From contig OZ076409.1 of NCBI GenBank assembly GCA_964187785.1, positions 12,588,001-12,652,000 of the forward strand: a DNA stretch of 64,000 nt. Direction: 5' to 3'. The DNA comes from Amphiscolops sp. MND2022 (lineage: Eukaryota). A program made the translations under genes and the position numbers. This document shows positions 1-64,000 of the stretch, piece by piece. The notes below the pieces were generated by a model. That model was not told the DNA's origin, searched no databases, and saw nothing but the letters and a program-made list of their open reading frames with translations. Numbering within the stretch: the stretch's first letter is position 1; each line of letters starts with the position of its first letter.

Positions 1-2740
1 ACGATTCACCACTAAAAGTGCGGCGCACTTTCGACTCAAAGAAAGGACAGTCAGATAGATCTAGCAAGCTAGATTTAATGTTATCTTCTTTATCACAAGC
101 GACCAACATAAACACAGGCAGCATAACTATTTTCCGAGATGTCGCAAAGTGTAGATTCATCTCATCAAAATCCTCGTCACGGAGAGCTAGTCCATCAATA
201 GCGATTTTGATTAGAGGCATCAATTTTGTCCTCGTTTGGTGATAAATTTTCGGAACCTCAGAAGGAAAGATTGCATTCCAGTCGGTCTGCATTTTCAGAC
301 TTCTTGCATTAGCTGCTTCAATTGCAAGATAACTGGCGAAAGTCAATCAACGGGATCTTCAGCAAAAAAACTTCAACAAAATCATTCAGGATTCTCTGTA
401 AAGCCTTTCGGATAAATCCAGCTCCAGGTGTTTGGCGGTGAATGATTGTGAATGATTATTTGTCCTTGATGGGACTACAAACAATGACAAGTATCTTGAT
501 AGTATGGTTTTCATTCAGAAATAAGAAGTAATCACTTGTTTCGCGATGCTCGACTGGAAGACCTTGGGTTAGCCTGGCATCACTGCATGTCCATTTACGA
601 AGATCAAACTGTCCTCGTTTTAAAGTCTCAGTGAGACCGGGTGAGCTGCTTTCAAGTTTTTGCATGATTTAGAACGTCATCCCCATAGAAGTCGCCATTG
701 ACGGGTTCCTTCACACTTTCAGAAAATCAGAATTTGAAACATTATATGTTACTCAAGTCATTCGATACGTCGAAATTGGTTCATTCGGAGTATTGTCTTT
801 GATTTTGTGCCGTAGAATTTTGTGCCAATAGCGATCCTCAAAAAAGAGTTCATCCTGGCGATACGTTTTTGCCAAAACCGCTGACATTGCAATTTTGAAA
901 ATATGAAACCTGAATTAAATGTATGAGTCAATCCTCTTCATATATGGTCAATTAACAAACAATCGTTGAGCCAGTAGTTGGTAGTAGTTTTTGAACTTTC
1001 GTCGAAGACAACGCGAAATTTCGTGATAGATCTGCTTCTTTCATTACGCAATGATGAATGATGCTGCAAGACAAACTTCCCCTCGTCGTCCAATTGATTG
1101 TCTGGTACCTTTTCTCAATGTTCTAGAATATTGAACTCTTGGATAAACCCAGAGTATCGTTCCTTCAGAGACAAATCATTACTTAATTTTGTCTCAAGAT
1201 CAAGAAATGGGCGCATCGCGAAAGCTCTGCTTGACCCCAAAGCTGGTCCGCAATATTTCAACCGCATTTCAACGACAAATCGTCGGTCATCGTTCGGCTT
1301 CGATGTACGGTCGAAATTTTCAACGCGTTCACGTTCTGATTTGGTCAGGTGTTTTTCCTCAGGTACGGTTTCAAGTTCTCAAAATTGGGTAACATAGATT
1401 TTGTTGGTATGAAATGAACCACAATATGTTTGTTGCTTCTTTATCTTGTTGAAAGGGTCCATAGACAATTCAACCTAAAATTCAGAGGTGTAGTACATTT
1501 TCTTTGAATTTTCCTTTTCTGATTGATACTTCCAGAACATCTGCTCCAAAGAAAATACCAATTTGTCCTCGGAGTTGCGGTTTGGATCAGTCAGTTTGAG
1601 ATTTTTGATGCTTTCCAGCGTTAGGGGTCTTTATTTTTTGAGGATAAACAAGATTCGGAATCTCGGGAACAAGATGAAGATTGACAAGTACTGTATCATT
1701 GAGGACGGTTGACAAAATTTATTTCGTTTTTTGTGAAGATGATGATGATTCTTCCATGAAGTTTCAATTTCAATGCATTATCTCTACTTTCACTTACAAA
1801 ACAAGCTTTTGATTCGGAGTCATGCATGGCTCGGAGAGTCACTGGAGTGCCATCGGCACCCTTGGATATTTTGTAGGCTGTTGATAAAAGGACAGTTTTC
1901 TGTAGACTGTCTGCTCCTCATTGATTATTTGCAACTGTCTCTACGACAGAACTAACCTGGACTTCTTGAAAACTGTCTTCAACATCGACAGAAGTAGTTT
2001 TCACTTGAGACTGGCGGTGGTACAAGGTATGATGCCTCTGTCTGTACTCTCTACATGTAATCCTACACGGACAATTACTGACATTTTGACCAAGTTGAAG
2101 ACAGTTGTAGCATGCACGCTTGGCTTTTACAACATTGAAGCGTTCCGGTATTGAAAGAGTTTTGACTTTCAGCAACTCATGTAACTAATGTTGTACGTTG
2201 CACACGTCCATACATGATACTGGCGCTCTATAAACCTGACATTGTCTCTCGCATGCATTCTGATTGCTGGCTTGTTAGGAAACTTGCTTTGAAAGACTCG
2301 ATTCAAGTGGTCGACTTTTTGTTTTGAGAAATTGTGCTAGTTGATCCAGGGTTGGAAGTTCAATTTTTGCATGCTTAAGTTGCCATTGGTTGTGAGAATC
2401 GTCCTGGGATCTTTTTTCCCAGAGCCAAGACACGATGAGGGAATGTCTTTGATCAGCGGGTTTCCGGAGTTCTTTCAAACAGCTAAGGTGCTCATTCGTG
2501 ACTTCCAACGGTTGTTTGAGGCTGCTTGCAGATTAAACCCTTACTGAGTGTTGAAACCAGATAGATTGGAGGTTAGCGTGAATGATGCTCCGTTTTGGCG
2601 TTGTTTTAGGTCAGTAGGCCCAAAGCATTAGTAGAGTTAACATCACCATACCAGTTACTGCCGCATTGAAAAGATCAAAGAGTGACATCCGTTCAGATTA
2701 TTGTCCACTGAAAGTTGGTAAATTTAGTTTTGGCAAGCAT
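1..2740 (-). mobile_element. Degenerate BEL/Pao LTR retrotransposon gag-pol relic, running off the left edge
   Basis: Minus-strand remnants in BEL order: gag motif LPKLNLPTFSGQ (~2700-2735), zinc knuckle CYNCLQLGQNVSNC...CREYRQRHHTLYH (1918-2175), RT remnants KFRVVFD (~1000-1025) and FDLRKW (456-665). Many stops and frameshifts; no LTR identified. Confidence 0.8.
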
Positions 2741-4204
2741 TTTCTATCTCGGAAAGAACAGCTTCCGCTTTACAAGGCTGGTTTCTATTACTGTGTTTAC
2801 ATTGTTCAAAATGTTTTCTAGACCCGTAAATGGTCCTTTGTGGCCACCTCGCACTTTAATTCTTTTGTTTGAGGTCTAATTTTTAATTTTTATTTGATTT
2901 GAAATCAACAAGGATCTTCTGTCAATCGCTCAACGACAAATTCCGAAGGTCCACTGTTAGTTTTCCTAATACGAAGACCACCTTCGGTCAAATTGGTTGT
3001 TGTGTTTGCTCTTACTATGTTATAGGCAGTAAAAAAATTAATTTTAGGAAAAATGGCCAATTGTACAAAATCTGTACCTTCATTGAAGTTCATTGAAGCA
3101 TTTGAAGCCTGCTTCATTGAAGCCTGCTTTGTCTTGTGAAATTTTTCTTCTTTTCCGAATACCACAGTGAATAAACTGCATGTTTTTAAACGTGTTTAAA
3201 ACGAAAATTTTTAAATTTTTTAAAAATTTTTTGAAAGCGATAGTTTAAATTCAGCAACGTTTGTTTTTTTCCATTCTTTCAGCTGGGCGTGAAAACTTTT
3301 TTCGTTTAATGTAAACTGAATTTGTTTAAATTGAACGACATTCTAACTCAGAACATGATCGATGGTTCGAATCGATGGTTAAAAACACGGCGTTTGTTCA
3401 GATTGAAAATCACAATTGTTTAATAGGAGAAAAAAACGTATAGTTCTTCCACTGATATTTTTTTGCATTTTTATACTGCATTTTTTTGTATCCCGATTTG
3501 CCGTCTGCCCAATCCTTTCACCGTTTTGTTTTCCGTTTGTTTTGCCCGAAAGAATTGAACTGTATTTCGTTGCGGCAAGTAGTGGTCAGTAGAATCGAAT
3601 TAGGTTTTTAATTCCAAGTTTATCCAGTTGTTTCGTATTCTGCTCTTGTTTTCCGGTATAGTTTTTCTAGTCGATGCCCCCCCCCCCCCCCACATGAAGT
3701 CTTCTTGTTGCTTTTGTCCTTTTGCGGACCACCGGTTCCTGGTTTCCCGGTCATATCTCCTCTTTTCAGGGTCTGACTTTGTCATGTTGTATTTTAAGGT
3801 TAAGAAAACAAGTTTTCTAAAATACCTCTTTCCTCATGACAACCGTTTTCTATACTGAAATCTTGGCACAAATGCAAAACAATGCATTGACAATTTGCGA
3901 TAACGTCTGTCAACAGTTTCGTAGTACTGTCTATTATTTCGGAGTCGTAACTCGGTAGAATTCATTTCGGATCAACTGTATATAACGTTTTCGATTTTAT
4001 AATGCTGATAGTGATCCGAACGGCAAACAGATTGGCGGATCGCAAAGATGAAACATCGAACTTGAAATGCAAGATTTTTTGAAGAAGATCTTAGCACGCT
4101 GGAGAACAAGGAACAAGCTTAATAAACGCATTAAAAGGCCAAGTTTTGATTTGGTCAATAAACCTGCCTAGAGCTACTCTAGGAAATAGTTCGCTATTAC
4201 AATG

Positions 4205-5124
4205 TGTAACGGCTGCTTGCCTTTATCCTGCGCTGAGGCTTGACAAGCTTTACGCCGCCCTGATCCGTTGCTTAGTGCTGTGGACCGTCACTAAACAATT
4301 CCTGGTTTCTTATTTTAAAGGACTGTATCTTTTGACTGGTGGGTCCGATGTGACCCGTGGAATCTCCTGCGATTCCTCTGTTCACTGAATTGGATCCGAT
4401 GTGATCCTGCACACACTTCCCTCACTGTATCTTCACGCGCTCCGGCTCTCCAACTATGAGAGTAGCTACTTAGTCGCTCTAACTCTAGCGAAAAGTTGTG
4501 AAGATTGAGAAGTTGATTATTAAGTCTTGCGGTCCTGAGACCCAACTTGACTATAGCTATTCAGTGGAGAAAATCTCTCTCTAATAATAGTATACATATC
4601 GTTTACAATTCTACAGTAAATATAAGCAAATATCAGTTAAAATATGTTGTATAAATAAATGACATTTAAGTGAATTATTAAAGTTATTGGCTATGTAAAC
4701 AAAGCACATGGTGGTTTTGGCATGTTGGTTAGGTGGGTTAGAAAGTATGTTTACACTATGTAAACATTATCAATTCAACAGAGTTACATTCTAATGTGGT
4801 CATATAGGTAAATAACAAAGTTTACATTTTTGGTTCAATGACCTTGAATACTACACATGTGAGGGGTAAAGGGGGTTATAATGGGGGAATGAACTTGAAA
4901 CTTAGCCGGTGTGTTCGTGTTAGGTATCTGCGTATGTGTGCCAAGTTTCAAGTCTCTACGGTTATTAGTTGCAGAGAAAACCCTGACTGGGGGGGGTTTT
5001 TCGATTTTATGACGATTGACTTTTCTTCAAATTTTCATCTAAGTTTTTAGGAGTTTAAGTTCTCGTATCTCAACCAACATGTTCTGAATCGAGTTTCTCT
5101 GCCTTCTGATGACTGGCGCCAACA
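4205..5124 (-). repeat. 3' LTR (920 bp)
   Basis: Direct repeat of 9296-10216 at offset 5091. Confidence 0.95.
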
Positions 5125-5600
5125 TTGCCGGCCCTGTTTTTCTCCTGAAAAACACTTTCGTAGAACATGGGTGCCAGTTTCACTACTGGTCTTTTGAGTT
5201 TGTCATCGATTGTCGTTGTCGTTTTGAGATCTCCAGGTTCATTGTCATGTTTGACGGTTAATTGCCCTGTTCTTTCTCTGCTGCAACAAAATCCCAAACC
5301 ATATTCCTGTTCGCTGACCATAAGGTAGTTTTCGGCAAGTTCACATAACACATCCAAATATTTCCAAAAACAGTTTTGCTCATTTGAAGTCGTGGTTTTC
5401 CCAATTATTACAAACTTCATCGTCAACGTCTGACATTCTTCGTGTTCAATCAATTGCTTTCTTTTAGAACCTTTAAAAGGTATGATACAACCATGCTTCA
5501 TTTCATTTGACTTAGCTCCCATCGACATCCAAAGAATATGTTCCCAGAATAAGTCGAGAACATCTCCAGCCAGTTTCCCAATATCTGCTTTGCTTCGCAA
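5070..5600 (-). pseudogene. Remnant of BEL integrase C-terminus, reading into the LTR
   Basis: KLKRPVVKLAP matches the conserved terminal motif of BEL/Pao pol; the rest is scrambled. Confidence 0.65.
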
Positions 5601-5723
5601 TTCATCATCAAAATTGACTGACCGCGGGGAGATATGTCAAACTGCTTTCATTCTCTAGTATTTCCATAATCTTGATCTGGATCTGCAGTTCTTGAAATGT
5701 ACTTGAATCAACAATTATCTTAA

Positions 5724-8441
5724 TCAGTAGATAAAGAGAATTCCAACATTACGACAGTTGAAGTTCTCCCGTTTGTTTTCGGTGTTCTTTGTGCATCTAA
5801 AGAAAAATTTGCGTTCGGAACTCAGTTGCTGCGCTTCATTTTGCTTCTTCCCTTCTGACACGTCGTATTCCGTGTCTACATCCATGTTTTCTTCCAATAA
5901 CTGCAATGCTTTGGAGTTTCGCTTTCGCTTGTGTTTGTAGAACGTCACCCAGCTTCTCTCACCACAAAACTCCAACTTCTTAGCGTCTGGGTTTCTACGA
6001 GGCTCCACTAGATCATAGGAAACTTCCAATTTTCCAAAAGTCCCATTCTGAGTCCACATTGTCTTGAATGGTGCAGCCGGCCCTTTGCAAGACCCACCGC
6101 TCCAACTTTCTGTTGTTGGTACTTCCAATGAACACATTTGCGTTCTTGTCACTGATGATTTGTCTATCAGATCAAACCAAACTGTGTCCTTTTGTATTCC
6201 ATTCTCGTTCAACTGAGTTCCTTCCGTCATTCCATGAATCAGGTTTGAGAGGGGTTCAATTTTCCAAGCTCTTTTCTTCGGTCGCTTGCGGTGACCTTTG
6301 CTCAATTGAGTTTCAACAATCCCGTTAGCCTGTGCCACCGCATCCATCCCAGAGTTCCCATTTCCAATCCAAAGGTTCCAAGCATTATTCTTACTCGGGA
6401 TAGTATCTTCAACAAAGCTTACTTTGAAGTCAAAATGAAATTTCTTTCCAAACGATGTATTCATGGCTTGTGTTTCACCTTCATTGCCTTTCACGGGTTT
6501 GTCATGTTTCACTGCAACGTGGCATAGCTGTTGACACATGACTTCTTCATTCAAACTTTTTTGCAGTGCAAATTGCTGCTCATTCACAAATCCATAACTT
6601 TTGACAAAATCAAAGCATTTTTTGTTTCCTTCTTCAAGAAGTAGGGTACTGTCATGAAACATCGTCACTTCGAATAATTTCCCTTGTTGTACGTCATGTT
6701 GTACAGTGATAACTTCTGCACTCTCTAGCAGCAGTTCCAATTGCACACTCAATTCTTTTGAAGATTGTTTGCCTAATGAGAATGTTAAGCTTCTATGCTC
6801 TTTCCTTGTTTCCGTCATTGTGTACTTCAAGTTCTGCTCCCTTAGCACTATGGAATGATCACTAATGACCAAGTGAATCTCTTCTTCCACAACGTGTTTG
6901 GTATCCACGAGGAGAGTTTCTGAACGGAAGTCTTGCCGACCATTGTCTACAATGATTGTTTCTGACCAGTTTTGTATGCTTTCCGCTTTGGGGAGCTTCG
7001 AGATTCCTTTGTTTCCAACGTTCACTTCTGGTTGTGATGTTGCTCCTTTCACGAATGCTCCTTTATCAGCTTTTGTTCTATTTCCCCGATCAACTCGCTC
7101 ATCGGCTTTTGTGAGAGATTTTGAGTCCCTCATAGGTGCGGACAACTTTCCTTCGTGAGCTAATTTCACTGCATTCTCTAATTTCGAGTGTGCTGATAGT
7201 GCAATATTGGACTTAGCGCCGTCTTCGACTGTTTCTGTCTCAGCCATGCATCTTGAGTCTTCCGTGAAACTGTCGACTGATGAGACACTTGGGAAGCTAG
7301 TCCCCTGACTGCTCGACACTCCCGCTATTTCTCTTTCTTTTTCAGCTATTCTCGCTTTGCGGGCAAGCTGTTCATGCAAGTCAGCTATTTCCATTTCTAT
7401 TGCTTCACGCTTCAGTTTCTCGAGTCGGGTTTGCAGTTCTTCTTGCTCTTTCTGAGCTTTTACTTTCAAATCGAGAACTCGTCTTGCACGTGATGTTTTT
7501 GAAATCACAGACGTTTTGTTGCTTTTGGTTTCAACCAGTTTTGGATGTTTGCCCAGTTCCTCTATTTCCAATTGTCCAGTCTCACTTCTTTGGCCTTGGA
7601 CTTCATCCGATTTCTGATCTTCCGTTTTCTCTAATGCTAGAGGAAACAGTCGATCTCCATTAGACCACTTCGTGCTAACTGTTGGCCTGTTGTCCATCAG
7701 GATTGTTACGTCAGACACCTTACTGTTTTCTTCGAGTAGTGATGTCACATCGTTGATTGAGTTTTCCACTTCAGATATGCTGTCTCTCATACCACAGCAA
7801 CTTTCTTGTTCCTTGGTCTTTCTTGACCGTGTCAGTGATTCCTTTTCACTAGCTGTTTCTTTTACACAATTAGGTTTTGCCTGATGGACACGTCTTTGCC
7901 TCAACTTTCTTGTGCGAGGGCATCTCATAGCTGCGTCTGCAGATGTTCCATTTGTCATCTGACTCAGTTTCATTTCTTTTATCCCATCAATTGGACACTT
8001 CAACATTTGCTGCACATCGGGGAACCAATATCCCCAACTCGATTCCAGTTTCGCAAAGAATTCGTCCCATTCAGTCACACTTCGACTGAGCTGTCTTTGC
8101 GTTTCTTCATTTGTAAGACTCAACATAAAGTCTACACAGAACAGCAACGCCTGTCTTCTCTCGCGGTATTCAATTACCCGATCAATTAATTTGCTTTTGG
8201 ATACAACAGCTCCTTCCTCATCGAGCTTGTCATCCAAGTCTTTTACCAATGTATGGAGCTTTTTCACATGTAGGGGTACAATATCCCAATAGAGGCACCA
8301 CGCGTACCAATCTGACGCATTTTCCAAATCTTTCGGTCTGAGCTCCATCAGTTGTTGGCTCTGCTTTGTGTTTCTTTCCTCAAACACAATTGCCATTCGA
8401 GGGTGCTGCGTCAGTTGCTTTTCTTTCTTTTTGGCTTTCAT
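5724..8441 (-). CDS. Long ORF (~905 aa from first ATG) of the non-autonomous element; gag-like coiled coil plus pol-derived remnants
   Basis: Frame open for 939 codons; predicted coiled coil KAQKEQEELQTRLEKLKREAIEME; BEL-like remnants KALQLLEE and QLSSERKF; homologue at 61468-63447. Confidence 0.7.
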   Translation of the reverse strand: MKAKKKEKQLTQHPRMAIVFEERNTKQSQQLMELRPKDLENASDWYAWCLYWDIVPLHVKKLHTLVKDLDDKLDEEGAVVSKSKLIDRVIEYRERRQALLFCVDFMLSLTNEETQRQLSRSVTEWDEFFAKLESSWGYWFPDVQQMLKCPIDGIKEMKLSQMTNGTSADAAMRCPRTRKLRQRRVHQAKPNCVKETASEKESLTRSRKTKEQESCCGMRDSISEVENSINDVTSLLEENSKVSDVTILMDNRPTVSTKWSNGDRLFPLALEKTEDQKSDEVQGQRSETGQLEIEELGKHPKLVETKSNKTSVISKTSRARRVLDLKVKAQKEQEELQTRLEKLKREAIEMEIADLHEQLARKARIAEKEREIAGVSSSQGTSFPSVSSVDSFTEDSRCMAETETVEDGAKSNIALSAHSKLENAVKLAHEGKLSAPMRDSKSLTKADERVDRGNRTKADKGAFVKGATSQPEVNVGNKGISKLPKAESIQNWSETIIVDNGRQDFRSETLLVDTKHVVEEEIHLVISDHSIVLREQNLKYTMTETRKEHRSLTFSLGKQSSKELSVQLELLLESAEVITVQHDVQQGKLFEVTMFHDSTLLLEEGNKKCFDFVKSYGFVNEQQFALQKSLNEEVMCQQLCHVAVKHDKPVKGNEGETQAMNTSFGKKFHFDFKVSFVEDTIPSKNNAWNLWIGNGNSGMDAVAQANGIVETQLSKGHRKRPKKRAWKIEPLSNLIHGMTEGTQLNENGIQKDTVWFDLIDKSSVTRTQMCSLEVPTTESWSGGSCKGPAAPFKTMWTQNGTFGKLEVSYDLVEPRRNPDAKKLEFCGERSWVTFYKHKRKRNSKALQLLEENMDVDTEYDVSEGKKQNEAQQLSSERKFFFRCTKNTENKRENFNCRNVGILFIY

Positions 8442-8809
8442 TTGTTCATATGACTCTTTTGTTTCACTGAGGGCTTTCGAACTTCGCAATTGTTTCTTGT
8501 AGGCTTTGTCACTTATCCCAACTTTGCAATTTCTCAGATACAAAGTGTCAACTGCTCAATCCGGTAATCAATCGCCAATTCTTGAAGAATCAACCCAATA
8601 CTGTCGATTATACTTGCCTTCTTTGACGAACTTGATTGTTTCGGTGGATCTTGTCTCTCTGACTTGATCCCTTGGCTTTACTTGGTGGATTTACTTGCAA
8701 TGACGTCTTAGACCAGATCTTTGCTTCAATCAGGAATACGTTCCCAAAGAAAACAATTCGTCTCAAAACTAGAGTTGATGCACAAATATCTCCAGAGTGC
8801 CGCTAAAGC

Positions 8810-9120
8810 CCAACTCCCAGAGTACACAGTAGTCCCAACTCCAGAGTCACTATAGTCCAAACACCCAGAGTTACAATAGCCCAAGCTCACAGAGTCACAG
8901 TAGCCCAATCTCCCACAGAGACACAGTAACCCAATCTCCCAGAGACACAGTAGCCCAATCTCTCAGAGACACAGTAGCCCAATCTCCCAGAGACACAAAA
9001 GCTCAATCTCCCAGAGACACAGTAGCCCAATCTCCAAGAGACACAGTAGCCCAATCTTCCAGAGACTTAGAAGGCTAATCTCCCAGAGACACAGTAGCCC
9101 AAAATCCCAGAGACACAAAC
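8810..9120. repeat. 24-bp minisatellite (GTAGCCCAATCTCCCAGAGACACA-like) in the element leader
   Basis: About 12 degenerate tandem units; a shorter array sits in the second copy at ~60915-61100. Confidence 0.9.
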
Positions 9121-9162
9121 TTAGAGACTCCAAGATCCAGTTCTTGGGCGATCTTCTCAGTT

Positions 9163-9293
9163 GTCCACCAACGAGTCGTCTTCGTCCTCGTCTTCTTCTT
9201 CTAGTCCGGGTCGTCCACCAACGAGGTGTCCGGGTCGTCCACCAACGAGTTGTCCGGGTCGTCCACCAACGAGTTGTCCGGGTCGGCGGACCA
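9163..9293 (-). promoter_or_regulatory. Primer-binding site followed by tandem PBS-like repeats
   Basis: TGGTCCGCCGACCCGGAC, then three TGGTGGACGACCCGGAC units separated by A(A/C)CTCGT, then a partial unit. The first unit resembles the tRNA-Tyr complement TGGTCCTTCGAGCCGGA. Confidence 0.75.
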
Positions 9294-9295
9294 AA

Positions 9296-10216
9296 TGTAA
9301 CGGCTGCTTGCCTTTATCCTGCGCTGAGGCTTGACAAGCTTTACGCCGCCCTGATCCGTTGCTTAGTGCTGTGGACCGTCACTAAACAATTCCTGGTTTC
9401 TTATTTTAAAGGACTGTATCTTTTGACTGGTGGGTCCGATGTGACCCGTGGAATCTCCTGCGATTCCTCTGTTCACTGAATTGGATCCGATGTGATCCTG
9501 CACACACTTCCCTCACTGTATCTTCACGCGCTCCGGCTCTCCAACTATGAGAGTAGCTACTTAGTCGCTCTAACTCTAGCGAAAAGTTGTGAAGATTGAG
9601 AAGTTGATTATTAAGTCTTGCGGTCCTGAGACCCAACTTGACTATAGCTATTCAGTGGAGAAAATCTCTCTCTAATAATAGTATACATATCGTTTACAAT
9701 TCTACAGTAAATATAAGCAAATATCAGTTAAAATATGTTGTATAAATAAATGACATTTAAGTGAATTATTAAAGTTATTGGCTATGTAAACAAAGCACAT
9801 GGTGGTTTTGGCATGTTGGTTAGGTGGGTTAGAAAGTATGTTTACACTATGTAAACATTATCAATTCAACAGAGTTACATTCTAATGTGGTCATATAGGT
9901 AAATAACAAAGTTTACATTTTTGGTTCAATGACCTTGAATACTACACATGTGAGGGGTTAAGGGGGTTATAATGGGGGAATGAACTTGAAACTTAGCCGG
10001 TGTGTTCGTGTTAGGTATCTGCGTATGTGTGCCAAGTTTCAAGTCTCTACGGTTATTAGTTGCAGAGAAAACCCTGACTGGGGGGGGGTTTTTCGATTTT
10101 ATGACGATTGACTTTTCTTCAAATTTTCATCTAAGTTTTTAGGAGTTTAAGTTCTCGTATCTCAACCAACATGTTCTGAATCGAGTTTCTCTGCCTTCTG
10201 ATGACTGGCGCCAACA
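9296..10216 (-). repeat. 5' LTR (921 bp)
   Basis: Direct repeat of 4205-5124; followed on the minus strand by TT-TGGTCC. Confidence 0.95.
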
Positions 10217-11043
10217 CAATGTTTTGATTACTGAGTCATTTACCTGATTGATTCAGCCACTCGACGAAACTTGAAATGGAAGGGTGAATTATTTTATTTT
10301 GCCTTTTTTAGTGTTCCATTTTTAGGGTGCCCTTTTTGGTTTTTAACATTGTAATTTTTTAAAATACTTTTCTTCAACAAAACTGAAGGCTTTCAAAAAT
10401 CACTAGTGTATTTAAAATCTGCAATTCGTATAAAAATTTTTTTACTATTCCGATTTAAACCGAACTATGATTGAATCTCTTTGCCGTTTTTGCAAAACAA
10501 TATCTTGACTTATTCAGTCTGAAAATCTGGCAATTGCAAATGTCCATTTGTTAGTCGGTGCTTTCGTAAAAAGAGACGACTATAGTAGTGGTTTTTTCAA
10601 CACCAACGAAGTGACAGATTTTGTAAGCTTTATCGGCGGTAACGTATACCTGATATAACGTTTCCTGGATAATTTTTCAAAGCTGTAAACTGTGCCAAGG
10701 AGTCCCCTTCGACAATAACACAACCCATACCAGATTTAACACAAACTGGATATAACGAATTCTGGATACAACCAATACCGGATAGAACGTTTCTTGAAGA
10801 ATTTTCAATGTTACAAAAGGGTCCCTCCTTTGGATTTTTATGGCGCAAACCCGATCTAACGCTAACCGGAATAACGAATTCAAGATGTAACGTATACCGT
10901 ACTTAAACTCGCATAACATTTTCATAGTTCGGATAAAACGTTTCTTTTCTTGCATAGCGTTATTTTTTCCCCAAATTTTCACGCCTAATTTACGTCCAAA
11001 AAAACTTTTGGCTCAGGTTTTCAGTACTATAAAATTTTGTTGG

Positions 11044-13697
11044 TGTGGTAGAGGGCGTTGTACATTAGATAAAATAATGGTGTGAAAATAATTAATTACC
11101 CTATAATCAACAACCTGTCAAAACATGCCAAAGTGGCAAAAGAAAACAATTTGCCATAGATGACAGTTACGCCATAAAATACAGTTTCACACAGTCAGTT
11201 TTTTCTATTCGCATTCTTCGTTCTTCAGTTACTGCAAGACTATAACATGCCACTGCGCGCTGAGGAAGAATTTTCGAATTCACACCAACCAGGATTAAAC
11301 TGGTAGGACTTACTGGCAGGACGCTGAGAAACTGGCAGCAGGAAGTGATTGGGAGCAGTGGATACAACTGCTCGAAGTTGCAACTTTGTCGAGACACTCT
11401 ATTTCGGTCTCACGGTGTCTGAGAGGCTAAGTAATGCTGATCAACAGAATCCATGTGCAATGGCCATGATAGGAAATTTGGAAGAAATCACTGCAAAAAG
11501 GGAAATTGTAAGTCTACTGTACATTTCAATAGGCAAAAACGCAAGTAAAATGCTAATGGATAAGTTCCGAACAATCAACATTCTGTTATTTGAACTTCGG
11601 GAACTGATGCAACACTGCACCGAATGTTTTCGACTGCAACGTAACAGAACCCTGTATTGACATGTGTTCATATCCCGTAACCAAACATCATCGGAAACGC
11701 TAAACCAATTCTGGAACGCACAGAATGGTCTTGCTGCTAAATGCGACTTTGGCTATCAAACGGAAGCTTTAGTTTACGATATGTTCGTGTTCGTGCTAAA
11801 CATGGCAAAAAACAAGTACAAGAAAAACTCTGTACTGAGCCGGAAGAGACGCCGGCCGCAGCGTTAAAATTCGCGTTCATCTTCGAGGACGGATTAAAAC
11901 GCAAAAAACCTAACGGATACATAAACCAGGAACCCAAAGTAAAAAAAGACCCGATTGGTGCAGTCATCAACAGCATTTCGAGGGAGTGCTGGAGATGCAG
12001 TGCTGGGAATTTTACCCTTGATCCGATGCAAGGTACCGGACGCAATGTGTAATTACTGCGGGCGAAAATGTCACTTGAAGCGGGTTTGCAATCAGAGGAA
12101 GAAAGACACTTAGCATATAAAAGTGGCAAATCCAGAGGATTTGGCAAGCGGGAGCGGCTGGTAGATCAGGAGGATTTCGATGACGAAGAAGATGATGACT
12201 ACGTGGTGCTAAACGTCGAAAGAAGCAATAATGAAGCAAAGCTATATTACATGGAAGGGTTCATTGATGGTAACCGATTTAAAACCATGATAGATACGGT
12301 ATCTCCGGTAACATTCTTCGCACTACATGTGATCAAAAGAATCATGAAGATGGAGAAACTGCCAGTGCGAGAGATGATAGAAGCAGAACGCTACGTGAAG
12401 TTCAAGGGAAAATCACTGCAACTACTAGGATATGTCTTTTGCGAGCTGCAGGTGAACGACAGCTATATCAGAATTCTAATTGCCCGAAGCGGATCAAAGT
12501 CGACAATTGAAAGAGCTGACAACTTAGCATTACAAACTGGAACCAGAAAGGGGTGAGTTGGAAGTAAATTCAATCGAAAAGGAAAATGAACTAAGCGCGG
12601 AAACTAGGCAATTAGTCAGCGAATTTGCAGATCTATTCAAAAGACAGGGTAAAGTAAACAATTGCAATGCAAAAATTAACCTGAACCCTGAAGCAAAGGT
12701 AATTCAGCAGAAAGGGAGATGAATCCCCATTCAACCGCGAAAGGCAGTCAACGCGGAAATACACAGTTTGCTAAAAGAAGGTCATATCGAAAAAATTAAC
12801 GGAATAAAAGATGACGTGTTCATCCAGCCGACAGTTATCACGGTTAAAAAAGGACCGAACAGTCATAATTGCTTTGGAAGCAGGCGCACTTTATCAAGCA
12901 ATTGATAAAGATACATACCAAATGCCATACCAAAAACTGGGAACTGCCGATGAAGAGCGAGGAAGATACCAATGAAGAAACCCAGAGCAACAAATACAGC
13001 CTGAACCCTCAACTAGCGGTGGTGAATCAGAACACTTGGGCAACATCATAGAAGACAGAACAAAAGTGCCAATTCAAGGCTCAATCAAATAGGAAAAACC
13101 CCGCAGCCCAGCGAGAGTGACCAAAATTGTTGGGGAAACAATGTAACGATCTCCAAGATCGAACAAGAGTCCCTCACAGAGGAAGCCAGTCTCCCTAGTG
13201 TGAGAGAGAGCCCTAACCCAAACTCGCTGTAATTAGAACTGCCGCTTAAAAACTTTTATATACAAATTTTACTATTTCCATTGGGTGTTACAATCCAATG
13301 AGTATTGAGTTGTTTCAGTTATACCAGCCAGCATGTGTTAATTTGGGAACTAGTTGTTCTTATGATATTCAACTTAGTAATCTGTGTGCTTACTGATCAA
13401 CTTCTTATGGGGCTACCTTATGATTGAACTTGTTTTGTTCTTTTGTAAATTGTTCCCCCTTCACCTCCCAATCCAGAGATTTCACAGAGGGGAGTGTAGT
13501 AGAGCACGTTGTACATTAGATAAAATAATGGTGTGAAAATGATTTTTACGGTATCATCAACAACTTGTCAAAACTTGCCAAAGTGGCAAAAGAAAACAAT
13601 CTGCCATATTTGACAGTTACGCCATAAGATACAGTTTGACAGACGCAGACTTTTCTTCTCGCATTTTTCGTTCTTCAGTTACAGCAAGACTATAACA
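11044..13697 (+). mobile_element. Internally deleted, decayed Ty3/Gypsy element
   Basis: Diverged ~204-bp LTRs 11044-11247 and 13495-13697 (TG...CA); TSD GTTGG/GTTGA; PPT AGAGGGGAG. Gag knuckle remnant CWRC, protease IDTVSPVT (12068-12556), RT start, then a deletion. Related to the intact Gypsy at 32668. Confidence 0.9.
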
Positions 13698-14143
13698 GTT
13701 GAATTTTCGAAAGAAAACTTTATGTAACAAGTGATACCAAGTCCCTGGTTACACTTTTGTGCGTTGAGCGATGCGGCGACTTCGGCCCTTGCCGGCTTGT
13801 TTGAATCTGTCTTCATGTATTTCCATAGCTTTTCGAAGAACCTTATTAGAATCAAGATTGTACACGTGAAGAGGCTCTATAGAGCATCTTTGTTTTTCAA
13901 CCCAAAGCAAAACATTTCGACCTGTCGAACACGTTCCCGTGTTAAATAAAATATTATAAAATATCTCCGTCGCTAGGGTAGCTAGAAAACTAATTATGTA
14001 TAAATTGCAAAACACTTCGACAAGCTTTCGCACAAAAGTTGTTTTCCACTTTTTTCTTATGATTAAAATTACCTCAAATGAGAAAGTATTATGACATTAC
14101 ATTGCCGAAAAATCAGCTGATCTCAATTTTTCTACAGACTGAG

Positions 14144-17100
14144 TGTGTCATTCAAGAAACGCATGAATGACTTCTCAATGAAACAATCGATGTTTTGATG
14201 ATTAACAATTAACGTAGGTTATGTAATTTCACTTTTGAGTCAACGATATGCGAGAAAGTCATCATGGTTAGTGAAACCTTTTACTTAAGTTTGTGGGAAA
14301 TTGAATACTTAGCTAAATTTGCTGGTATTGTAGATTTGAATCAATTCAACTGAAGATTTTACAAACACTGATTTTTTTCTGCGAAAACTACCCCACGAAG
14401 TGTAGTCGCCCCTAACGGCAAATTCAAATCATGACAACTCCTTCTCAAGTCCAAGTGGAACAGAGGGCTAGAAGTTTGTCTTTAAGAAACTTTACCAAAG
14501 CATGTAACAGGTATGAGACTTTTCTATCCGAAGTTGAAAAATCTGCCGAAGAAATCCAGTTGTGTTTTGAAGACATTGTGAATACATGGTGTCTTCTTCA
14601 AGAAAAGCAAAATGAGTATTTGTTTAAATTAGACCAAGAAATGTACGATAATGAAATTTCTTGGATTGACGAGCCTGAAAATCGATTTCATGCACTAAGA
14701 TCAAAAAAGTGCCAACTCGAAATCTTACTGAAAGAAGAGAAAATGAAAAGGGAAAAAGAGGAACTATATCAGAAAACTATAGAGTTCGCGGAATCAGATG
14801 AATTGAAACGTCAAGATGAAATAAAAGAGACAGTTGGAAAAATGAAAGAAAAGTACAAGGTTGAAGTCAATCGTTTACACAACATTTGTCAATCATTTGA
14901 AAACCTTCCAAAAGTTACAGAACGAGTTTTGAAAAACGTCAAATACGACTTCGATAACCAATACAAAGAAGTGAAGATGGTCATTGATTCTCTTTCTGAA
15001 TTAGTAAACCAGGAGACAACTTTCGAAAAAGAAATCAAAGAACTCACAAATATTTCAACGAAGTTTTTTGATATGATGTATGCCGCCTCCAGTTCAGAAC
15101 CTTTTCAGTCAGAAAAAGGCGGCAGTGATGTTTTGCAAGACAGAAAATCGTTTACACACATGGAAAAGCTCAAGTTTCCGAACTTCAGCGGAAATTGCCG
15201 AGACTGGCCTCAATTCAGGAAGGATTTTAAAAAACAAGTTGAAAATGTGATAAAGGATGAAGCTACTGTGTCATACGCTCTGAGAAATGCTTTACCAGAT
15301 AACATAAAAAGTTCAGTGAGGAATATGAGTGATGATTTAAAAGAAATGTGGCGATGTTTAGAAGAACGGTATGGTGATGAAGGTAAAATTGTCGAAATTG
15401 TGTTGAACGACATAAAACACTACAAGCCTGTGCGAGAAAATGAAGAGCGTCGTCTGTTGAATTTTATTGATATTATTGAAAAAGCTGATCTAGAACTGAA
15501 GTATTTGGGACGTGAATCAGAAATTAAAAACAGTACAATCATTTCAATCATTGAAGAAAAGCTACCAGACGAATTGAGAAGAAAATGGTTCGAACGAATT
15601 TATGACAAAGAGAGTACGATTGATAAAAAGGATAAGTTTCCAGGATTCTTGAAGTTTTTACTCGAAAGAAAAATGGTGATTGAATATGAGATCAATTTGA
15701 CGAAACGTAACAGAGATGATTACAAAGGAAATGTGAAAATGACCATTTCTAAAGGTGAAGAGGCTGATTTCCCGAAAGGCAAGTGTCTCCTTCATCCGAG
15801 TGGAACTCATAAAACAGAAGACTGTCGATTGTTTCGGGACAAAAATGCGAAGGAAAGAGCTGATAATGTTAAAGATAAACGTGCTTGTTTCAATTGTCTC
15901 GTCGCTGGGCACACATCCAGAACTTGTCGCACCAGAAAAATTTGCAGCAAAGCTGAATGCGGTAAAATCATCATCTTCTTTTACACGATGATAATTTTAC
16001 GAACAACAGAAATGAAACAAACAGTTTTTCTGCAAAATGTGATGTTTCAAACAACCCAGAAAAAAGTTTATTGCAGATTATGCCTATTGAAGTCAGCTCT
16101 GGGTTGAACAAACAAGAAGTATTAGCCCTATGGGATTCTGGGTCTACAGTTTCTTTAATTCTCAACAATGTAGCCAATAACTTGAAGCTGAAAGGAAAAC
16201 CTGTGTCCATTACCATGGAAACATTGGGCAGAGTTGTCAAAAAACAAACGAATCTCTTTGTTTTGCAAATCAAGGACCGAAAAGCAATCTAGTGCAAATT
16301 GAAGCTTACGGCGTTGACGAAATTTCTAGAGATATGTACAATACAGAATTGCAAAAAAATCTGTTTCCGGAAGATTTTGCTTGCCAAGATAGTCAGAAAG
16401 CTCATATTGGTTTACTCTTAGGTTTGAACGTGGTTCAGTATCATCCTGTACCTGTGAAAAGAAAGAACAACTTTGTCTTGTTTGAGAATGCTTTTGGTAA
16501 ATGTGTTAGTGGTAGTACCTGCCACTCGTCTGAATATACTTTCACCAAGGTTAACTTCGTGCAGACAGCTATCACTATGGAAGATTTTTACAATGTTGAA
16601 AACTTAGGAATTGCTTGTAACCCCAAATGTGGCAACTGCCAATGTGGTAGTTGTCCTCTTGGTTCCTCTGAGTTTTCAATCAAGGAACAAAAAGAGTTAG
16701 AAATTATTGAAAAGGGTTTGACTCTTTCTGATACAGTTTGGACTGCAAAGTACCCTCGAATAAAAAGTTCGAAGCAATTGCCGAATAACTTTCACGTTGC
16801 AAAGAAAATGTTATTTACTACTGAAAGGAGGCTGATGAAGGATCCTATTCATGCGAAAACGTACCAAAGTCAAATTGATGACATGATAGAGCGAGGAGTC
16901 GCGAAGAAGATGTCAAAAGAAGATTTAGATTACGACGGTCCAGTGCATTACATAAGCCATCATGAAGTACTAAAGCACGATTCAGCTTCTACTCCTTGCC
17001 GAATAGTTTTCAACGCTTCTGCAAATTACAAAAATAACGTTTTAAATGAGTATTGGGCTAAAGGACCCGATCTACTGGGCAATCTTTCGGGTATTCTAGT

Positions 17101-20100
17101 CAAATTTAGAGAAAATTTTGTGGGATACATCGGTGATGTGGAAAAATGTATCATACAGTGCGACTAGATTCTAAAGATCAGCAGACACATCGTTTTTTGT
17201 GGAGAGATTTCCGACAAGATGATAAACCAGACCATTATATGATGCAAGTGGTTTCTTTCGGTGACAGACCCGCAGCAACAATTGCACAGCTCGCCTTAAG
17301 GAAAACAGCGGAAATGGCAAATGACGAGTACTCGGGAGAAAAAAGGTTGTTCTAAGTTCAACTTATTTGGATGACATTGTCGACAGCGTCCATGATCATG
17401 ACTTAGCCAAAACACGAACTAAAAGAATTGATGAAATGTTAGCTGAAGGATCTTTTAAAACCAAAAATTGGATCTATTTAGGTCATAAGGAGCCGTCATC
17501 TGACATAGTATGTCTCGCAGCTCATGCAAAAGTTTTGGGATTTTACTGGAGTTTGCAGAAAGATGTTTTTGTTTTCAAGTCGAAAATTGTGATCAAAGCA
17601 AAATCGGGAAAAGAACCCATCAAATCGTACCATGCAGCAGAAGATCTCAAAAAAGATGCTATTGACAATTTAACAAGACGGCAAGCTTTGAGTCAAGTCA
17701 ATTCCATTTACGACCCCTTAGGATTAGCAACACCATTCATTGTGAAAGCTAAAGAACTGATGCGAAAAACATGGAATTCAGAAGAAGCTTCTGATTGGGA
17801 TGATGCCTTATCGAATTAACTTACTACTGAATGGACTTTGTTGTTTCAAGAACTTTTTGAAATGGTCGAAATTGAGTTTGTGCGCTGCATTAGACCGTAT
17901 CACAGTCTTGGTGATCCAATACTTGTAATATTCAGTGATGCCTCCAAAGATGCATATGGGGCAGTTGCCTACGCTGTATGGACTCTCTCAAACGGGACTA
18001 ATGAAGCTAGGTTAATTGTTGCTAAAAGCAGACTAGCCCCGAAGAAGCAATTATCTATTGTACGACTGGAATTGTGTGGTGTTCTAGTTGCTGTCAGAAT
18101 AAAAAAGTTCCTTTTCAAACATTCCAGACTCAATTTTACAGACGTGAAGTTCGTTTGTGATCCTGAAGTTGTTGGGGCAATGATACAAAAGGACTCCTAT
18201 GGTTTCAACACTTTCACTGGAGCGAGACTGGGAGAAATTCAGGAAACTGAAAATCGGAACACTGTCTGTTGGGTCTCAGGTGAAGTCAATGTGGCTGATT
18301 TAATTTCCAGAGGGTTTTCTCCGAAAGAACTCAGATTCGATAGCCACTGGCAAACAGGACCTTCATTTCTCAGAAATCCTGTGTTTGAATGGCCCCTTGA
18401 ACAAAAAATGTATGCGATAGAGCTATTGCCAGAAATTATTCCCTGCAAAAGTTTTTTAGTTAATCAAAAAAATTCAACTCCTTTTGTGGAGTTTGATACG
18501 ACTAGATTTTCCAATGTTAACTCACTTGTTCGAACTGTTGCCCGAGTGTTGTCAGTTTGTTCTTCAAGATCGTTCAGGAAAGTGAAAGATATGCCAAATG
18601 CCGAAAATGTGAAAGAAGCCTGGGAATTTATAGTGAGGTCTGAACAAAACAAGATTATGACAGATTTTGAAGCTGGGAAATTTGATCCATTGGGTGCTTT
18701 TTTGGACCTGTATGGAATTATTCATGTGGGGCGGAGGATTCAACAGACAGTGCCTTTAATTCCAAAGTTGCAATTAGTTGAACTCTTGATCAAAGATGCT
18801 CACGAAATGGGACATGGTGGAGTTTTACACACAGCCAGCAAAGTCAGAACAAAAGTTTGGGTTTTTCATTTGTTGAAACTAGTAAAATATATCCTGAAGA
18901 AATGCACCGGTTGCAAAATTTTCACCAAAACCAGAGCTGTTCAGTTAATGGGAGCACATACTGATGAAAGAATTGAACTTTCATATCCTTTCTCAAGCAT
19001 CTGCGTTGATCTTTTTGAAGTTAAGGATGAAGTTAAGGATTGCTTCAGAAAAACAACTGTATGGAAAGTGTATGCGGCTATTTTTACATGTTTGTTTTCC
19101 AGAGCAGTTTACTTGGACATCGTTTTGAGCTATTCAACAGACGAATTTTTGCAAACATTCCGAAGATTTGTTACTATAAGAGGTTACCCTGAGGTGATTC
19201 ATTCAGATTCTGGCACACAATTGGTTGGTGCAAACAGGCAACTCCAAAGTGTTTATCGAGTTCTCGATCCTGATGTTTTGTCAAAAGAACTGCTTTTCAA
19301 AGGAGTTAGATGGGAGTTTGCTCCAGGCTGTGCACCTTGGCGTCAAGCATGTGCAGAGTCATTAATCGCTTCTGTGAAAAAATGTTTGTTCTTCGCAATT
19401 GGTAGTCAAGTTTTATCCCTCATCGAATTCCAGACAGTGCTGTTTGAGACAGCTAATTTGCTCAATGACCGTCCTATTGGCAGACACCCTACTCAACCCG
19501 AAGATGGTTTTTATTTGTCTCCCAATAGTCTTTTACTTGGTCGAACAATGAATCAATCGGTGCCGTTTATCCATGTCAAAACCGAAAAGATGGCTCGACA
19601 TAAGCTAGTTGAAACTATTATGAATTCGTTCTGGAAGAAATGGCAGCAGTCTTTTTGCCTCAAATGGCCCACTACAAAACCTGGAAAAGAGAACGGAAGA
19701 ACGTTCAAGCCGGTGATGTAGTATTGTTAGAGGACCAAAATGCAATTCGAGGTATTTGGAAGCTTGGCATTGTCAAAAACGTCTTCCCTGGACGTGATAG
19801 TCTTGTGAGAGATGTGGAAGTTGAAGTTGTGAGTAAAGACGGATCCAAGACACTTTTTTCTCAGCCAATACAAAAATTAGTCATTATTGTGCCCAAGGAT
19901 GAACAGTAAGGATGTAACTTTGTTAACCCCGCCCGGAGTGTGTCATTCAAGAACCTCATGAATGACTTTTCAATGAAACAATCGATGTTGTGATGATTAA
20001 CAATTAACGTAGATTATGTAATTTCACTTTTGAGTCAACGAATTGCGAGAAAGTCAGCATGGTTAGTGAAACCTTTTACTTAATTTTGTGGGAAATTGAA

Positions 20101-20217
20101 TACTTTGCTGAATTTGCTGGTATTGTAGATTTGAATCAATTCAGCTGAAGATTTTACAAACACTGATTTTCTTCTACGAAAACTACCCCACGAAGTGTAG
20201 TCGCCCCTAACGGCAAA
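14144..20217 (+). mobile_element. Full-length but decayed BEL/Pao retrotransposon
   Basis: 279-bp LTRs 14144-14422 and 19939-20217 (about 14 mismatches by eye); TSD CTGAG at 14139-14143 and 20218-20222; gag-PR-RT-RH-IN order. Confidence 0.95.
14431..19909 (+). pseudogene. BEL/Pao gag-pol broken by several frameshifts and stops
   Basis: Gag KLKFPNFSG and CFNCLVAGHTSRTC; protease ALWDSGS; CNPKCGNCQCGSC; RT YLDD at ~17364; RNase H FSDAS; integrase HxxGH...CxxC and HSDSGTQ; C-terminal WKLGIV...PIQKLV. Split over seven ORFs. Confidence 0.92.
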
Positions 20218-21942
20218 CTGAGTATTCCTAAACACACAGCTTCGGGTTTTATTCGGAAGGTTATGGAGGTAGGAACGGTTCAGCTCAAATTGATACCCGG
20301 AAGACTACGGAAGGACACCCACATTTGCCGGAAGAATAATAATATGGAGTTCTAGAAAAAAACCTTTTCAACAGCCTCAAATCTTGACAAAACTCTTCCC
20401 ATTATGACAGCACCTTCACAATTGCAAGATTTTGTGTAAAAACAACATGAAGACAAAAAGTAATATATCCTATAAAAATTGCGTGGAAAGAATAGCCTTT
20501 TACTAAACAAATTTAACAAAAAACTAACAAAAACGCTAAACCTGCGGAGTGTCACTTTTTCAGACGAAAAAACGCTTGAATTATAAGCTACTGGTCAAAT
20601 ATCTGTCAGAAGATTGCCAAATTAATACGCCAAAGGTCATGAAATTGCCAGTAAAAAGGTAAAGATCTCTGAGGTATCCGATGGAAAGATTGATATTCCC
20701 CCATCAAACACAAAATCAACACTTACTTGTATATCGTTTTAGACTATCATTTCAAAAGAGAACGTGTTACCTTCTCTAATTTTCCATGAAACTTTTGAAC
20801 AAGACATTGCACCAGTCCATACAGCTCAAAAACGATGACTTTTTTCAAGAGGATGCGTTCACCATCTTGAAAAGTTTGACCCCACACAATCTCCGGAGTT
20901 GAATCTCATTAAAATTTTTTGGAAAATTTTGAAAAAAAATGTTAATTGAAGAAGTCCTGATACTTTGGAACAATTTCGGAACTTCACAAGAGAAGAATTT
21001 TACCGAATTGCCAACTGCTGCCTCAATGAACTTCATGAATCGATTCCGGGACCAATGCAAGGAATTTTGTAAAGTGAAGGACGCCCGAAATGATTTTAGG
21101 GTGTTAATGAACCTTTTTCTAAGTTAGCGCTTTTTGTACGATGCATTTTTGTGGCCTAATAGAATTCTAAACTTCAATTTTAATTTACAAATTTCAGAAC
21201 GCTAATTTTGCGAATTTTAGAGTTGGCATTTTTAGGACGCTTCTGTGTGTTTTTAATGTGAACTTCATCATAATTTGCTCAATATTTGTTTTGTTGTGGA
21301 TTTTTTGGATGGTGATAACCGGAGGAATTCAACTGTCATTTTAAAGTTGGCTGTACAAAACAACCGGCCTTCGCCGCTGAGTTGCATCAGGTATCGAATT
21401 GTCGAAAATTCGTGTGCGAGTTTTTCAGCAAGAATCTTAACTCTCGATTCTATGAAAGCCCTGGTCGAAGTTGCCGCGAAGTTTTACATGCACCTTCAAA
21501 AAATGCCGGCTAATTTTTTATAAAACATGGAAAATTCAGGGACCATGCCTGGAAAAATTTTGTAAAATTAACAGGTAACTTGTAAAATTTTTGTAAAATT
21601 ACCAGGCAACTTGGAAAATGCTGGCAGCATTTCAAGGTGTTTTTAAAAAATTTCCCTGCAACCTACAAAACAATTTTAAAAAAAATCCATGTAGTTTTAC
21701 TCAAAAAACTCGACAAAAAACTCTGAAAACGACCTTTCATTTTGAACTCAATTCTAGATGATTCATTCTTAGAGGGGAAAATCAAACTTTCGGAAGCTTC
21801 TTTTTTTACTGCTTCTGACTGATAGTGAAATAAAATCTCAAGAGTAAAATCTGCGCGTGGAAAACATGTTGAGCGCGTTTTTCCGACAAATTTCGCCATT
21901 CGCAAAAAATGACACTATTTGATTTCTTCAGATCAGAAAATT

Positions 21943-22437
21943 GGTATGCGGAAAACTCGTCGAAAACAACTCGCCGAATGCAACTCGTCGAAAACAACTT
22001 GTCAAAAATAAAGGGCGGAAAACTGGTCGAAAATTAACTTGTCGACTAATAATTGAGTGCAAACTCGTCGAATAATTACAGATTACAAACAAGGATTATT
22101 CAGTGCTAATTATGGATTAATTTTCTTTAATTGATTTTCAGTTTCGCGCATAATATAGTTTTCTAGTTATAAAATTGCTTGAAATATTTCACGTTTATTA
22201 GTTAACAGTGTAATACTTCATAATAAGTTGGAATTTAATAACACAGTATGATCACGAAGTTAGCGCTATATTTGTCTGAGACTATTTCTATTCTTGCGAC
22301 GAGTTTTCCGCCGGAGAATTTTCGGCGAGTTGCTTTTCGACGAGTTTTCCGCCTAGTATTTGCGACCAGTTGTTTTCGGCGAGTTGTTTTCGACGAGTTG
22401 TTTTCGACGAGTTGTTTTCGACGAGTTTTCCTAGATT
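21943..22437. mobile_element. Mutator-like foldback MITE with 15-bp subterminal tandem repeats
   Basis: AACTCGTCGAAAACA-type repeats inverted at the two ends; flanking direct repeat TCAGAAAATT at 21933-21942 and 22438-22447 (9-10 bp TSD). Confidence 0.8.
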
Positions 22438-24844
22438 TCAGAAAATTCAACAGTTTCGAGCGGCGTGTTGTAAAGGTACGAGAACCACCGATTTTTGATT
22501 GCTGTTGGATGCATATAACAACAGATGCAACTTAAAAGTGCCTTGTCTAATTCATTGATTATTTGTAAAATTCATAATTATTGCAGCAAGAGAAGTTACT
22601 AATGCTTTTCAGTGAATCCTGCCACCAAATTTCTGAAAAGTATCTGAATCTACTAAATCTAAGTGTAAACTGGGAACTTTTCCTTTTCTCTCTCCCCACA
22701 CGCATAAAATTATGTGAGAATATTAGAAAAATGGCAAAAATATAGTAGCTGATTGTACGAATTTACACAACTTCATCGAAATATAGTGAAAAGGGAATGT
22801 TTCAGAAATTGTTAAAACATAATTTTAATTCTCTTCAGTAGGTAAAAATTTAGTTTCTAGAACGTGTGGCGGGGAGTAGAAAAAAGACACAATGTGGCCT
22901 ATGCATCGAAATAGAGAAAGCGGCTAAAATTTTATTCCAAGACCGCTTACTCTAATAACTACTCATTTGACAAAGGAATTTCAAGTGACATCAAGATTGA
23001 GAAGTTGGAAAGAAATTTTTGATATTTTTCAAACATTTTATAAGATTGGTATATCTAGTTTGAAAATCCTAATTGTTGCTTCCAATCATTCAATTATCTC
23101 AAAAATTCTTTCCAACATCCGTGTGCAGGGAATCACTTAAAAGTGCCTGATACATTGATCATTTGTAAAATTCATCATTATTGCAGCAAGAGAATAAGTT
23201 ACTAACGCTTTTCAAAGAATCCTGCCACCCAATTTCCCGTTTTAACACAGATCACTGATGAATCGACTACTTATTTGATATTCGTGCTTCTAATTTCAAG
23301 CGCTCTGGTGTTTACGAGATCTGCAAAGCAGTTTACATTCAATCGACATAAAAAAAGTTAAACGATCAGCATTTGTACTCTTAAAATTTCGTTTTTCAAG
23401 CCAAAGTATATCTTGCATGAAAAAAAAAACAAATTCCAAAAATATTTCTCGAAGATTCCCATCTTCTTGTGTTTCAACGATCCTCTGAATGATTTTCTCG
23501 AATTCATGAACGCGTCATTAGAGTCGACTTTTAATGTCGGTTTACTGTTAGTTTTAACGATTCAGTGGCATGGTGATCGAAAAAGCACATCTAAAAAGCA
23601 GGAGTGGGATTCTCTTAATGACGACCATTGGTCAATTGATTAATCCATTTGAGTTGAACATTGATAATTCAAACAGTAGCAACTAAATCATCTAAGAGTA
23701 GCACCTTCGAATTGGGTTACACAAGGTACACCGCACCACAATTAAGTAAGCGAATGAACGATCTTCCGTCTTTGCTGAGGTATAGTCTACGAAAGCATTG
23801 ACATGATGAGTTTCTTTTCAAACTTCTCTTGAGTCCATCAAATCGATTCTGAAACAAATTAAAATGAAAGTGTCAATTGTTTTGAACGAATATGAAGTAT
23901 GAAGTAGTTAGTAAAAAGATTTTGTGTTTTTTTTCAAAACTTTCGAACTTGAAAGTCAACATAATGAAAAATCCTCCATCTAAGCGTTTAAAAGACAATC
24001 ACAACAAGCCAAAACGGAAGGGATAACTTTCGGTTCGTTTTGTGCATTATTGATGAGAGTACAAAATTTGCAAGTCTACCTGGAAAACCCTTAGTCGTTC
24101 AAGACGTACTGTTCTTGATAATCAAGAAACGATGAAATTTAAATCAGCGGAAAAAACTTGAAATCATTCCATTTCACTTAATTATATCGGAATCCCGTTT
24201 TATTACACTAGATAACAAAAGATTAAGGCCACTTTCTAGTCATTTCTCAACGGGGGAATGCAGAGCAATATACAGCATTGTTAGCCCAACTGTTACAAAT
24301 GATAAATTTCAAAGGAAAACTGAAAAACAGTCATGTTTGTTTCAAGATGAAGACCATTTGCTGCTAAATTAAAATTTTGGTTTAAGATTGGATAATTGAG
24401 AACGTTCTCACATGGAAGCTACACATTCAAAATCAGAGCACTCTGATTGTTTCGGGTCCAGGTTTTTGTGATATGATTGTGTTGGAAATAATTCTAGATC
24501 GAATAAAATACTGGCTTAGTTAAAAGTTCAGACACGAAATGCTATAAAATGGCAGATTTTTCGTCCAAGATCTTGGATTTTTAGGCATTATTCTGCCATG
24601 TGACTTGCAAAGTCTTGATATTTTTTGCCTGAATTTGTAAGATCTTGATAGTTTTTGTATGATCTTGCAAAATCTTGGCAGTTTTGATCTGGTCTCGCAA
24701 AGATTGTCCAAGAATCTTGCTAGATACGTATTGTTTTTGCAATTGTTTTGTGACATGTAAGATAACTGCATGTCTTACTGAGTTTTCTTACTGAAATTTC
24801 GGAAAATGGCCGACGTTTCCACTAGCGTGCCAATTCAATTTTCT

Positions 24845-25087
24845 AGTCGGCGCGTTTCCGAAAATAAACCCACAAATAATTTTTCAATACTATCCGAAAT
24901 TTTGACGTAATATCGGCAGTAAAGCACTATACCCGAATGTTTGACGTTATAAGCGAACTTTATTTTGTTTTACTAAGGAGAAAGGGAGGTTCGAAAACCG
25001 GAGTTTCTCATGAAAACGTCCTACGCATAATTTTAAAAAAGCGCTTTTTGAGCCTTAGATATAGCGCCGACTTTAGAAGTTTTGTTT
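24845..25087 (+). mobile_element. Helentron/HINE-like non-autonomous element
   Basis: AGTCGGCGC at 24845, inverted GCGCCGACT at 25064, ends TTGTTT; family repeated across the window. Confidence 0.6.
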
Positions 25088-25899
25088 CCATTTCTTTCAG
25101 GTTGGCCAGGGTTGAGGTATCATTCAAATCAACTATGTTTAATTATATGAAACTAGTTGCCATACAAAAAAAAATCATTTTATTTTTACGCCATCATTTC
25201 AATTTTTTCCTATATGATCATTGCATGACTTGCATCTTTTCCATGAAAGGTTTTAGTAAAACTGTGTTTATTTCTGAGAAATTTTTCGGAAAGTAATATC
25301 CTTAGGCTGTTAAAGATAAAGGTGGAGCCGGAGTTCACTCCATCTTGGCCTCCAGTGCCAAAAACGGACACATTGATGTTTGCATAGGCAAACTACTAAG
25401 AGGATACAAAAGTATTCAACTTCTTTGAATGTTAGCAAAAACTCTTGTTATAGCTATCTATCTTTTCAGGGTTATTTGTGCTTCGAACGAGATCAATCAT
25501 GAAAAACTCAGCGTCAGATACCACAAAATGGTAATTGTGATGATATTCTTACGTTTTTGATAAAAATTGGTCCATTGTTAAGAAGCAGCCAACAAGCTCA
25601 TCAACCTGGTCGTTAATTGACTAGTTATGCTAATTTGCCATGTATGGAAACATTTAGTCCATGAAAGATCATACTATGGGAACCTTTCGTTCCATAGGAG
25701 GAACAAAGTATGGAAAACGGGTTTATCATAGAATGATCATAGTATGATCAATTCATGACTTGCATGGATTTCGAATTTTGTATGGGCTTTGTATGACTGA
25801 ACTGTTCTCATAAATCACAATAAATGACTTTTTCTGATTCGAATGTTCTTTGCATGGAGGCAACCCGGGGGGGGGGGGGGGCGGGGGTAACATCAAGAA

Positions 25900-26133
25900 C
25901 TAGAATGTGAAAAGTAACCTGTCTTTCAGATGCTCCAGAAGTGAAGTGATGCCCTCCCACTGAGTGAGAAGATTTCTGAACGTCTGATCTTTGAGGTTGG
26001 ACCCAAAGTAAATGGGAGCCAAGAAGCCAAATACTTCTGCGTCCACGCTGCTCGGTCTGTCTCCGAAGAAGTAACGACGGTCTTGATAAAAGCCATCCAC
26101 CAATTGGAAACACAGGAGAGCCTGTTTCCTCAG
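25900..26133 (-). CDS. MTX1/3-like: Metaxin-like gene, exon 6 (GST-C-like domain and stop)
   Basis: Acceptor ttccag; LRKQALLCF...RYFFGDRPSSVDAEVFGFLAPIY matches the metaxin FFFGDxPxxLDAxVFGFLAP motif. Confidence 0.88.
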   Translation of the reverse strand: MRKQALLCFQLVDGFYQDRRYFFGDRPSSVDAEVFGFLAPIYFGSNLKDQTFRNLLTQWEGITSLLEHLKDRLLFTF

Positions 26134-26598
26134 CTGGAACGAGGAGCATGATGCTTTATACTAGGTTCCGCAGCATTTCACGCAGCGTGACATCGTGTAA
26201 ACGCGTGAATTATTGCTCAATCAAATTTTAGCGTGTCGAGATGAAAGCGTGAAATAACTCTTAGTAACTCTTATCACCTAATTAGCATTGAAACAGCAAA
26301 GTTATTGCAGCGAGCTAAAAATTCCAACTAATGAGCGTCAAAATTTAAATTTTGAAACTAAGAAGGGATTGTATTTGTATGTCAATGCCAAACTTTTTCC
26401 TATTTTTGACAAGAACAAATGGGACCTGAGCTAGCATGACACGGAAGCTTGAAGTTTAATTGTCCTCCAGCGTGAAATTCTGCTGAGCCTATTTAAAAAA
26501 CCCACTTGTTATACAATAATGTAAAATTTGGGGAATTTGTAAAATCTGCTAATTTTAATTTTTGGAACTAATGAAACCTAACACACGATGATATTTAA

Positions 26599-27068
26599 CC
26601 CTAAATGGACCAATGGTACAATTTCGTACCAGTTAGTTTCTACAAACATCTAAACGCACCAGCTGACCGTATGGTAAATAAAACTCTTGAATAAGATTTT
26701 CAGACGATGTTACATAGCATTGCACGCCTTTTCACGGAATAACATGATGGTTAAGTAAACATGATGGTTAAGTAAACTTGACTCCGAAATCAAGTAAACA
26801 GGACCAAAAAATCCAAAAAATGGAGCGCAGATTTTCTGTTTTTCCAGCTAAGCCACACGCCAGTGGAGGGGTTTGAGCGCAAGGGCCCGCGCTAGCGGGT
26901 CCCCAACCCAGCAGTTCAAAAATCGATTTGAAAGCCCTGATTATCATTTTTCGAAGGCGCTGTAACTAGTGTGTCGGACTTGAATAGTTTAGGAGTTATT
27001 GCTGTTTGAAGTTCAAGCACCGGATTTTTGGATAAATCGGATGCGAAAATTCGCTGGTCCATTTAGGG
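26599..27068. mobile_element. piggyBac-like MITE
   Basis: 14-bp TIR CCCTAAATGGACCA...TGGTCCATTTAGGG flanked by TTAA and TTAG. Confidence 0.75.
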
Positions 27069-27135
27069 TTAGTGACTATCACGAAAACAGCTGAACAAGT
27101 TACGTAAAACTACAGTCACCATCTTACGATAGGTC

Positions 27136-27982
27136 GGGAGGCGGAAATTTTGTCGCCAGAAATTTCGTCGTCAGAAATTTCGTCGTATTGATTAGTATTA
27201 ACAGCGTAACGAAAAGACATCATTTGAATTATTCAATTATTCAAATATTAAAATGAGATGTTAAGAATAAGAACCAAAATTGAGTCAAAAAGTTAATTGC
27301 ATTCAATCAACTCATCAAGACGCTTATTGAGCAATGGTATATTTTCAGTTCTACCGGTGGAACAAGTTGCCTCTCCAGAGTCGAATTATTTAGAATCGAA
27401 AATTGCAAGTGAAATTCGCAGGGTCGAATTATTTAGGATCGAATTTTATAGGGCACTATAGCAATTGTTTAATATGAATGAAAATTTCACTTCTTTCGAT
27501 CCTAGCTAAAATCAAGTCAAAATTCGATCCTATAAATTTTTGCACTTTTTTCGATCCTGCATAATTCGACTCTGTGCAGCAATCCCGGTGGAACTACTTA
27601 CCGGAGCTTTACAATACAAATTAGGCTTTTTTCAGGGGTGTATTTTTGCTTTTTTATCAGAAAATTGTTTCAAAGTCTTGGTAATTTTTGCTTTAAGTGT
27701 CGAAACAACTTCGTGTTGGGGAGATAAGAAACAAGATGTATCTGGGGGGACCCGAAACTATTTTTTCAAAACCATAACTAAAAGTAGTCAATGATAGCAA
27801 TAATTGCACAATTATCGATAATTTCTGACGACGAAATTTCTGACGACGAAATTTCTGACGACGAAATTTCTGACGACGAAATTTCTGACGACGAAATTTC
27901 TGACGACGAAATTTCCGAGGACGAATTTTCTTGCGATGAAATTTCTGACGACGAAATTTCCGACGACGAAATTTCTGGTAAT
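27136..27982. mobile_element. Mutator-like foldback MITE with 15-bp tandem repeats and a nested MITE
   Basis: Perfect 9-bp TSD CGATAGGTC at 27127-27135 and 27983-27991; GAAATTTCTGACGAC repeated about 10 times on the right and about 3 times inverted on the left; nested CAGAGTCGAATTAT...ATAATTCGACTCTG at 27376-27574. Confidence 0.88.
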
Positions 27983-28378
27983 CGATAGGTCAGTTTCAAT
28001 TTTTTTTCCGACAAAACACGATCTACTCTCGACCTGATACTGTAAGATTCAATATTTTTTCAACCATTTCCGAAGACCTAAATTTATAGAATAATTGGGC
28101 TGTGAAAATATAGAGTAGCTTCCGTTAGGAAATCAACAAACTGATGATGACTTGAAACGTTTTCCAGAACTATTTGCTAGAAATTCCGAAATAGAACTTT
28201 TTACATAACAAAAGAGTGAAAAACTTGATGGCAGAGGGTTGTTTTTTGCAAATAAGCTATGCTCGGACCGTAAGCTGACAAGCATTAAAGGTTGTCATCA
28301 TGTAGTTTTTTTTCTTTATAGAAAATAGACTTTTTATATCATCCATTTCCCTCTAACTTGGAATGTAAAAAAACTCAC

Positions 28379-28432
28379 CCTTTCAAAAGTGCCCTCGGTT
28401 GAATCCAAATCAAGTGCAGCCAAAATTTTAGC
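28379..28432 (-). CDS. MTX1/3-like: Metaxin-like gene, exon 5 (AKILAALDLDSTEGTFER)
   Basis: Strong acceptor ttttctctttcag and donor gtgagt; 54 nt, phase 0-0; fills the expected linker between exons 4 and 6. Confidence 0.8.
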
Positions 28433-29182
28433 CTGAAAGAGAAAATTTTGAGAATTATTTGTTCAATTCCGGCTTAAGCCTTCAATTGACGTAATATGCT
28501 CAAATTTCTAATCGTCACTTGAGCAGGTTTAAAAGTGCCTTTTCATATCAAATTGATGTTTTTCGGGTAGCTTTTTTTTCAAACTTTTGAAAGTCCTAGC
28601 CTCATGGCATTAGTTTTACAATCTTTTTCACTACAACTCAAATTGTGGGTGATTTTATATAGTAAGGCTTTCAGGGCTTTGTGAATAAATTAGAAGCTAA
28701 TTCGCGAGAGATGATTTCATTTCAATTATGTAAACAATATTTTGATACCATTTACCTATTGAAATTGTCAAATTATACTTTTACCGTTCTTATTGTTGGC
28801 AAAATTATGTGCGAAAAATCCAGAAATGTTTGAACTACCGTTCGTCAACTTAGGAAAAACTCCCAAATGAATTAACGTTTCTGAAAAAAAAAGTTTTAAG
28901 GAATTTCTGCATAGTGAAAAGAAATACTCCTGAAAAACGAATAAAAATGGTGATTCACAAATGAATCCTTCTTTGGTTACCATGGCGTCGTCTACTCGCA
29001 AAATTAAGAGTACCAAATTTTCTACCGCGATTTATCAGAAACAAACCAGGTGCATATCCAGGCAAAATTAGAAAGAAATGATTTTTTTCATCTCTTGGAC
29101 TTTTTTTTAGAATTTTTTAAGAAAGAAATGATTTTTTTCATCTCTTGGACTCGGAATTTTACAAGTTGGTATATTGCCGTAC

Positions 29183-29456
29183 TCTGGATTTATCGGAAGC
29201 TCTATTCCAGAAGTTGGCACCATTTTGGGCACACCATTGCTTTGTGTTGTTGGAGAAGTTGTCCTCGCAGGCCCAGATGTTGAATGCCAGCACTGGTTCC
29301 AGATTGGCGCGCAGCCAGTCTTTGTACTCCTCGGCCACCTTCAACTGGCTCTTGGTCAGATGCATGTCCACTGGCTCGTCCAGCTTGCACAGGATGGCTT
29401 CTTCCCAGCTGCTGTAGGGGGTATGGTCCATCTGTACCATGTTGATGTCGTGATGG
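29183..29456 (-). CDS. MTX1/3-like: Metaxin-like gene, exon 4
   Basis: Acceptor cattccag, donor gtacgg; DMHLTKSQ...LEPVLAFNIWACEDNF...TKQW aligns by eye with metaxin DYDLSARQ...LLPVLVHTFWIDTKNY...TRKW. Confidence 0.85.
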
Positions 29457-29624
29457 CTGGAATGACACCAATTATAATAAAATACCGAAAATAGCGAAAC
29501 TTCAACTTCAAGCCGAGACTTTTCCGAACTTTTTTTTTCAACTAAAATGTAGCACAGAGACTTGAAATTTTCTACGGAAAAACCAAACCGCTATCGAAAA
29601 TAGATTCGGACAAATTCGGTATAA

Positions 29625-30895
29625 AAACAAGTCGGGAACAGCCCAAGTCGGCGCCATATCTGAGGCTCAAAAATACCAAAAGGACTTCAAAGTGTCAAGT
29701 ATTCTCTTCTACAGTACCCGCATGAGGGAAAAAATTGAAAGAAAAAATCCAAAATTTTTTCAAGAAATGTTTTTTCAAATTTTTTTGGTCTCCGGTAAGT
29801 CGCATAGTGCCGAAAAAGGTAAAAGGGGGCCCTTTGTGAGTTTTTGAACATCCATTCTTTTGCAAAATAGAAAAAATTAAAGAGGGGACCCTTTGGAGAC
29901 ATGCGAAAAAAAGTCTAACAAAGCCTAAATAACCTGCACAGAAATTTTTTGGTCAAGGGCGGGACTCGAACCCACGTCCTTCTGCCTGGCAGACCTCAAA
30001 AAAGCCTAATTAACCTCTATGCAAGGTTGCGTTTTAAACATGTTTTTTTCGTTTTATACAGTTTTTTTTTGTTTTTTTTCGAAAAATGCATGTTTTTTTG
30101 TTTTTTATTGTTTTTTTCAAAGAAAAGCAAAATATCTGCAGACTCGTCTAATTAAAACATACAACAGCCAAATTTTTTTATTTCAGTGAATATAAAATTC
30201 ACAATTTGCATCAACAAATGTTTCAGTTGCTTCGGATATGGTTGTTTTTTCTCCTTGCAGCAAATTCAATGCTTCAGTTATGGGGTTTAACACATCAAGC
30301 AAATCAACCGCACTGCGTTTTAACTGAATTTCTTCTACATACCGATAAATTTTATCGTTTTTCGGCAGAAGTTCAGTGACAATTGCTACAATGTTAACCC
30401 AGTTTTCAACGAAATATTTGATTGTAGCTTGTTGTGAGCTCCATCGGGTTTCGGCTGGTATTGGACCGACAATTGTATTTTTACATTACTTGCATTCTGC
30501 GCGCGTACTGCCATTCGGTAATATGACTTCATTAAACTTTCGCCAAATCTCGTCCTTTTGTCGGGGCATTTCAATCAAATCTGAAAGAAAGAAAAACGCT
30601 TGTTCAGTAATCACTAAAACTATTACTAATAACAGAAGACATTAGGTTTGTGTCGTAATATGGTAGTGGAAAAAAAAACAAAATAAAAAACATTGTTTTT
30701 TTCAATGCTGTTTAAAACATGTTTTTTATCCCTTGTTTAAAACACCTGTTTAAAACAATGCCAACCTTGCCTCTATGTCAAGTGCCAGTAGAAGTAGTGT
30801 GGGAGTTAGTGTTAGTGCAAGTCAGCTTATAAAGCTTATAAAATCTGTCACTTGGTTGGTCCTAAAAAAGTCATTGCTATAGTCTGCGTTTTCTA
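29625..30895 (-). mobile_element. HINE-like element interrupted by a hAT insertion
   Basis: AAACAAG...AGTCGGCGC family end and GGGACCCTTT internal motifs shared with other copies. Confidence 0.55.
30022..30769 (-). mobile_element. Non-autonomous hAT element with BED zinc-finger remnant
   Basis: TIR CAAGGTTG...CAACCTTG; perfect 8-bp TSD CCTCTATG at 30014-30021 and 30770-30777; minus-strand MPRQKDEIWRKF...RAECK*CK at ~30470-30570. Confidence 0.9.
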
Positions 30896-30930
30896 AAAAT
30901 AGGCCACATGTCACGAATTCCTCGAAGATA

Positions 30931-31329
30931 AAACAAGACGAGAACGTTTCATGTCGGCGCTATGCCCGAAGCTGAAATAGGGCAGAGTTTTTAAAATATG
31001 CTCAGGACGTTTATTTATGAAAAACACACAAAAAAGTTCGGAACACCCAAAGGGTGCCTTTGGTGCTCGGAAAAGACTTCAGAAGTTCGCCTCCTCCTTA
31101 GTAAAACGCAATACACTTCGGATATTACGTCAAAAATTCGGATAGTATCTTTGGGATTTTTTAACATCCATTCTGTTGCAAAATTGATGCGTTTACCAAG
31201 TATTCGTTTGGTTGAACAAATTGAACAAAAATTTGTCGCATTCGAGTCTGTTTTAGAGTAAAACAAAAATCAAAAAACCAGTGATGTAAAAGTAGGGCTC
31301 TTTTATTATATAGAAGAGCCGACTAAAAA
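30931..31329 (-). mobile_element. HINE-like element
   Basis: AAACAAG...GTCGGCGC at one end and GCCGACTAAAAA at the other. Confidence 0.6.
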
Positions 31330-32667
31330 CCAAAGCGAAACAATGAGGCATCTCACTCTTTATCTCGAGCCTTAAAAAGCAAGAAAAAACCGACCGAAAA
31401 ACACACACACCTCTCTCCTCGCCTCTCACAGCAGAAGGCTTGAATTTGAAGTGTAAAGAAGAGAAAAGATGATGAATTCAAAATAATTGCTCAGGAAGAT
31501 GAGAAATCACGGAAAACAACACAAAAATGAAAAGATTGTCTTTTTGTATAAATTCAAAATCCTTGTTGGTCTTATCACCAAATGGCAAAAAAGTAATTTT
31601 TTTGACTTCAGCAGCAATATTTACATCTCGACTTTCAATGATCCAAGAAAGTGATTGAAACTGCCCGTAATTATTGTTTCTCGCGAAGTCAGTCAATATA
31701 CTGTAATAGTATATTTCTTTTCTTCAACCCGAATTACAAAACTTTCAATGCTATAGACAAGGTATATAACTTGACTACAGTCAACTGATTCAGCAAAATT
31801 GTGATCTATAGATCAAAATTAGGACGAATTACTTGACTAATTTGTCTACAAAAAAACGTTTTTCAATATTTCGTGTGCGCCCATCGGGTACTATCTTATC
31901 AGTTCCAGTATGTTACATTCGGGTTCATTCCGGTTCATGACTTTACCGAGATTCGGTTCTAGAACTACAAACTTTTAGTTATATGTCTATAGTACCTGCT
32001 AGTGTTGATAAATACATATTGCATCAATACTAAATTAGATATTTCATTTACAACACTTTGATATCTATAGCCTAGACCTATACCAAAGAGATTTTCGTTT
32101 AGTAACCTTTCTTTTCTTAACTACTGAGTTTGTTAGAGTAGAACATTCCGTATTTGAATTTAACTCAGCGAATTTGTATACTTCTCATCTTTTCATTCCA
32201 GAATGATGATCCAACTTGAAACAACCAACGCTCAGAACCATTTAGCTTATTAGGCCTTTTAAAAGAGCAATCTTTAGATGTGAAGAGCTTTATAACATGT
32301 CGTTTTCAAGCAAAACAAGCCGCGAACGGCCCAAGTCGGTGCTCGCTCAAGGTTGAAAAAACATAGTTTTTTAAAGATGCAAGGGAGCCCAAACTCGTTT
32401 TTGGAAAACACATAGAGCACTTAACGAAAAAACTGAATATATATTTTTGCAATAGCAATAGGAGATCCGTGACGGTATAGTGCGAAAAGGTCTTATCTCT
32501 TTATAATATGTTTATGCTTAATCACCAACTACGTATGGTCTCACCAATTATGGATCGACTTTCAAAACGACCTTTGAGCCTATCAATAAATAAAGCACAA
32601 AGAAGAATTTTCGAAGAATTTTCCTAGCCAATTTCCACCGACGAAAATGGAACAAACTACAAGACGT

Positions 32668-35600
32668 TAAAGTAAGTCAGGAAAAGTTCAAAGAATGTAT
32701 TAAAACTGGAATGGTTCAAAGTAACAAAGCTGTATCAAACGACTGTACTTCATCTTCAACTTGTATCTATGTGTAACTACATGACTTCAGAACATAAGAT
32801 CATTGGCAGGTAGTTTTGTGTCATGTTATTCGCCAAGGTTTATCATTGACACTTGTTGGATTGACACATTTTTGATGCTTGTGTCACATTCCCTCCTCCA
32901 TGACGTTCAGGGAAACCAGTCGTGCTGAGGGGGGTTGTTCTTGATTCGTGGAAACGGAGTAATTGGATATCTCCTTGGAATGGTGAATGTATACTCAGTT
33001 CCTAAATGGATCACTGTTAAAAATACTCAACACCACCTAGTTTGACTGTTCTTTTTGCATTTTTTATTCTTTCAGATCTACGTGGCTCTATGGTTAGATC
33101 TAGTGGGTTATTTTCCCCGTTATCATTTTGTTTTAGCCGTACTTTACCTGTGGCGTTCTGATGTACTGTTTCTATGCCGGAAGTGCCTTGATTCCGGATT
33201 GGTGTTCCGGATGTGTCCGGTTGTGCTGTGTCTTCGGGCGGGACCAGTTCCGTGCTACATCCGATTGGGGAGGACGGCATCGGTGTCTCCGACCGTAGGC
33301 GTTCGACTTCCCGGCCGATCATGTCCCTGAGTGTGATGTCTTCGGTGGCTTCTCCTTCTGAGGTGGTCATATCGGCTTGATCGTTTGTCGGTTCCGAGTC
33401 GTTGCTAGAGGAGTCGTGCAGTATCACGCGGCTGTATGTTCGTTTCTTTGACGGCATGGTCGGAATTGCGGTGTAACTGGTACCGGGTTCGTTGTTGTTA
33501 TTGTCTTGTCTGGCCACCTCAAGGCGTAGATGCGTTTCACACAGATCGCCACTGCTGAATTTCCCGCATCTGCGGCATCTGTTGGTTGGCCGTCTTTGTT
33601 CTTCGGGTTTTCTTGGTGTCTGAAATTTTAGGGGTTTTGACGCCAGTTTTTTGTGTATTATCTTCCCTTCAGAGGTAGTTACCGTGTGTTTTGTTTCTGC
33701 TACTTCTGTTGAAATCTTATTTGTTTTAAAACCACATTTCATGGAATTCGGTTTGTTTTCTTTCTCATCAAATTGGTAGTTTTTAAAATCCCGGCTTACC
33801 GAGCGTCCTTTCTTCTTTGGTTCGTTTAACACCAAGTAGTCGGCTAGTTCTCCTCCTGCATCATTGATAGTGACGACCTGTAGTTCTGTTGGTTGGGCTA
33901 AAACGTAATTGGTTAGCGTTTTCTTCCAATTAGCAAGTAGACATTCCGGCTTGTCTATTAAATTAATCAGAGCGGTGCGCGGTTTTCTACCTAGATGCAT
34001 TTGAAAGGGTGTCATTTTTAGTTTGCTGTGCGGCGTTTGTCTGATTGTTCTTATTGCTAGTTGGACACTGTCTTCGAAAGTTAGGCCGTCTGCCATGTTT
34101 GCTCGAGTGAGCGATTTAATTGACCGGATAGCTCGTTCAACCAGACCGGTGCCGGTGTGTAAATTTGGAGTGCACCGTATACGTTTAATATTTTGGTCTT
34201 TACAGAACTGTTTGAATTCGATGCTTTTAAAGCAGCTTCCGTTGTCGGTTCGAATAACCCTTGGTATCCCGTTGTCCGTAAAATATTTAGATAAAAATTT
34301 CTTGACGGTCCGTGTATCCGCGCTTTTGCAAATATGTGCGGTCGGCCATTTGCTAAAACGGTCAATTGCTACTAAAATATATACATCGCCGCGTGTTTTT
34401 GATTTGATTGGACCGGCGAAATCCAATTGGATTTCTTGATTTGGTTCCGTTAAAATGTCTAAATTATTTTTTTCCGTGGACGGAATTTGAGTAGTAAGAT
34501 TCTTACCTGCGGCTCTACAGCTTGGGCATGATTCGGCTTTTTCGTGGATTTCGCGGTTCATTCCCGGCCACCAGAAGGCCTCGGCTAGCTTTTCCATTTT
34601 TCCAGCCGATGTATGTCCGTGGTGTAACATGGCTATCACCGTTGTCCGCATGTTTTCCGGAATCACTATCCTGTCGTTGTAGAACAGTAGGCCAAATCTC
34701 GTGGATAGATGTGACCGGTGTGGACGATAGGGATAAAAAATGCTATCCGGTTGTTGGTTTTCGATGGCCGCGATTGCATTGAGTATCTTTATGTCTCGTG
34801 CTGTTTCGTCAACCAGCAGTGGGATGTCCAGTGCGAAATCTTTTTCTACTCTTTTGATGGTTTCTTCTGTGCCTTGATTTTGGTCGTTGCTGAGTGTATT
34901 CTTTATTGCTGTCTGTTTGAGTCGGATTAAGTTTACGGTTTCGTGCTTCTTAAATTTCTTTAGAGCACTTGTGGGGCACTTGTCCCGTTTGATGTGACTA
35001 GTCTCGCTTTCTCCGTCCGATTGGTTGTTGTGCAGCCAAGATTCGTTGTTGTTTTGTTGATATTCTAGCAGGGGTGTCGTCTCGAGCGTTTCGCAGTATC
35101 TGAAGAAGCGGTTATAAATTTTGATGTTGATTTCTGCGATTCTTTTTCTGCTTGCCTGATTTGGTCGATACTCCTGTATCCGTTCACTTTCTTTGCCTTT
35201 CCCGACAATTCGTGTCCGATCCGGCTTCAGAAAGTGATTTCTCTCGATCCACAGGCGTTTGGTTTCTGGGGAATGGCCCCTTTTCTTGAAGATGAAATTC
35301 ATATCTATGCCATTGACTTTGTCCATTTTTGAATTTGATGATTCGCGATCGATAATGTTAATTGGCAGCGGTGAGGTTTTAAACAAATGAGTGTTTGAAT
35401 TCTGTTCGCATGAAATTTTGTCGTGCTGTGATTGGTCGGAATTTTCTCTCGCGTTCAGTTGTTCGGTGAATCGCTTTATGCTTCCTCGCTCTCGATTGAA
35501 TTCAAATAGGCCGTATATTTGGTTAATGACGAACTCTTCGTCGGCTTCCGCTTCGTTTTGTCCGTCCGCTTTGTTTTCTAATTCGGCAATTTCGGTCGGT

Positions 35601-38600
35601 ACGATCGGATGACGGCTTAGATAATCCGTAAGCGGAATGTTTTTACCGGCCGTGTATTGAATATTAATATCGAAGTGGCTCAATCTATCCAACCAACGAG
35701 TTAGCCGTGCGCTGTATTGTTTGTGTGCCCGATTCTTTTTCAGTAACGGTTGTAATGCCTGGTGGTCTGTTAGCAAATTAACTCTTTTACCGTAAACGTA
35801 ATATCGGAAGTGCTCTAATCCCCATAAAGCTCCCAGTAACTCTAGTTCATTTATTGCGTATTTTCTTTCGCAGTCGGTTAAAAATCTACTGGCAAAAGCT
35901 ATGGGCCTGAATTCTATACCTTCCTTTTGCCATAGGGTCGCTCCCAGTCCAGTATTGCAAGCGTCTGTTGTGATATAGTTGTCCCTTTTTGGGTCGAAGT
36001 GGGCCAGACACGGGGCTTCCGTAATTTCCTTCTTCAGCTGTTCAAAGTCGTCGTCTATTTCTGCTGTCCAATCCCATTTGACATCCTTTTTGAGTAATCT
36101 CCTCATTCGATCGGTTTTCTTTGACAGATTATTGATGAATTTGGATAAGTGTTGTATCGATCCAAGGAAGGATTTTAACTCCTTCACGTTTTTTGGTGCG
36201 GCTAAGTTCGTAATTGCCTCCGTTTTGTCCTCGATTGGTTTTACGCCATTCTGATTAATAAAGTAGCCGAGCCAGGTTAGTTCTTTCTTGAACAGTTCCG
36301 TTTTCTTTTCGCTGGCTCGGTATCCGGCGTTTTGTAGTTTCTTCAGGACTTCTCGCAGTTCTTTTTCATGATCATCAATGCTTCCATTCGTCACGCAAAT
36401 GATGTCATCTAGCCAAACAGGGGTTTTAAATTCTAGCACGTTGTCAATGTGTTCTTGGAATACCGTCGGAATGTCAGATAATCCGTAGAAACCCTTCTTG
36501 AAGCGGTAATGACCAGTGAAGTCTCCACCAATTATTGAAAATACACAGTGTTTGGCTGCTTCTTTTGCTAATTTTGCCTGGCCGTAGGCGTAGTCCAGGT
36601 CTATTTTAGACATCCAGATTTCGCCTTCGCCGTTAGTTATTTTGGTGGAGATTTTGCTGATTAATTCCTCCATGTTTGGCATTGCTGCTTTTCGCTTTAC
36701 GCATGCCTCGTTAAGTTTTCTTGAATCCAGGGCGATTTTGACCGACTTGTCCTTTTTGATGGTTATGACGGCAGGGGAAATAAAACAATTTTCTGTAGTC
36801 TCTTCCGCTTTCTCGATATGTCCCGATTTGATAAGTTTCTCCAGTTCATCTCGGACGCTTTTTTGAAAGTGTATGGGGACTGGTCGTCCCCTTTGTTGTA
36901 TGGGCTTTACATCTTTCTTCAGCTGAATGTCGATTGTTAGGTCTTTTATGGTGTGGTTGTTTTTGAATAAGTCTTCGTGTTCGTTGATAATTTTCTTTCG
37001 TCTATCTTCTTCTTCCACATAGCGGATCACATTTGTCTTTTTGCTGCCTTGTAGTCCAATTTCCAGTCTATCCAGCCAGTCCAATCCCAACAGTGGTTGT
37101 GTGTTTTTGTTCTCTGTGATCAGGATAGGTAATGTCTCTTTGCTTTTTTCCGTTTTCACTTCGACCATGGCCTCGCCCTTGAATTTGATGGGGTTTTTAT
37201 TCACGTCGACAAAAGTTTTTGTCGTTTTCTTTATGTCTTTTGGTGTGATAATTGGAGGTATGATGGTCACGGGTGAGCCTGTATCAATGATAAATTCTAT
37301 TGGTTGGCCATGGACCAATAGGATTGCTTTGTAAAAGTCAATGCGGTTCACACCGTTGACGGACTGAATATGGTCAATCTCCGGCCATGGTTCGGTACTG
37401 CTGTCCGATGAAGCCGTTTCTTTTATCCGGCTGACGGTCTTGGATTTGCATACTTTGGCAAAGTGTCCCATCTTTTTGCAATTGTTGCATTGAGCCTTCC
37501 GTGCCGGACAGATATGTTCCATTGACCAGTTTGGTTTTCCACAAAAGCGGCAATCCCGGTTTGGAAATTTCTTTTTCTCGGTAAAATTTGTTTTGCGTTT
37601 CCGTGACTGGTTGGTATGGCCGATCAATTCGGTGGATGTTGAGCTGTTTGATGAATCTTTCCGGGCTTTTTTGCTTTTCGGCCTCTTGTCCCCGTATTTT
37701 CGGTTGTAATTGTCAAGTTCTATCGTGTCGAGGACGAGTTGTAATTTCAGGGGGCCTCTTATGAATTTATCACGGGCTTTTTTGTCTTTTATTGTTGATG
37801 CGAATTTGTATGTAATGATTTCCTCTGCTGTGATGTTGCCGAAGTCGCACTTTCTCTCGATGTCTACGAGTCTCTTCCAGTATTCATCGAGTGTTTCATT
37901 GTCTTCCTGCTTCATGTTAAAGAACTGTGCCCGGCTATGAAATATATTTCTTGCAGGGAGGAAAGTTTTCTTGAACAGGGTTAGTAGTTCGGAAAGATTC
38001 ACTTCTTTCAGTTCACGGCCCCATTGACCTCTCATGATTTCATGTTTGGCTTTTGGGCCAAGTGCCCAGATAACATCACTTTTAATGTGGTAGACTGTGT
38101 GGGGATCCATGTATTCTGTCCCTTCATCGATGATTTCTTCTAGATTTCGGTTATATGTCAAATGGATGTATTCCGAAATCTGCTCCCACCACATTTTGGG
38201 ATTGATTTTGGTGAGGTCTGTTTCCCTGTCTGATAGTATGGGAATTTTGTATTTGGTTTTCTCCATCCGTTCTGACGATGTTGTAGTGTTGTTCGTTCTG
38301 GATGATCGTTCCGATATATTCGGCTCACCTTCATTTAGGTTCGAATTGGTGTTGTTGTTTTCCATTGTTTTGATCAGATTGCTGACTGCGCCATAAAGTA
38401 AGTCAGGAAAAGTTCAAAGAATGTATTAAAACTGGAATGGTTCAAAGTAACAAAGCTGTATCAAACGACTGTACTTCATCTTCAACTTGTATCTATGTGT
38501 AACTACATGACTTCAGAACATAAGATCATTGGCAGGTAGTTTTGTGTCATGTTATTCGCCAAGGTTTATCATTGACACTTGTTGGATTGACACATTTTTG

Positions 38601-38614
38601 ATGCTTGTGTCACA
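32668..38614 (-). mobile_element. Intact Ty3/Gypsy (probably Mag-like) retrotransposon in intron 3 of the metaxin-like gene
   Basis: 221-bp LTRs 32668-32888 and 38394-38614, identical by eye; TSD GACGT at 32663-32667 and 38615-38619; PBS TGGCGCAGTCAGCA (tRNA-Ser-like); PPT GGAGGAGGGAA. Confidence 0.97.
33017..38365 (-). CDS. Gypsy gag-pol polyprotein, 1782 aa
   Basis: Two zinc knuckles (CRFCG..., CNNCKKMGHFAKVC), protease IDTGS, RT (IDLDYAYGQ, WLDD), RNase H TDAC, integrase HHCC with DFAG and TDNG; uninterrupted. Confidence 0.97.
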   Translation of the reverse strand: MENNNTNSNLNEGEPNISERSSRTNNTTTSSERMEKTKYKIPILSDRETDLTKINPKMWWEQISEYIHLTYNRNLEEIIDEGTEYMDPHTVYHIKSDVIWALGPKAKHEIMRGQWGRELKEVNLSELLTLFKKTFLPARNIFHSRAQFFNMKQEDNETLDEYWKRLVDIERKCDFGNITAEEIITYKFASTIKDKKARDKFIRGPLKLQLVLDTIELDNYNRKYGDKRPKSKKARKDSSNSSTSTELIGHTNQSRKRKTNFTEKKKFPNRDCRFCGKPNWSMEHICPARKAQCNNCKKMGHFAKVCKSKTVSRIKETASSDSSTEPWPEIDHIQSVNGVNRIDFYKAILLVHGQPIEFIIDTGSPVTIIPPIITPKDIKKTTKTFVDVNKNPIKFKGEAMVEVKTEKSKETLPILITENKNTQPLLGLDWLDRLEIGLQGSKKTNVIRYVEEEDRRKKIINEHEDLFKNNHTIKDLTIDIQLKKDVKPIQQRGRPVPIHFQKSVRDELEKLIKSGHIEKAEETTENCFISPAVITIKKDKSVKIALDSRKLNEACVKRKAAMPNMEELISKISTKITNGEGEIWMSKIDLDYAYGQAKLAKEAAKHCVFSIIGGDFTGHYRFKKGFYGLSDIPTVFQEHIDNVLEFKTPVWLDDIICVTNGSIDDHEKELREVLKKLQNAGYRASEKKTELFKKELTWLGYFINQNGVKPIEDKTEAITNLAAPKNVKELKSFLGSIQHLSKFINNLSKKTDRMRRLLKKDVKWDWTAEIDDDFEQLKKEITEAPCLAHFDPKRDNYITTDACNTGLGATLWQKEGIEFRPIAFASRFLTDCERKYAINELELLGALWGLEHFRYYVYGKRVNLLTDHQALQPLLKKNRAHKQYSARLTRWLDRLSHFDINIQYTAGKNIPLTDYLSRHPIVPTEIAELENKADGQNEAEADEEFVINQIYGLFEFNRERGSIKRFTEQLNARENSDQSQHDKISCEQNSNTHLFKTSPLPINIIDRESSNSKMDKVNGIDMNFIFKKRGHSPETKRLWIERNHFLKPDRTRIVGKGKESERIQEYRPNQASRKRIAEINIKIYNRFFRYCETLETTPLLEYQQNNNESWLHNNQSDGESETSHIKRDKCPTSALKKFKKHETVNLIRLKQTAIKNTLSNDQNQGTEETIKRVEKDFALDIPLLVDETARDIKILNAIAAIENQQPDSIFYPYRPHRSHLSTRFGLLFYNDRIVIPENMRTTVIAMLHHGHTSAGKMEKLAEAFWWPGMNREIHEKAESCPSCRAAGKNLTTQIPSTEKNNLDILTEPNQEIQLDFAGPIKSKTRGDVYILVAIDRFSKWPTAHICKSADTRTVKKFLSKYFTDNGIPRVIRTDNGSCFKSIEFKQFCKDQNIKRIRCTPNLHTGTGLVERAIRSIKSLTRANMADGLTFEDSVQLAIRTIRQTPHSKLKMTPFQMHLGRKPRTALINLIDKPECLLANWKKTLTNYVLAQPTELQVVTINDAGGELADYLVLNEPKKKGRSVSRDFKNYQFDEKENKPNSMKCGFKTNKISTEVAETKHTVTTSEGKIIHKKLASKPLKFQTPRKPEEQRRPTNRCRRCGKFSSGDLCETHLRLEVARQDNNNNEPGTSYTAIPTMPSKKRTYSRVILHDSSSNDSEPTNDQADMTTSEGEATEDITLRDMIGREVERLRSETPMPSSPIGCSTELVPPEDTAQPDTSGTPIRNQGTSGIETVHQNATGKVRLKQNDNGENNPLDLTIEPRRSERIKNAKRTVKLGGVEYF

Positions 38615-40110
38615 GACGTTTACACGAGATACAAGTTTTTAAGAAAGTAATTTACCATTACTTTGTTAACCATTCCAACTCAAACTCAAACTGAACCAGA
38701 ATTGTCTAACGGCTAACTTTAGGTGATGTCTAGCACATTGTATCAAAAGAAATGTCAATTTTTCGTTACTGCGTGCTTCAATTTTTTGTTATCGAGAGCA
38801 TGAAACCCGATGTTACCCAACGTTTTGTTTATAACGCCAAAACGAAACACAGATTTCTAAAAGACTGTCTGCAATTCGTAAACTCTTGTCGATAAGTCAA
38901 GAGAACCCCAATAATGGAACTTCTAGATAATCGGTTTCAGGATAAAACGAAAAGCCGCCCAGATATTGAGTTCAAGTAACCATTTCGCCCCAACGTCCAA
39001 TCACAATTCCAAAAGATTTTTTAGTTTTCGTGATTATTCAACTTCCACTTGTTTACAGACATTTATCACGTTTTTTATAAATGTTTTCTTAGCAATTGGA
39101 CATAAAGAAATGTTTTTGTTTTTCAAATTGTTTTCACAATAGCTAAACGTAATGCACGAAAAAATCCGCCAACCCTTCCAGAAATAGTTTTTGTTTTGTC
39201 TGTCAAGAAAAAAGAAGCAGATGAAGTTGAATATGCCCTCATAACATTGGGTAACTTTTAGGTTTTCGTTGAATAAGCTCCAATCATTTTTCGTGGTTAC
39301 TCTGGGTCATTTTTTTCTCAAAATTCGCCACAACGACAGGTAAAAGTATCAATGAAATTGACTTCGATTTTGAAATAATTGTTACCGAAATCTTTGTTTG
39401 TCACTTCCAAATGAGAACCAGGCTTTACCGTTAACTATAACGTAATCTTGTATGTAACCACATGTGACTCGATACAGTAAACTCACAATTTTACGATTCT
39501 CGCTAATGCTGTGTTTTCGATTCTCCAAATAATACTGAGCAGCTTAATAAAGCTTCGTCAGTCAATCAGAATATTTTTTTTGTCTTGTTTGACATTGTTC
39601 AAGATGCCCATGTTCACACTAGAAAATTTTGAGCTTCCTCCTAATGTGTCTATGTAAAAAAGTAATTACAAACCCGTAGTTGTGAATCTAAATATTTAAT
39701 CCTGGTATTTGTATCGAAATAAATTCAGTTCAGATTGTCGATTTTCTTCTCAAAGTGTCTCAAAGTTTAAGTTTGACTGTGGACAGTCCAGTCAGTGGAT
39801 GAATCGGAAGATGAATGAAAACAGATAAAAGATGTTTTTATGCTACGCAAAATTCAATTTATACCGCAAACCAAACACTAATCCTAATACATAGAGTGGT
39901 GTTGTAGGCTAAGTTCCCCATTATTTGTCTCAGAAGTTTCAAACAAACTCAAATCAGACTAAATTTCAAGAAATTTTGTCAAGACCTTTTCGCTAATAAT
40001 TTGGAATCTTAGATATATGAGCAGAAAATGGAGTGTTCCAAACACTAATATAAATTAGGTTTAACTCTTTTACAGAGCTGTGTGTCCCTCCCAACAGAAT
40101 TGAATGGCAG

Positions 40111-41018
40111 CCCGTACTGACACTCCATTCAATCCCGTTTGCGATCGGGATTCGCAATCAAAAAAGTTGCGATGGCCATCGATGGACCATCGATGGGATT
40201 TGGATTATCGCCCAGCGCATGGGGGCATTTGTGGAGCATTTTAGGGTTAATCATATCTAATTTTAACCTACTCTCATTTCCTTTTGAGCCTGAGTAAGCA
40301 CTCTCGAGCCTGAAAATTACTTATTTCGGAGCCTTGCCCTTGAATTGTTTGAAAAAAAATGAAAAACCTGGCAAAATTGCAATTATTCGCATGAAAATGC
40401 GACGGAATCGAGCTTCAATTGCTGAGAAAACCATCTGCTTGTAAGAAGAAAGAAGATCTGAAATATGCAGAAATTTGACTCCTAAAATACGCATTTATAT
40501 CAAAAAAAGTTTGTTTTTTCCTTGAAAAATCAACAGAATCCGGGTTTTCTCAAAGATAAATAATATGGATAACTATGTATAACTTCATTTCCGAATAAAA
40601 TATTTGGGCATCCTCGAAGTCCCGAACAAAACTTAAATAGGCTGAAAAATTTGAATGGCGAGAGTTTTGTTGAAATTTTGAACATGGCCAAGTCGAACGA
40701 ATTTTTGTGATCGAAAATTTCGATTCCCTTTGCAATTTCCGATGGTGTAAACTGGTCACTTAACGAAGCTGTGTCAACTAGTGTAACGTCCTATCAATGC
40801 GTGTAATGTGTGACAAGTGTAAAACTTCCAAAAAATTATTCGCGCTCTGATTGGACAAAAATCGAACTAGCAGGATCCTGCTAGTTCGTTACCGGGATGT
40901 GTATCGTAATGGTTAGAAAAACCTCATCGATGTCAATCGATGGACCATTGATGGCCATCGATGGGCCTTATGGGACTGCGATGGCCATCGATGAACTGCG
41001 ATGGGATCTCAGTACGGG
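40111..41018. mobile_element. Non-autonomous TIR element with CCC...GGG ends (CMC-like)
   Basis: TIR CCCGTACTGA...TCAGTACGGG, flanked by AG on both sides; repeated CCATCGATGG palindromes; 26-bp perfect palindrome at 40863-40888. Confidence 0.7.
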
Positions 41019-42243
41019 AGATCAATTTGCCTAACATGAAAATGGAGTCATACCAGCAAATAAAGTCGACTTGATCACGCTGTTTTGACCCAGTCTTTGA
41101 GTTTCATAAGAATCCAAATATTTTCAAATGTTTCAAACAAATTTTTTGTTTCTGAACACAAAGTTGGAAAATTTTCAATTTGAATTAATTAACGTTATTG
41201 AAAAAATTCTGAAACCATTCCGAAAGAAGAAATTTTAGCAGAGTAGGTTCGGAAACCGAGTACACATGAAAACAAAAAAAAGAATGAAATCGGAAAACTT
41301 CAGCAGCAATGGAAATTAGATGGTGACTAAACATAGAAAGCTTTCACCAGGTGCAGAAAAAAGCCGCCAATGTAGTGCTCATTAGAGATCAAAGAGTAAA
41401 TACTCTTTAAAGAGACCAAACACCTCCTTTGGACTAACCTTTCGCAAAATTCGCTGTAATCACATCTCAGTTTATTCAGCACCTATTCAAGGTGGTACTT
41501 CATATAAACGCTCACTTTAGGACTGTTTGCTTTATAAACACTTCTCTAATTAGTTTTTAACGCCATGATTGAGAAATAGAAAAAATGTACGAATGTAGAT
41601 AAACAAGAAAGCATTAAAATGCAAAAAAATGTACTGTATAATGCATGATTTTAAAAGCCATTCTGTATTTTCCGATTCTTTCATGGGAACTGATATTTGG
41701 TCTCTTATCTGATACTGCATAAATACTTTCGAAAATGTCCATAAAACAGTTCTTAATCTCTTATGCGCTATCTTCGAATTTATTTGACAAACTGATGTTG
41801 AAATAACACAATAAAATAGATTGATGAAAAAAACTCGTCGCAATTTCAAAATGAACAAAACCCTTTTGTGTTTTCCGCGCCCGCAGGAAAATTTTACTCA
41901 GGGCATAGATGAAGTAGTTGGAACTTTGGTAATTTCGCATCTTGATCCGCTGTGTGAATGAAGGTCAAAGCGATCTTTCCTGAGGATTTTCAGTTCAAAA
42001 AAGACTTTTTTGTTCTTTACACTTTTCCGAACCCCACACTACAAAAACATTCTATCTCATAGCACGCAACAGTTCATGTATTAGATAAATAAGGTGACCT
42101 AGACTTTCGTTCCCTTTTAATATAAACTTTGAGAAACACATAAAAAGCGATCGATTGTTTTAATTCTTAACGACATTATACTCTCAAGTTTCGCTCTATA
42201 GGTTAAAGTAGAAAAATTGGTGCATATTATCGTTCAAACTAAC

Positions 42244-44632
42244 CTTATCTTTTTAGGGACAATCGTTAGCGACACACAAGTATCATGAAGCACTGGCAGA
42301 AAGGAGTAGTAAGCCATGAATGCCAGAGTGGGCGAGTCCAGGGCTTGTAAGTAGTCCATCCCTGGCACGCACGACAGCTGGACAGACACACTTTTGGAAA
42401 AGAGGTGCCACGAGGATGAAGAAGCCTTCTGAGCTGGTTTCGATGATGACTCATCTGAAGGTCTTTCTAATGTACTACCTTCACTTCTCTCAGAGACCAG
42501 ATGAATCGAACAGGAATCAGCTATGGTGTCCGTTTCTAACTCGCTCTCCTTGCACAGCGTGGAAGATTCTTCATCTTGTATATCGTCAATATACGGCATC
42601 ATAAGACTCAAATTATCATCGTCTTTTCTGTTGCAAATCATTTCCTCCATCTGTCTAGAATTTATTGCTTCTCTTAAAGCTTTCTGGTCCATTTCGTGCG
42701 CAATTTCTCCAAGAAGGTCCTCACCGGCTTGAGACTCAAACTTCATCAGGTCAGATTGGGAAATGGCATGAATTGGGGGATTCGTTTTGGCAAGGTGCAG
42801 GTCTAACGCCGCGTAGGAGTTTTGGGCAATAGAAACATCGGAGTCTATGCTTGGAAACATTTCGCTGCTAGTTTTCTCCTCAAGATTTTCCCAAGTTGTT
42901 ATTGCTAAAGTTTGGCTTTGAGCGGAAGATAAAGTTTCGCTGCGTTCACTTCCAAAGTTTCCCAAAGTTGAAATGGATCCAAGATACCCAGACTCTAATC
43001 TTACATTCGACCCAACAGCGTCTTCAAACTCAGCGGCTAGAGGAGCAATCTTTTGGATACTTTCACTTTCCGAGCGCGTGTCAATTTGAGACAGCGAAGA
43101 ATCGACGCTGTAAGGGTTACCAATAACAGTACCAATTGAAGTTTTAGATCCGGAAGTGTTACTGGATGCTTTGGAAACATCTGCTTTATTGACATTGTGA
43201 GTCCGATTCAGAATTCCAGGAGAAAGCGTAGAAATTGACAATGCGTTTCTGTGAATGATGGATTCACGGTTTTGTCGATTTCGTAGCTCTCTTTTCATAT
43301 CTCTGGTGCTAAGACAGCTCAAAGTTTGAGCCGACGAAGCCAAAGCGTTTGATGGTATTTTAAACTTTTGCAAGCTGGGCTGTGGATGCTGTTTATACAT
43401 GCTAAGTTCGCTGGATCCACCAAAAAGTTTCCTATCTATACTCGCGAAGTCAACGCTCTGTTTTAACGGCGTGTCTCTCAAATTGATTAAACTTGGCTCT
43501 TGAGAAATTTCCGAGAATGTTTTGGAAACAGTCAAATCAGCAATATCATCGTCAAAGTCTAGAAAAGATTTCAGTGATGGGTATTTATTGGAAGCCAATG
43601 ACGTAATTGAACCAAATTTTGGCTGTGAATCGCATTTCATCAGAGATATACTGGGGTCAACAGTTAGTGAGAAGTTACTTTGTTTAACTGAGTTTAGAAG
43701 AGCATTGCTTATGGTTTCTGAGTTCAAGTGCTGAATATTGAGTGAAAGATTGGAACGCTGCTTAGAGCTGCTGGCGTCTTTGGGGTCTCGTCTAGGGTAT
43801 GCTTGCAAACTCATAAATGAACCTCCGAGGAACGAATTGGGTTTGAAAAGTCTATTGGTTGACGACTTCAGGGTTTTCAGGGGTGAAGATTTTGAGGAAT
43901 TCATCACGTTGATTTCCGACGCGTTATTCGAAGCATTGCTAGCACTCATATTTAGAACAGGAGCACTTGAGTCTATAACTGCCCGAGGCGCGTTGAAATT
44001 ATTGAACGCGGTTAAGCTACTGCTGGTAGGTTTAGAGTTTCTGCCAAGCCCCAATGACGCAGCCGAAATATACGGGTAAGTTTGAGATGTCGCCAGATGC
44101 TCAATTTGTTTGAGGGACTCTTGGTAATTGTTGAGTTCGTTCTGAAAGTCGTCACCGTACGATGACATTGTGTCTAGACTCTCGTTGTAATGTGGGGCGA
44201 TGGGTGCCGATGCTCTCGACCCTCGAGGACCCAAGTAGTAGGCTGACTTCAAAGCACTGTTGGAAAATTCCACCATCGACGGACTGTCAGTACTTCTGTC
44301 AGACAAACCAGTGCTACTGATGGATCCCTCAACATAGCTTCTAACTCTGGGTTCACCGTCAGGTTCCTGGTTCTCTTTCCTCATCAGTTTCACTTTTTTG
44401 GGTGAAATGTTTTTGTCGACATTTCCGTGACTATGGCCCACTCTGTTTATTGCTTTGAGAAGGTCTTTAAAGTTCAAGTGATCGTTGGAGTCATCTTCCA
44501 CGTAACGATTGAATCGCTTATCCAGCGATTTGCTTCGCTTCTGGTTGTGATGCTTCGTCCGACTGTGTTTTGTGGTCGTACTGTCATCGTGAGAACCAGA
44601 GTATGGAATGGACTCAACGGAAGGTGCTCGTA
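42244..44632 (-). CDS. MTX1/3-like: Metaxin-like gene, exon 3: ~750-aa Ser-rich region plus start of the metaxin domain
   Basis: 2389-nt stop-free exon; acceptor ttttcag, donor gttagt (phase 2, matching exon 4). VQLSCVPGMDYLQALDSPTLAFMAYYSF aligns without gaps to metaxin-1 [28 protein letters not shown]. Confidence 0.85.
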
Positions 44633-44684
44633 CTGAAAACAAAATCCACTCCAAATTTCATTTTTCGAATGCCATGTAACCTAC

Positions 44685-44799
44685 ATTTCTGTGCTTGTTG
44701 CAAAAATGAGTGGAACTTCCAGAAAGACTTTTTCAATAACCATGAACGTTTTGAGTACTTAAGTGTGAAATAGTAAAAGTAATTGTAATGATGAACTTC
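44685..44799 (-). CDS. Metaxin-like gene, putative exon 2
   Basis: Acceptor ttgtttcag, donor gtaggt, 52-nt intron to exon 3, phase 0-1; EVHHYNYFYYFTLKYSKRSWLLKKSFWKFHSFLQQAQK. Confidence 0.6.
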
Positions 44800-45674
44800 C
44801 TGAAACAATTTTTTAAAAGTTTTTTCTGAGCGCTATACTTCATTTTTCAAGTCCGAATTCAAATTTTGAAAACTTTCAAACTCATTCCTAAAAAGAGACC
44901 CGTTGAGCAGCGGGATGTTTTCTGCCCCGAACTATCCTAGTAACAGCAAAGTTTTAAGGCTTGAGCGTTGCCGAAAATCTGTGAAAATGAGAAACTTTTT
45001 GACATGGTGATTGTTCTTATTTCCATTTCAAAAACGCTGAAATTTTCTCTGAATAAGAGTAAGCCAAGAAGATAAGTGTTTCGGCAAACCAGGTGCAGCA
45101 AACACCCAGAAGTTGAAAAAACAGAAGAAAAAAGTTAAGCTTCTCTATTCCGCGGGTGGGGTCGGGGGTTCCCTATTTTTGATTTTTGAAGGCGGTACTC
45201 TTCCGAATACTATCTTCTATCAAGCTACAGTTCCAGAGCTGCAACCTTGTAGTCAACCGATGGTCTGTTGGAGGCTGTGCTTTGAAAGTGACTTGCTGTA
45301 GGTCACATAGGGCTGACTGGTCGTCGAATTTTTAACTTTCACTTATCTCCGTTAAATGTTTTCTCTTGCTAATAATACCGCTGAACCGCGGACAAGGAAC
45401 TTGCTCGAAACTCAACAATGCTGAGTTGAAAGGCACTCAAGCCTCATTCCCCACATGAACAAACGTATTTCGTGAAAAGAAATTACTACACATACGTTTT
45501 TGTAAACCATTGTTGTAGGCGACTTTTGAACAACAATGCAAATAATAGAAATTAGTCGGAAATTTTGGCTTGTCGTGGTCTTTCTCAGTCCTATTCGAAC
45601 TCACAAAAACTGCATATAAGTTGCCGAAAATGCAAAATCTCGTTTTTTGGTTTCTTTGAGTTATTTCGACCCAC

Positions 45675-45716
45675 TTTTTGTGCACACAGCTTTTCGATCA
45701 CATTCCAAGAAAACAT
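45675..45716 (-). CDS. Metaxin-like gene, putative first coding exon (MFSWNVIEKLCAQK)
   Basis: ATG with an in-frame upstream stop; phase-0 donor gtgggt; completes a 3108-nt CDS. Confidence 0.4.
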
Positions 45717-45945
45717 CTCGGATAGTTAATGTTTCCGTTGTTGAACTCCCCCAATATTATAACATAAAATCTTTCAGAAACTGTCCAAATTGATTGAAAA
45801 GTGGAAAATGGAAACGATCGGGTGGGTTTTCGGGTCATTTTAGCCATCTCCAGAAACTTTATTTTACCATCTCTATAGACATTCCACCAAACCAAACCTA
45901 TTCCGTGGTAGTTGACTTCTGTAGATGAAACTCTGTAATTTGGGT

Positions 45946-46341
45946 AAACAAGCCGAGAACGGAATACGTCGGCGCGCATAAGTTGGACCTAATTTTCCCG
46001 CTAAAAGGGGGGACCCTTTCGGATTTTTCATCCATTCTGTCGCAAAACATCAAAAAATTGAAGAGGGACCCTTTGGTGGAAAAAATTTTTCGAGAAAATG
46101 TCTCACAATGCCAAAAAAAACTGAAAGGGGGTCCCTTCTATCTCGCCCGAAATAGTATGTTGCGGCGAAAAAAAAAGAAAACAACCCTTTTGGTTAAGTT
46201 CCTTAGGCCAAACGGTCCAATTTTCGTTTCAAAACCTTAAATTTTTGAAGAACTTCTAAGAACTATTTTGTTCAGTTCGTGTGGATTGAAAAAAAGTCAC
46301 TATAATAGTAGCGGTTCACTTCATGAAGCGCCGACTAAAAA
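45946..46341 (-). mobile_element. HINE-like element
   Basis: AAACAAG...GTCGGCGC and GCGCCGACTAAAAA ends; GGGACCCTTT motifs. Confidence 0.6.
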
Positions 46342-46581
46342 TTGGAATATGACCAACTGTGGAAAAATAAAACGAGGAACATTAATTTCACTTTTCCATA
46401 TGGAACAATGGGAGGAAAATTACCAAACAAGGGCTTCGTTCGAGTGACGATTGGAGATTGACTTATGCCATAAATAACGAATCGTGTTTCTAATTTTCCT
46501 TCTTTTTTTCATTTTATTGGACGCTAAAATTTAGCATGAACCGTGTAGACATAACTGTATTTGATGTTTGCTTCTTATCCT

Positions 46582-47359
46582 CCCTGGTCGAGAAAAAATG
46601 CGTTCCTTGCAAGGATCTTGCAAGATCCTTGTAAAAATGCAATTACTTGTAAGATCTTGCAAGGAAATTTGTTCCTTGCAAGATCTTGCAAGGAAATGTT
46701 TTCCTTGAAAGATCTTGCAAGGAAATGTTTTCCTTGAAAGATCTTGCAAGGAAATGTTTTCCTTGAAAGATCTTGCAAGATTCTTGAGTTCAATGTACTT
46801 CATACTGAGAAATTATGTTAACGTAGTCGTGATTTGAGAATAATGTCGAAAACGTTAATAACTATTATTTCAGAAGGGTAATTTAACAAATTGAAAAATA
46901 ATTTCAATCGAAATATTATGCACAGTCTAATTTCAAATCAATAACTGGTAGATAACACAATTGGTTGGGAAAAATTTTCAGAATACTCTGAAACTGTATT
47001 TTAAATGTTGCGTCACTGAAATGTACTACTACTTTTCAAATAACTTCACTAAGATCACACTTTTAGAGATATTTTCTAGAGTTTGCATCTTTTTGGTGGT
47101 TGAATCCTCTAGTAAGTAAACCCCGTTCTGTGACAGAATCTAATAGTCACGATGCAGTAGTCAACTTGAAGTCAAAAACAATGAATATAAAAAATAAAAA
47201 AATGTCGAGAACCTTCCACGAAATTTTTCTCCTTGGTGGAATCTTGCAAGGAAATTTTTTTTCTTGCTAGATTCTTGCAGAAAAATGCATTATCTTGCAA
47301 GACCTTGAAAGAAAATCTTGCAAGATCCTTGCAAGGAACGCATTTTTTTTCAACCAGGG
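46582..47359. mobile_element. Non-autonomous TIR element with CCC...GGG ends and CTTGCAAG subrepeats (CMC-like)
   Basis: ~45-bp imperfect TIR CCCTGGTCGAGAAAAAATGCGTTCCTTGCAAGGATCTTGCAAGAT; CT on both flanks; 29-bp tandem units at ~46650-46780. Related fragment at ~24560-24780. Confidence 0.8.
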
Positions 47360-47422
47360 CTCTCAAGCAACCGGGAGGAATACGAAAGATGTCACTAGAT
47401 CAGTACCTACTAAGTTATAGCT

Positions 47423-47776
47423 ACAACAAGTCGGAACGGCATAAGTTGGTGCCCGCTTAAGGCTCAAAAAAGCAAAAGTACTTCAAAACGTCAAGGATTC
47501 TCTACTGAATTAATTCTCAATTTCGCACCAGAAACATCAACCTAGTAAAACACAATTTACTTCGGATGTAGTGTAGAAAATTCGGATATAGCGCAATATT
47601 TTGTCCATATCAGAAACTGCAACTATTATAGTTCAGTTCCCTGGGCTAAATGGTACAATTTGGCCCCTTAAAATTTTGCAGAACTTTTGGTAAAACTCTT
47701 TTGGTCAGTTCGTATGGATTGAAAACAAGAGTCACTGTTATAGTCGCGTGGCACTTCAAGAAGCACCGACTAAAAA
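47423..47776 (-). mobile_element. HINE-like element
   Basis: AACAAG...AGTTGGTGC and GCACCGACTAAAAA ends. Confidence 0.55.
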
Positions 47777-50700
47777 TCAAGGCACCCACCCACCTATGTG
47801 CGAAGGTTGACTGCTGCAGCCGCATGCAATTGTCTTGGAACAGAGCACCATCTTGGATACCCGACCGAGTGACCCAGGCAGCCAATAGGATAAGGGAGAT
47901 AGGAATAATGGATACCAATAACCACAACAAATAATGCACTGTAAGAAGGGTTATGTTGTATTATTATTATCAATTTATCATTCTCTTAATTCTGCTGACA
48001 CAACATCACTGTAAGCAGTTCGATGACCTTGTAAAACTCATAAATGGTCGGCCCAAGTGATACTTGGTATGCGTCGCTTCTCAACATCGAAGCAATTGAT
48101 GTAGAATGCCTGTAGGTAAATTGTTGGGTTCGGATTAATGAACTATTTTAATACCAATTTAATCACCATATCTCTCGTTTGAATTGCAAATTCGGTTCAT
48201 TTGAAGAGCTGTGCCGTGACCTATAGAACGATGCAATGAATAAAAAGTAACTTTCAAGTTTGCAGGCTTCGATTTGATACAAATCACTTCAAACAGAAGA
48301 GTAGTCGAGAAATAAAATCGCTCGCAAATTGTTGTCTTCAAATTCGAAATCCAAATTTGTATAGACAAAGTTTGTTATCGTTTGTTTGCGAGATAGTTTT
48401 GATAGCCAGCTGTTTCAGAGTCCAGGCTTTGCAACCACTGGCTTGAAACGCAGGGGAGAATCCAGAAACGAAGCTTCCAGTCGAGGATTCAAATTGCCAG
48501 CAGATAATACGAAGTGTTAGCAAGGTTATTTGAGGTTGTAGGAAGTGTTTTGAATATTTGAAACCAAGTATCTAGGTATCTTCCCAATCTATGAGAAGAT
48601 AGGATAGGTATGCAAATTCAATTCAGGTAGTACTCTTTTCTGGAGACAACTTGAACGTGGTTTGGATTACACCATTATATGGTGCGTGCTTCCCGAGTTT
48701 GAATGGTTTGTTGGCGGCGTTTCCTTTGTTTGTAAGCGGACAGAATTCTTCGAGCCATTTGATTCTTGCTCATTTGGTTGGCGGTCTCGTTTCTTCACAT
48801 GTTATGGAGAACAGGCAATGTGAACAATTTACAGACAGTACATACTTACCATGTATTGCTTTTCCATTCATTGCAGTGCTGCGAAAATGGTTGCAAAAGA
48901 CAGCGGCGCGTGTAGAAAAGCGGGAACGAGGAAGCTTATAACGTGCATGGTAAGAATGGTAAGAATGACGTCACAAGTTCTGTGTTCTTCTGTGTTCACA
49001 GTTGGTTAGACCATGCATTCGAATAAATTCAATATCTTCATTCACGTAGCACCAGCATCGCGGAAAAGCGTGGTAGGATTGAATATGGAAGACGCTTGGG
49101 AAGAGGAAAGACATTGTTCCCCTGATATAAGCTGACAGGAGAGAGAGAAAAAAAACCGTTCACGCAGGCAGCTTATCCTGAAGACCTGGCAACACTTTCA
49201 AGCTCATTTTTATCGCATTGAAATCCGGGAACCGCTGTCTTTCTATCCATCGCATCGTTCCAAAAAAACGAAAGAGCTAATTCCAGATAGCTTCACAGAA
49301 CATTTATAATTTGATTTAGAGACAGAAAAAGCCTGTAATAGATGTTCCTCGGTTTGCCAAAATGAAAAGTCGTATGTTTGTTACAGGAAGAATGGAACGG
49401 TAACTGGAATGGTATGTTTTTAGTTGGCGCTTTTAGAATAAAAGGGTCACTCGTTTTTCTTCATTCAAGACAGTCTCGAATGCGACGAAATTTTTGTTCA
49501 GTTTGTTCAACTAATTGAATACCTGATACATGAGAAACGCATCGTTATTGCAAAGGGCCCCCTTTCAATGTTTAATTTTTGAACGTAACACACAAAACCG
49601 GACGAGACTGAAGGGTCCCCCTTTGAATTTTTTCGGCACTGTGCAACTTTCGAATTTTTTGTCTCCAAAGGGTCCCCCCTTCGATTTTATTGAAGTCCCC
49701 CCCTCGTAATATCCGGAATAAAACGATATATCCGAACTTTTGACGTTATATCCGAATTATATTGCGTTTTAATAAGGAGGAGGCGGATGTTCGAAAACAT
49801 AAGTTTTTCATGAAAATGTCCAATGCTTTTTGAGCCTTAGACATAGCGCCGACTTGAGACGTTCCCGTCTTGTTTGGTTTTATATTTAGCAAGTAGAAAA
49901 AAAGCTGTCATCCCCGAGACGGAATATATGTTAATAAATTAGGCTAGGAAATAATTCGATGGGCTGTTGTTAGTAGACATATTGGGAATTCGAGGAAAGG
50001 TCACATCATGGAAATGAAACATTTGTGGGCAAACTTTCATTCAAAGCTGCTACCTTGAAAACTGTAACTTCCGTTGAGAAATTTTCGATTTTAATTAGAG
50101 ATTTGAAATGAAAATATAATGAAACGGTGCAAAAAAATTTAAAATCTGTATAATGCGATGATAATATTGAGTTTCAGTTTGAAGAATTCGCTCATAGCAT
50201 CAATCTATCATGCATCAACTCAAACTAGTTAATGTAATAGATCCAACTAAGATACATGAAGATTCTAGTCTTTGTATACAACTCTCTCAGGTATTTCTAT
50301 TTTCAATACACTTTTTGTAACACCCGAATCTCGCCATCAATGAACCGGCAGGACAATAATTGTAAAATAACAATCAAGTTCGGTCTTTAAAAATCACTAG
50401 ATTTGAATTGACTAGAATATGATGTTTATACAGCGAAACCTCACAGAAAGTCAGAATGATGTCGTTCGTAATTTAGCTTTCGGTAACAAATGAAGAGATT
50501 GCTTTCAAACTTGTTCAGACATTACAACTTGTTGTTTTACTCAGCAAAACCTTCAAAGACTTTTGTTGAAGGTAACTCTGCAACTTTTATCTTTTGAGCA
50601 CTCAAATAATTGTGAAATAACACTTCCTGCGAGTGATATTCTAAGAGCTATTTATTAGTTGATTTAAAAGAATGAGAAAATAATGGCAAAGAATGTACTC

Positions 50701-50900
50701 GAAATACCTGTTTTCCTGAAAATAGGCACCCCAACATGGCTAGCTCTCGTGTATCTGTCTAATACAAAAGTTCTGATGGAATCAAAGTCAATGATCAGGT
50801 CCCCAGGTTTTGGACCTTGGCAAATCTGTGCCCATCTGCTCCAATAGCCAATTCCAGAGCAACCGCACTTCAATTCCAGTGTTACAAGACCAAGTGTGTG
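47777..50900 (-). pseudogene. Probable rhodopsin-like GPCR pseudogene (multi-exon)
   Basis: WAQIC...FVLDRY (DRY at 50751-50759); exon 48850-49121 with CWC and TM5-like HVISFLVP, broken by a 10-bp duplication and a TGA; exon ~48028-48109; terminal exon 47777-47938 CIICCGYWYPLFLSPLSY...Cys-rich (TM7-like). Confidence 0.5.
49422..49875 (+). mobile_element. HINE-like element
   Basis: TTTTT-AGTTGGCGC ... GCGCCGACT...CTTGTTT. Confidence 0.6.
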
Positions 50901-51479
50901 TCAACGGATCCAGCATTCAGGATTTTCGATAGATCTGCAGAGTTCTGTGAAGTTCTTTAAAGTTCTGTACAGATTGCTGCAGAAAAACGTTTCATCACTT
51001 TCACATAAATGATACTTCTCTCCAGATTTAAACCTTTTTATTATTCGTTTGACATCGCTCTGGGCTTTTTATTATTATTTTTATTATGATTCTGAGTAGG
51101 TCATTTTTCAGAATCTGCACATATCTGCAAAGTCTGCACAGATTCGCGAAGATCGAAAACATGGCTCATTTATTGGATGGTAATCGATGAGGAGTTTGAA
51201 ATTATTTAAAAGGGTGGGAAGAAGAAAGAGAGTTTATTTCCCCAATTCCGCGGGGTGGACGCCGAATAAGCAATTCTGCTTTTCTAAGTCGGCGCCCTTT
51301 CAGATATTATCTCCCCATAGCAAGCTAAGGTACCATATTTGCAGCCAAGTGGTCAAGCAATGGTGGGCTTGAAGTTGTGGATTCAAAGTGACTTGCTCAA
51401 GATCACTAAGGTCTGACTGCTCGTGGATACGGCTGTTAAAAACGCCCAACACGGCAAACATTCGTTGTCCCAGTAGGTT

Positions 51480-54400
51480 TTCACGAAGAGTAATTGCTGT
51501 TTCCTAATTGAAAAAGGTCTCAAATTGACACCAAAAACGACAGAATATCCAACATTTTCCCTTTCTGAAAATTTTTATGCAATTGTTGTCAAAGATTCCA
51601 CTGACTTCGTAAAGTGAAATGTTGAAAAGGTTCAACAAGAAAAAATTTGGTGTCCATTAGGTTCTTCCGAAGAGTTTTTTGCAGTTTTGCAAACGAAAAA
51701 TGTCTCAAATTGCCACCGAAAATGATAAAAAACCCAAAAACTTCCAAATTTCCAAGTTTTAAGGCAATTACTGTCAAAATGACGACAGACTTCGTGGATC
51801 TATGTCTGGAACAAAAAATGACTGGAATTGACGTCGAAAGAGAACCGTTCGAAATAATTCACCGTTTTTGTTCAATTTTTATCAATTTATGGATAGATTT
51901 CGTATACTAGAATGCTAAAAACCCTAAGCAATGGGAAAATTTGTTGTTTCAGTGACCGTTCGTCAAGAGATCAGTTCACTTTGTAAATTAAAATTGCTTC
52001 AAATTGACCCTGAAGGTGTCGAAAAATTTTGAGTTTTTGTCGTTTTTGAAGCAATTTCGGTACAATTTCCGCAAGACTACGTTATAAGTTCTAACACAAT
52101 CATCAACGAAAGAACGACCTCATCAAAATATTTTTTGAAGAGACTGTTGCAGCGTTTGGCTAAAATATTACAAAATGACTCCAAATAGGTTCTGCAAAAA
52201 CACTTCATAATGACACCAAACGAATCAAAAAAGTTCAAAATCTTCACGTTTTTCTGCAATTTGTGTTTTTGAATTGTTTTGGAGTCAGAAAATTGGCAAA
52301 CGTTCAACAAAGATCAAATTCATAGTCCAGGAAGCTTTCAAAGAATTTTTTGCAGGCTTGGGATGTGAAATGACTCACAATTGACCGCAAAAAGTATCTG
52401 ACATTTTCATTGAATTTTTCTTTGAGATTGGAAAAGGTTGGTGTGACCAAAAGCATTGCAAAAGCTCCAGATGAACAAAATTAGGTCCGCAGCACGTTGT
52501 TCAATAAAGTTTGCGTTTCTTTGCTGGAAAATGTTCTCAGAATGACCCAAACAATGCAAAAATTGAGAATTTTTATGTTTTTTCACATTTTTAGGCACTT
52601 TTTGTGCAGTTTTTGAGCAACTGCTATACTTAAAATGGTTTGAAAAACTCGAAAATGACTCTTCTTGGTCTTCATAGGCAATTTTGAAGATAAAACTGCA
52701 ATTTCCTATTGGAATTGGCCGCAAAAACACATCAAAACCCAAGAAACTGAAAAAATTTTTTCTGCAGACTAGAACTTCCATTGACCTGAAAGTTGGAACA
52801 ATAAGGTACTCAAACTGAAGTTTAGGAAAAAGAGGGATGAAGTTCATCAATTTTACGTCAAAGGTGTCATATATTCCAATTTTTTTTCAATTTTCGACAT
52901 TATAATCTCAACTTTTGATAATTTCCGACAATTTATTCAATCATTAAACCCATAAGCTCAGGATTGAAAAGTGTAGCTACCGGTAGTGTTTCCAAAAGAT
53001 ATCAAGCAATTGCTTTTGCACAACTTTGGAAAACTTTACTTGAAAACGTAAATGTCGACTTTATTGGTCAAATAATGAATATTCAATTAGCTCCGAGCAA
53101 AATCATTAGATATAGAGTACACCTTACAAAAGAAATTGTTTCGAGCTACTTCGTGGGTTAGAATGGTGTAAAAGTTTAACAACAACTGAACTCGGTGTCC
53201 AGTAGGCTAGTTTTTGACGAGACCTCTGTTGATTCGTGATGGAAACGTTCCTCAAATTGATCCTCAATTCGTCGAAAATATTTCGATTTTTTGACATTTC
53301 TGATGAAACTATATGCAATATAATAACAAACCGGGACCGCTCAAGTTTCTTAAACTAGCAAAGGACCTAGTTTCAACTTTTTACCATTCTTTCAGCGCCA
53401 AAAATTACCACGAGATACGACTGAGGCTCGGAAACCTCTTTTTCCCCAACAGGAATCACAAAAACCCAATTTTTAAAAATTTTCTTCGGCGAAGTCCTAT
53501 GATGGCGAATCGAATTTCAGCTCTCAAAATCATTTTTCCCAAGTATCAGGTATGAAAGCAAAGAAGTGCCCTTCGACTAAATGAAAGTTTCGGAAAGATG
53601 CACAGAGTCGAAAAAAAACTGAAAGTAGGTGTTTTCCCCAATCAGTAAGAAAACTCATCAGTTCCACATAATCAAAAGTAACAGAGGTCACGCTCAAGAC
53701 TCGGGAAACTCATTTTTTGTAAGTCCTTTTCTTCACGATAAGTTTTCTTTTCGGTAACTATTTTCTGTACTCGGTTGGTCGCAGAAAAACTTGAAAGTCG
53801 TGCGGAAAAAAAAACGAAAAGTGGCCAGCTATCGCAGAAATAATAGGTGTTCCCAATAATATTAGGTGTTTCCTTTGAATTTGGGCTAAGATGAATCAAA
53901 GCCTTCTTTTATTCGAACTTCGCGTTTTAATTGACTATTCCTGGTCCTCGAATTTTGTTAGTTTCAAAACACTTTGGGGCGGAAAATATCTCGCTGCTCA
54001 GCGGGCGTCTTGTTTGGAAATTTTCATGACAATTTGTAGTTCATTTCTTTGTTCCCGACCTAAAAGTTTATCGACTGGATATAAACACCTGTAAAAACGA
54101 GTGGTCTTTTTCAATGAGCGTAGTGCGTACTTTGTTTACGCTTTCTGTAATGTTTTCTGCGCCTTCTCCTCTGTTTGGTCCCAACAAATCTTTTCGATCT
54201 TTGTATGCTGTTTTTAACTAACCAATAGCTGTGTGCAAAATTGGTCGACCACTTATCAGAGTGTCTTCCGCAGTTTTTAACATGCCCCCTAGATTTTCTT
54301 AGTTTTTAGCTGACGATGTGCGTGGTTATATTTCTTCTTCAATCGTCAATTAAGTGTTTTTTAGTTTCTCTTGAAAATACCTTAGGCCCTGGCAACTCTC

Positions 54401-57000
54401 TGGAAAAAGTTATATGTCCAGTCTGTGGTACATATATGACCAACTGATGTAACTCCCACACAGTGTCGTCTTTGTCAGCTCTCCAGGTATGCAATTTTTT
54501 GTATGTACTCAGATGTTTTTCCCTCGTCATGTCAATCGGTGGTGCAATGGATAAGGATGATTTCCTTTTTTTTCATTTTAGGAGTGAGGTGGTAATGTCT
54601 GTGCTGCAATGAAAATTTTCGTTCAACGTGGCTATTTTTCTGAGAACTTTTTAAATTCCAGAACGCAATTGATGGACTTTTTCTTCGTTTCCAGGCTGTA
54701 GTTCTAGCTTCCAACTGAATGTCTGCGCAATTAATCCGTTGAATTCTTCTTTTGTCAGGATTTTTTGTACGGATACGTTGAAGTGTGAAAATCTATCAAC
54801 CTAACGGGTGAAAAAAGGTACTGTGTTGTGTATGTGGAAACGGAAACTCAAAGGTCCTATTCTTTTCTCTGTTTCAACTCGAATTCGTTTATGACATTTT
54901 CTTTTTTGTTTTTTAAATACAAATGCATTAAGTATTTTGTCGTTTTGTTCTTGCCACAGAATGGCTTCCGGGTCTTGTTTACTCTCAATTTGAAATACAA
55001 TCTTTTTCGGCAATTAGCAAAAGTGTGCTAGCCAATTGTTTTGAGTTCGACTTCGAATGCGTCAATGTTAGTCTGTCTGTTTTCGTTCTATTCTCTTTTT
55101 TTTTAGTGCTGTTTTGGTAATCCATCGGTTCTACAGGAGTGATTATCATGTATTCTGCTTGTTCAAAATTACTCAATAACATCTGCAAGTGGAATTTAAT
55201 GTTGTATTCTATCCTTTTCCATACAGTAAATGGAATGAATATTAAGTCTACAGTACTGGCAGTTACGTCACATCATGTAAGCATTGAAGATCAGACGGTT
55301 AAATAATAAGATGACCTCTAATATAGCGCCATGCCACACTGCTAGTTATTGTTTTGCATCTAAAAAATACTGTTTTTTCTCTCATAGAGTTGAACTTTTG
55401 TTAAAGTGTCGGGTTCTTCTTTGGTCGTTTTCATTAATCGACCGAACCTATCTGTGCAAACTACATGCGAAAATAATCAAATGTCAAAAGCCATCAAAAA
55501 GCCCCATTTTAGCTCTCAAAAAGCCAATTTTTGAAAGAGTGATTTTATGTTTTATGACGACTCTAAAAACCCCAAAAGTGAAACAAAATGGAAAACAGAA
55601 AATTTCAGAAAATTTCAATCACCAAGAAGAATATTTTCAGCGATTCAAAACAGTTCAAGTAACTTTTCACTACCACTTGGCCTAAATGTTAATGCGGATT
55701 TCTCGCAGTCTAAGAAACAGGGATGGGTTTTTTCGAACGTGGGTTCGGGTATCGCACTGAACGGAAAACTTTTTTAGGTTTGCAGAAGTAAAATGTTGAT
55801 TGGGACTATGTTGTCGAAGTAAATTGGGACTACGTTGTGTCGAAAACTGAGAAAACTTGGAACTTTAGACACTTTCTGGTCAAATTCGATATTCTTTATC
55901 TCACTTTTTCTCAAAATGCATTCTCAATACTCTATCGTTCCAACGTTCAGACCAATGGAAGTTCTATTCAACAACAATTTTGGTGGATGGAACAAACGTT
56001 GGTTTCATTTATCGAAAACTTTTTTGATTATCTTGTGTTTTTGAAGCCAATTCAAACAAACCTAAGTTGTTTCTAAGTTTTCAGGCAATTGGTTGGAAGT
56101 AAATGGCTCAATTAAATAAAGCAAAATGGGCATAAAAATTCAAAACCAGGAAATTTCTGGGATTTTTGCCTGTTTTGGTTTATTCTGAGGTAGCTTTCTG
56201 CCATGAAAACTGCAATTTTTCCTCAAAAACTGTGCTGCGAAGCTAGTTATCTTTCTAGAACTTTTTGAAGCTTTGCTCTCAAAAACGTCACTGAAAATGT
56301 CAAAAATTGCCGAACATTTTAACACTTTCGACTATTTGCGGTCAATTTTGAGACAATTTCCAACTGAAGTCAGCAACTATGTTGGCAAGAAAAACTTCTG
56401 GATAACGAGTTCAATCTTTGCTGAACGTTTTCAACATTCAGATTTCGGCATTTTCCAAAAAGTAAAAGAAGTTACATGAAAAACTAAATAAAGATGTGGA
56501 AAGTTTCGAGTTTTTGACTCATTTGAAGCCAGTCTGAAGCGTTTCATTTTTGAAAGTTTCGAACTTCTAACGCATGAAAGTGTTCAGAACCTTTACAGAC
56601 ATTTTTCAGGGTCAGTATGATGCATCTTGCTTTTACAAACTGAATTTATCTGGTGACAAAAGCCTACTGGACACCAAATTTGTTCCTTGTTGACCCTTTC
56701 AACAATCTAATCCACGAAGTCTGTCAAAAATTAGACAAAAATTTCAATGAAACATCGAAATTTGCAAAATTTTGGTATCAGTCGTAAAACTGTAATTACC
56801 TCTTGTGAATTGCATACTGGACAACAAATTCTTCCTTTGTTGAACGGTTCCAACATCTTAATCTCAGAAGTCTCTCAAAATTGGACAAAATACGCATGAA
56901 AAACGTTAAAAAGCGGACGTTTTGTATTTTTTGTTATATTTGAGGTCATTTTGGGTCATTCTTGGGTCAATTTGTTCATATCTAAAATGTCCAAAATCTC
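51480..57000. repeat. Two inverted arms of a diverged ~170-190-bp repeat around a ~2.4-kb spacer
   Basis: 52771-52799 matches the reverse complement of 55937-55965; ~51620-51656 matches the reverse complement of 56668-56704; CAAATTGAC-like motif recurs in the left arm. Boundaries approximate. Confidence 0.6.
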
Positions 57001-58199
57001 CGCAAATACACATCGCACGAAGCTATCTTCATTTGAGTTGAGGTCTATGGGTGACACCATTCAGGTTGAAAATGAGTTTAGAACATGAATAATTTTGTAA
57101 ATAAACGCGGCTGTTCCATATTTTTTCCTTTACCACAAAGAATATTGGCGGACAATAAGAAAGCGATGAACTCCAATGCCGTGGATCAGTTGTTTTTGTC
57201 GTACAGTTTTCATACTTCAGAAAAGGAATTCAATCCACGGGTTCCAAAGTGTCCGAACAGACTCTTTCTGACTTTTTTCCAAATGGAAACAATTTTTGTC
57301 TGACCAGTGCCCGAAAAGAGTTCGGCGCAGAGCCAAACGTCAGAAATTCTGCATTTTCAAATTTCTCTGCCAAAACATCTTGAAAACATCAAGAAAATAT
57401 CTTTTGCTTCCATTTTGGAGCTTCTCAATTCGCCCATTCGTTGGAGATATTTCATGTTCATCAGGCATCTGTTAGAATTCTTGAACATGATTGTTTTGTG
57501 GTTTTCTGGAAAAAAAGTTTTCATTTTTCCTCATTATCCTTTCCCAAAGCCTTCTGTATCTCAACTGGAGACAGTTGCAACAACCATGTACACTCATGCG
57601 TGATGAAAAGTAAATATACTGGAGTTTGGTTTTCAAAAATTTGTGAGACGGTTCGGTTCTAAGATTCTTTGACGAAAAACTTTTTGGAGAATTAAAGAAC
57701 CAAAACGGTTTTTCCTAGCTTGAAATTGCGAAACCTACATAGAATGTAGATGCTTACTTAAATCGCTTCACTTCTGGTCGTGTCATATTCTAAGCGTCGT
57801 TTTGGCATGTTTTGCAAGTATTTAAACTTTTCGCTCTGGTGTTTTTTCTTTTATAACTTTCGACGAAGTTCCAGTCTTCTCGAAGTTCCAATTTTGAAAA
57901 CCTATTGTTTTTAAAATCTAATATCATTAATAGTTTGCTTGATGATATGAATTTAGCAATTTTTTTCTTTTTCTACTATCAGACATCATGGATCTTCGTT
58001 ATCAATGAAATGCCACGTGTGTAATCATGTTGGGGGTGAAGATACACTCCCGTGGTCTGCAACGAAAGGAGGAAACCCCATACCAGCCACTATCCCAGTA
58101 GACCAAAAAAACAATGAATTTCCTCACATTATGATGAAATACAAATGTTTTTACATATATGAGGGCAGTGTAAAAGTTTATATTTTAAGTGATGATTAT

Positions 58200-60774
58200 A
58201 ATCATTGTAATTTATTTTAATTGTAATCAAATTATTCAAACCGATACTCACTCCAACATTACGGTCTATCAACTTGAGTTAAAAACTTCTCTGTAAAATA
58301 TTTCTTTAGTCTCTTCTTCAGTGTATCATAAGTTTGATTCTCTTTTTTCATTTTATCAGGCAAGACGTTCCACAGAGGTACTACTCTCTTGAAAAGATTG
58401 TTTCTCAATTGTCCACTTCTTGTATGAGCCTGACAGTACAATTTCCTTGTTCTTTTTTGACTTGTAATTCGGGCATTTTCTTAATAAAGCTGGGAAAAGC
58501 GGAAAACTATATGCTTCCATTTCTAGAAAAAGTTGATAGCGTTCCTGTCTAGTTTGACGAACAGATATGATACCGTGTTTTTTCTCAAGTCCTGCGCTCA
58601 GTCCGTTTTGTATCTGTTGAAACAAGCTTTTATTCCCCAGTTCTAATGTTTTTATAAAGTCGAAATTAAAACTGTCATACCATTCAACAATACCAATGAA
58701 TACTAGAGATGACTGATCACAAGGGAATTGAACAGAAGAGTTTTCTCTGGAAGGAAGTGGGGAACATAATAAATGGATTCAATACCGGAGGCCAATTTTC
58801 GTAAGATATTATTTACTTCGTCTTGGTAGTAGAGATTCGTATCCAAATAAACTGCAAGATAATTTACTGCAAGATAGTTTACAGATTCTTTCTGTTTTAT
58901 CAAATGACCTCCAACTCATACTGTAGCGTTTTTATCGAACTGTTGTTTGATGGTTTATAGAATACAATTATGTCTGTCTTGTCAGCATTCTTTCTGCAGG
59001 TAACCAGCGCCACTTACAATGTCTTTAGCTGCTACAAAAAAAGTATCATCCGCATACTGAACCAAGTACAATGGAGATTGGATAAAACTCTTCATGTTGT
59101 TAATATATGTTTTAAAAAGTAGAGGGCCGAGAACAGTACCTTGTGGAACTCCCTGATATAGATTGATACAATCGGATTCCGATGTTATTAATCTTCGCTT
59201 TGTGTCCGTTTCTTCAGTTTTTCTAGTAGAATTTGATGTTAAATAGAGTTGATTGGCTTGGATAAATCCCATAAAGCAGCTGTCACAATTTGATTGCAAT
59301 CAAATTCCTTTCCTATTTTTGTTCCGCAGCATAAAGTAGTGCGTCAGTTACAAAACAAAGTTTTCCGGCAGCCAAAATGTACTAGACTAAGACGTACGTT
59401 TTTGTTTAAATTTTGCATTATTTGTTCTCCAATAACTTTCTCAAAAATTTTCGAGCTTGCAGTTGTTATAGATATGGGTCTATAGTTATTTGGATCTTCA
59501 GTATCACCTGTGTTGAAAACCGGGCAAACATCAGCTCTTTTGCGTTCACTACCCTCATACGAGAAAGCGTTTATCAAAAAGCAGAGATGTACGGCAATGG
59601 TGATGAAACTTTAAGAGCCCAAGCAGGTATTTCCGACAATGTTGAAAGTTTACAAGGGTCCAGTGTAGTTGCTGATAGAGTGAAATTCGAACATCAGCTC
59701 TTGCGTATGGCATCTTCTTTGTTAGATCTACAAAAAATTTGCTTTGAACCTAAGTAGTGACCACGTTTTGAGAAACGGTAGTTCAGTAAATTCACTATCT
59801 TTTGCTGGTCAGTTTTGTGTCACCAAAAACGTTACTGAGTGATAAAAGTTCAGCTTTGCCTTTTTTGGAATTTCGTGTTTGATTTATGAAGTTCCTTTTT
59901 TCTCGCTCTGACTTGAGCTTTTTGAACATGGAAAGGTTTTGAGCAGCACGATTTTCTTTATTCTTTTCATTAAAATTTGGTTGAACTTTGTTCTACGAGA
60001 TAGCATCTGGTTATTCTTCCATCTTATTGTATATTTCGATAGACCCTTTTTCAATCCATGATTTTTGTATAGTTGAGAGATTTTTATCATTACAAATGGA
60101 AATTTTTCTCATAAAGACACATTTTCTCATTGCATTTTTTTAAAAGTCATTGAAAACGTAGAATATTCCGTCAAAACCTTTCTGGCTGCAGAACCTAGAC
60201 CAATCACTCGTTTGAATTTCTTGACAAAACACATCACTATTATAAATACTTTCATCAAAATTCTTTTTAATTGTAACATTACATCGTTTCTCGATCTGTG
60301 GTTTACTAACGATGGACGTTGCGCGATGATCTATTGATTTTTTGTTTGATGTGCGGAAGACACTATCTGATACAGAGGTCACGAAAATTTCACATTTCAG
60401 ATGATGCGTGATGAAGTAGTCAATTAGCGTTCTTGATTGATTTTGTACTATGGTAGGGTGGTCTTTATTTGTGACATATAGGCCGTACGGTGTCAGAATG
60501 GTTTCCAAACATTTTCTTTCACTTTTGTCGAACTACCTTATGTTATGTTAATGATAATAAGCCCTTGAGCGCTAATGATTTTCTCTCAGTAAAAGCATAA
60601 TCGATGCTGGTTAATAATTCCTCAATGAATCTATGGTAACGTATTTTGCGGATTATAACAAATGTTATTTGATTGCCTTGACTTCTCCGATAGCGAGTTA
60701 GTCATTCTGCATTCTATCCATTAATTTTCAAAAATGTTTCTACACATATGATTCAAGTACGGACGCTTTTTTGA
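58200..60774 (-). mobile_element. Decayed non-LTR retrotransposon (CR1/L2-like) ORF2
   Basis: Endonuclease remnants (WIEC, YNP, TLIDYF), PNNYRPISIT, GVPQGTVLGPLLF, QYADDT, LWNVLP; many stops. Confidence 0.9.
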
Positions 60775-63700
60775 TTTGGTCAGCCGACCCGGACAACTCG
60801 TTGGTCCGCCGACCCGGACAACTCGTTGGTGGACGACCCGGACTAGAAGAAGACGACTCGTTGGTAGACAACAGAAGATTGCCCAAAAACTGGATCTTGG
60901 AGTCTCTGATTTCGTGTCTCTGGGAGATTGGGCTATTGTGACTCTGGGAGATTGGGCTATTGTGACTCTGGGAGATTGTGCTACTGTGACTCTGGGAGAT
61001 TGGGCTACTGTGTGTCTGGGAGATTGGGTTACTGTGTCTCTGGGAGATTGGGCTACTGTGACTCTGGGAGTTGGGACTATTGTGTACTCTGGGAGTTGGG
61101 CTTTAGCGGCACTCTGGAGGTATTTGTGCATCAACTCTAGTTTTGAGACGAATTGTATTCTTTGGGAACGTATTCCTGATTGAAGCAAAGATCTGGTCTA
61201 AGACGTCAGTGCAAGTAAATCCACCAAGTAAAGCCAAGGGATCAAGTCAGAGAGACAAGATCCACCGAAACAATCAAGTTCGTCAAAGAAGGCAAATATA
61301 ATCGACAGTATTGGGTTGATTCTTCAAGAATTGGCGATTGATTACCGGATTGAGCAGTTGACACTTTGTATCTGAGAAATTGCAGAGTTGGGAAAAGTGA
61401 CAAAGCCTACAAGAAACAGTTGTGAAGTTCGAAAGCCCTCAGTGGAACAAAAGAGTCATATGAACAAATGAAAGCCAAAAAGAAAGAAAAGCATCTGATG
61501 CAGCACCCTCGAATGGCAATTGTGTTTGAGGAAAGAAACACAAAGCAGAGCCAACAACTGATGGAGCTCAGACCGAAAGATTTGGAAAATGCGTCAGATT
61601 GGTACGCGTGGTGCCTCTATTGGGATATTGTACCCCTACATGTGAAAAAGCTCCATACATTGGTAAAAGACTTGGATGACAAGCTCGATGAGGAAGGAGC
61701 TGTTGTATCCAAAAGAAACTTGATTGATTGGGTAATTGAATACCGCGAGAGAAGACAGGCATTGCTGTTCTGTGTAGACTTTATGTTGAGTCTTACGAAT
61801 GAAGAAACGCAAAGACAGCTCAGTCGAAGTGTGACTGAATGGGACGAATGCTTTGCGAAACTGGAATCGAGTTGGGGATATTGGTTCCCCGATGTGCAGC
61901 AAATGTTGAAGTGTCCAATTGATGGGACAAAAGAGTTGAAACTGAGTCAGATGACAAATGGAACATCTGCAGACGCAGCTATGAGATGCCCTCGCACAAG
62001 AAAGTTGAGGCAAAGACGTGTCCATCAGGCAAAACCTAATTGTGTAAAAGAAACAGCTAGTGAAAAGGAATCACTGACACGGTTAAGAAAGACCAAGGAC
62101 AAAGAAAGTTGCTGTGGTATGAGAGACAGCATATCAGAATTGGAAAACTCTATCAACGATGTGACATCACTACTCGAAGAAAACAGTAAGGTGTCGGACG
62201 TAACAATCCAGATGGACAACAGACCAAGAGTTAGCACGAAGTGGTCTAATGGAGATCGACTGTTTCCTCTAGCATTAGAGAAAGCGGAAGATCAGAAATC
62301 GGATGAAGTCCAAGGCCAAAAAAGCGAGACTGGACAATTGGAAATAGAGGAACTAGGCAAACATCCAAAACTGGTTGTAACCAGAAGCAACAGAAGCTCA
62401 GTGATTTCGAAAAGTTCAATTGATAGACGAGTTCTTTATTTGAAAGTAAAAGCTCAGAAAGAGCAAGAAGAACTGCAAACCCGACTCGAGAAACTGAAGC
62501 GTGAAGCAATACAAATGGAAATAGCTGACTTGCATGAACAGCTTGCCCGCAAAGCCAGAATAGCTGAAAAGGAAAGAGAAATAGCGGAAGTTTCGAGCAG
62601 TCAGGGGACTAGCTTCCCAAGTGTCTCATCAGTCGACAGTTTCACGGAAGACTCAAGATGCATGGCTGAGACAGAAACAGTCGAAGACGGAGCTAAGTCC
62701 AATATTGCACTACCAGTTCATTTGAAATCAGAGAATGCAGTGAGATTAGTTCACGAAGGAAAATTCTCCGCGATTAGGAGAGACTCAAATCCTCCCACAG
62801 AAGTTGATCAGCAAGCTGATCGGAAAGACAGAACCGATGTTGATAACGGAACATGCAGACAAGGAGCAACATCACAACCAGACGTGAAAGTTGCAAACAA
62901 AGGAACCTCGAAGTTCCTCACAGCGGAATGCATACAGAACTGGTCAGAAACATTCATTGAAGACAACGGTCGGCAAGACGTCCGTTCAGAAACCCTCCTC
63001 GTGGATACCAAACAGGTTTTGGAAGAAAATATTCACTTGGGCATGAGTGAGCATTCGATAAGTCAAACAAAGGAGAACTTGAATCACACAATGGCAGAAA
63101 CAAGGAAGGAGCATAGATTCTTATCATTCGCATCAAGCAAACAATCTTCGGAAGAATTGAATGTGAAATTGGAGCTGCTGCAAGAGAGTGCAGAAAATAC
63201 CGCCGTACAACAGGACATACAACAAGGGAAAATATTCGAAGTGACGATGTTTCATGACAGTACTCTACTTCTTGAAGAAGGAAACAAATGTTTTGAATTC
63301 GACAAAAGTTATGGATTTGTGCATGAGCAACAATTTGCTCTGCTTGATGATTGTAGGAAGAAGCAATGTATCGAAAGCTATGCCATGTGGCAGCGAAACA
63401 TGACAAACCCGTTGAATGCATTGCCAAAGGTGAAACACGTACCATGATTGCAACCTTTGGAAAGAAATTTGATTTTGACTTCAAAGTAAGCCTTGTAGAA
63501 GAAACTATCCCGAGTAATAACGATGTGTGGAACCCTCGGCTTGGGAATGGAAACTCTGGGATGGACGCGGTGGCACAGGCTAACGGCATGGATAAAACTC
63601 AATTGAGCAAGTGCCACCGCAAGCGACCGAAGAAACGAGCTTGGAAGTTTGAACATACCTCAATCCTATTACATGGAATGGTCGAATGTGTTCAATTGAC

Positions 63701-64000
63701 AACTGGCATCCTATATGCAAAGATTGTGATAGATAAATTTGCAGACGAAATATCGCTAATGGAAACGCGATTGGGTTCTTCAAAAGCACAAACAACAACA
63801 AGTTCGGAAAATGGGCCTTTCATAGGGCCGGCTGTATCATGGGAAGAAATGATGATGCAACTTGAATTATTTGGAAAATGGAAGTTCAACCCCCCAGGTG
63901 CTCCGCATTTTGGAGGTGTTTGGGAGCGAATGGTCAGAAGCTGCAAGAAAGCTATGATGGCAATTGTAGGAAACAGAACACTGACAGATGATGTATTATC
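60775..64000 (+). mobile_element. Second copy of the non-autonomous BEL family, lacking its 5' LTR and running off the right edge
   Basis: PBS-like array, 24-bp minisatellite and ORF homologous to the internal region of 4205-10216; integrase motif WKFNPPGAPHFGGVWERMVRSCK at ~63877-63950. Confidence 0.9.
61468..63447 (+). CDS. 659-aa homologue of the 5724-8441 ORF, frameshifted near its 3' end
   Basis: Near-identical N-terminal half (ASDWYAWCLYWDIVPLHV...), more diverged afterwards; frame lost near 63345. Confidence 0.6.
   Translation: MKAKKKEKHLMQHPRMAIVFEERNTKQSQQLMELRPKDLENASDWYAWCLYWDIVPLHVKKLHTLVKDLDDKLDEEGAVVSKRNLIDWVIEYRERRQALLFCVDFMLSLTNEETQRQLSRSVTEWDECFAKLESSWGYWFPDVQQMLKCPIDGTKELKLSQMTNGTSADAAMRCPRTRKLRQRRVHQAKPNCVKETASEKESLTRLRKTKDKESCCGMRDSISELENSINDVTSLLEENSKVSDVTIQMDNRPRVSTKWSNGDRLFPLALEKAEDQKSDEVQGQKSETGQLEIEELGKHPKLVVTRSNRSSVISKSSIDRRVLYLKVKAQKEQEELQTRLEKLKREAIQMEIADLHEQLARKARIAEKEREIAEVSSSQGTSFPSVSSVDSFTEDSRCMAETETVEDGAKSNIALPVHLKSENAVRLVHEGKFSAIRRDSNPPTEVDQQADRKDRTDVDNGTCRQGATSQPDVKVANKGTSKFLTAECIQNWSETFIEDNGRQDVRSETLLVDTKQVLEENIHLGMSEHSISQTKENLNHTMAETRKEHRFLSFASSKQSSEELNVKLELLQESAENTAVQQDIQQGKIFEVTMFHDSTLLLEEGNKCFEFDKSYGFVHEQQFALLDDCRKKQCIESYAMWQRNMTNPLNALPKVKHVP

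What the first reader, a model, noticed from the sequence alone, without database searches (positions are those of the whole stretch)
9163..9295. Tandem array of primer-binding-site-like units that differs between copies at the LTR-proximal end
Seen: after the 5' LTR the element reads TT-TGGTCCGCCGACCCGGAC, then three TGGTGGACGACCCGGAC units with 7-nt linkers. The second copy (60775-60868) reads TGGTCAGCCGACCCGGAC, TGGTCCGCCGACCCGGAC, TGGTGGACGACCCGGAC. Each unit is PBS-sized (17-18 nt) and starts with TGG, the complement of tRNA CCA. Known: LTR elements normally have one PBS, re-copied from the primer each cycle. Inference: new variants seem to be added next to the LTR, so the array could record successive primers or strand-transfer slippage, allow priming by several tRNAs, or act as a decoy for 3' tRNA fragments.
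Basis: partly seen in the sequence, partly recalled or inferred. Interest (0 to 1): 0.7.

Follow-up and report, generated by a model that had tools for sequence, protein, structure and literature searches.

The report
Slipping primer-site array with masking hairpin
A young jumping gene carries what is likely one working tRNA primer site, followed by a short repeat that varies from copy to copy, likely arose by copying slips rather than by recording different primers, and is predicted to fold back and cover the primer site.

Summary
The array is real and lies in a young non-autonomous BEL/Pao element (4205-10216, minus strand; LTRs 99.8% identical). Unit A, next to the LTR, is complementary to a natural tRNA-Tyr 3' end at 14 of 15 non-CCA bases. 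Unit B is one base short of tRNA geometry and is a splice of an older downstream motif (C) and the 3' half of A.

I read unit order from antisense peptides of 56 relatives (one rebinned by hand): 13 single A, 22 A-B, 20 longer, 1 B only. A is first in 55 of 55. Five arrays place A beyond B, so order is not a polar record. None of 56 right-hand LTR ends carries a full unit, which argues against productive priming inside the array.

The 5' arm of B and C is complementary to PBS bases 3-12 and is predicted to mask them (93-95%); covariation is inconclusive. The closest known case is the partial PBS duplication of HIV-1 MAL. This scan has noted PBS arrays in other genomes. Host tRNAs, genome and reads were unavailable.

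The parts
9296..10216 (-). 5' LTR, 921 bp, TG...CA
   Evidence: 99.8% identical to 4205-5124 (one substitution, one 1-base indel)
4205..5124 (-). 3' LTR, 920 bp; no PBS-like unit outside it
4200..4204 (.). 5-bp target-site duplication CAATG (partner at 10217-10221)
9276..9293 (-). Unit A: 18-nt primer binding site of tRNA-Tyr type, 2 nt after the LTR
9204..9275 (-). Three 24-nt repeats of linker plus unit B (B = first 8 nt of motif C + last 9 nt of A)
9261..9270 (-). Anti-PBS arm GTTGGTGGAC of the first B, complementary to A bases 3-12 (10 pairs, two G.U); further copies at 9237-9246, 9213-9222, 9163-9172
   Evidence: predicted folding
9177..9203 (-). Purine-rich spacer that follows the last unit; in single-A relatives it follows A directly
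9160..9176 (-). Motif C with its ACTCGT lead-in, present in single-A relatives, likely donor of the 5' half of B
8807..9118 (-). Second, unrelated 24-nt minisatellite (about 13 copies) further down the leader
5724..8555 (-). 943-codon open frame with no Pfam match; relatives end in DUF5641 or a piece of Pao peptidase A17; no reverse transcriptase
5070..5636 (-). 188-codon frame whose end matches the C-terminus of a DUF5641-bearing relative (41 of 47 identical)
5132..5146 (-). Purine-rich tract just before the 3' LTR (PPT-like)
60777..60872 (+). Copy 2 leader: A* (one base differs from A, at position 6), A, B, spacer, C; no 5' LTR upstream
60910..63680 (+). Body of copy 2, 91% identical to copy 1 over 2777 nt; the element continues beyond the window

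Best explanation
This is the leader of a young non-autonomous BEL/Pao LTR retrotransposon in which the unit next to the LTR (A) is likely the only working primer site, for tRNA-Tyr, and the rest is an unstable repeat that likely arose by copying slips and is predicted to fold back over that site. Steps: (1) Shown: A complements a natural tRNA-Tyr 3' end. Inferred: the host's own tRNA-Tyr primes there. (2) Shown: diverged relatives have A, a purine spacer and motif C, without B. Inferred: one template switch between C and the 3' half of A put a 24-nt linker-plus-B insert directly behind the PBS, and this A-B form spread. (3) Inferred: A and B share TTGGT at the 5' side and CGACCCGGAC at the 3' side. 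Misalignment during reverse transcription or DNA replication therefore duplicates A, B or A-B blocks, or collapses the array to one A. A stays first because only a site next to the LTR gives an integrable end. (4) Predicted: in the RNA, GTTGGTGGAC of the nearest B (or of C where B is absent) pairs with PBS bases 3-12, so the primer must be annealed against a stem. The TGG that makes B look like a PBS lies inside this arm. I put steps 1-3 at about 0.75, and a selected role for the hairpin at about 0.4.
For: tRNA: 1 of 4 metagenome hits to a T-loop-plus-A pattern is a tRNA gene, and its anticodon, which was not in the pattern, is GTA (Rfam 71 bits). Duplex energy with its 3' end: A -39.7, A* -33.5, B -23.5 to -23.7, C -12.6 kcal/mol. 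A BEL/Pao element with a tRNA-Tyr PBS is described in PMC4580426 (passages). Family: 56 of 93 antisense peptides span the leader: 13 A, 22 A-B, 20 longer, 1 B only; A first in 55 of 55 (P0184 rebinned by hand). Orders include ABBBAAB (twice), ABAB and AABAAAAB. Single-A relatives differ from each other at 6.05 of 30 LTR-peptide residues against 2.07 for B-bearing ones (13 of 13 and 34 of 36 used; 0 of 5000 label shuffles), so single A looks older. Four still more distant relatives are also single A with a C-like motif. No full unit at 37 plus 19 right-hand LTR ends. Hairpin: summed pairing probability 0.93-0.95 in three contexts of 300-1000 nt and 0.95 for the second unit of copy 2. A helix of 10 or more pairs with A was reached by 1 of 2000 shuffles of the 60 nt after the last B and by 3 of 1822 other 60-nt windows.
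Against: The tRNA is from another organism; the host's tRNA set was not available. Unit order was read from translated antisense frames of cluster representatives, so silent changes, frames with stops and near-identical copies are hidden. The hairpin was found after looking. Its significance falls with window size (14 of 2000 shuffles at 100 nt, 132 of 2000 at 300 nt), 95 of 3000 random 18-mers have such a helix downstream, and overall folding energy is no better than shuffles (z between -0.97 and +0.84). Covariation read by hand from 17 single-A relatives is mixed: arm unchanged in 9, one change that keeps pairing, one relative with a compensatory pair plus a break, and 6 with a broken pair (fewest base changes assumed). 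One PBS variant recurs in 3 of 54 proximal units (peptide VLVGGP) and could be a second tRNA-Tyr gene. Real Ala and Val tRNAs can match the first 11 nt of B.
Confidence: 0.7

Rival explanations
1. Polar record: each cycle can add a fresh primer-derived unit next to the LTR and push older ones outward, for example when priming from an inner site is combined with a jump to the second genome RNA.
For: 9 of 14 multi-A arrays have all extra A units on the LTR side. Copy 2 has its variant unit first. P0126 repeats the PBS together with the LTR's last bases, which points to reverse transcriptase.
Against: Local duplication of an A-B pair gives the same AnBm order with no record. 5 of 14 multi-A arrays are not polar. 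The inner-priming route should leave units outside the 3' LTR, and 0 of 56 right ends have a full unit. Ty1 and Ty3 do not take the PBS from the primer (PMC5371799, passages).
Confidence: 0.1
2. B is a second primer site for another tRNA (Ala or Val type), so the element can be primed by two tRNAs.
For: B starts with TGG. Among 155 loci fetched with a pattern built from B, 21 tRNA genes end in the complement of B's first 11 nt (10 Ala, 8 Val, 1 each Phe, Ile, Leu).
Against: Those tRNAs are prokaryotic or viral, were selected by the pattern, and match at most 14 of 18. B is one base short in the T-arm register and breaks the conserved C61 in the CCA register (position rule recalled; see the Rfam consensus). 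Both halves of B and both its flanks occur elsewhere in the element. No right-hand end shows priming from B.
Confidence: 0.08
3. The array is a selected regulator. B units mask the PBS and also present the 3' half of the PBS, which would match the seed of an 18-nt tRNA-Tyr 3' fragment, so unit number tunes priming or soaks up such fragments.
For: 42 of 56 leaders carry A with extra units, and the B-bearing group is the less diverged one. The PBS is the hardest of 41 sampled 18-mers to open (14.4-14.6 against a median of 8.7 kcal/mol). 3' tRNA fragments repress LTR elements through the PBS (10.64898/2026.01.22.698655, abstract).
Against: Extra sites on the same RNA could as well add silencing. 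Opening the stem costs far less than the tRNA duplex gains. Founder effect explains the spread of A-B. A second, unrelated minisatellite just downstream shows that this leader is slippage-prone.
Confidence: 0.12

Closest known systems
HIV-1 MAL-type 23-nt insertion behind the PBS (PMC3185550, passages; PMC11181671, passages)
   Same: [quoted passage not shown]
   Different: Single in HIV-1 as described there; here it is repeated and mixed with full PBS copies, up to 8 units. In the passages seen it is not described as an arm pairing with the PBS.
HIV-1 mutants with multiple PBSs during primer reversion (PMC1084362, passages)
   Same: Several PBS copies arise in one leader during replication.
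   Different: Laboratory mutants with sites for different tRNAs; here a natural family with one tRNA type.
BEL/Pao elements with a tRNA-Tyr PBS, e.g. Achilles (PMC4580426, passages)
   Same: Tyr-type 18-nt PBS right behind the 5' LTR, TG...CA LTRs, Pao-type domains in relatives.
   Different: A single PBS is reported there; this family lacks reverse transcriptase and has the array.
Non-autonomous LTR elements with tandem repeats in Culex, and cqgypsy_1 with an atypical PBS region (PMC3286476, passages)
   Same: Non-autonomous elements with near-identical LTRs and minisatellites in the leader.
   Different: Those repeats are not described as PBS-derived; cqgypsy_1 holds two whole tRNA sequences.
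Drosophila gypsy with two tRNA-Lys sites (PMC1635307, abstract) and the bipartite PBS of Ty1/Ty3 (PMC5371799, passages)
   Same: More than one tRNA-matching stretch, with only the 5' site needed for cDNA synthesis in gypsy.
   Different: Fixed sites, far apart or split; not a variable tandem array.

Membership tests
LTR retrotransposon | Direct terminal repeats TG...CA with a target-site duplication | tested here: met
   920/921-bp LTRs, 99.8% identical; CAATG duplicated
LTR retrotransposon | PBS behind the 5' LTR and purine tract before the 3' LTR | tested here: met
BEL/Pao | Pao-type domains (Peptidase_A17, DUF5641; the link of DUF5641 to this group is recalled) | tested here: met
   Met in close relatives above Pfam cut-offs (P0007, P0106, P0095). 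Copy 1 itself has no Pfam hit, only the matching C-terminal piece.
BEL/Pao | Placement by reverse-transcriptase phylogeny | not tested
   Copy 1 has no reverse transcriptase; no autonomous partner was identified
Autonomous element | Encodes reverse transcriptase, RNase H and integrase core | tested here: not met
   No such domain in the two frames of the 4.2-kb interior
tRNA-Tyr primer binding site (unit A) | 18 nt complementary to a tRNA 3' end in canonical register | tested here: met
   14 of 15 non-CCA bases against the tRNA-Tyr(GTA) gene in L002
tRNA-Tyr primer binding site (unit A) | Complementary to the host's own tRNA and used for priming | not testable with these tools
   No genome, no runs listed, no tRNA in the window
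Primer binding site (unit B) | Complementary to a tRNA 3' end over about 18 nt in canonical register | tested here: not met
   17 nt; 13 pairs with an internal loop against tRNA-Tyr; at most 14 of 18 against 21 non-host tRNAs. Host tRNAs untested.
Polar acquisition array (record-like) | New units enter at one end and order is kept across copies | tested here: not met
   5 of 14 multi-A arrays have A beyond B; first unit is A in 55 of 55
Conserved RNA stem over the PBS | Predicted dominant pairing | tested here: met
   0.93-0.95
Conserved RNA stem over the PBS | Compensatory base changes across relatives | tested here: inconclusive
   Read from peptides only: 9 unchanged, 1 pair-keeping, 1 compensatory plus a break, 6 broken, of 17

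The most novel reading that the evidence does not exclude
The family has turned its primer site into a tunable switch. An element-borne mimic of the tRNA-Tyr 3' end clamps the PBS shut, and copying slips set how many full sites, clamps and fragment-seed sites each copy carries. Copies thereby differ heritably in how readily they are primed and in how exposed they are to tRNA-fragment silencing.
Probability: 0.15. Interest if true: 0.7.

Novelty: new variant of a known kind. Interest (0 to 1): 0.4.

Why it matters
Partial and multiple PBS duplications are known from HIV-1, but mostly as one fixed insert or as laboratory transients. Here a large natural family shows the whole series, from one site to eight mixed units, with the older single-site form still present. 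That gives a natural data set for how reverse transcription slips at the primer site and whether BEL/Pao elements copy the PBS from the primer. If the predicted anti-PBS stem is real, the natural variants make it directly testable whether masking the PBS trades priming against tRNA-fragment silencing. If it is not, the array is an ordinary leader minisatellite seeded by a PBS fragment. My six searches aimed at tandem, multiple, duplicated or masked PBSs in retroelements, listed no title or abstract start describing such an array; most subscription papers are not in that library.

Tried and rejected
DNA of other copies could not be had. No whole genome is held. No sequencing run was listed (no evidence either way), so no reads were laid. 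The array pattern gave 0 hits in viral contigs and metagenome contigs, and the main frame gave no viral locus. No tRNA gene lies in the window, so an element-encoded primer was not found. The A-based tRNA pattern gave 0 viral hits; 3 of its 4 metagenome hits were not tRNAs.

The host taxon was not established: the Atlas gave only weak look-alikes for a neighbouring frame and nothing for the element's frame. The main frame shows no similarity to the gag of the other BEL/Pao element in the window.

Overall folding energy does not beat shuffles, so it is not used as support. As DNA, neither strand is predicted to form the full 10-pair stem, so a strand asymmetry I had considered is not claimed. 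The first parse of unit order mis-read several peptides and was replaced. The comparison with the window's own LTR peptide is biased by its reference and was replaced.

An assembly artefact is unlikely because the array recurs in many contigs and in both copies here, but unit counts in single copies could hold sequencing errors. Coding function of the units was considered: the antisense frame over the array is open in both copies, but relatives read it in three different frames, so it is treated as a by-product. Supplements of the papers were not opened.

Full report
The element. Self-comparison of the window shows a direct repeat at 4205-5124 and 9296-10216, 99.8% identical, with one substitution and one single-base indel. 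On the minus strand it begins TG and ends CA, and CAATG is duplicated on both sides, so this is a recent insertion of 6.0 kb. The interior has frames of 943 and 188 codons with no Pfam match and no reverse transcriptase. A protein search gave 213 relatives at E 0.001 or better, of which 120 were listed; many carry PF18701. Rescanning five sequences confirmed DUF5641 in two relatives and Pao peptidase A17 in one, and the short frame ends like one of them. I file it as a non-autonomous BEL/Pao family. The host is probably an animal (range of BEL/Pao recalled) but was not identified.

The observation. Copy 2 is 91% identical in its body but has no 5' LTR; a decayed LINE-like stretch lies upstream. 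In both copies a purine-rich spacer follows the last unit, and then motif C, which has the same ACTCGT lead-in and the same first bases as B.

Which units are primer sites. A pattern of a T-loop motif plus the complement of A found 4 metagenome loci. One is a 73-nt tRNA gene with a GTA anticodon, no encoded CCA and a T run behind it. It complements A at 14 of 15 non-CCA bases; the anticodon was not part of the pattern. It comes from another organism, so it shows the type of tRNA and not the host's gene. A tRNA-Tyr PBS is reported for the BEL/Pao element Achilles (PMC4580426, passages). Against this tRNA end, A binds at -39.7, A* at -33.5, B at about -23.6 and C at -12.6 kcal/mol. B is 17 nt. 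In the T-arm register it lacks one acceptor base, and in the CCA register it breaks the conserved C61 (rule recalled). A host tRNA of this kind cannot be excluded.

The family. With no genome or reads, I used the antisense frame that runs over the array and into the LTR. Two searches returned 93 distinct peptides from unnamed contigs (read). Each unit type gives its own peptide in each frame, so order can be decoded. The script placed 55 with units and 38 without; I moved P0184 to single A by hand, giving 56 and 37. Orders: A 13, A-B 22, three or more units 20, B only 1 (P0195, which has lost A together with the LTR end and was left out of the next count). The first unit is A in 55 of 55. Of 14 arrays with more than one A, 9 have the extra A units on the LTR side and 5 do not (ABBBAAB twice, ABAB, AXBBAB, AABAAAAB). 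Local duplication of an A-B pair yields AnBm order by itself, so the 9 are no sign of a record, and the 5 need block duplication. Of 54 first units parsed by script, 42 give the unchanged peptide; the rest are single changes, one of them shared by three relatives. The A* change was absent from the 5 first units read in the one frame that shows it as a residue change, and no peptide ends at the stop it would make in another frame; in the third frame it is silent. These peptides are cluster representatives, and frames with stops are invisible, so the counts are not frequencies.

Direction of change. Single-A relatives differ among themselves at 6.05 of 30 LTR-peptide residues, B-bearing ones at 2.07 (13 of 13 and 34 of 36 used; 0 of 5000 shuffles; relatedness not corrected for). 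A more sensitive search added 24 new proteins, of which 23 were read: 4 are distant leaders, all single A with a C-like motif, and 19 are LTR ends running into other DNA. C is therefore likely older than B. B equals the lead-in and first 8 bases of C joined to the last 9 bases of A and to A's downstream flank. One single-A copy (P0189) belongs by its flanks to the B-bearing group and is likely a collapse.

Priming from inner units. Priming at B would carry A and the linker to the outside of the 3' LTR. None of 37 plus 19 LTR ends that run into other DNA shows a full unit. Three have a few matching residues (P0147, P0197, P0235) that may be chance. Such products might simply fail to integrate, so this excludes productive use only. 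A review of Ty3 states that Ty1 and Ty3 do not inherit the PBS from the primer (PMC5371799, passages), which weakens the premise of a primer record; BEL/Pao may differ.

The hairpin. GTTGGTGGAC, made of the linker end and the start of B or C, is complementary to PBS bases 3-12, with two G.U pairs. It is the complement of that part of the PBS with two C-to-T changes, that is, a near copy of the tRNA's own 3' sequence. Folding puts 0.93-0.95 probability on this pairing in three contexts, mostly with the nearest B, and 0.95 for the A unit of copy 2. The PBS is the hardest of 41 sampled stretches to open, though it is also G+C-rich. Chance: 1, 14 and 132 of 2000 shuffles for 60, 100 and 300 nt; 3 of 1822 other windows; 95 of 3000 random 18-mers. 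Total folding energy is not unusual. Covariation from peptides is mixed (9 unchanged, 1 pair-keeping, 1 compensatory plus a break, 6 broken, of 17). In retroviruses the PBS domain is structured and the nucleocapsid protein unwinds it for annealing (PMC11181671, passages). A stem here is plausible but unproven.

Comparison with what is known. The closest case is the 23-nt partial PBS duplication behind the PBS of HIV-1 MAL-type isolates (PMC3185550, PMC11181671; passages), then the multiple-PBS revertants of HIV-1 (PMC1084362, passages). Leader minisatellites in non-autonomous LTR elements are described from Culex (PMC3286476, passages). PMC10886601 was searched for passages and gave nothing on tandem PBSs. 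Earlier notes of this scan describe PBS arrays and PBS-complement repeats in other genomes; they gave me the leads to the HIV-1 papers, which I then read in passages.

Verdict. The array is real, family-wide and hypervariable, with one likely functional Tyr primer site. It was likely built by slippage from a chimeric unit, and it carries a predicted PBS-masking stem. It is not shown to be a record of primers or a multi-tRNA device. New variant of a known kind; interest 0.4.

Noticed in passing
window 14141-20217 (+): A second BEL/Pao element with LTRs 95% identical has no TGG-type primer site behind its 5' LTR; an ATG follows about 10 nt after the LTR.
   Followed up: no
window 32668-38614 (-): A young Ty3/gypsy element with identical 221-bp LTRs and one 1798-codon gag-pol frame; its LTR ends in TA rather than CA. 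Its PBS has no downstream complementary arm (longest helix 4).
   Followed up: partly
window 58259-60532 (-): Fragments resembling a decayed LINE reverse transcriptase directly upstream of copy 2, whose 5' LTR is missing up to about its last base.
   Followed up: partly
window 8807-9118 and 60914-61102: A second 24-nt minisatellite in the same leader, unrelated to the PBS, with different copy numbers (about 13 and 8) in the two copies.
   Followed up: no
window 5724-8555 (-): The family keeps a long open frame in over 200 relatives although its N-terminal part matches no Pfam family or Atlas cluster; relatives differ in their C-terminal parts.
   Followed up: partly
proteins P0126 and P0197: P0126 repeats the PBS together with the last LTR bases. 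P0197 has four PBS-like residues directly against an LTR end, perhaps by chance.
   Followed up: no
window 21954-22431, 27820-27977, 46604-46787: Other tandem or inverted repeat patches (14-, 15- and 29-nt periods).
   Followed up: no
window 42234-44657 (-): An 807-codon serine-rich open frame without Pfam match, possibly a large host exon.
   Followed up: partly
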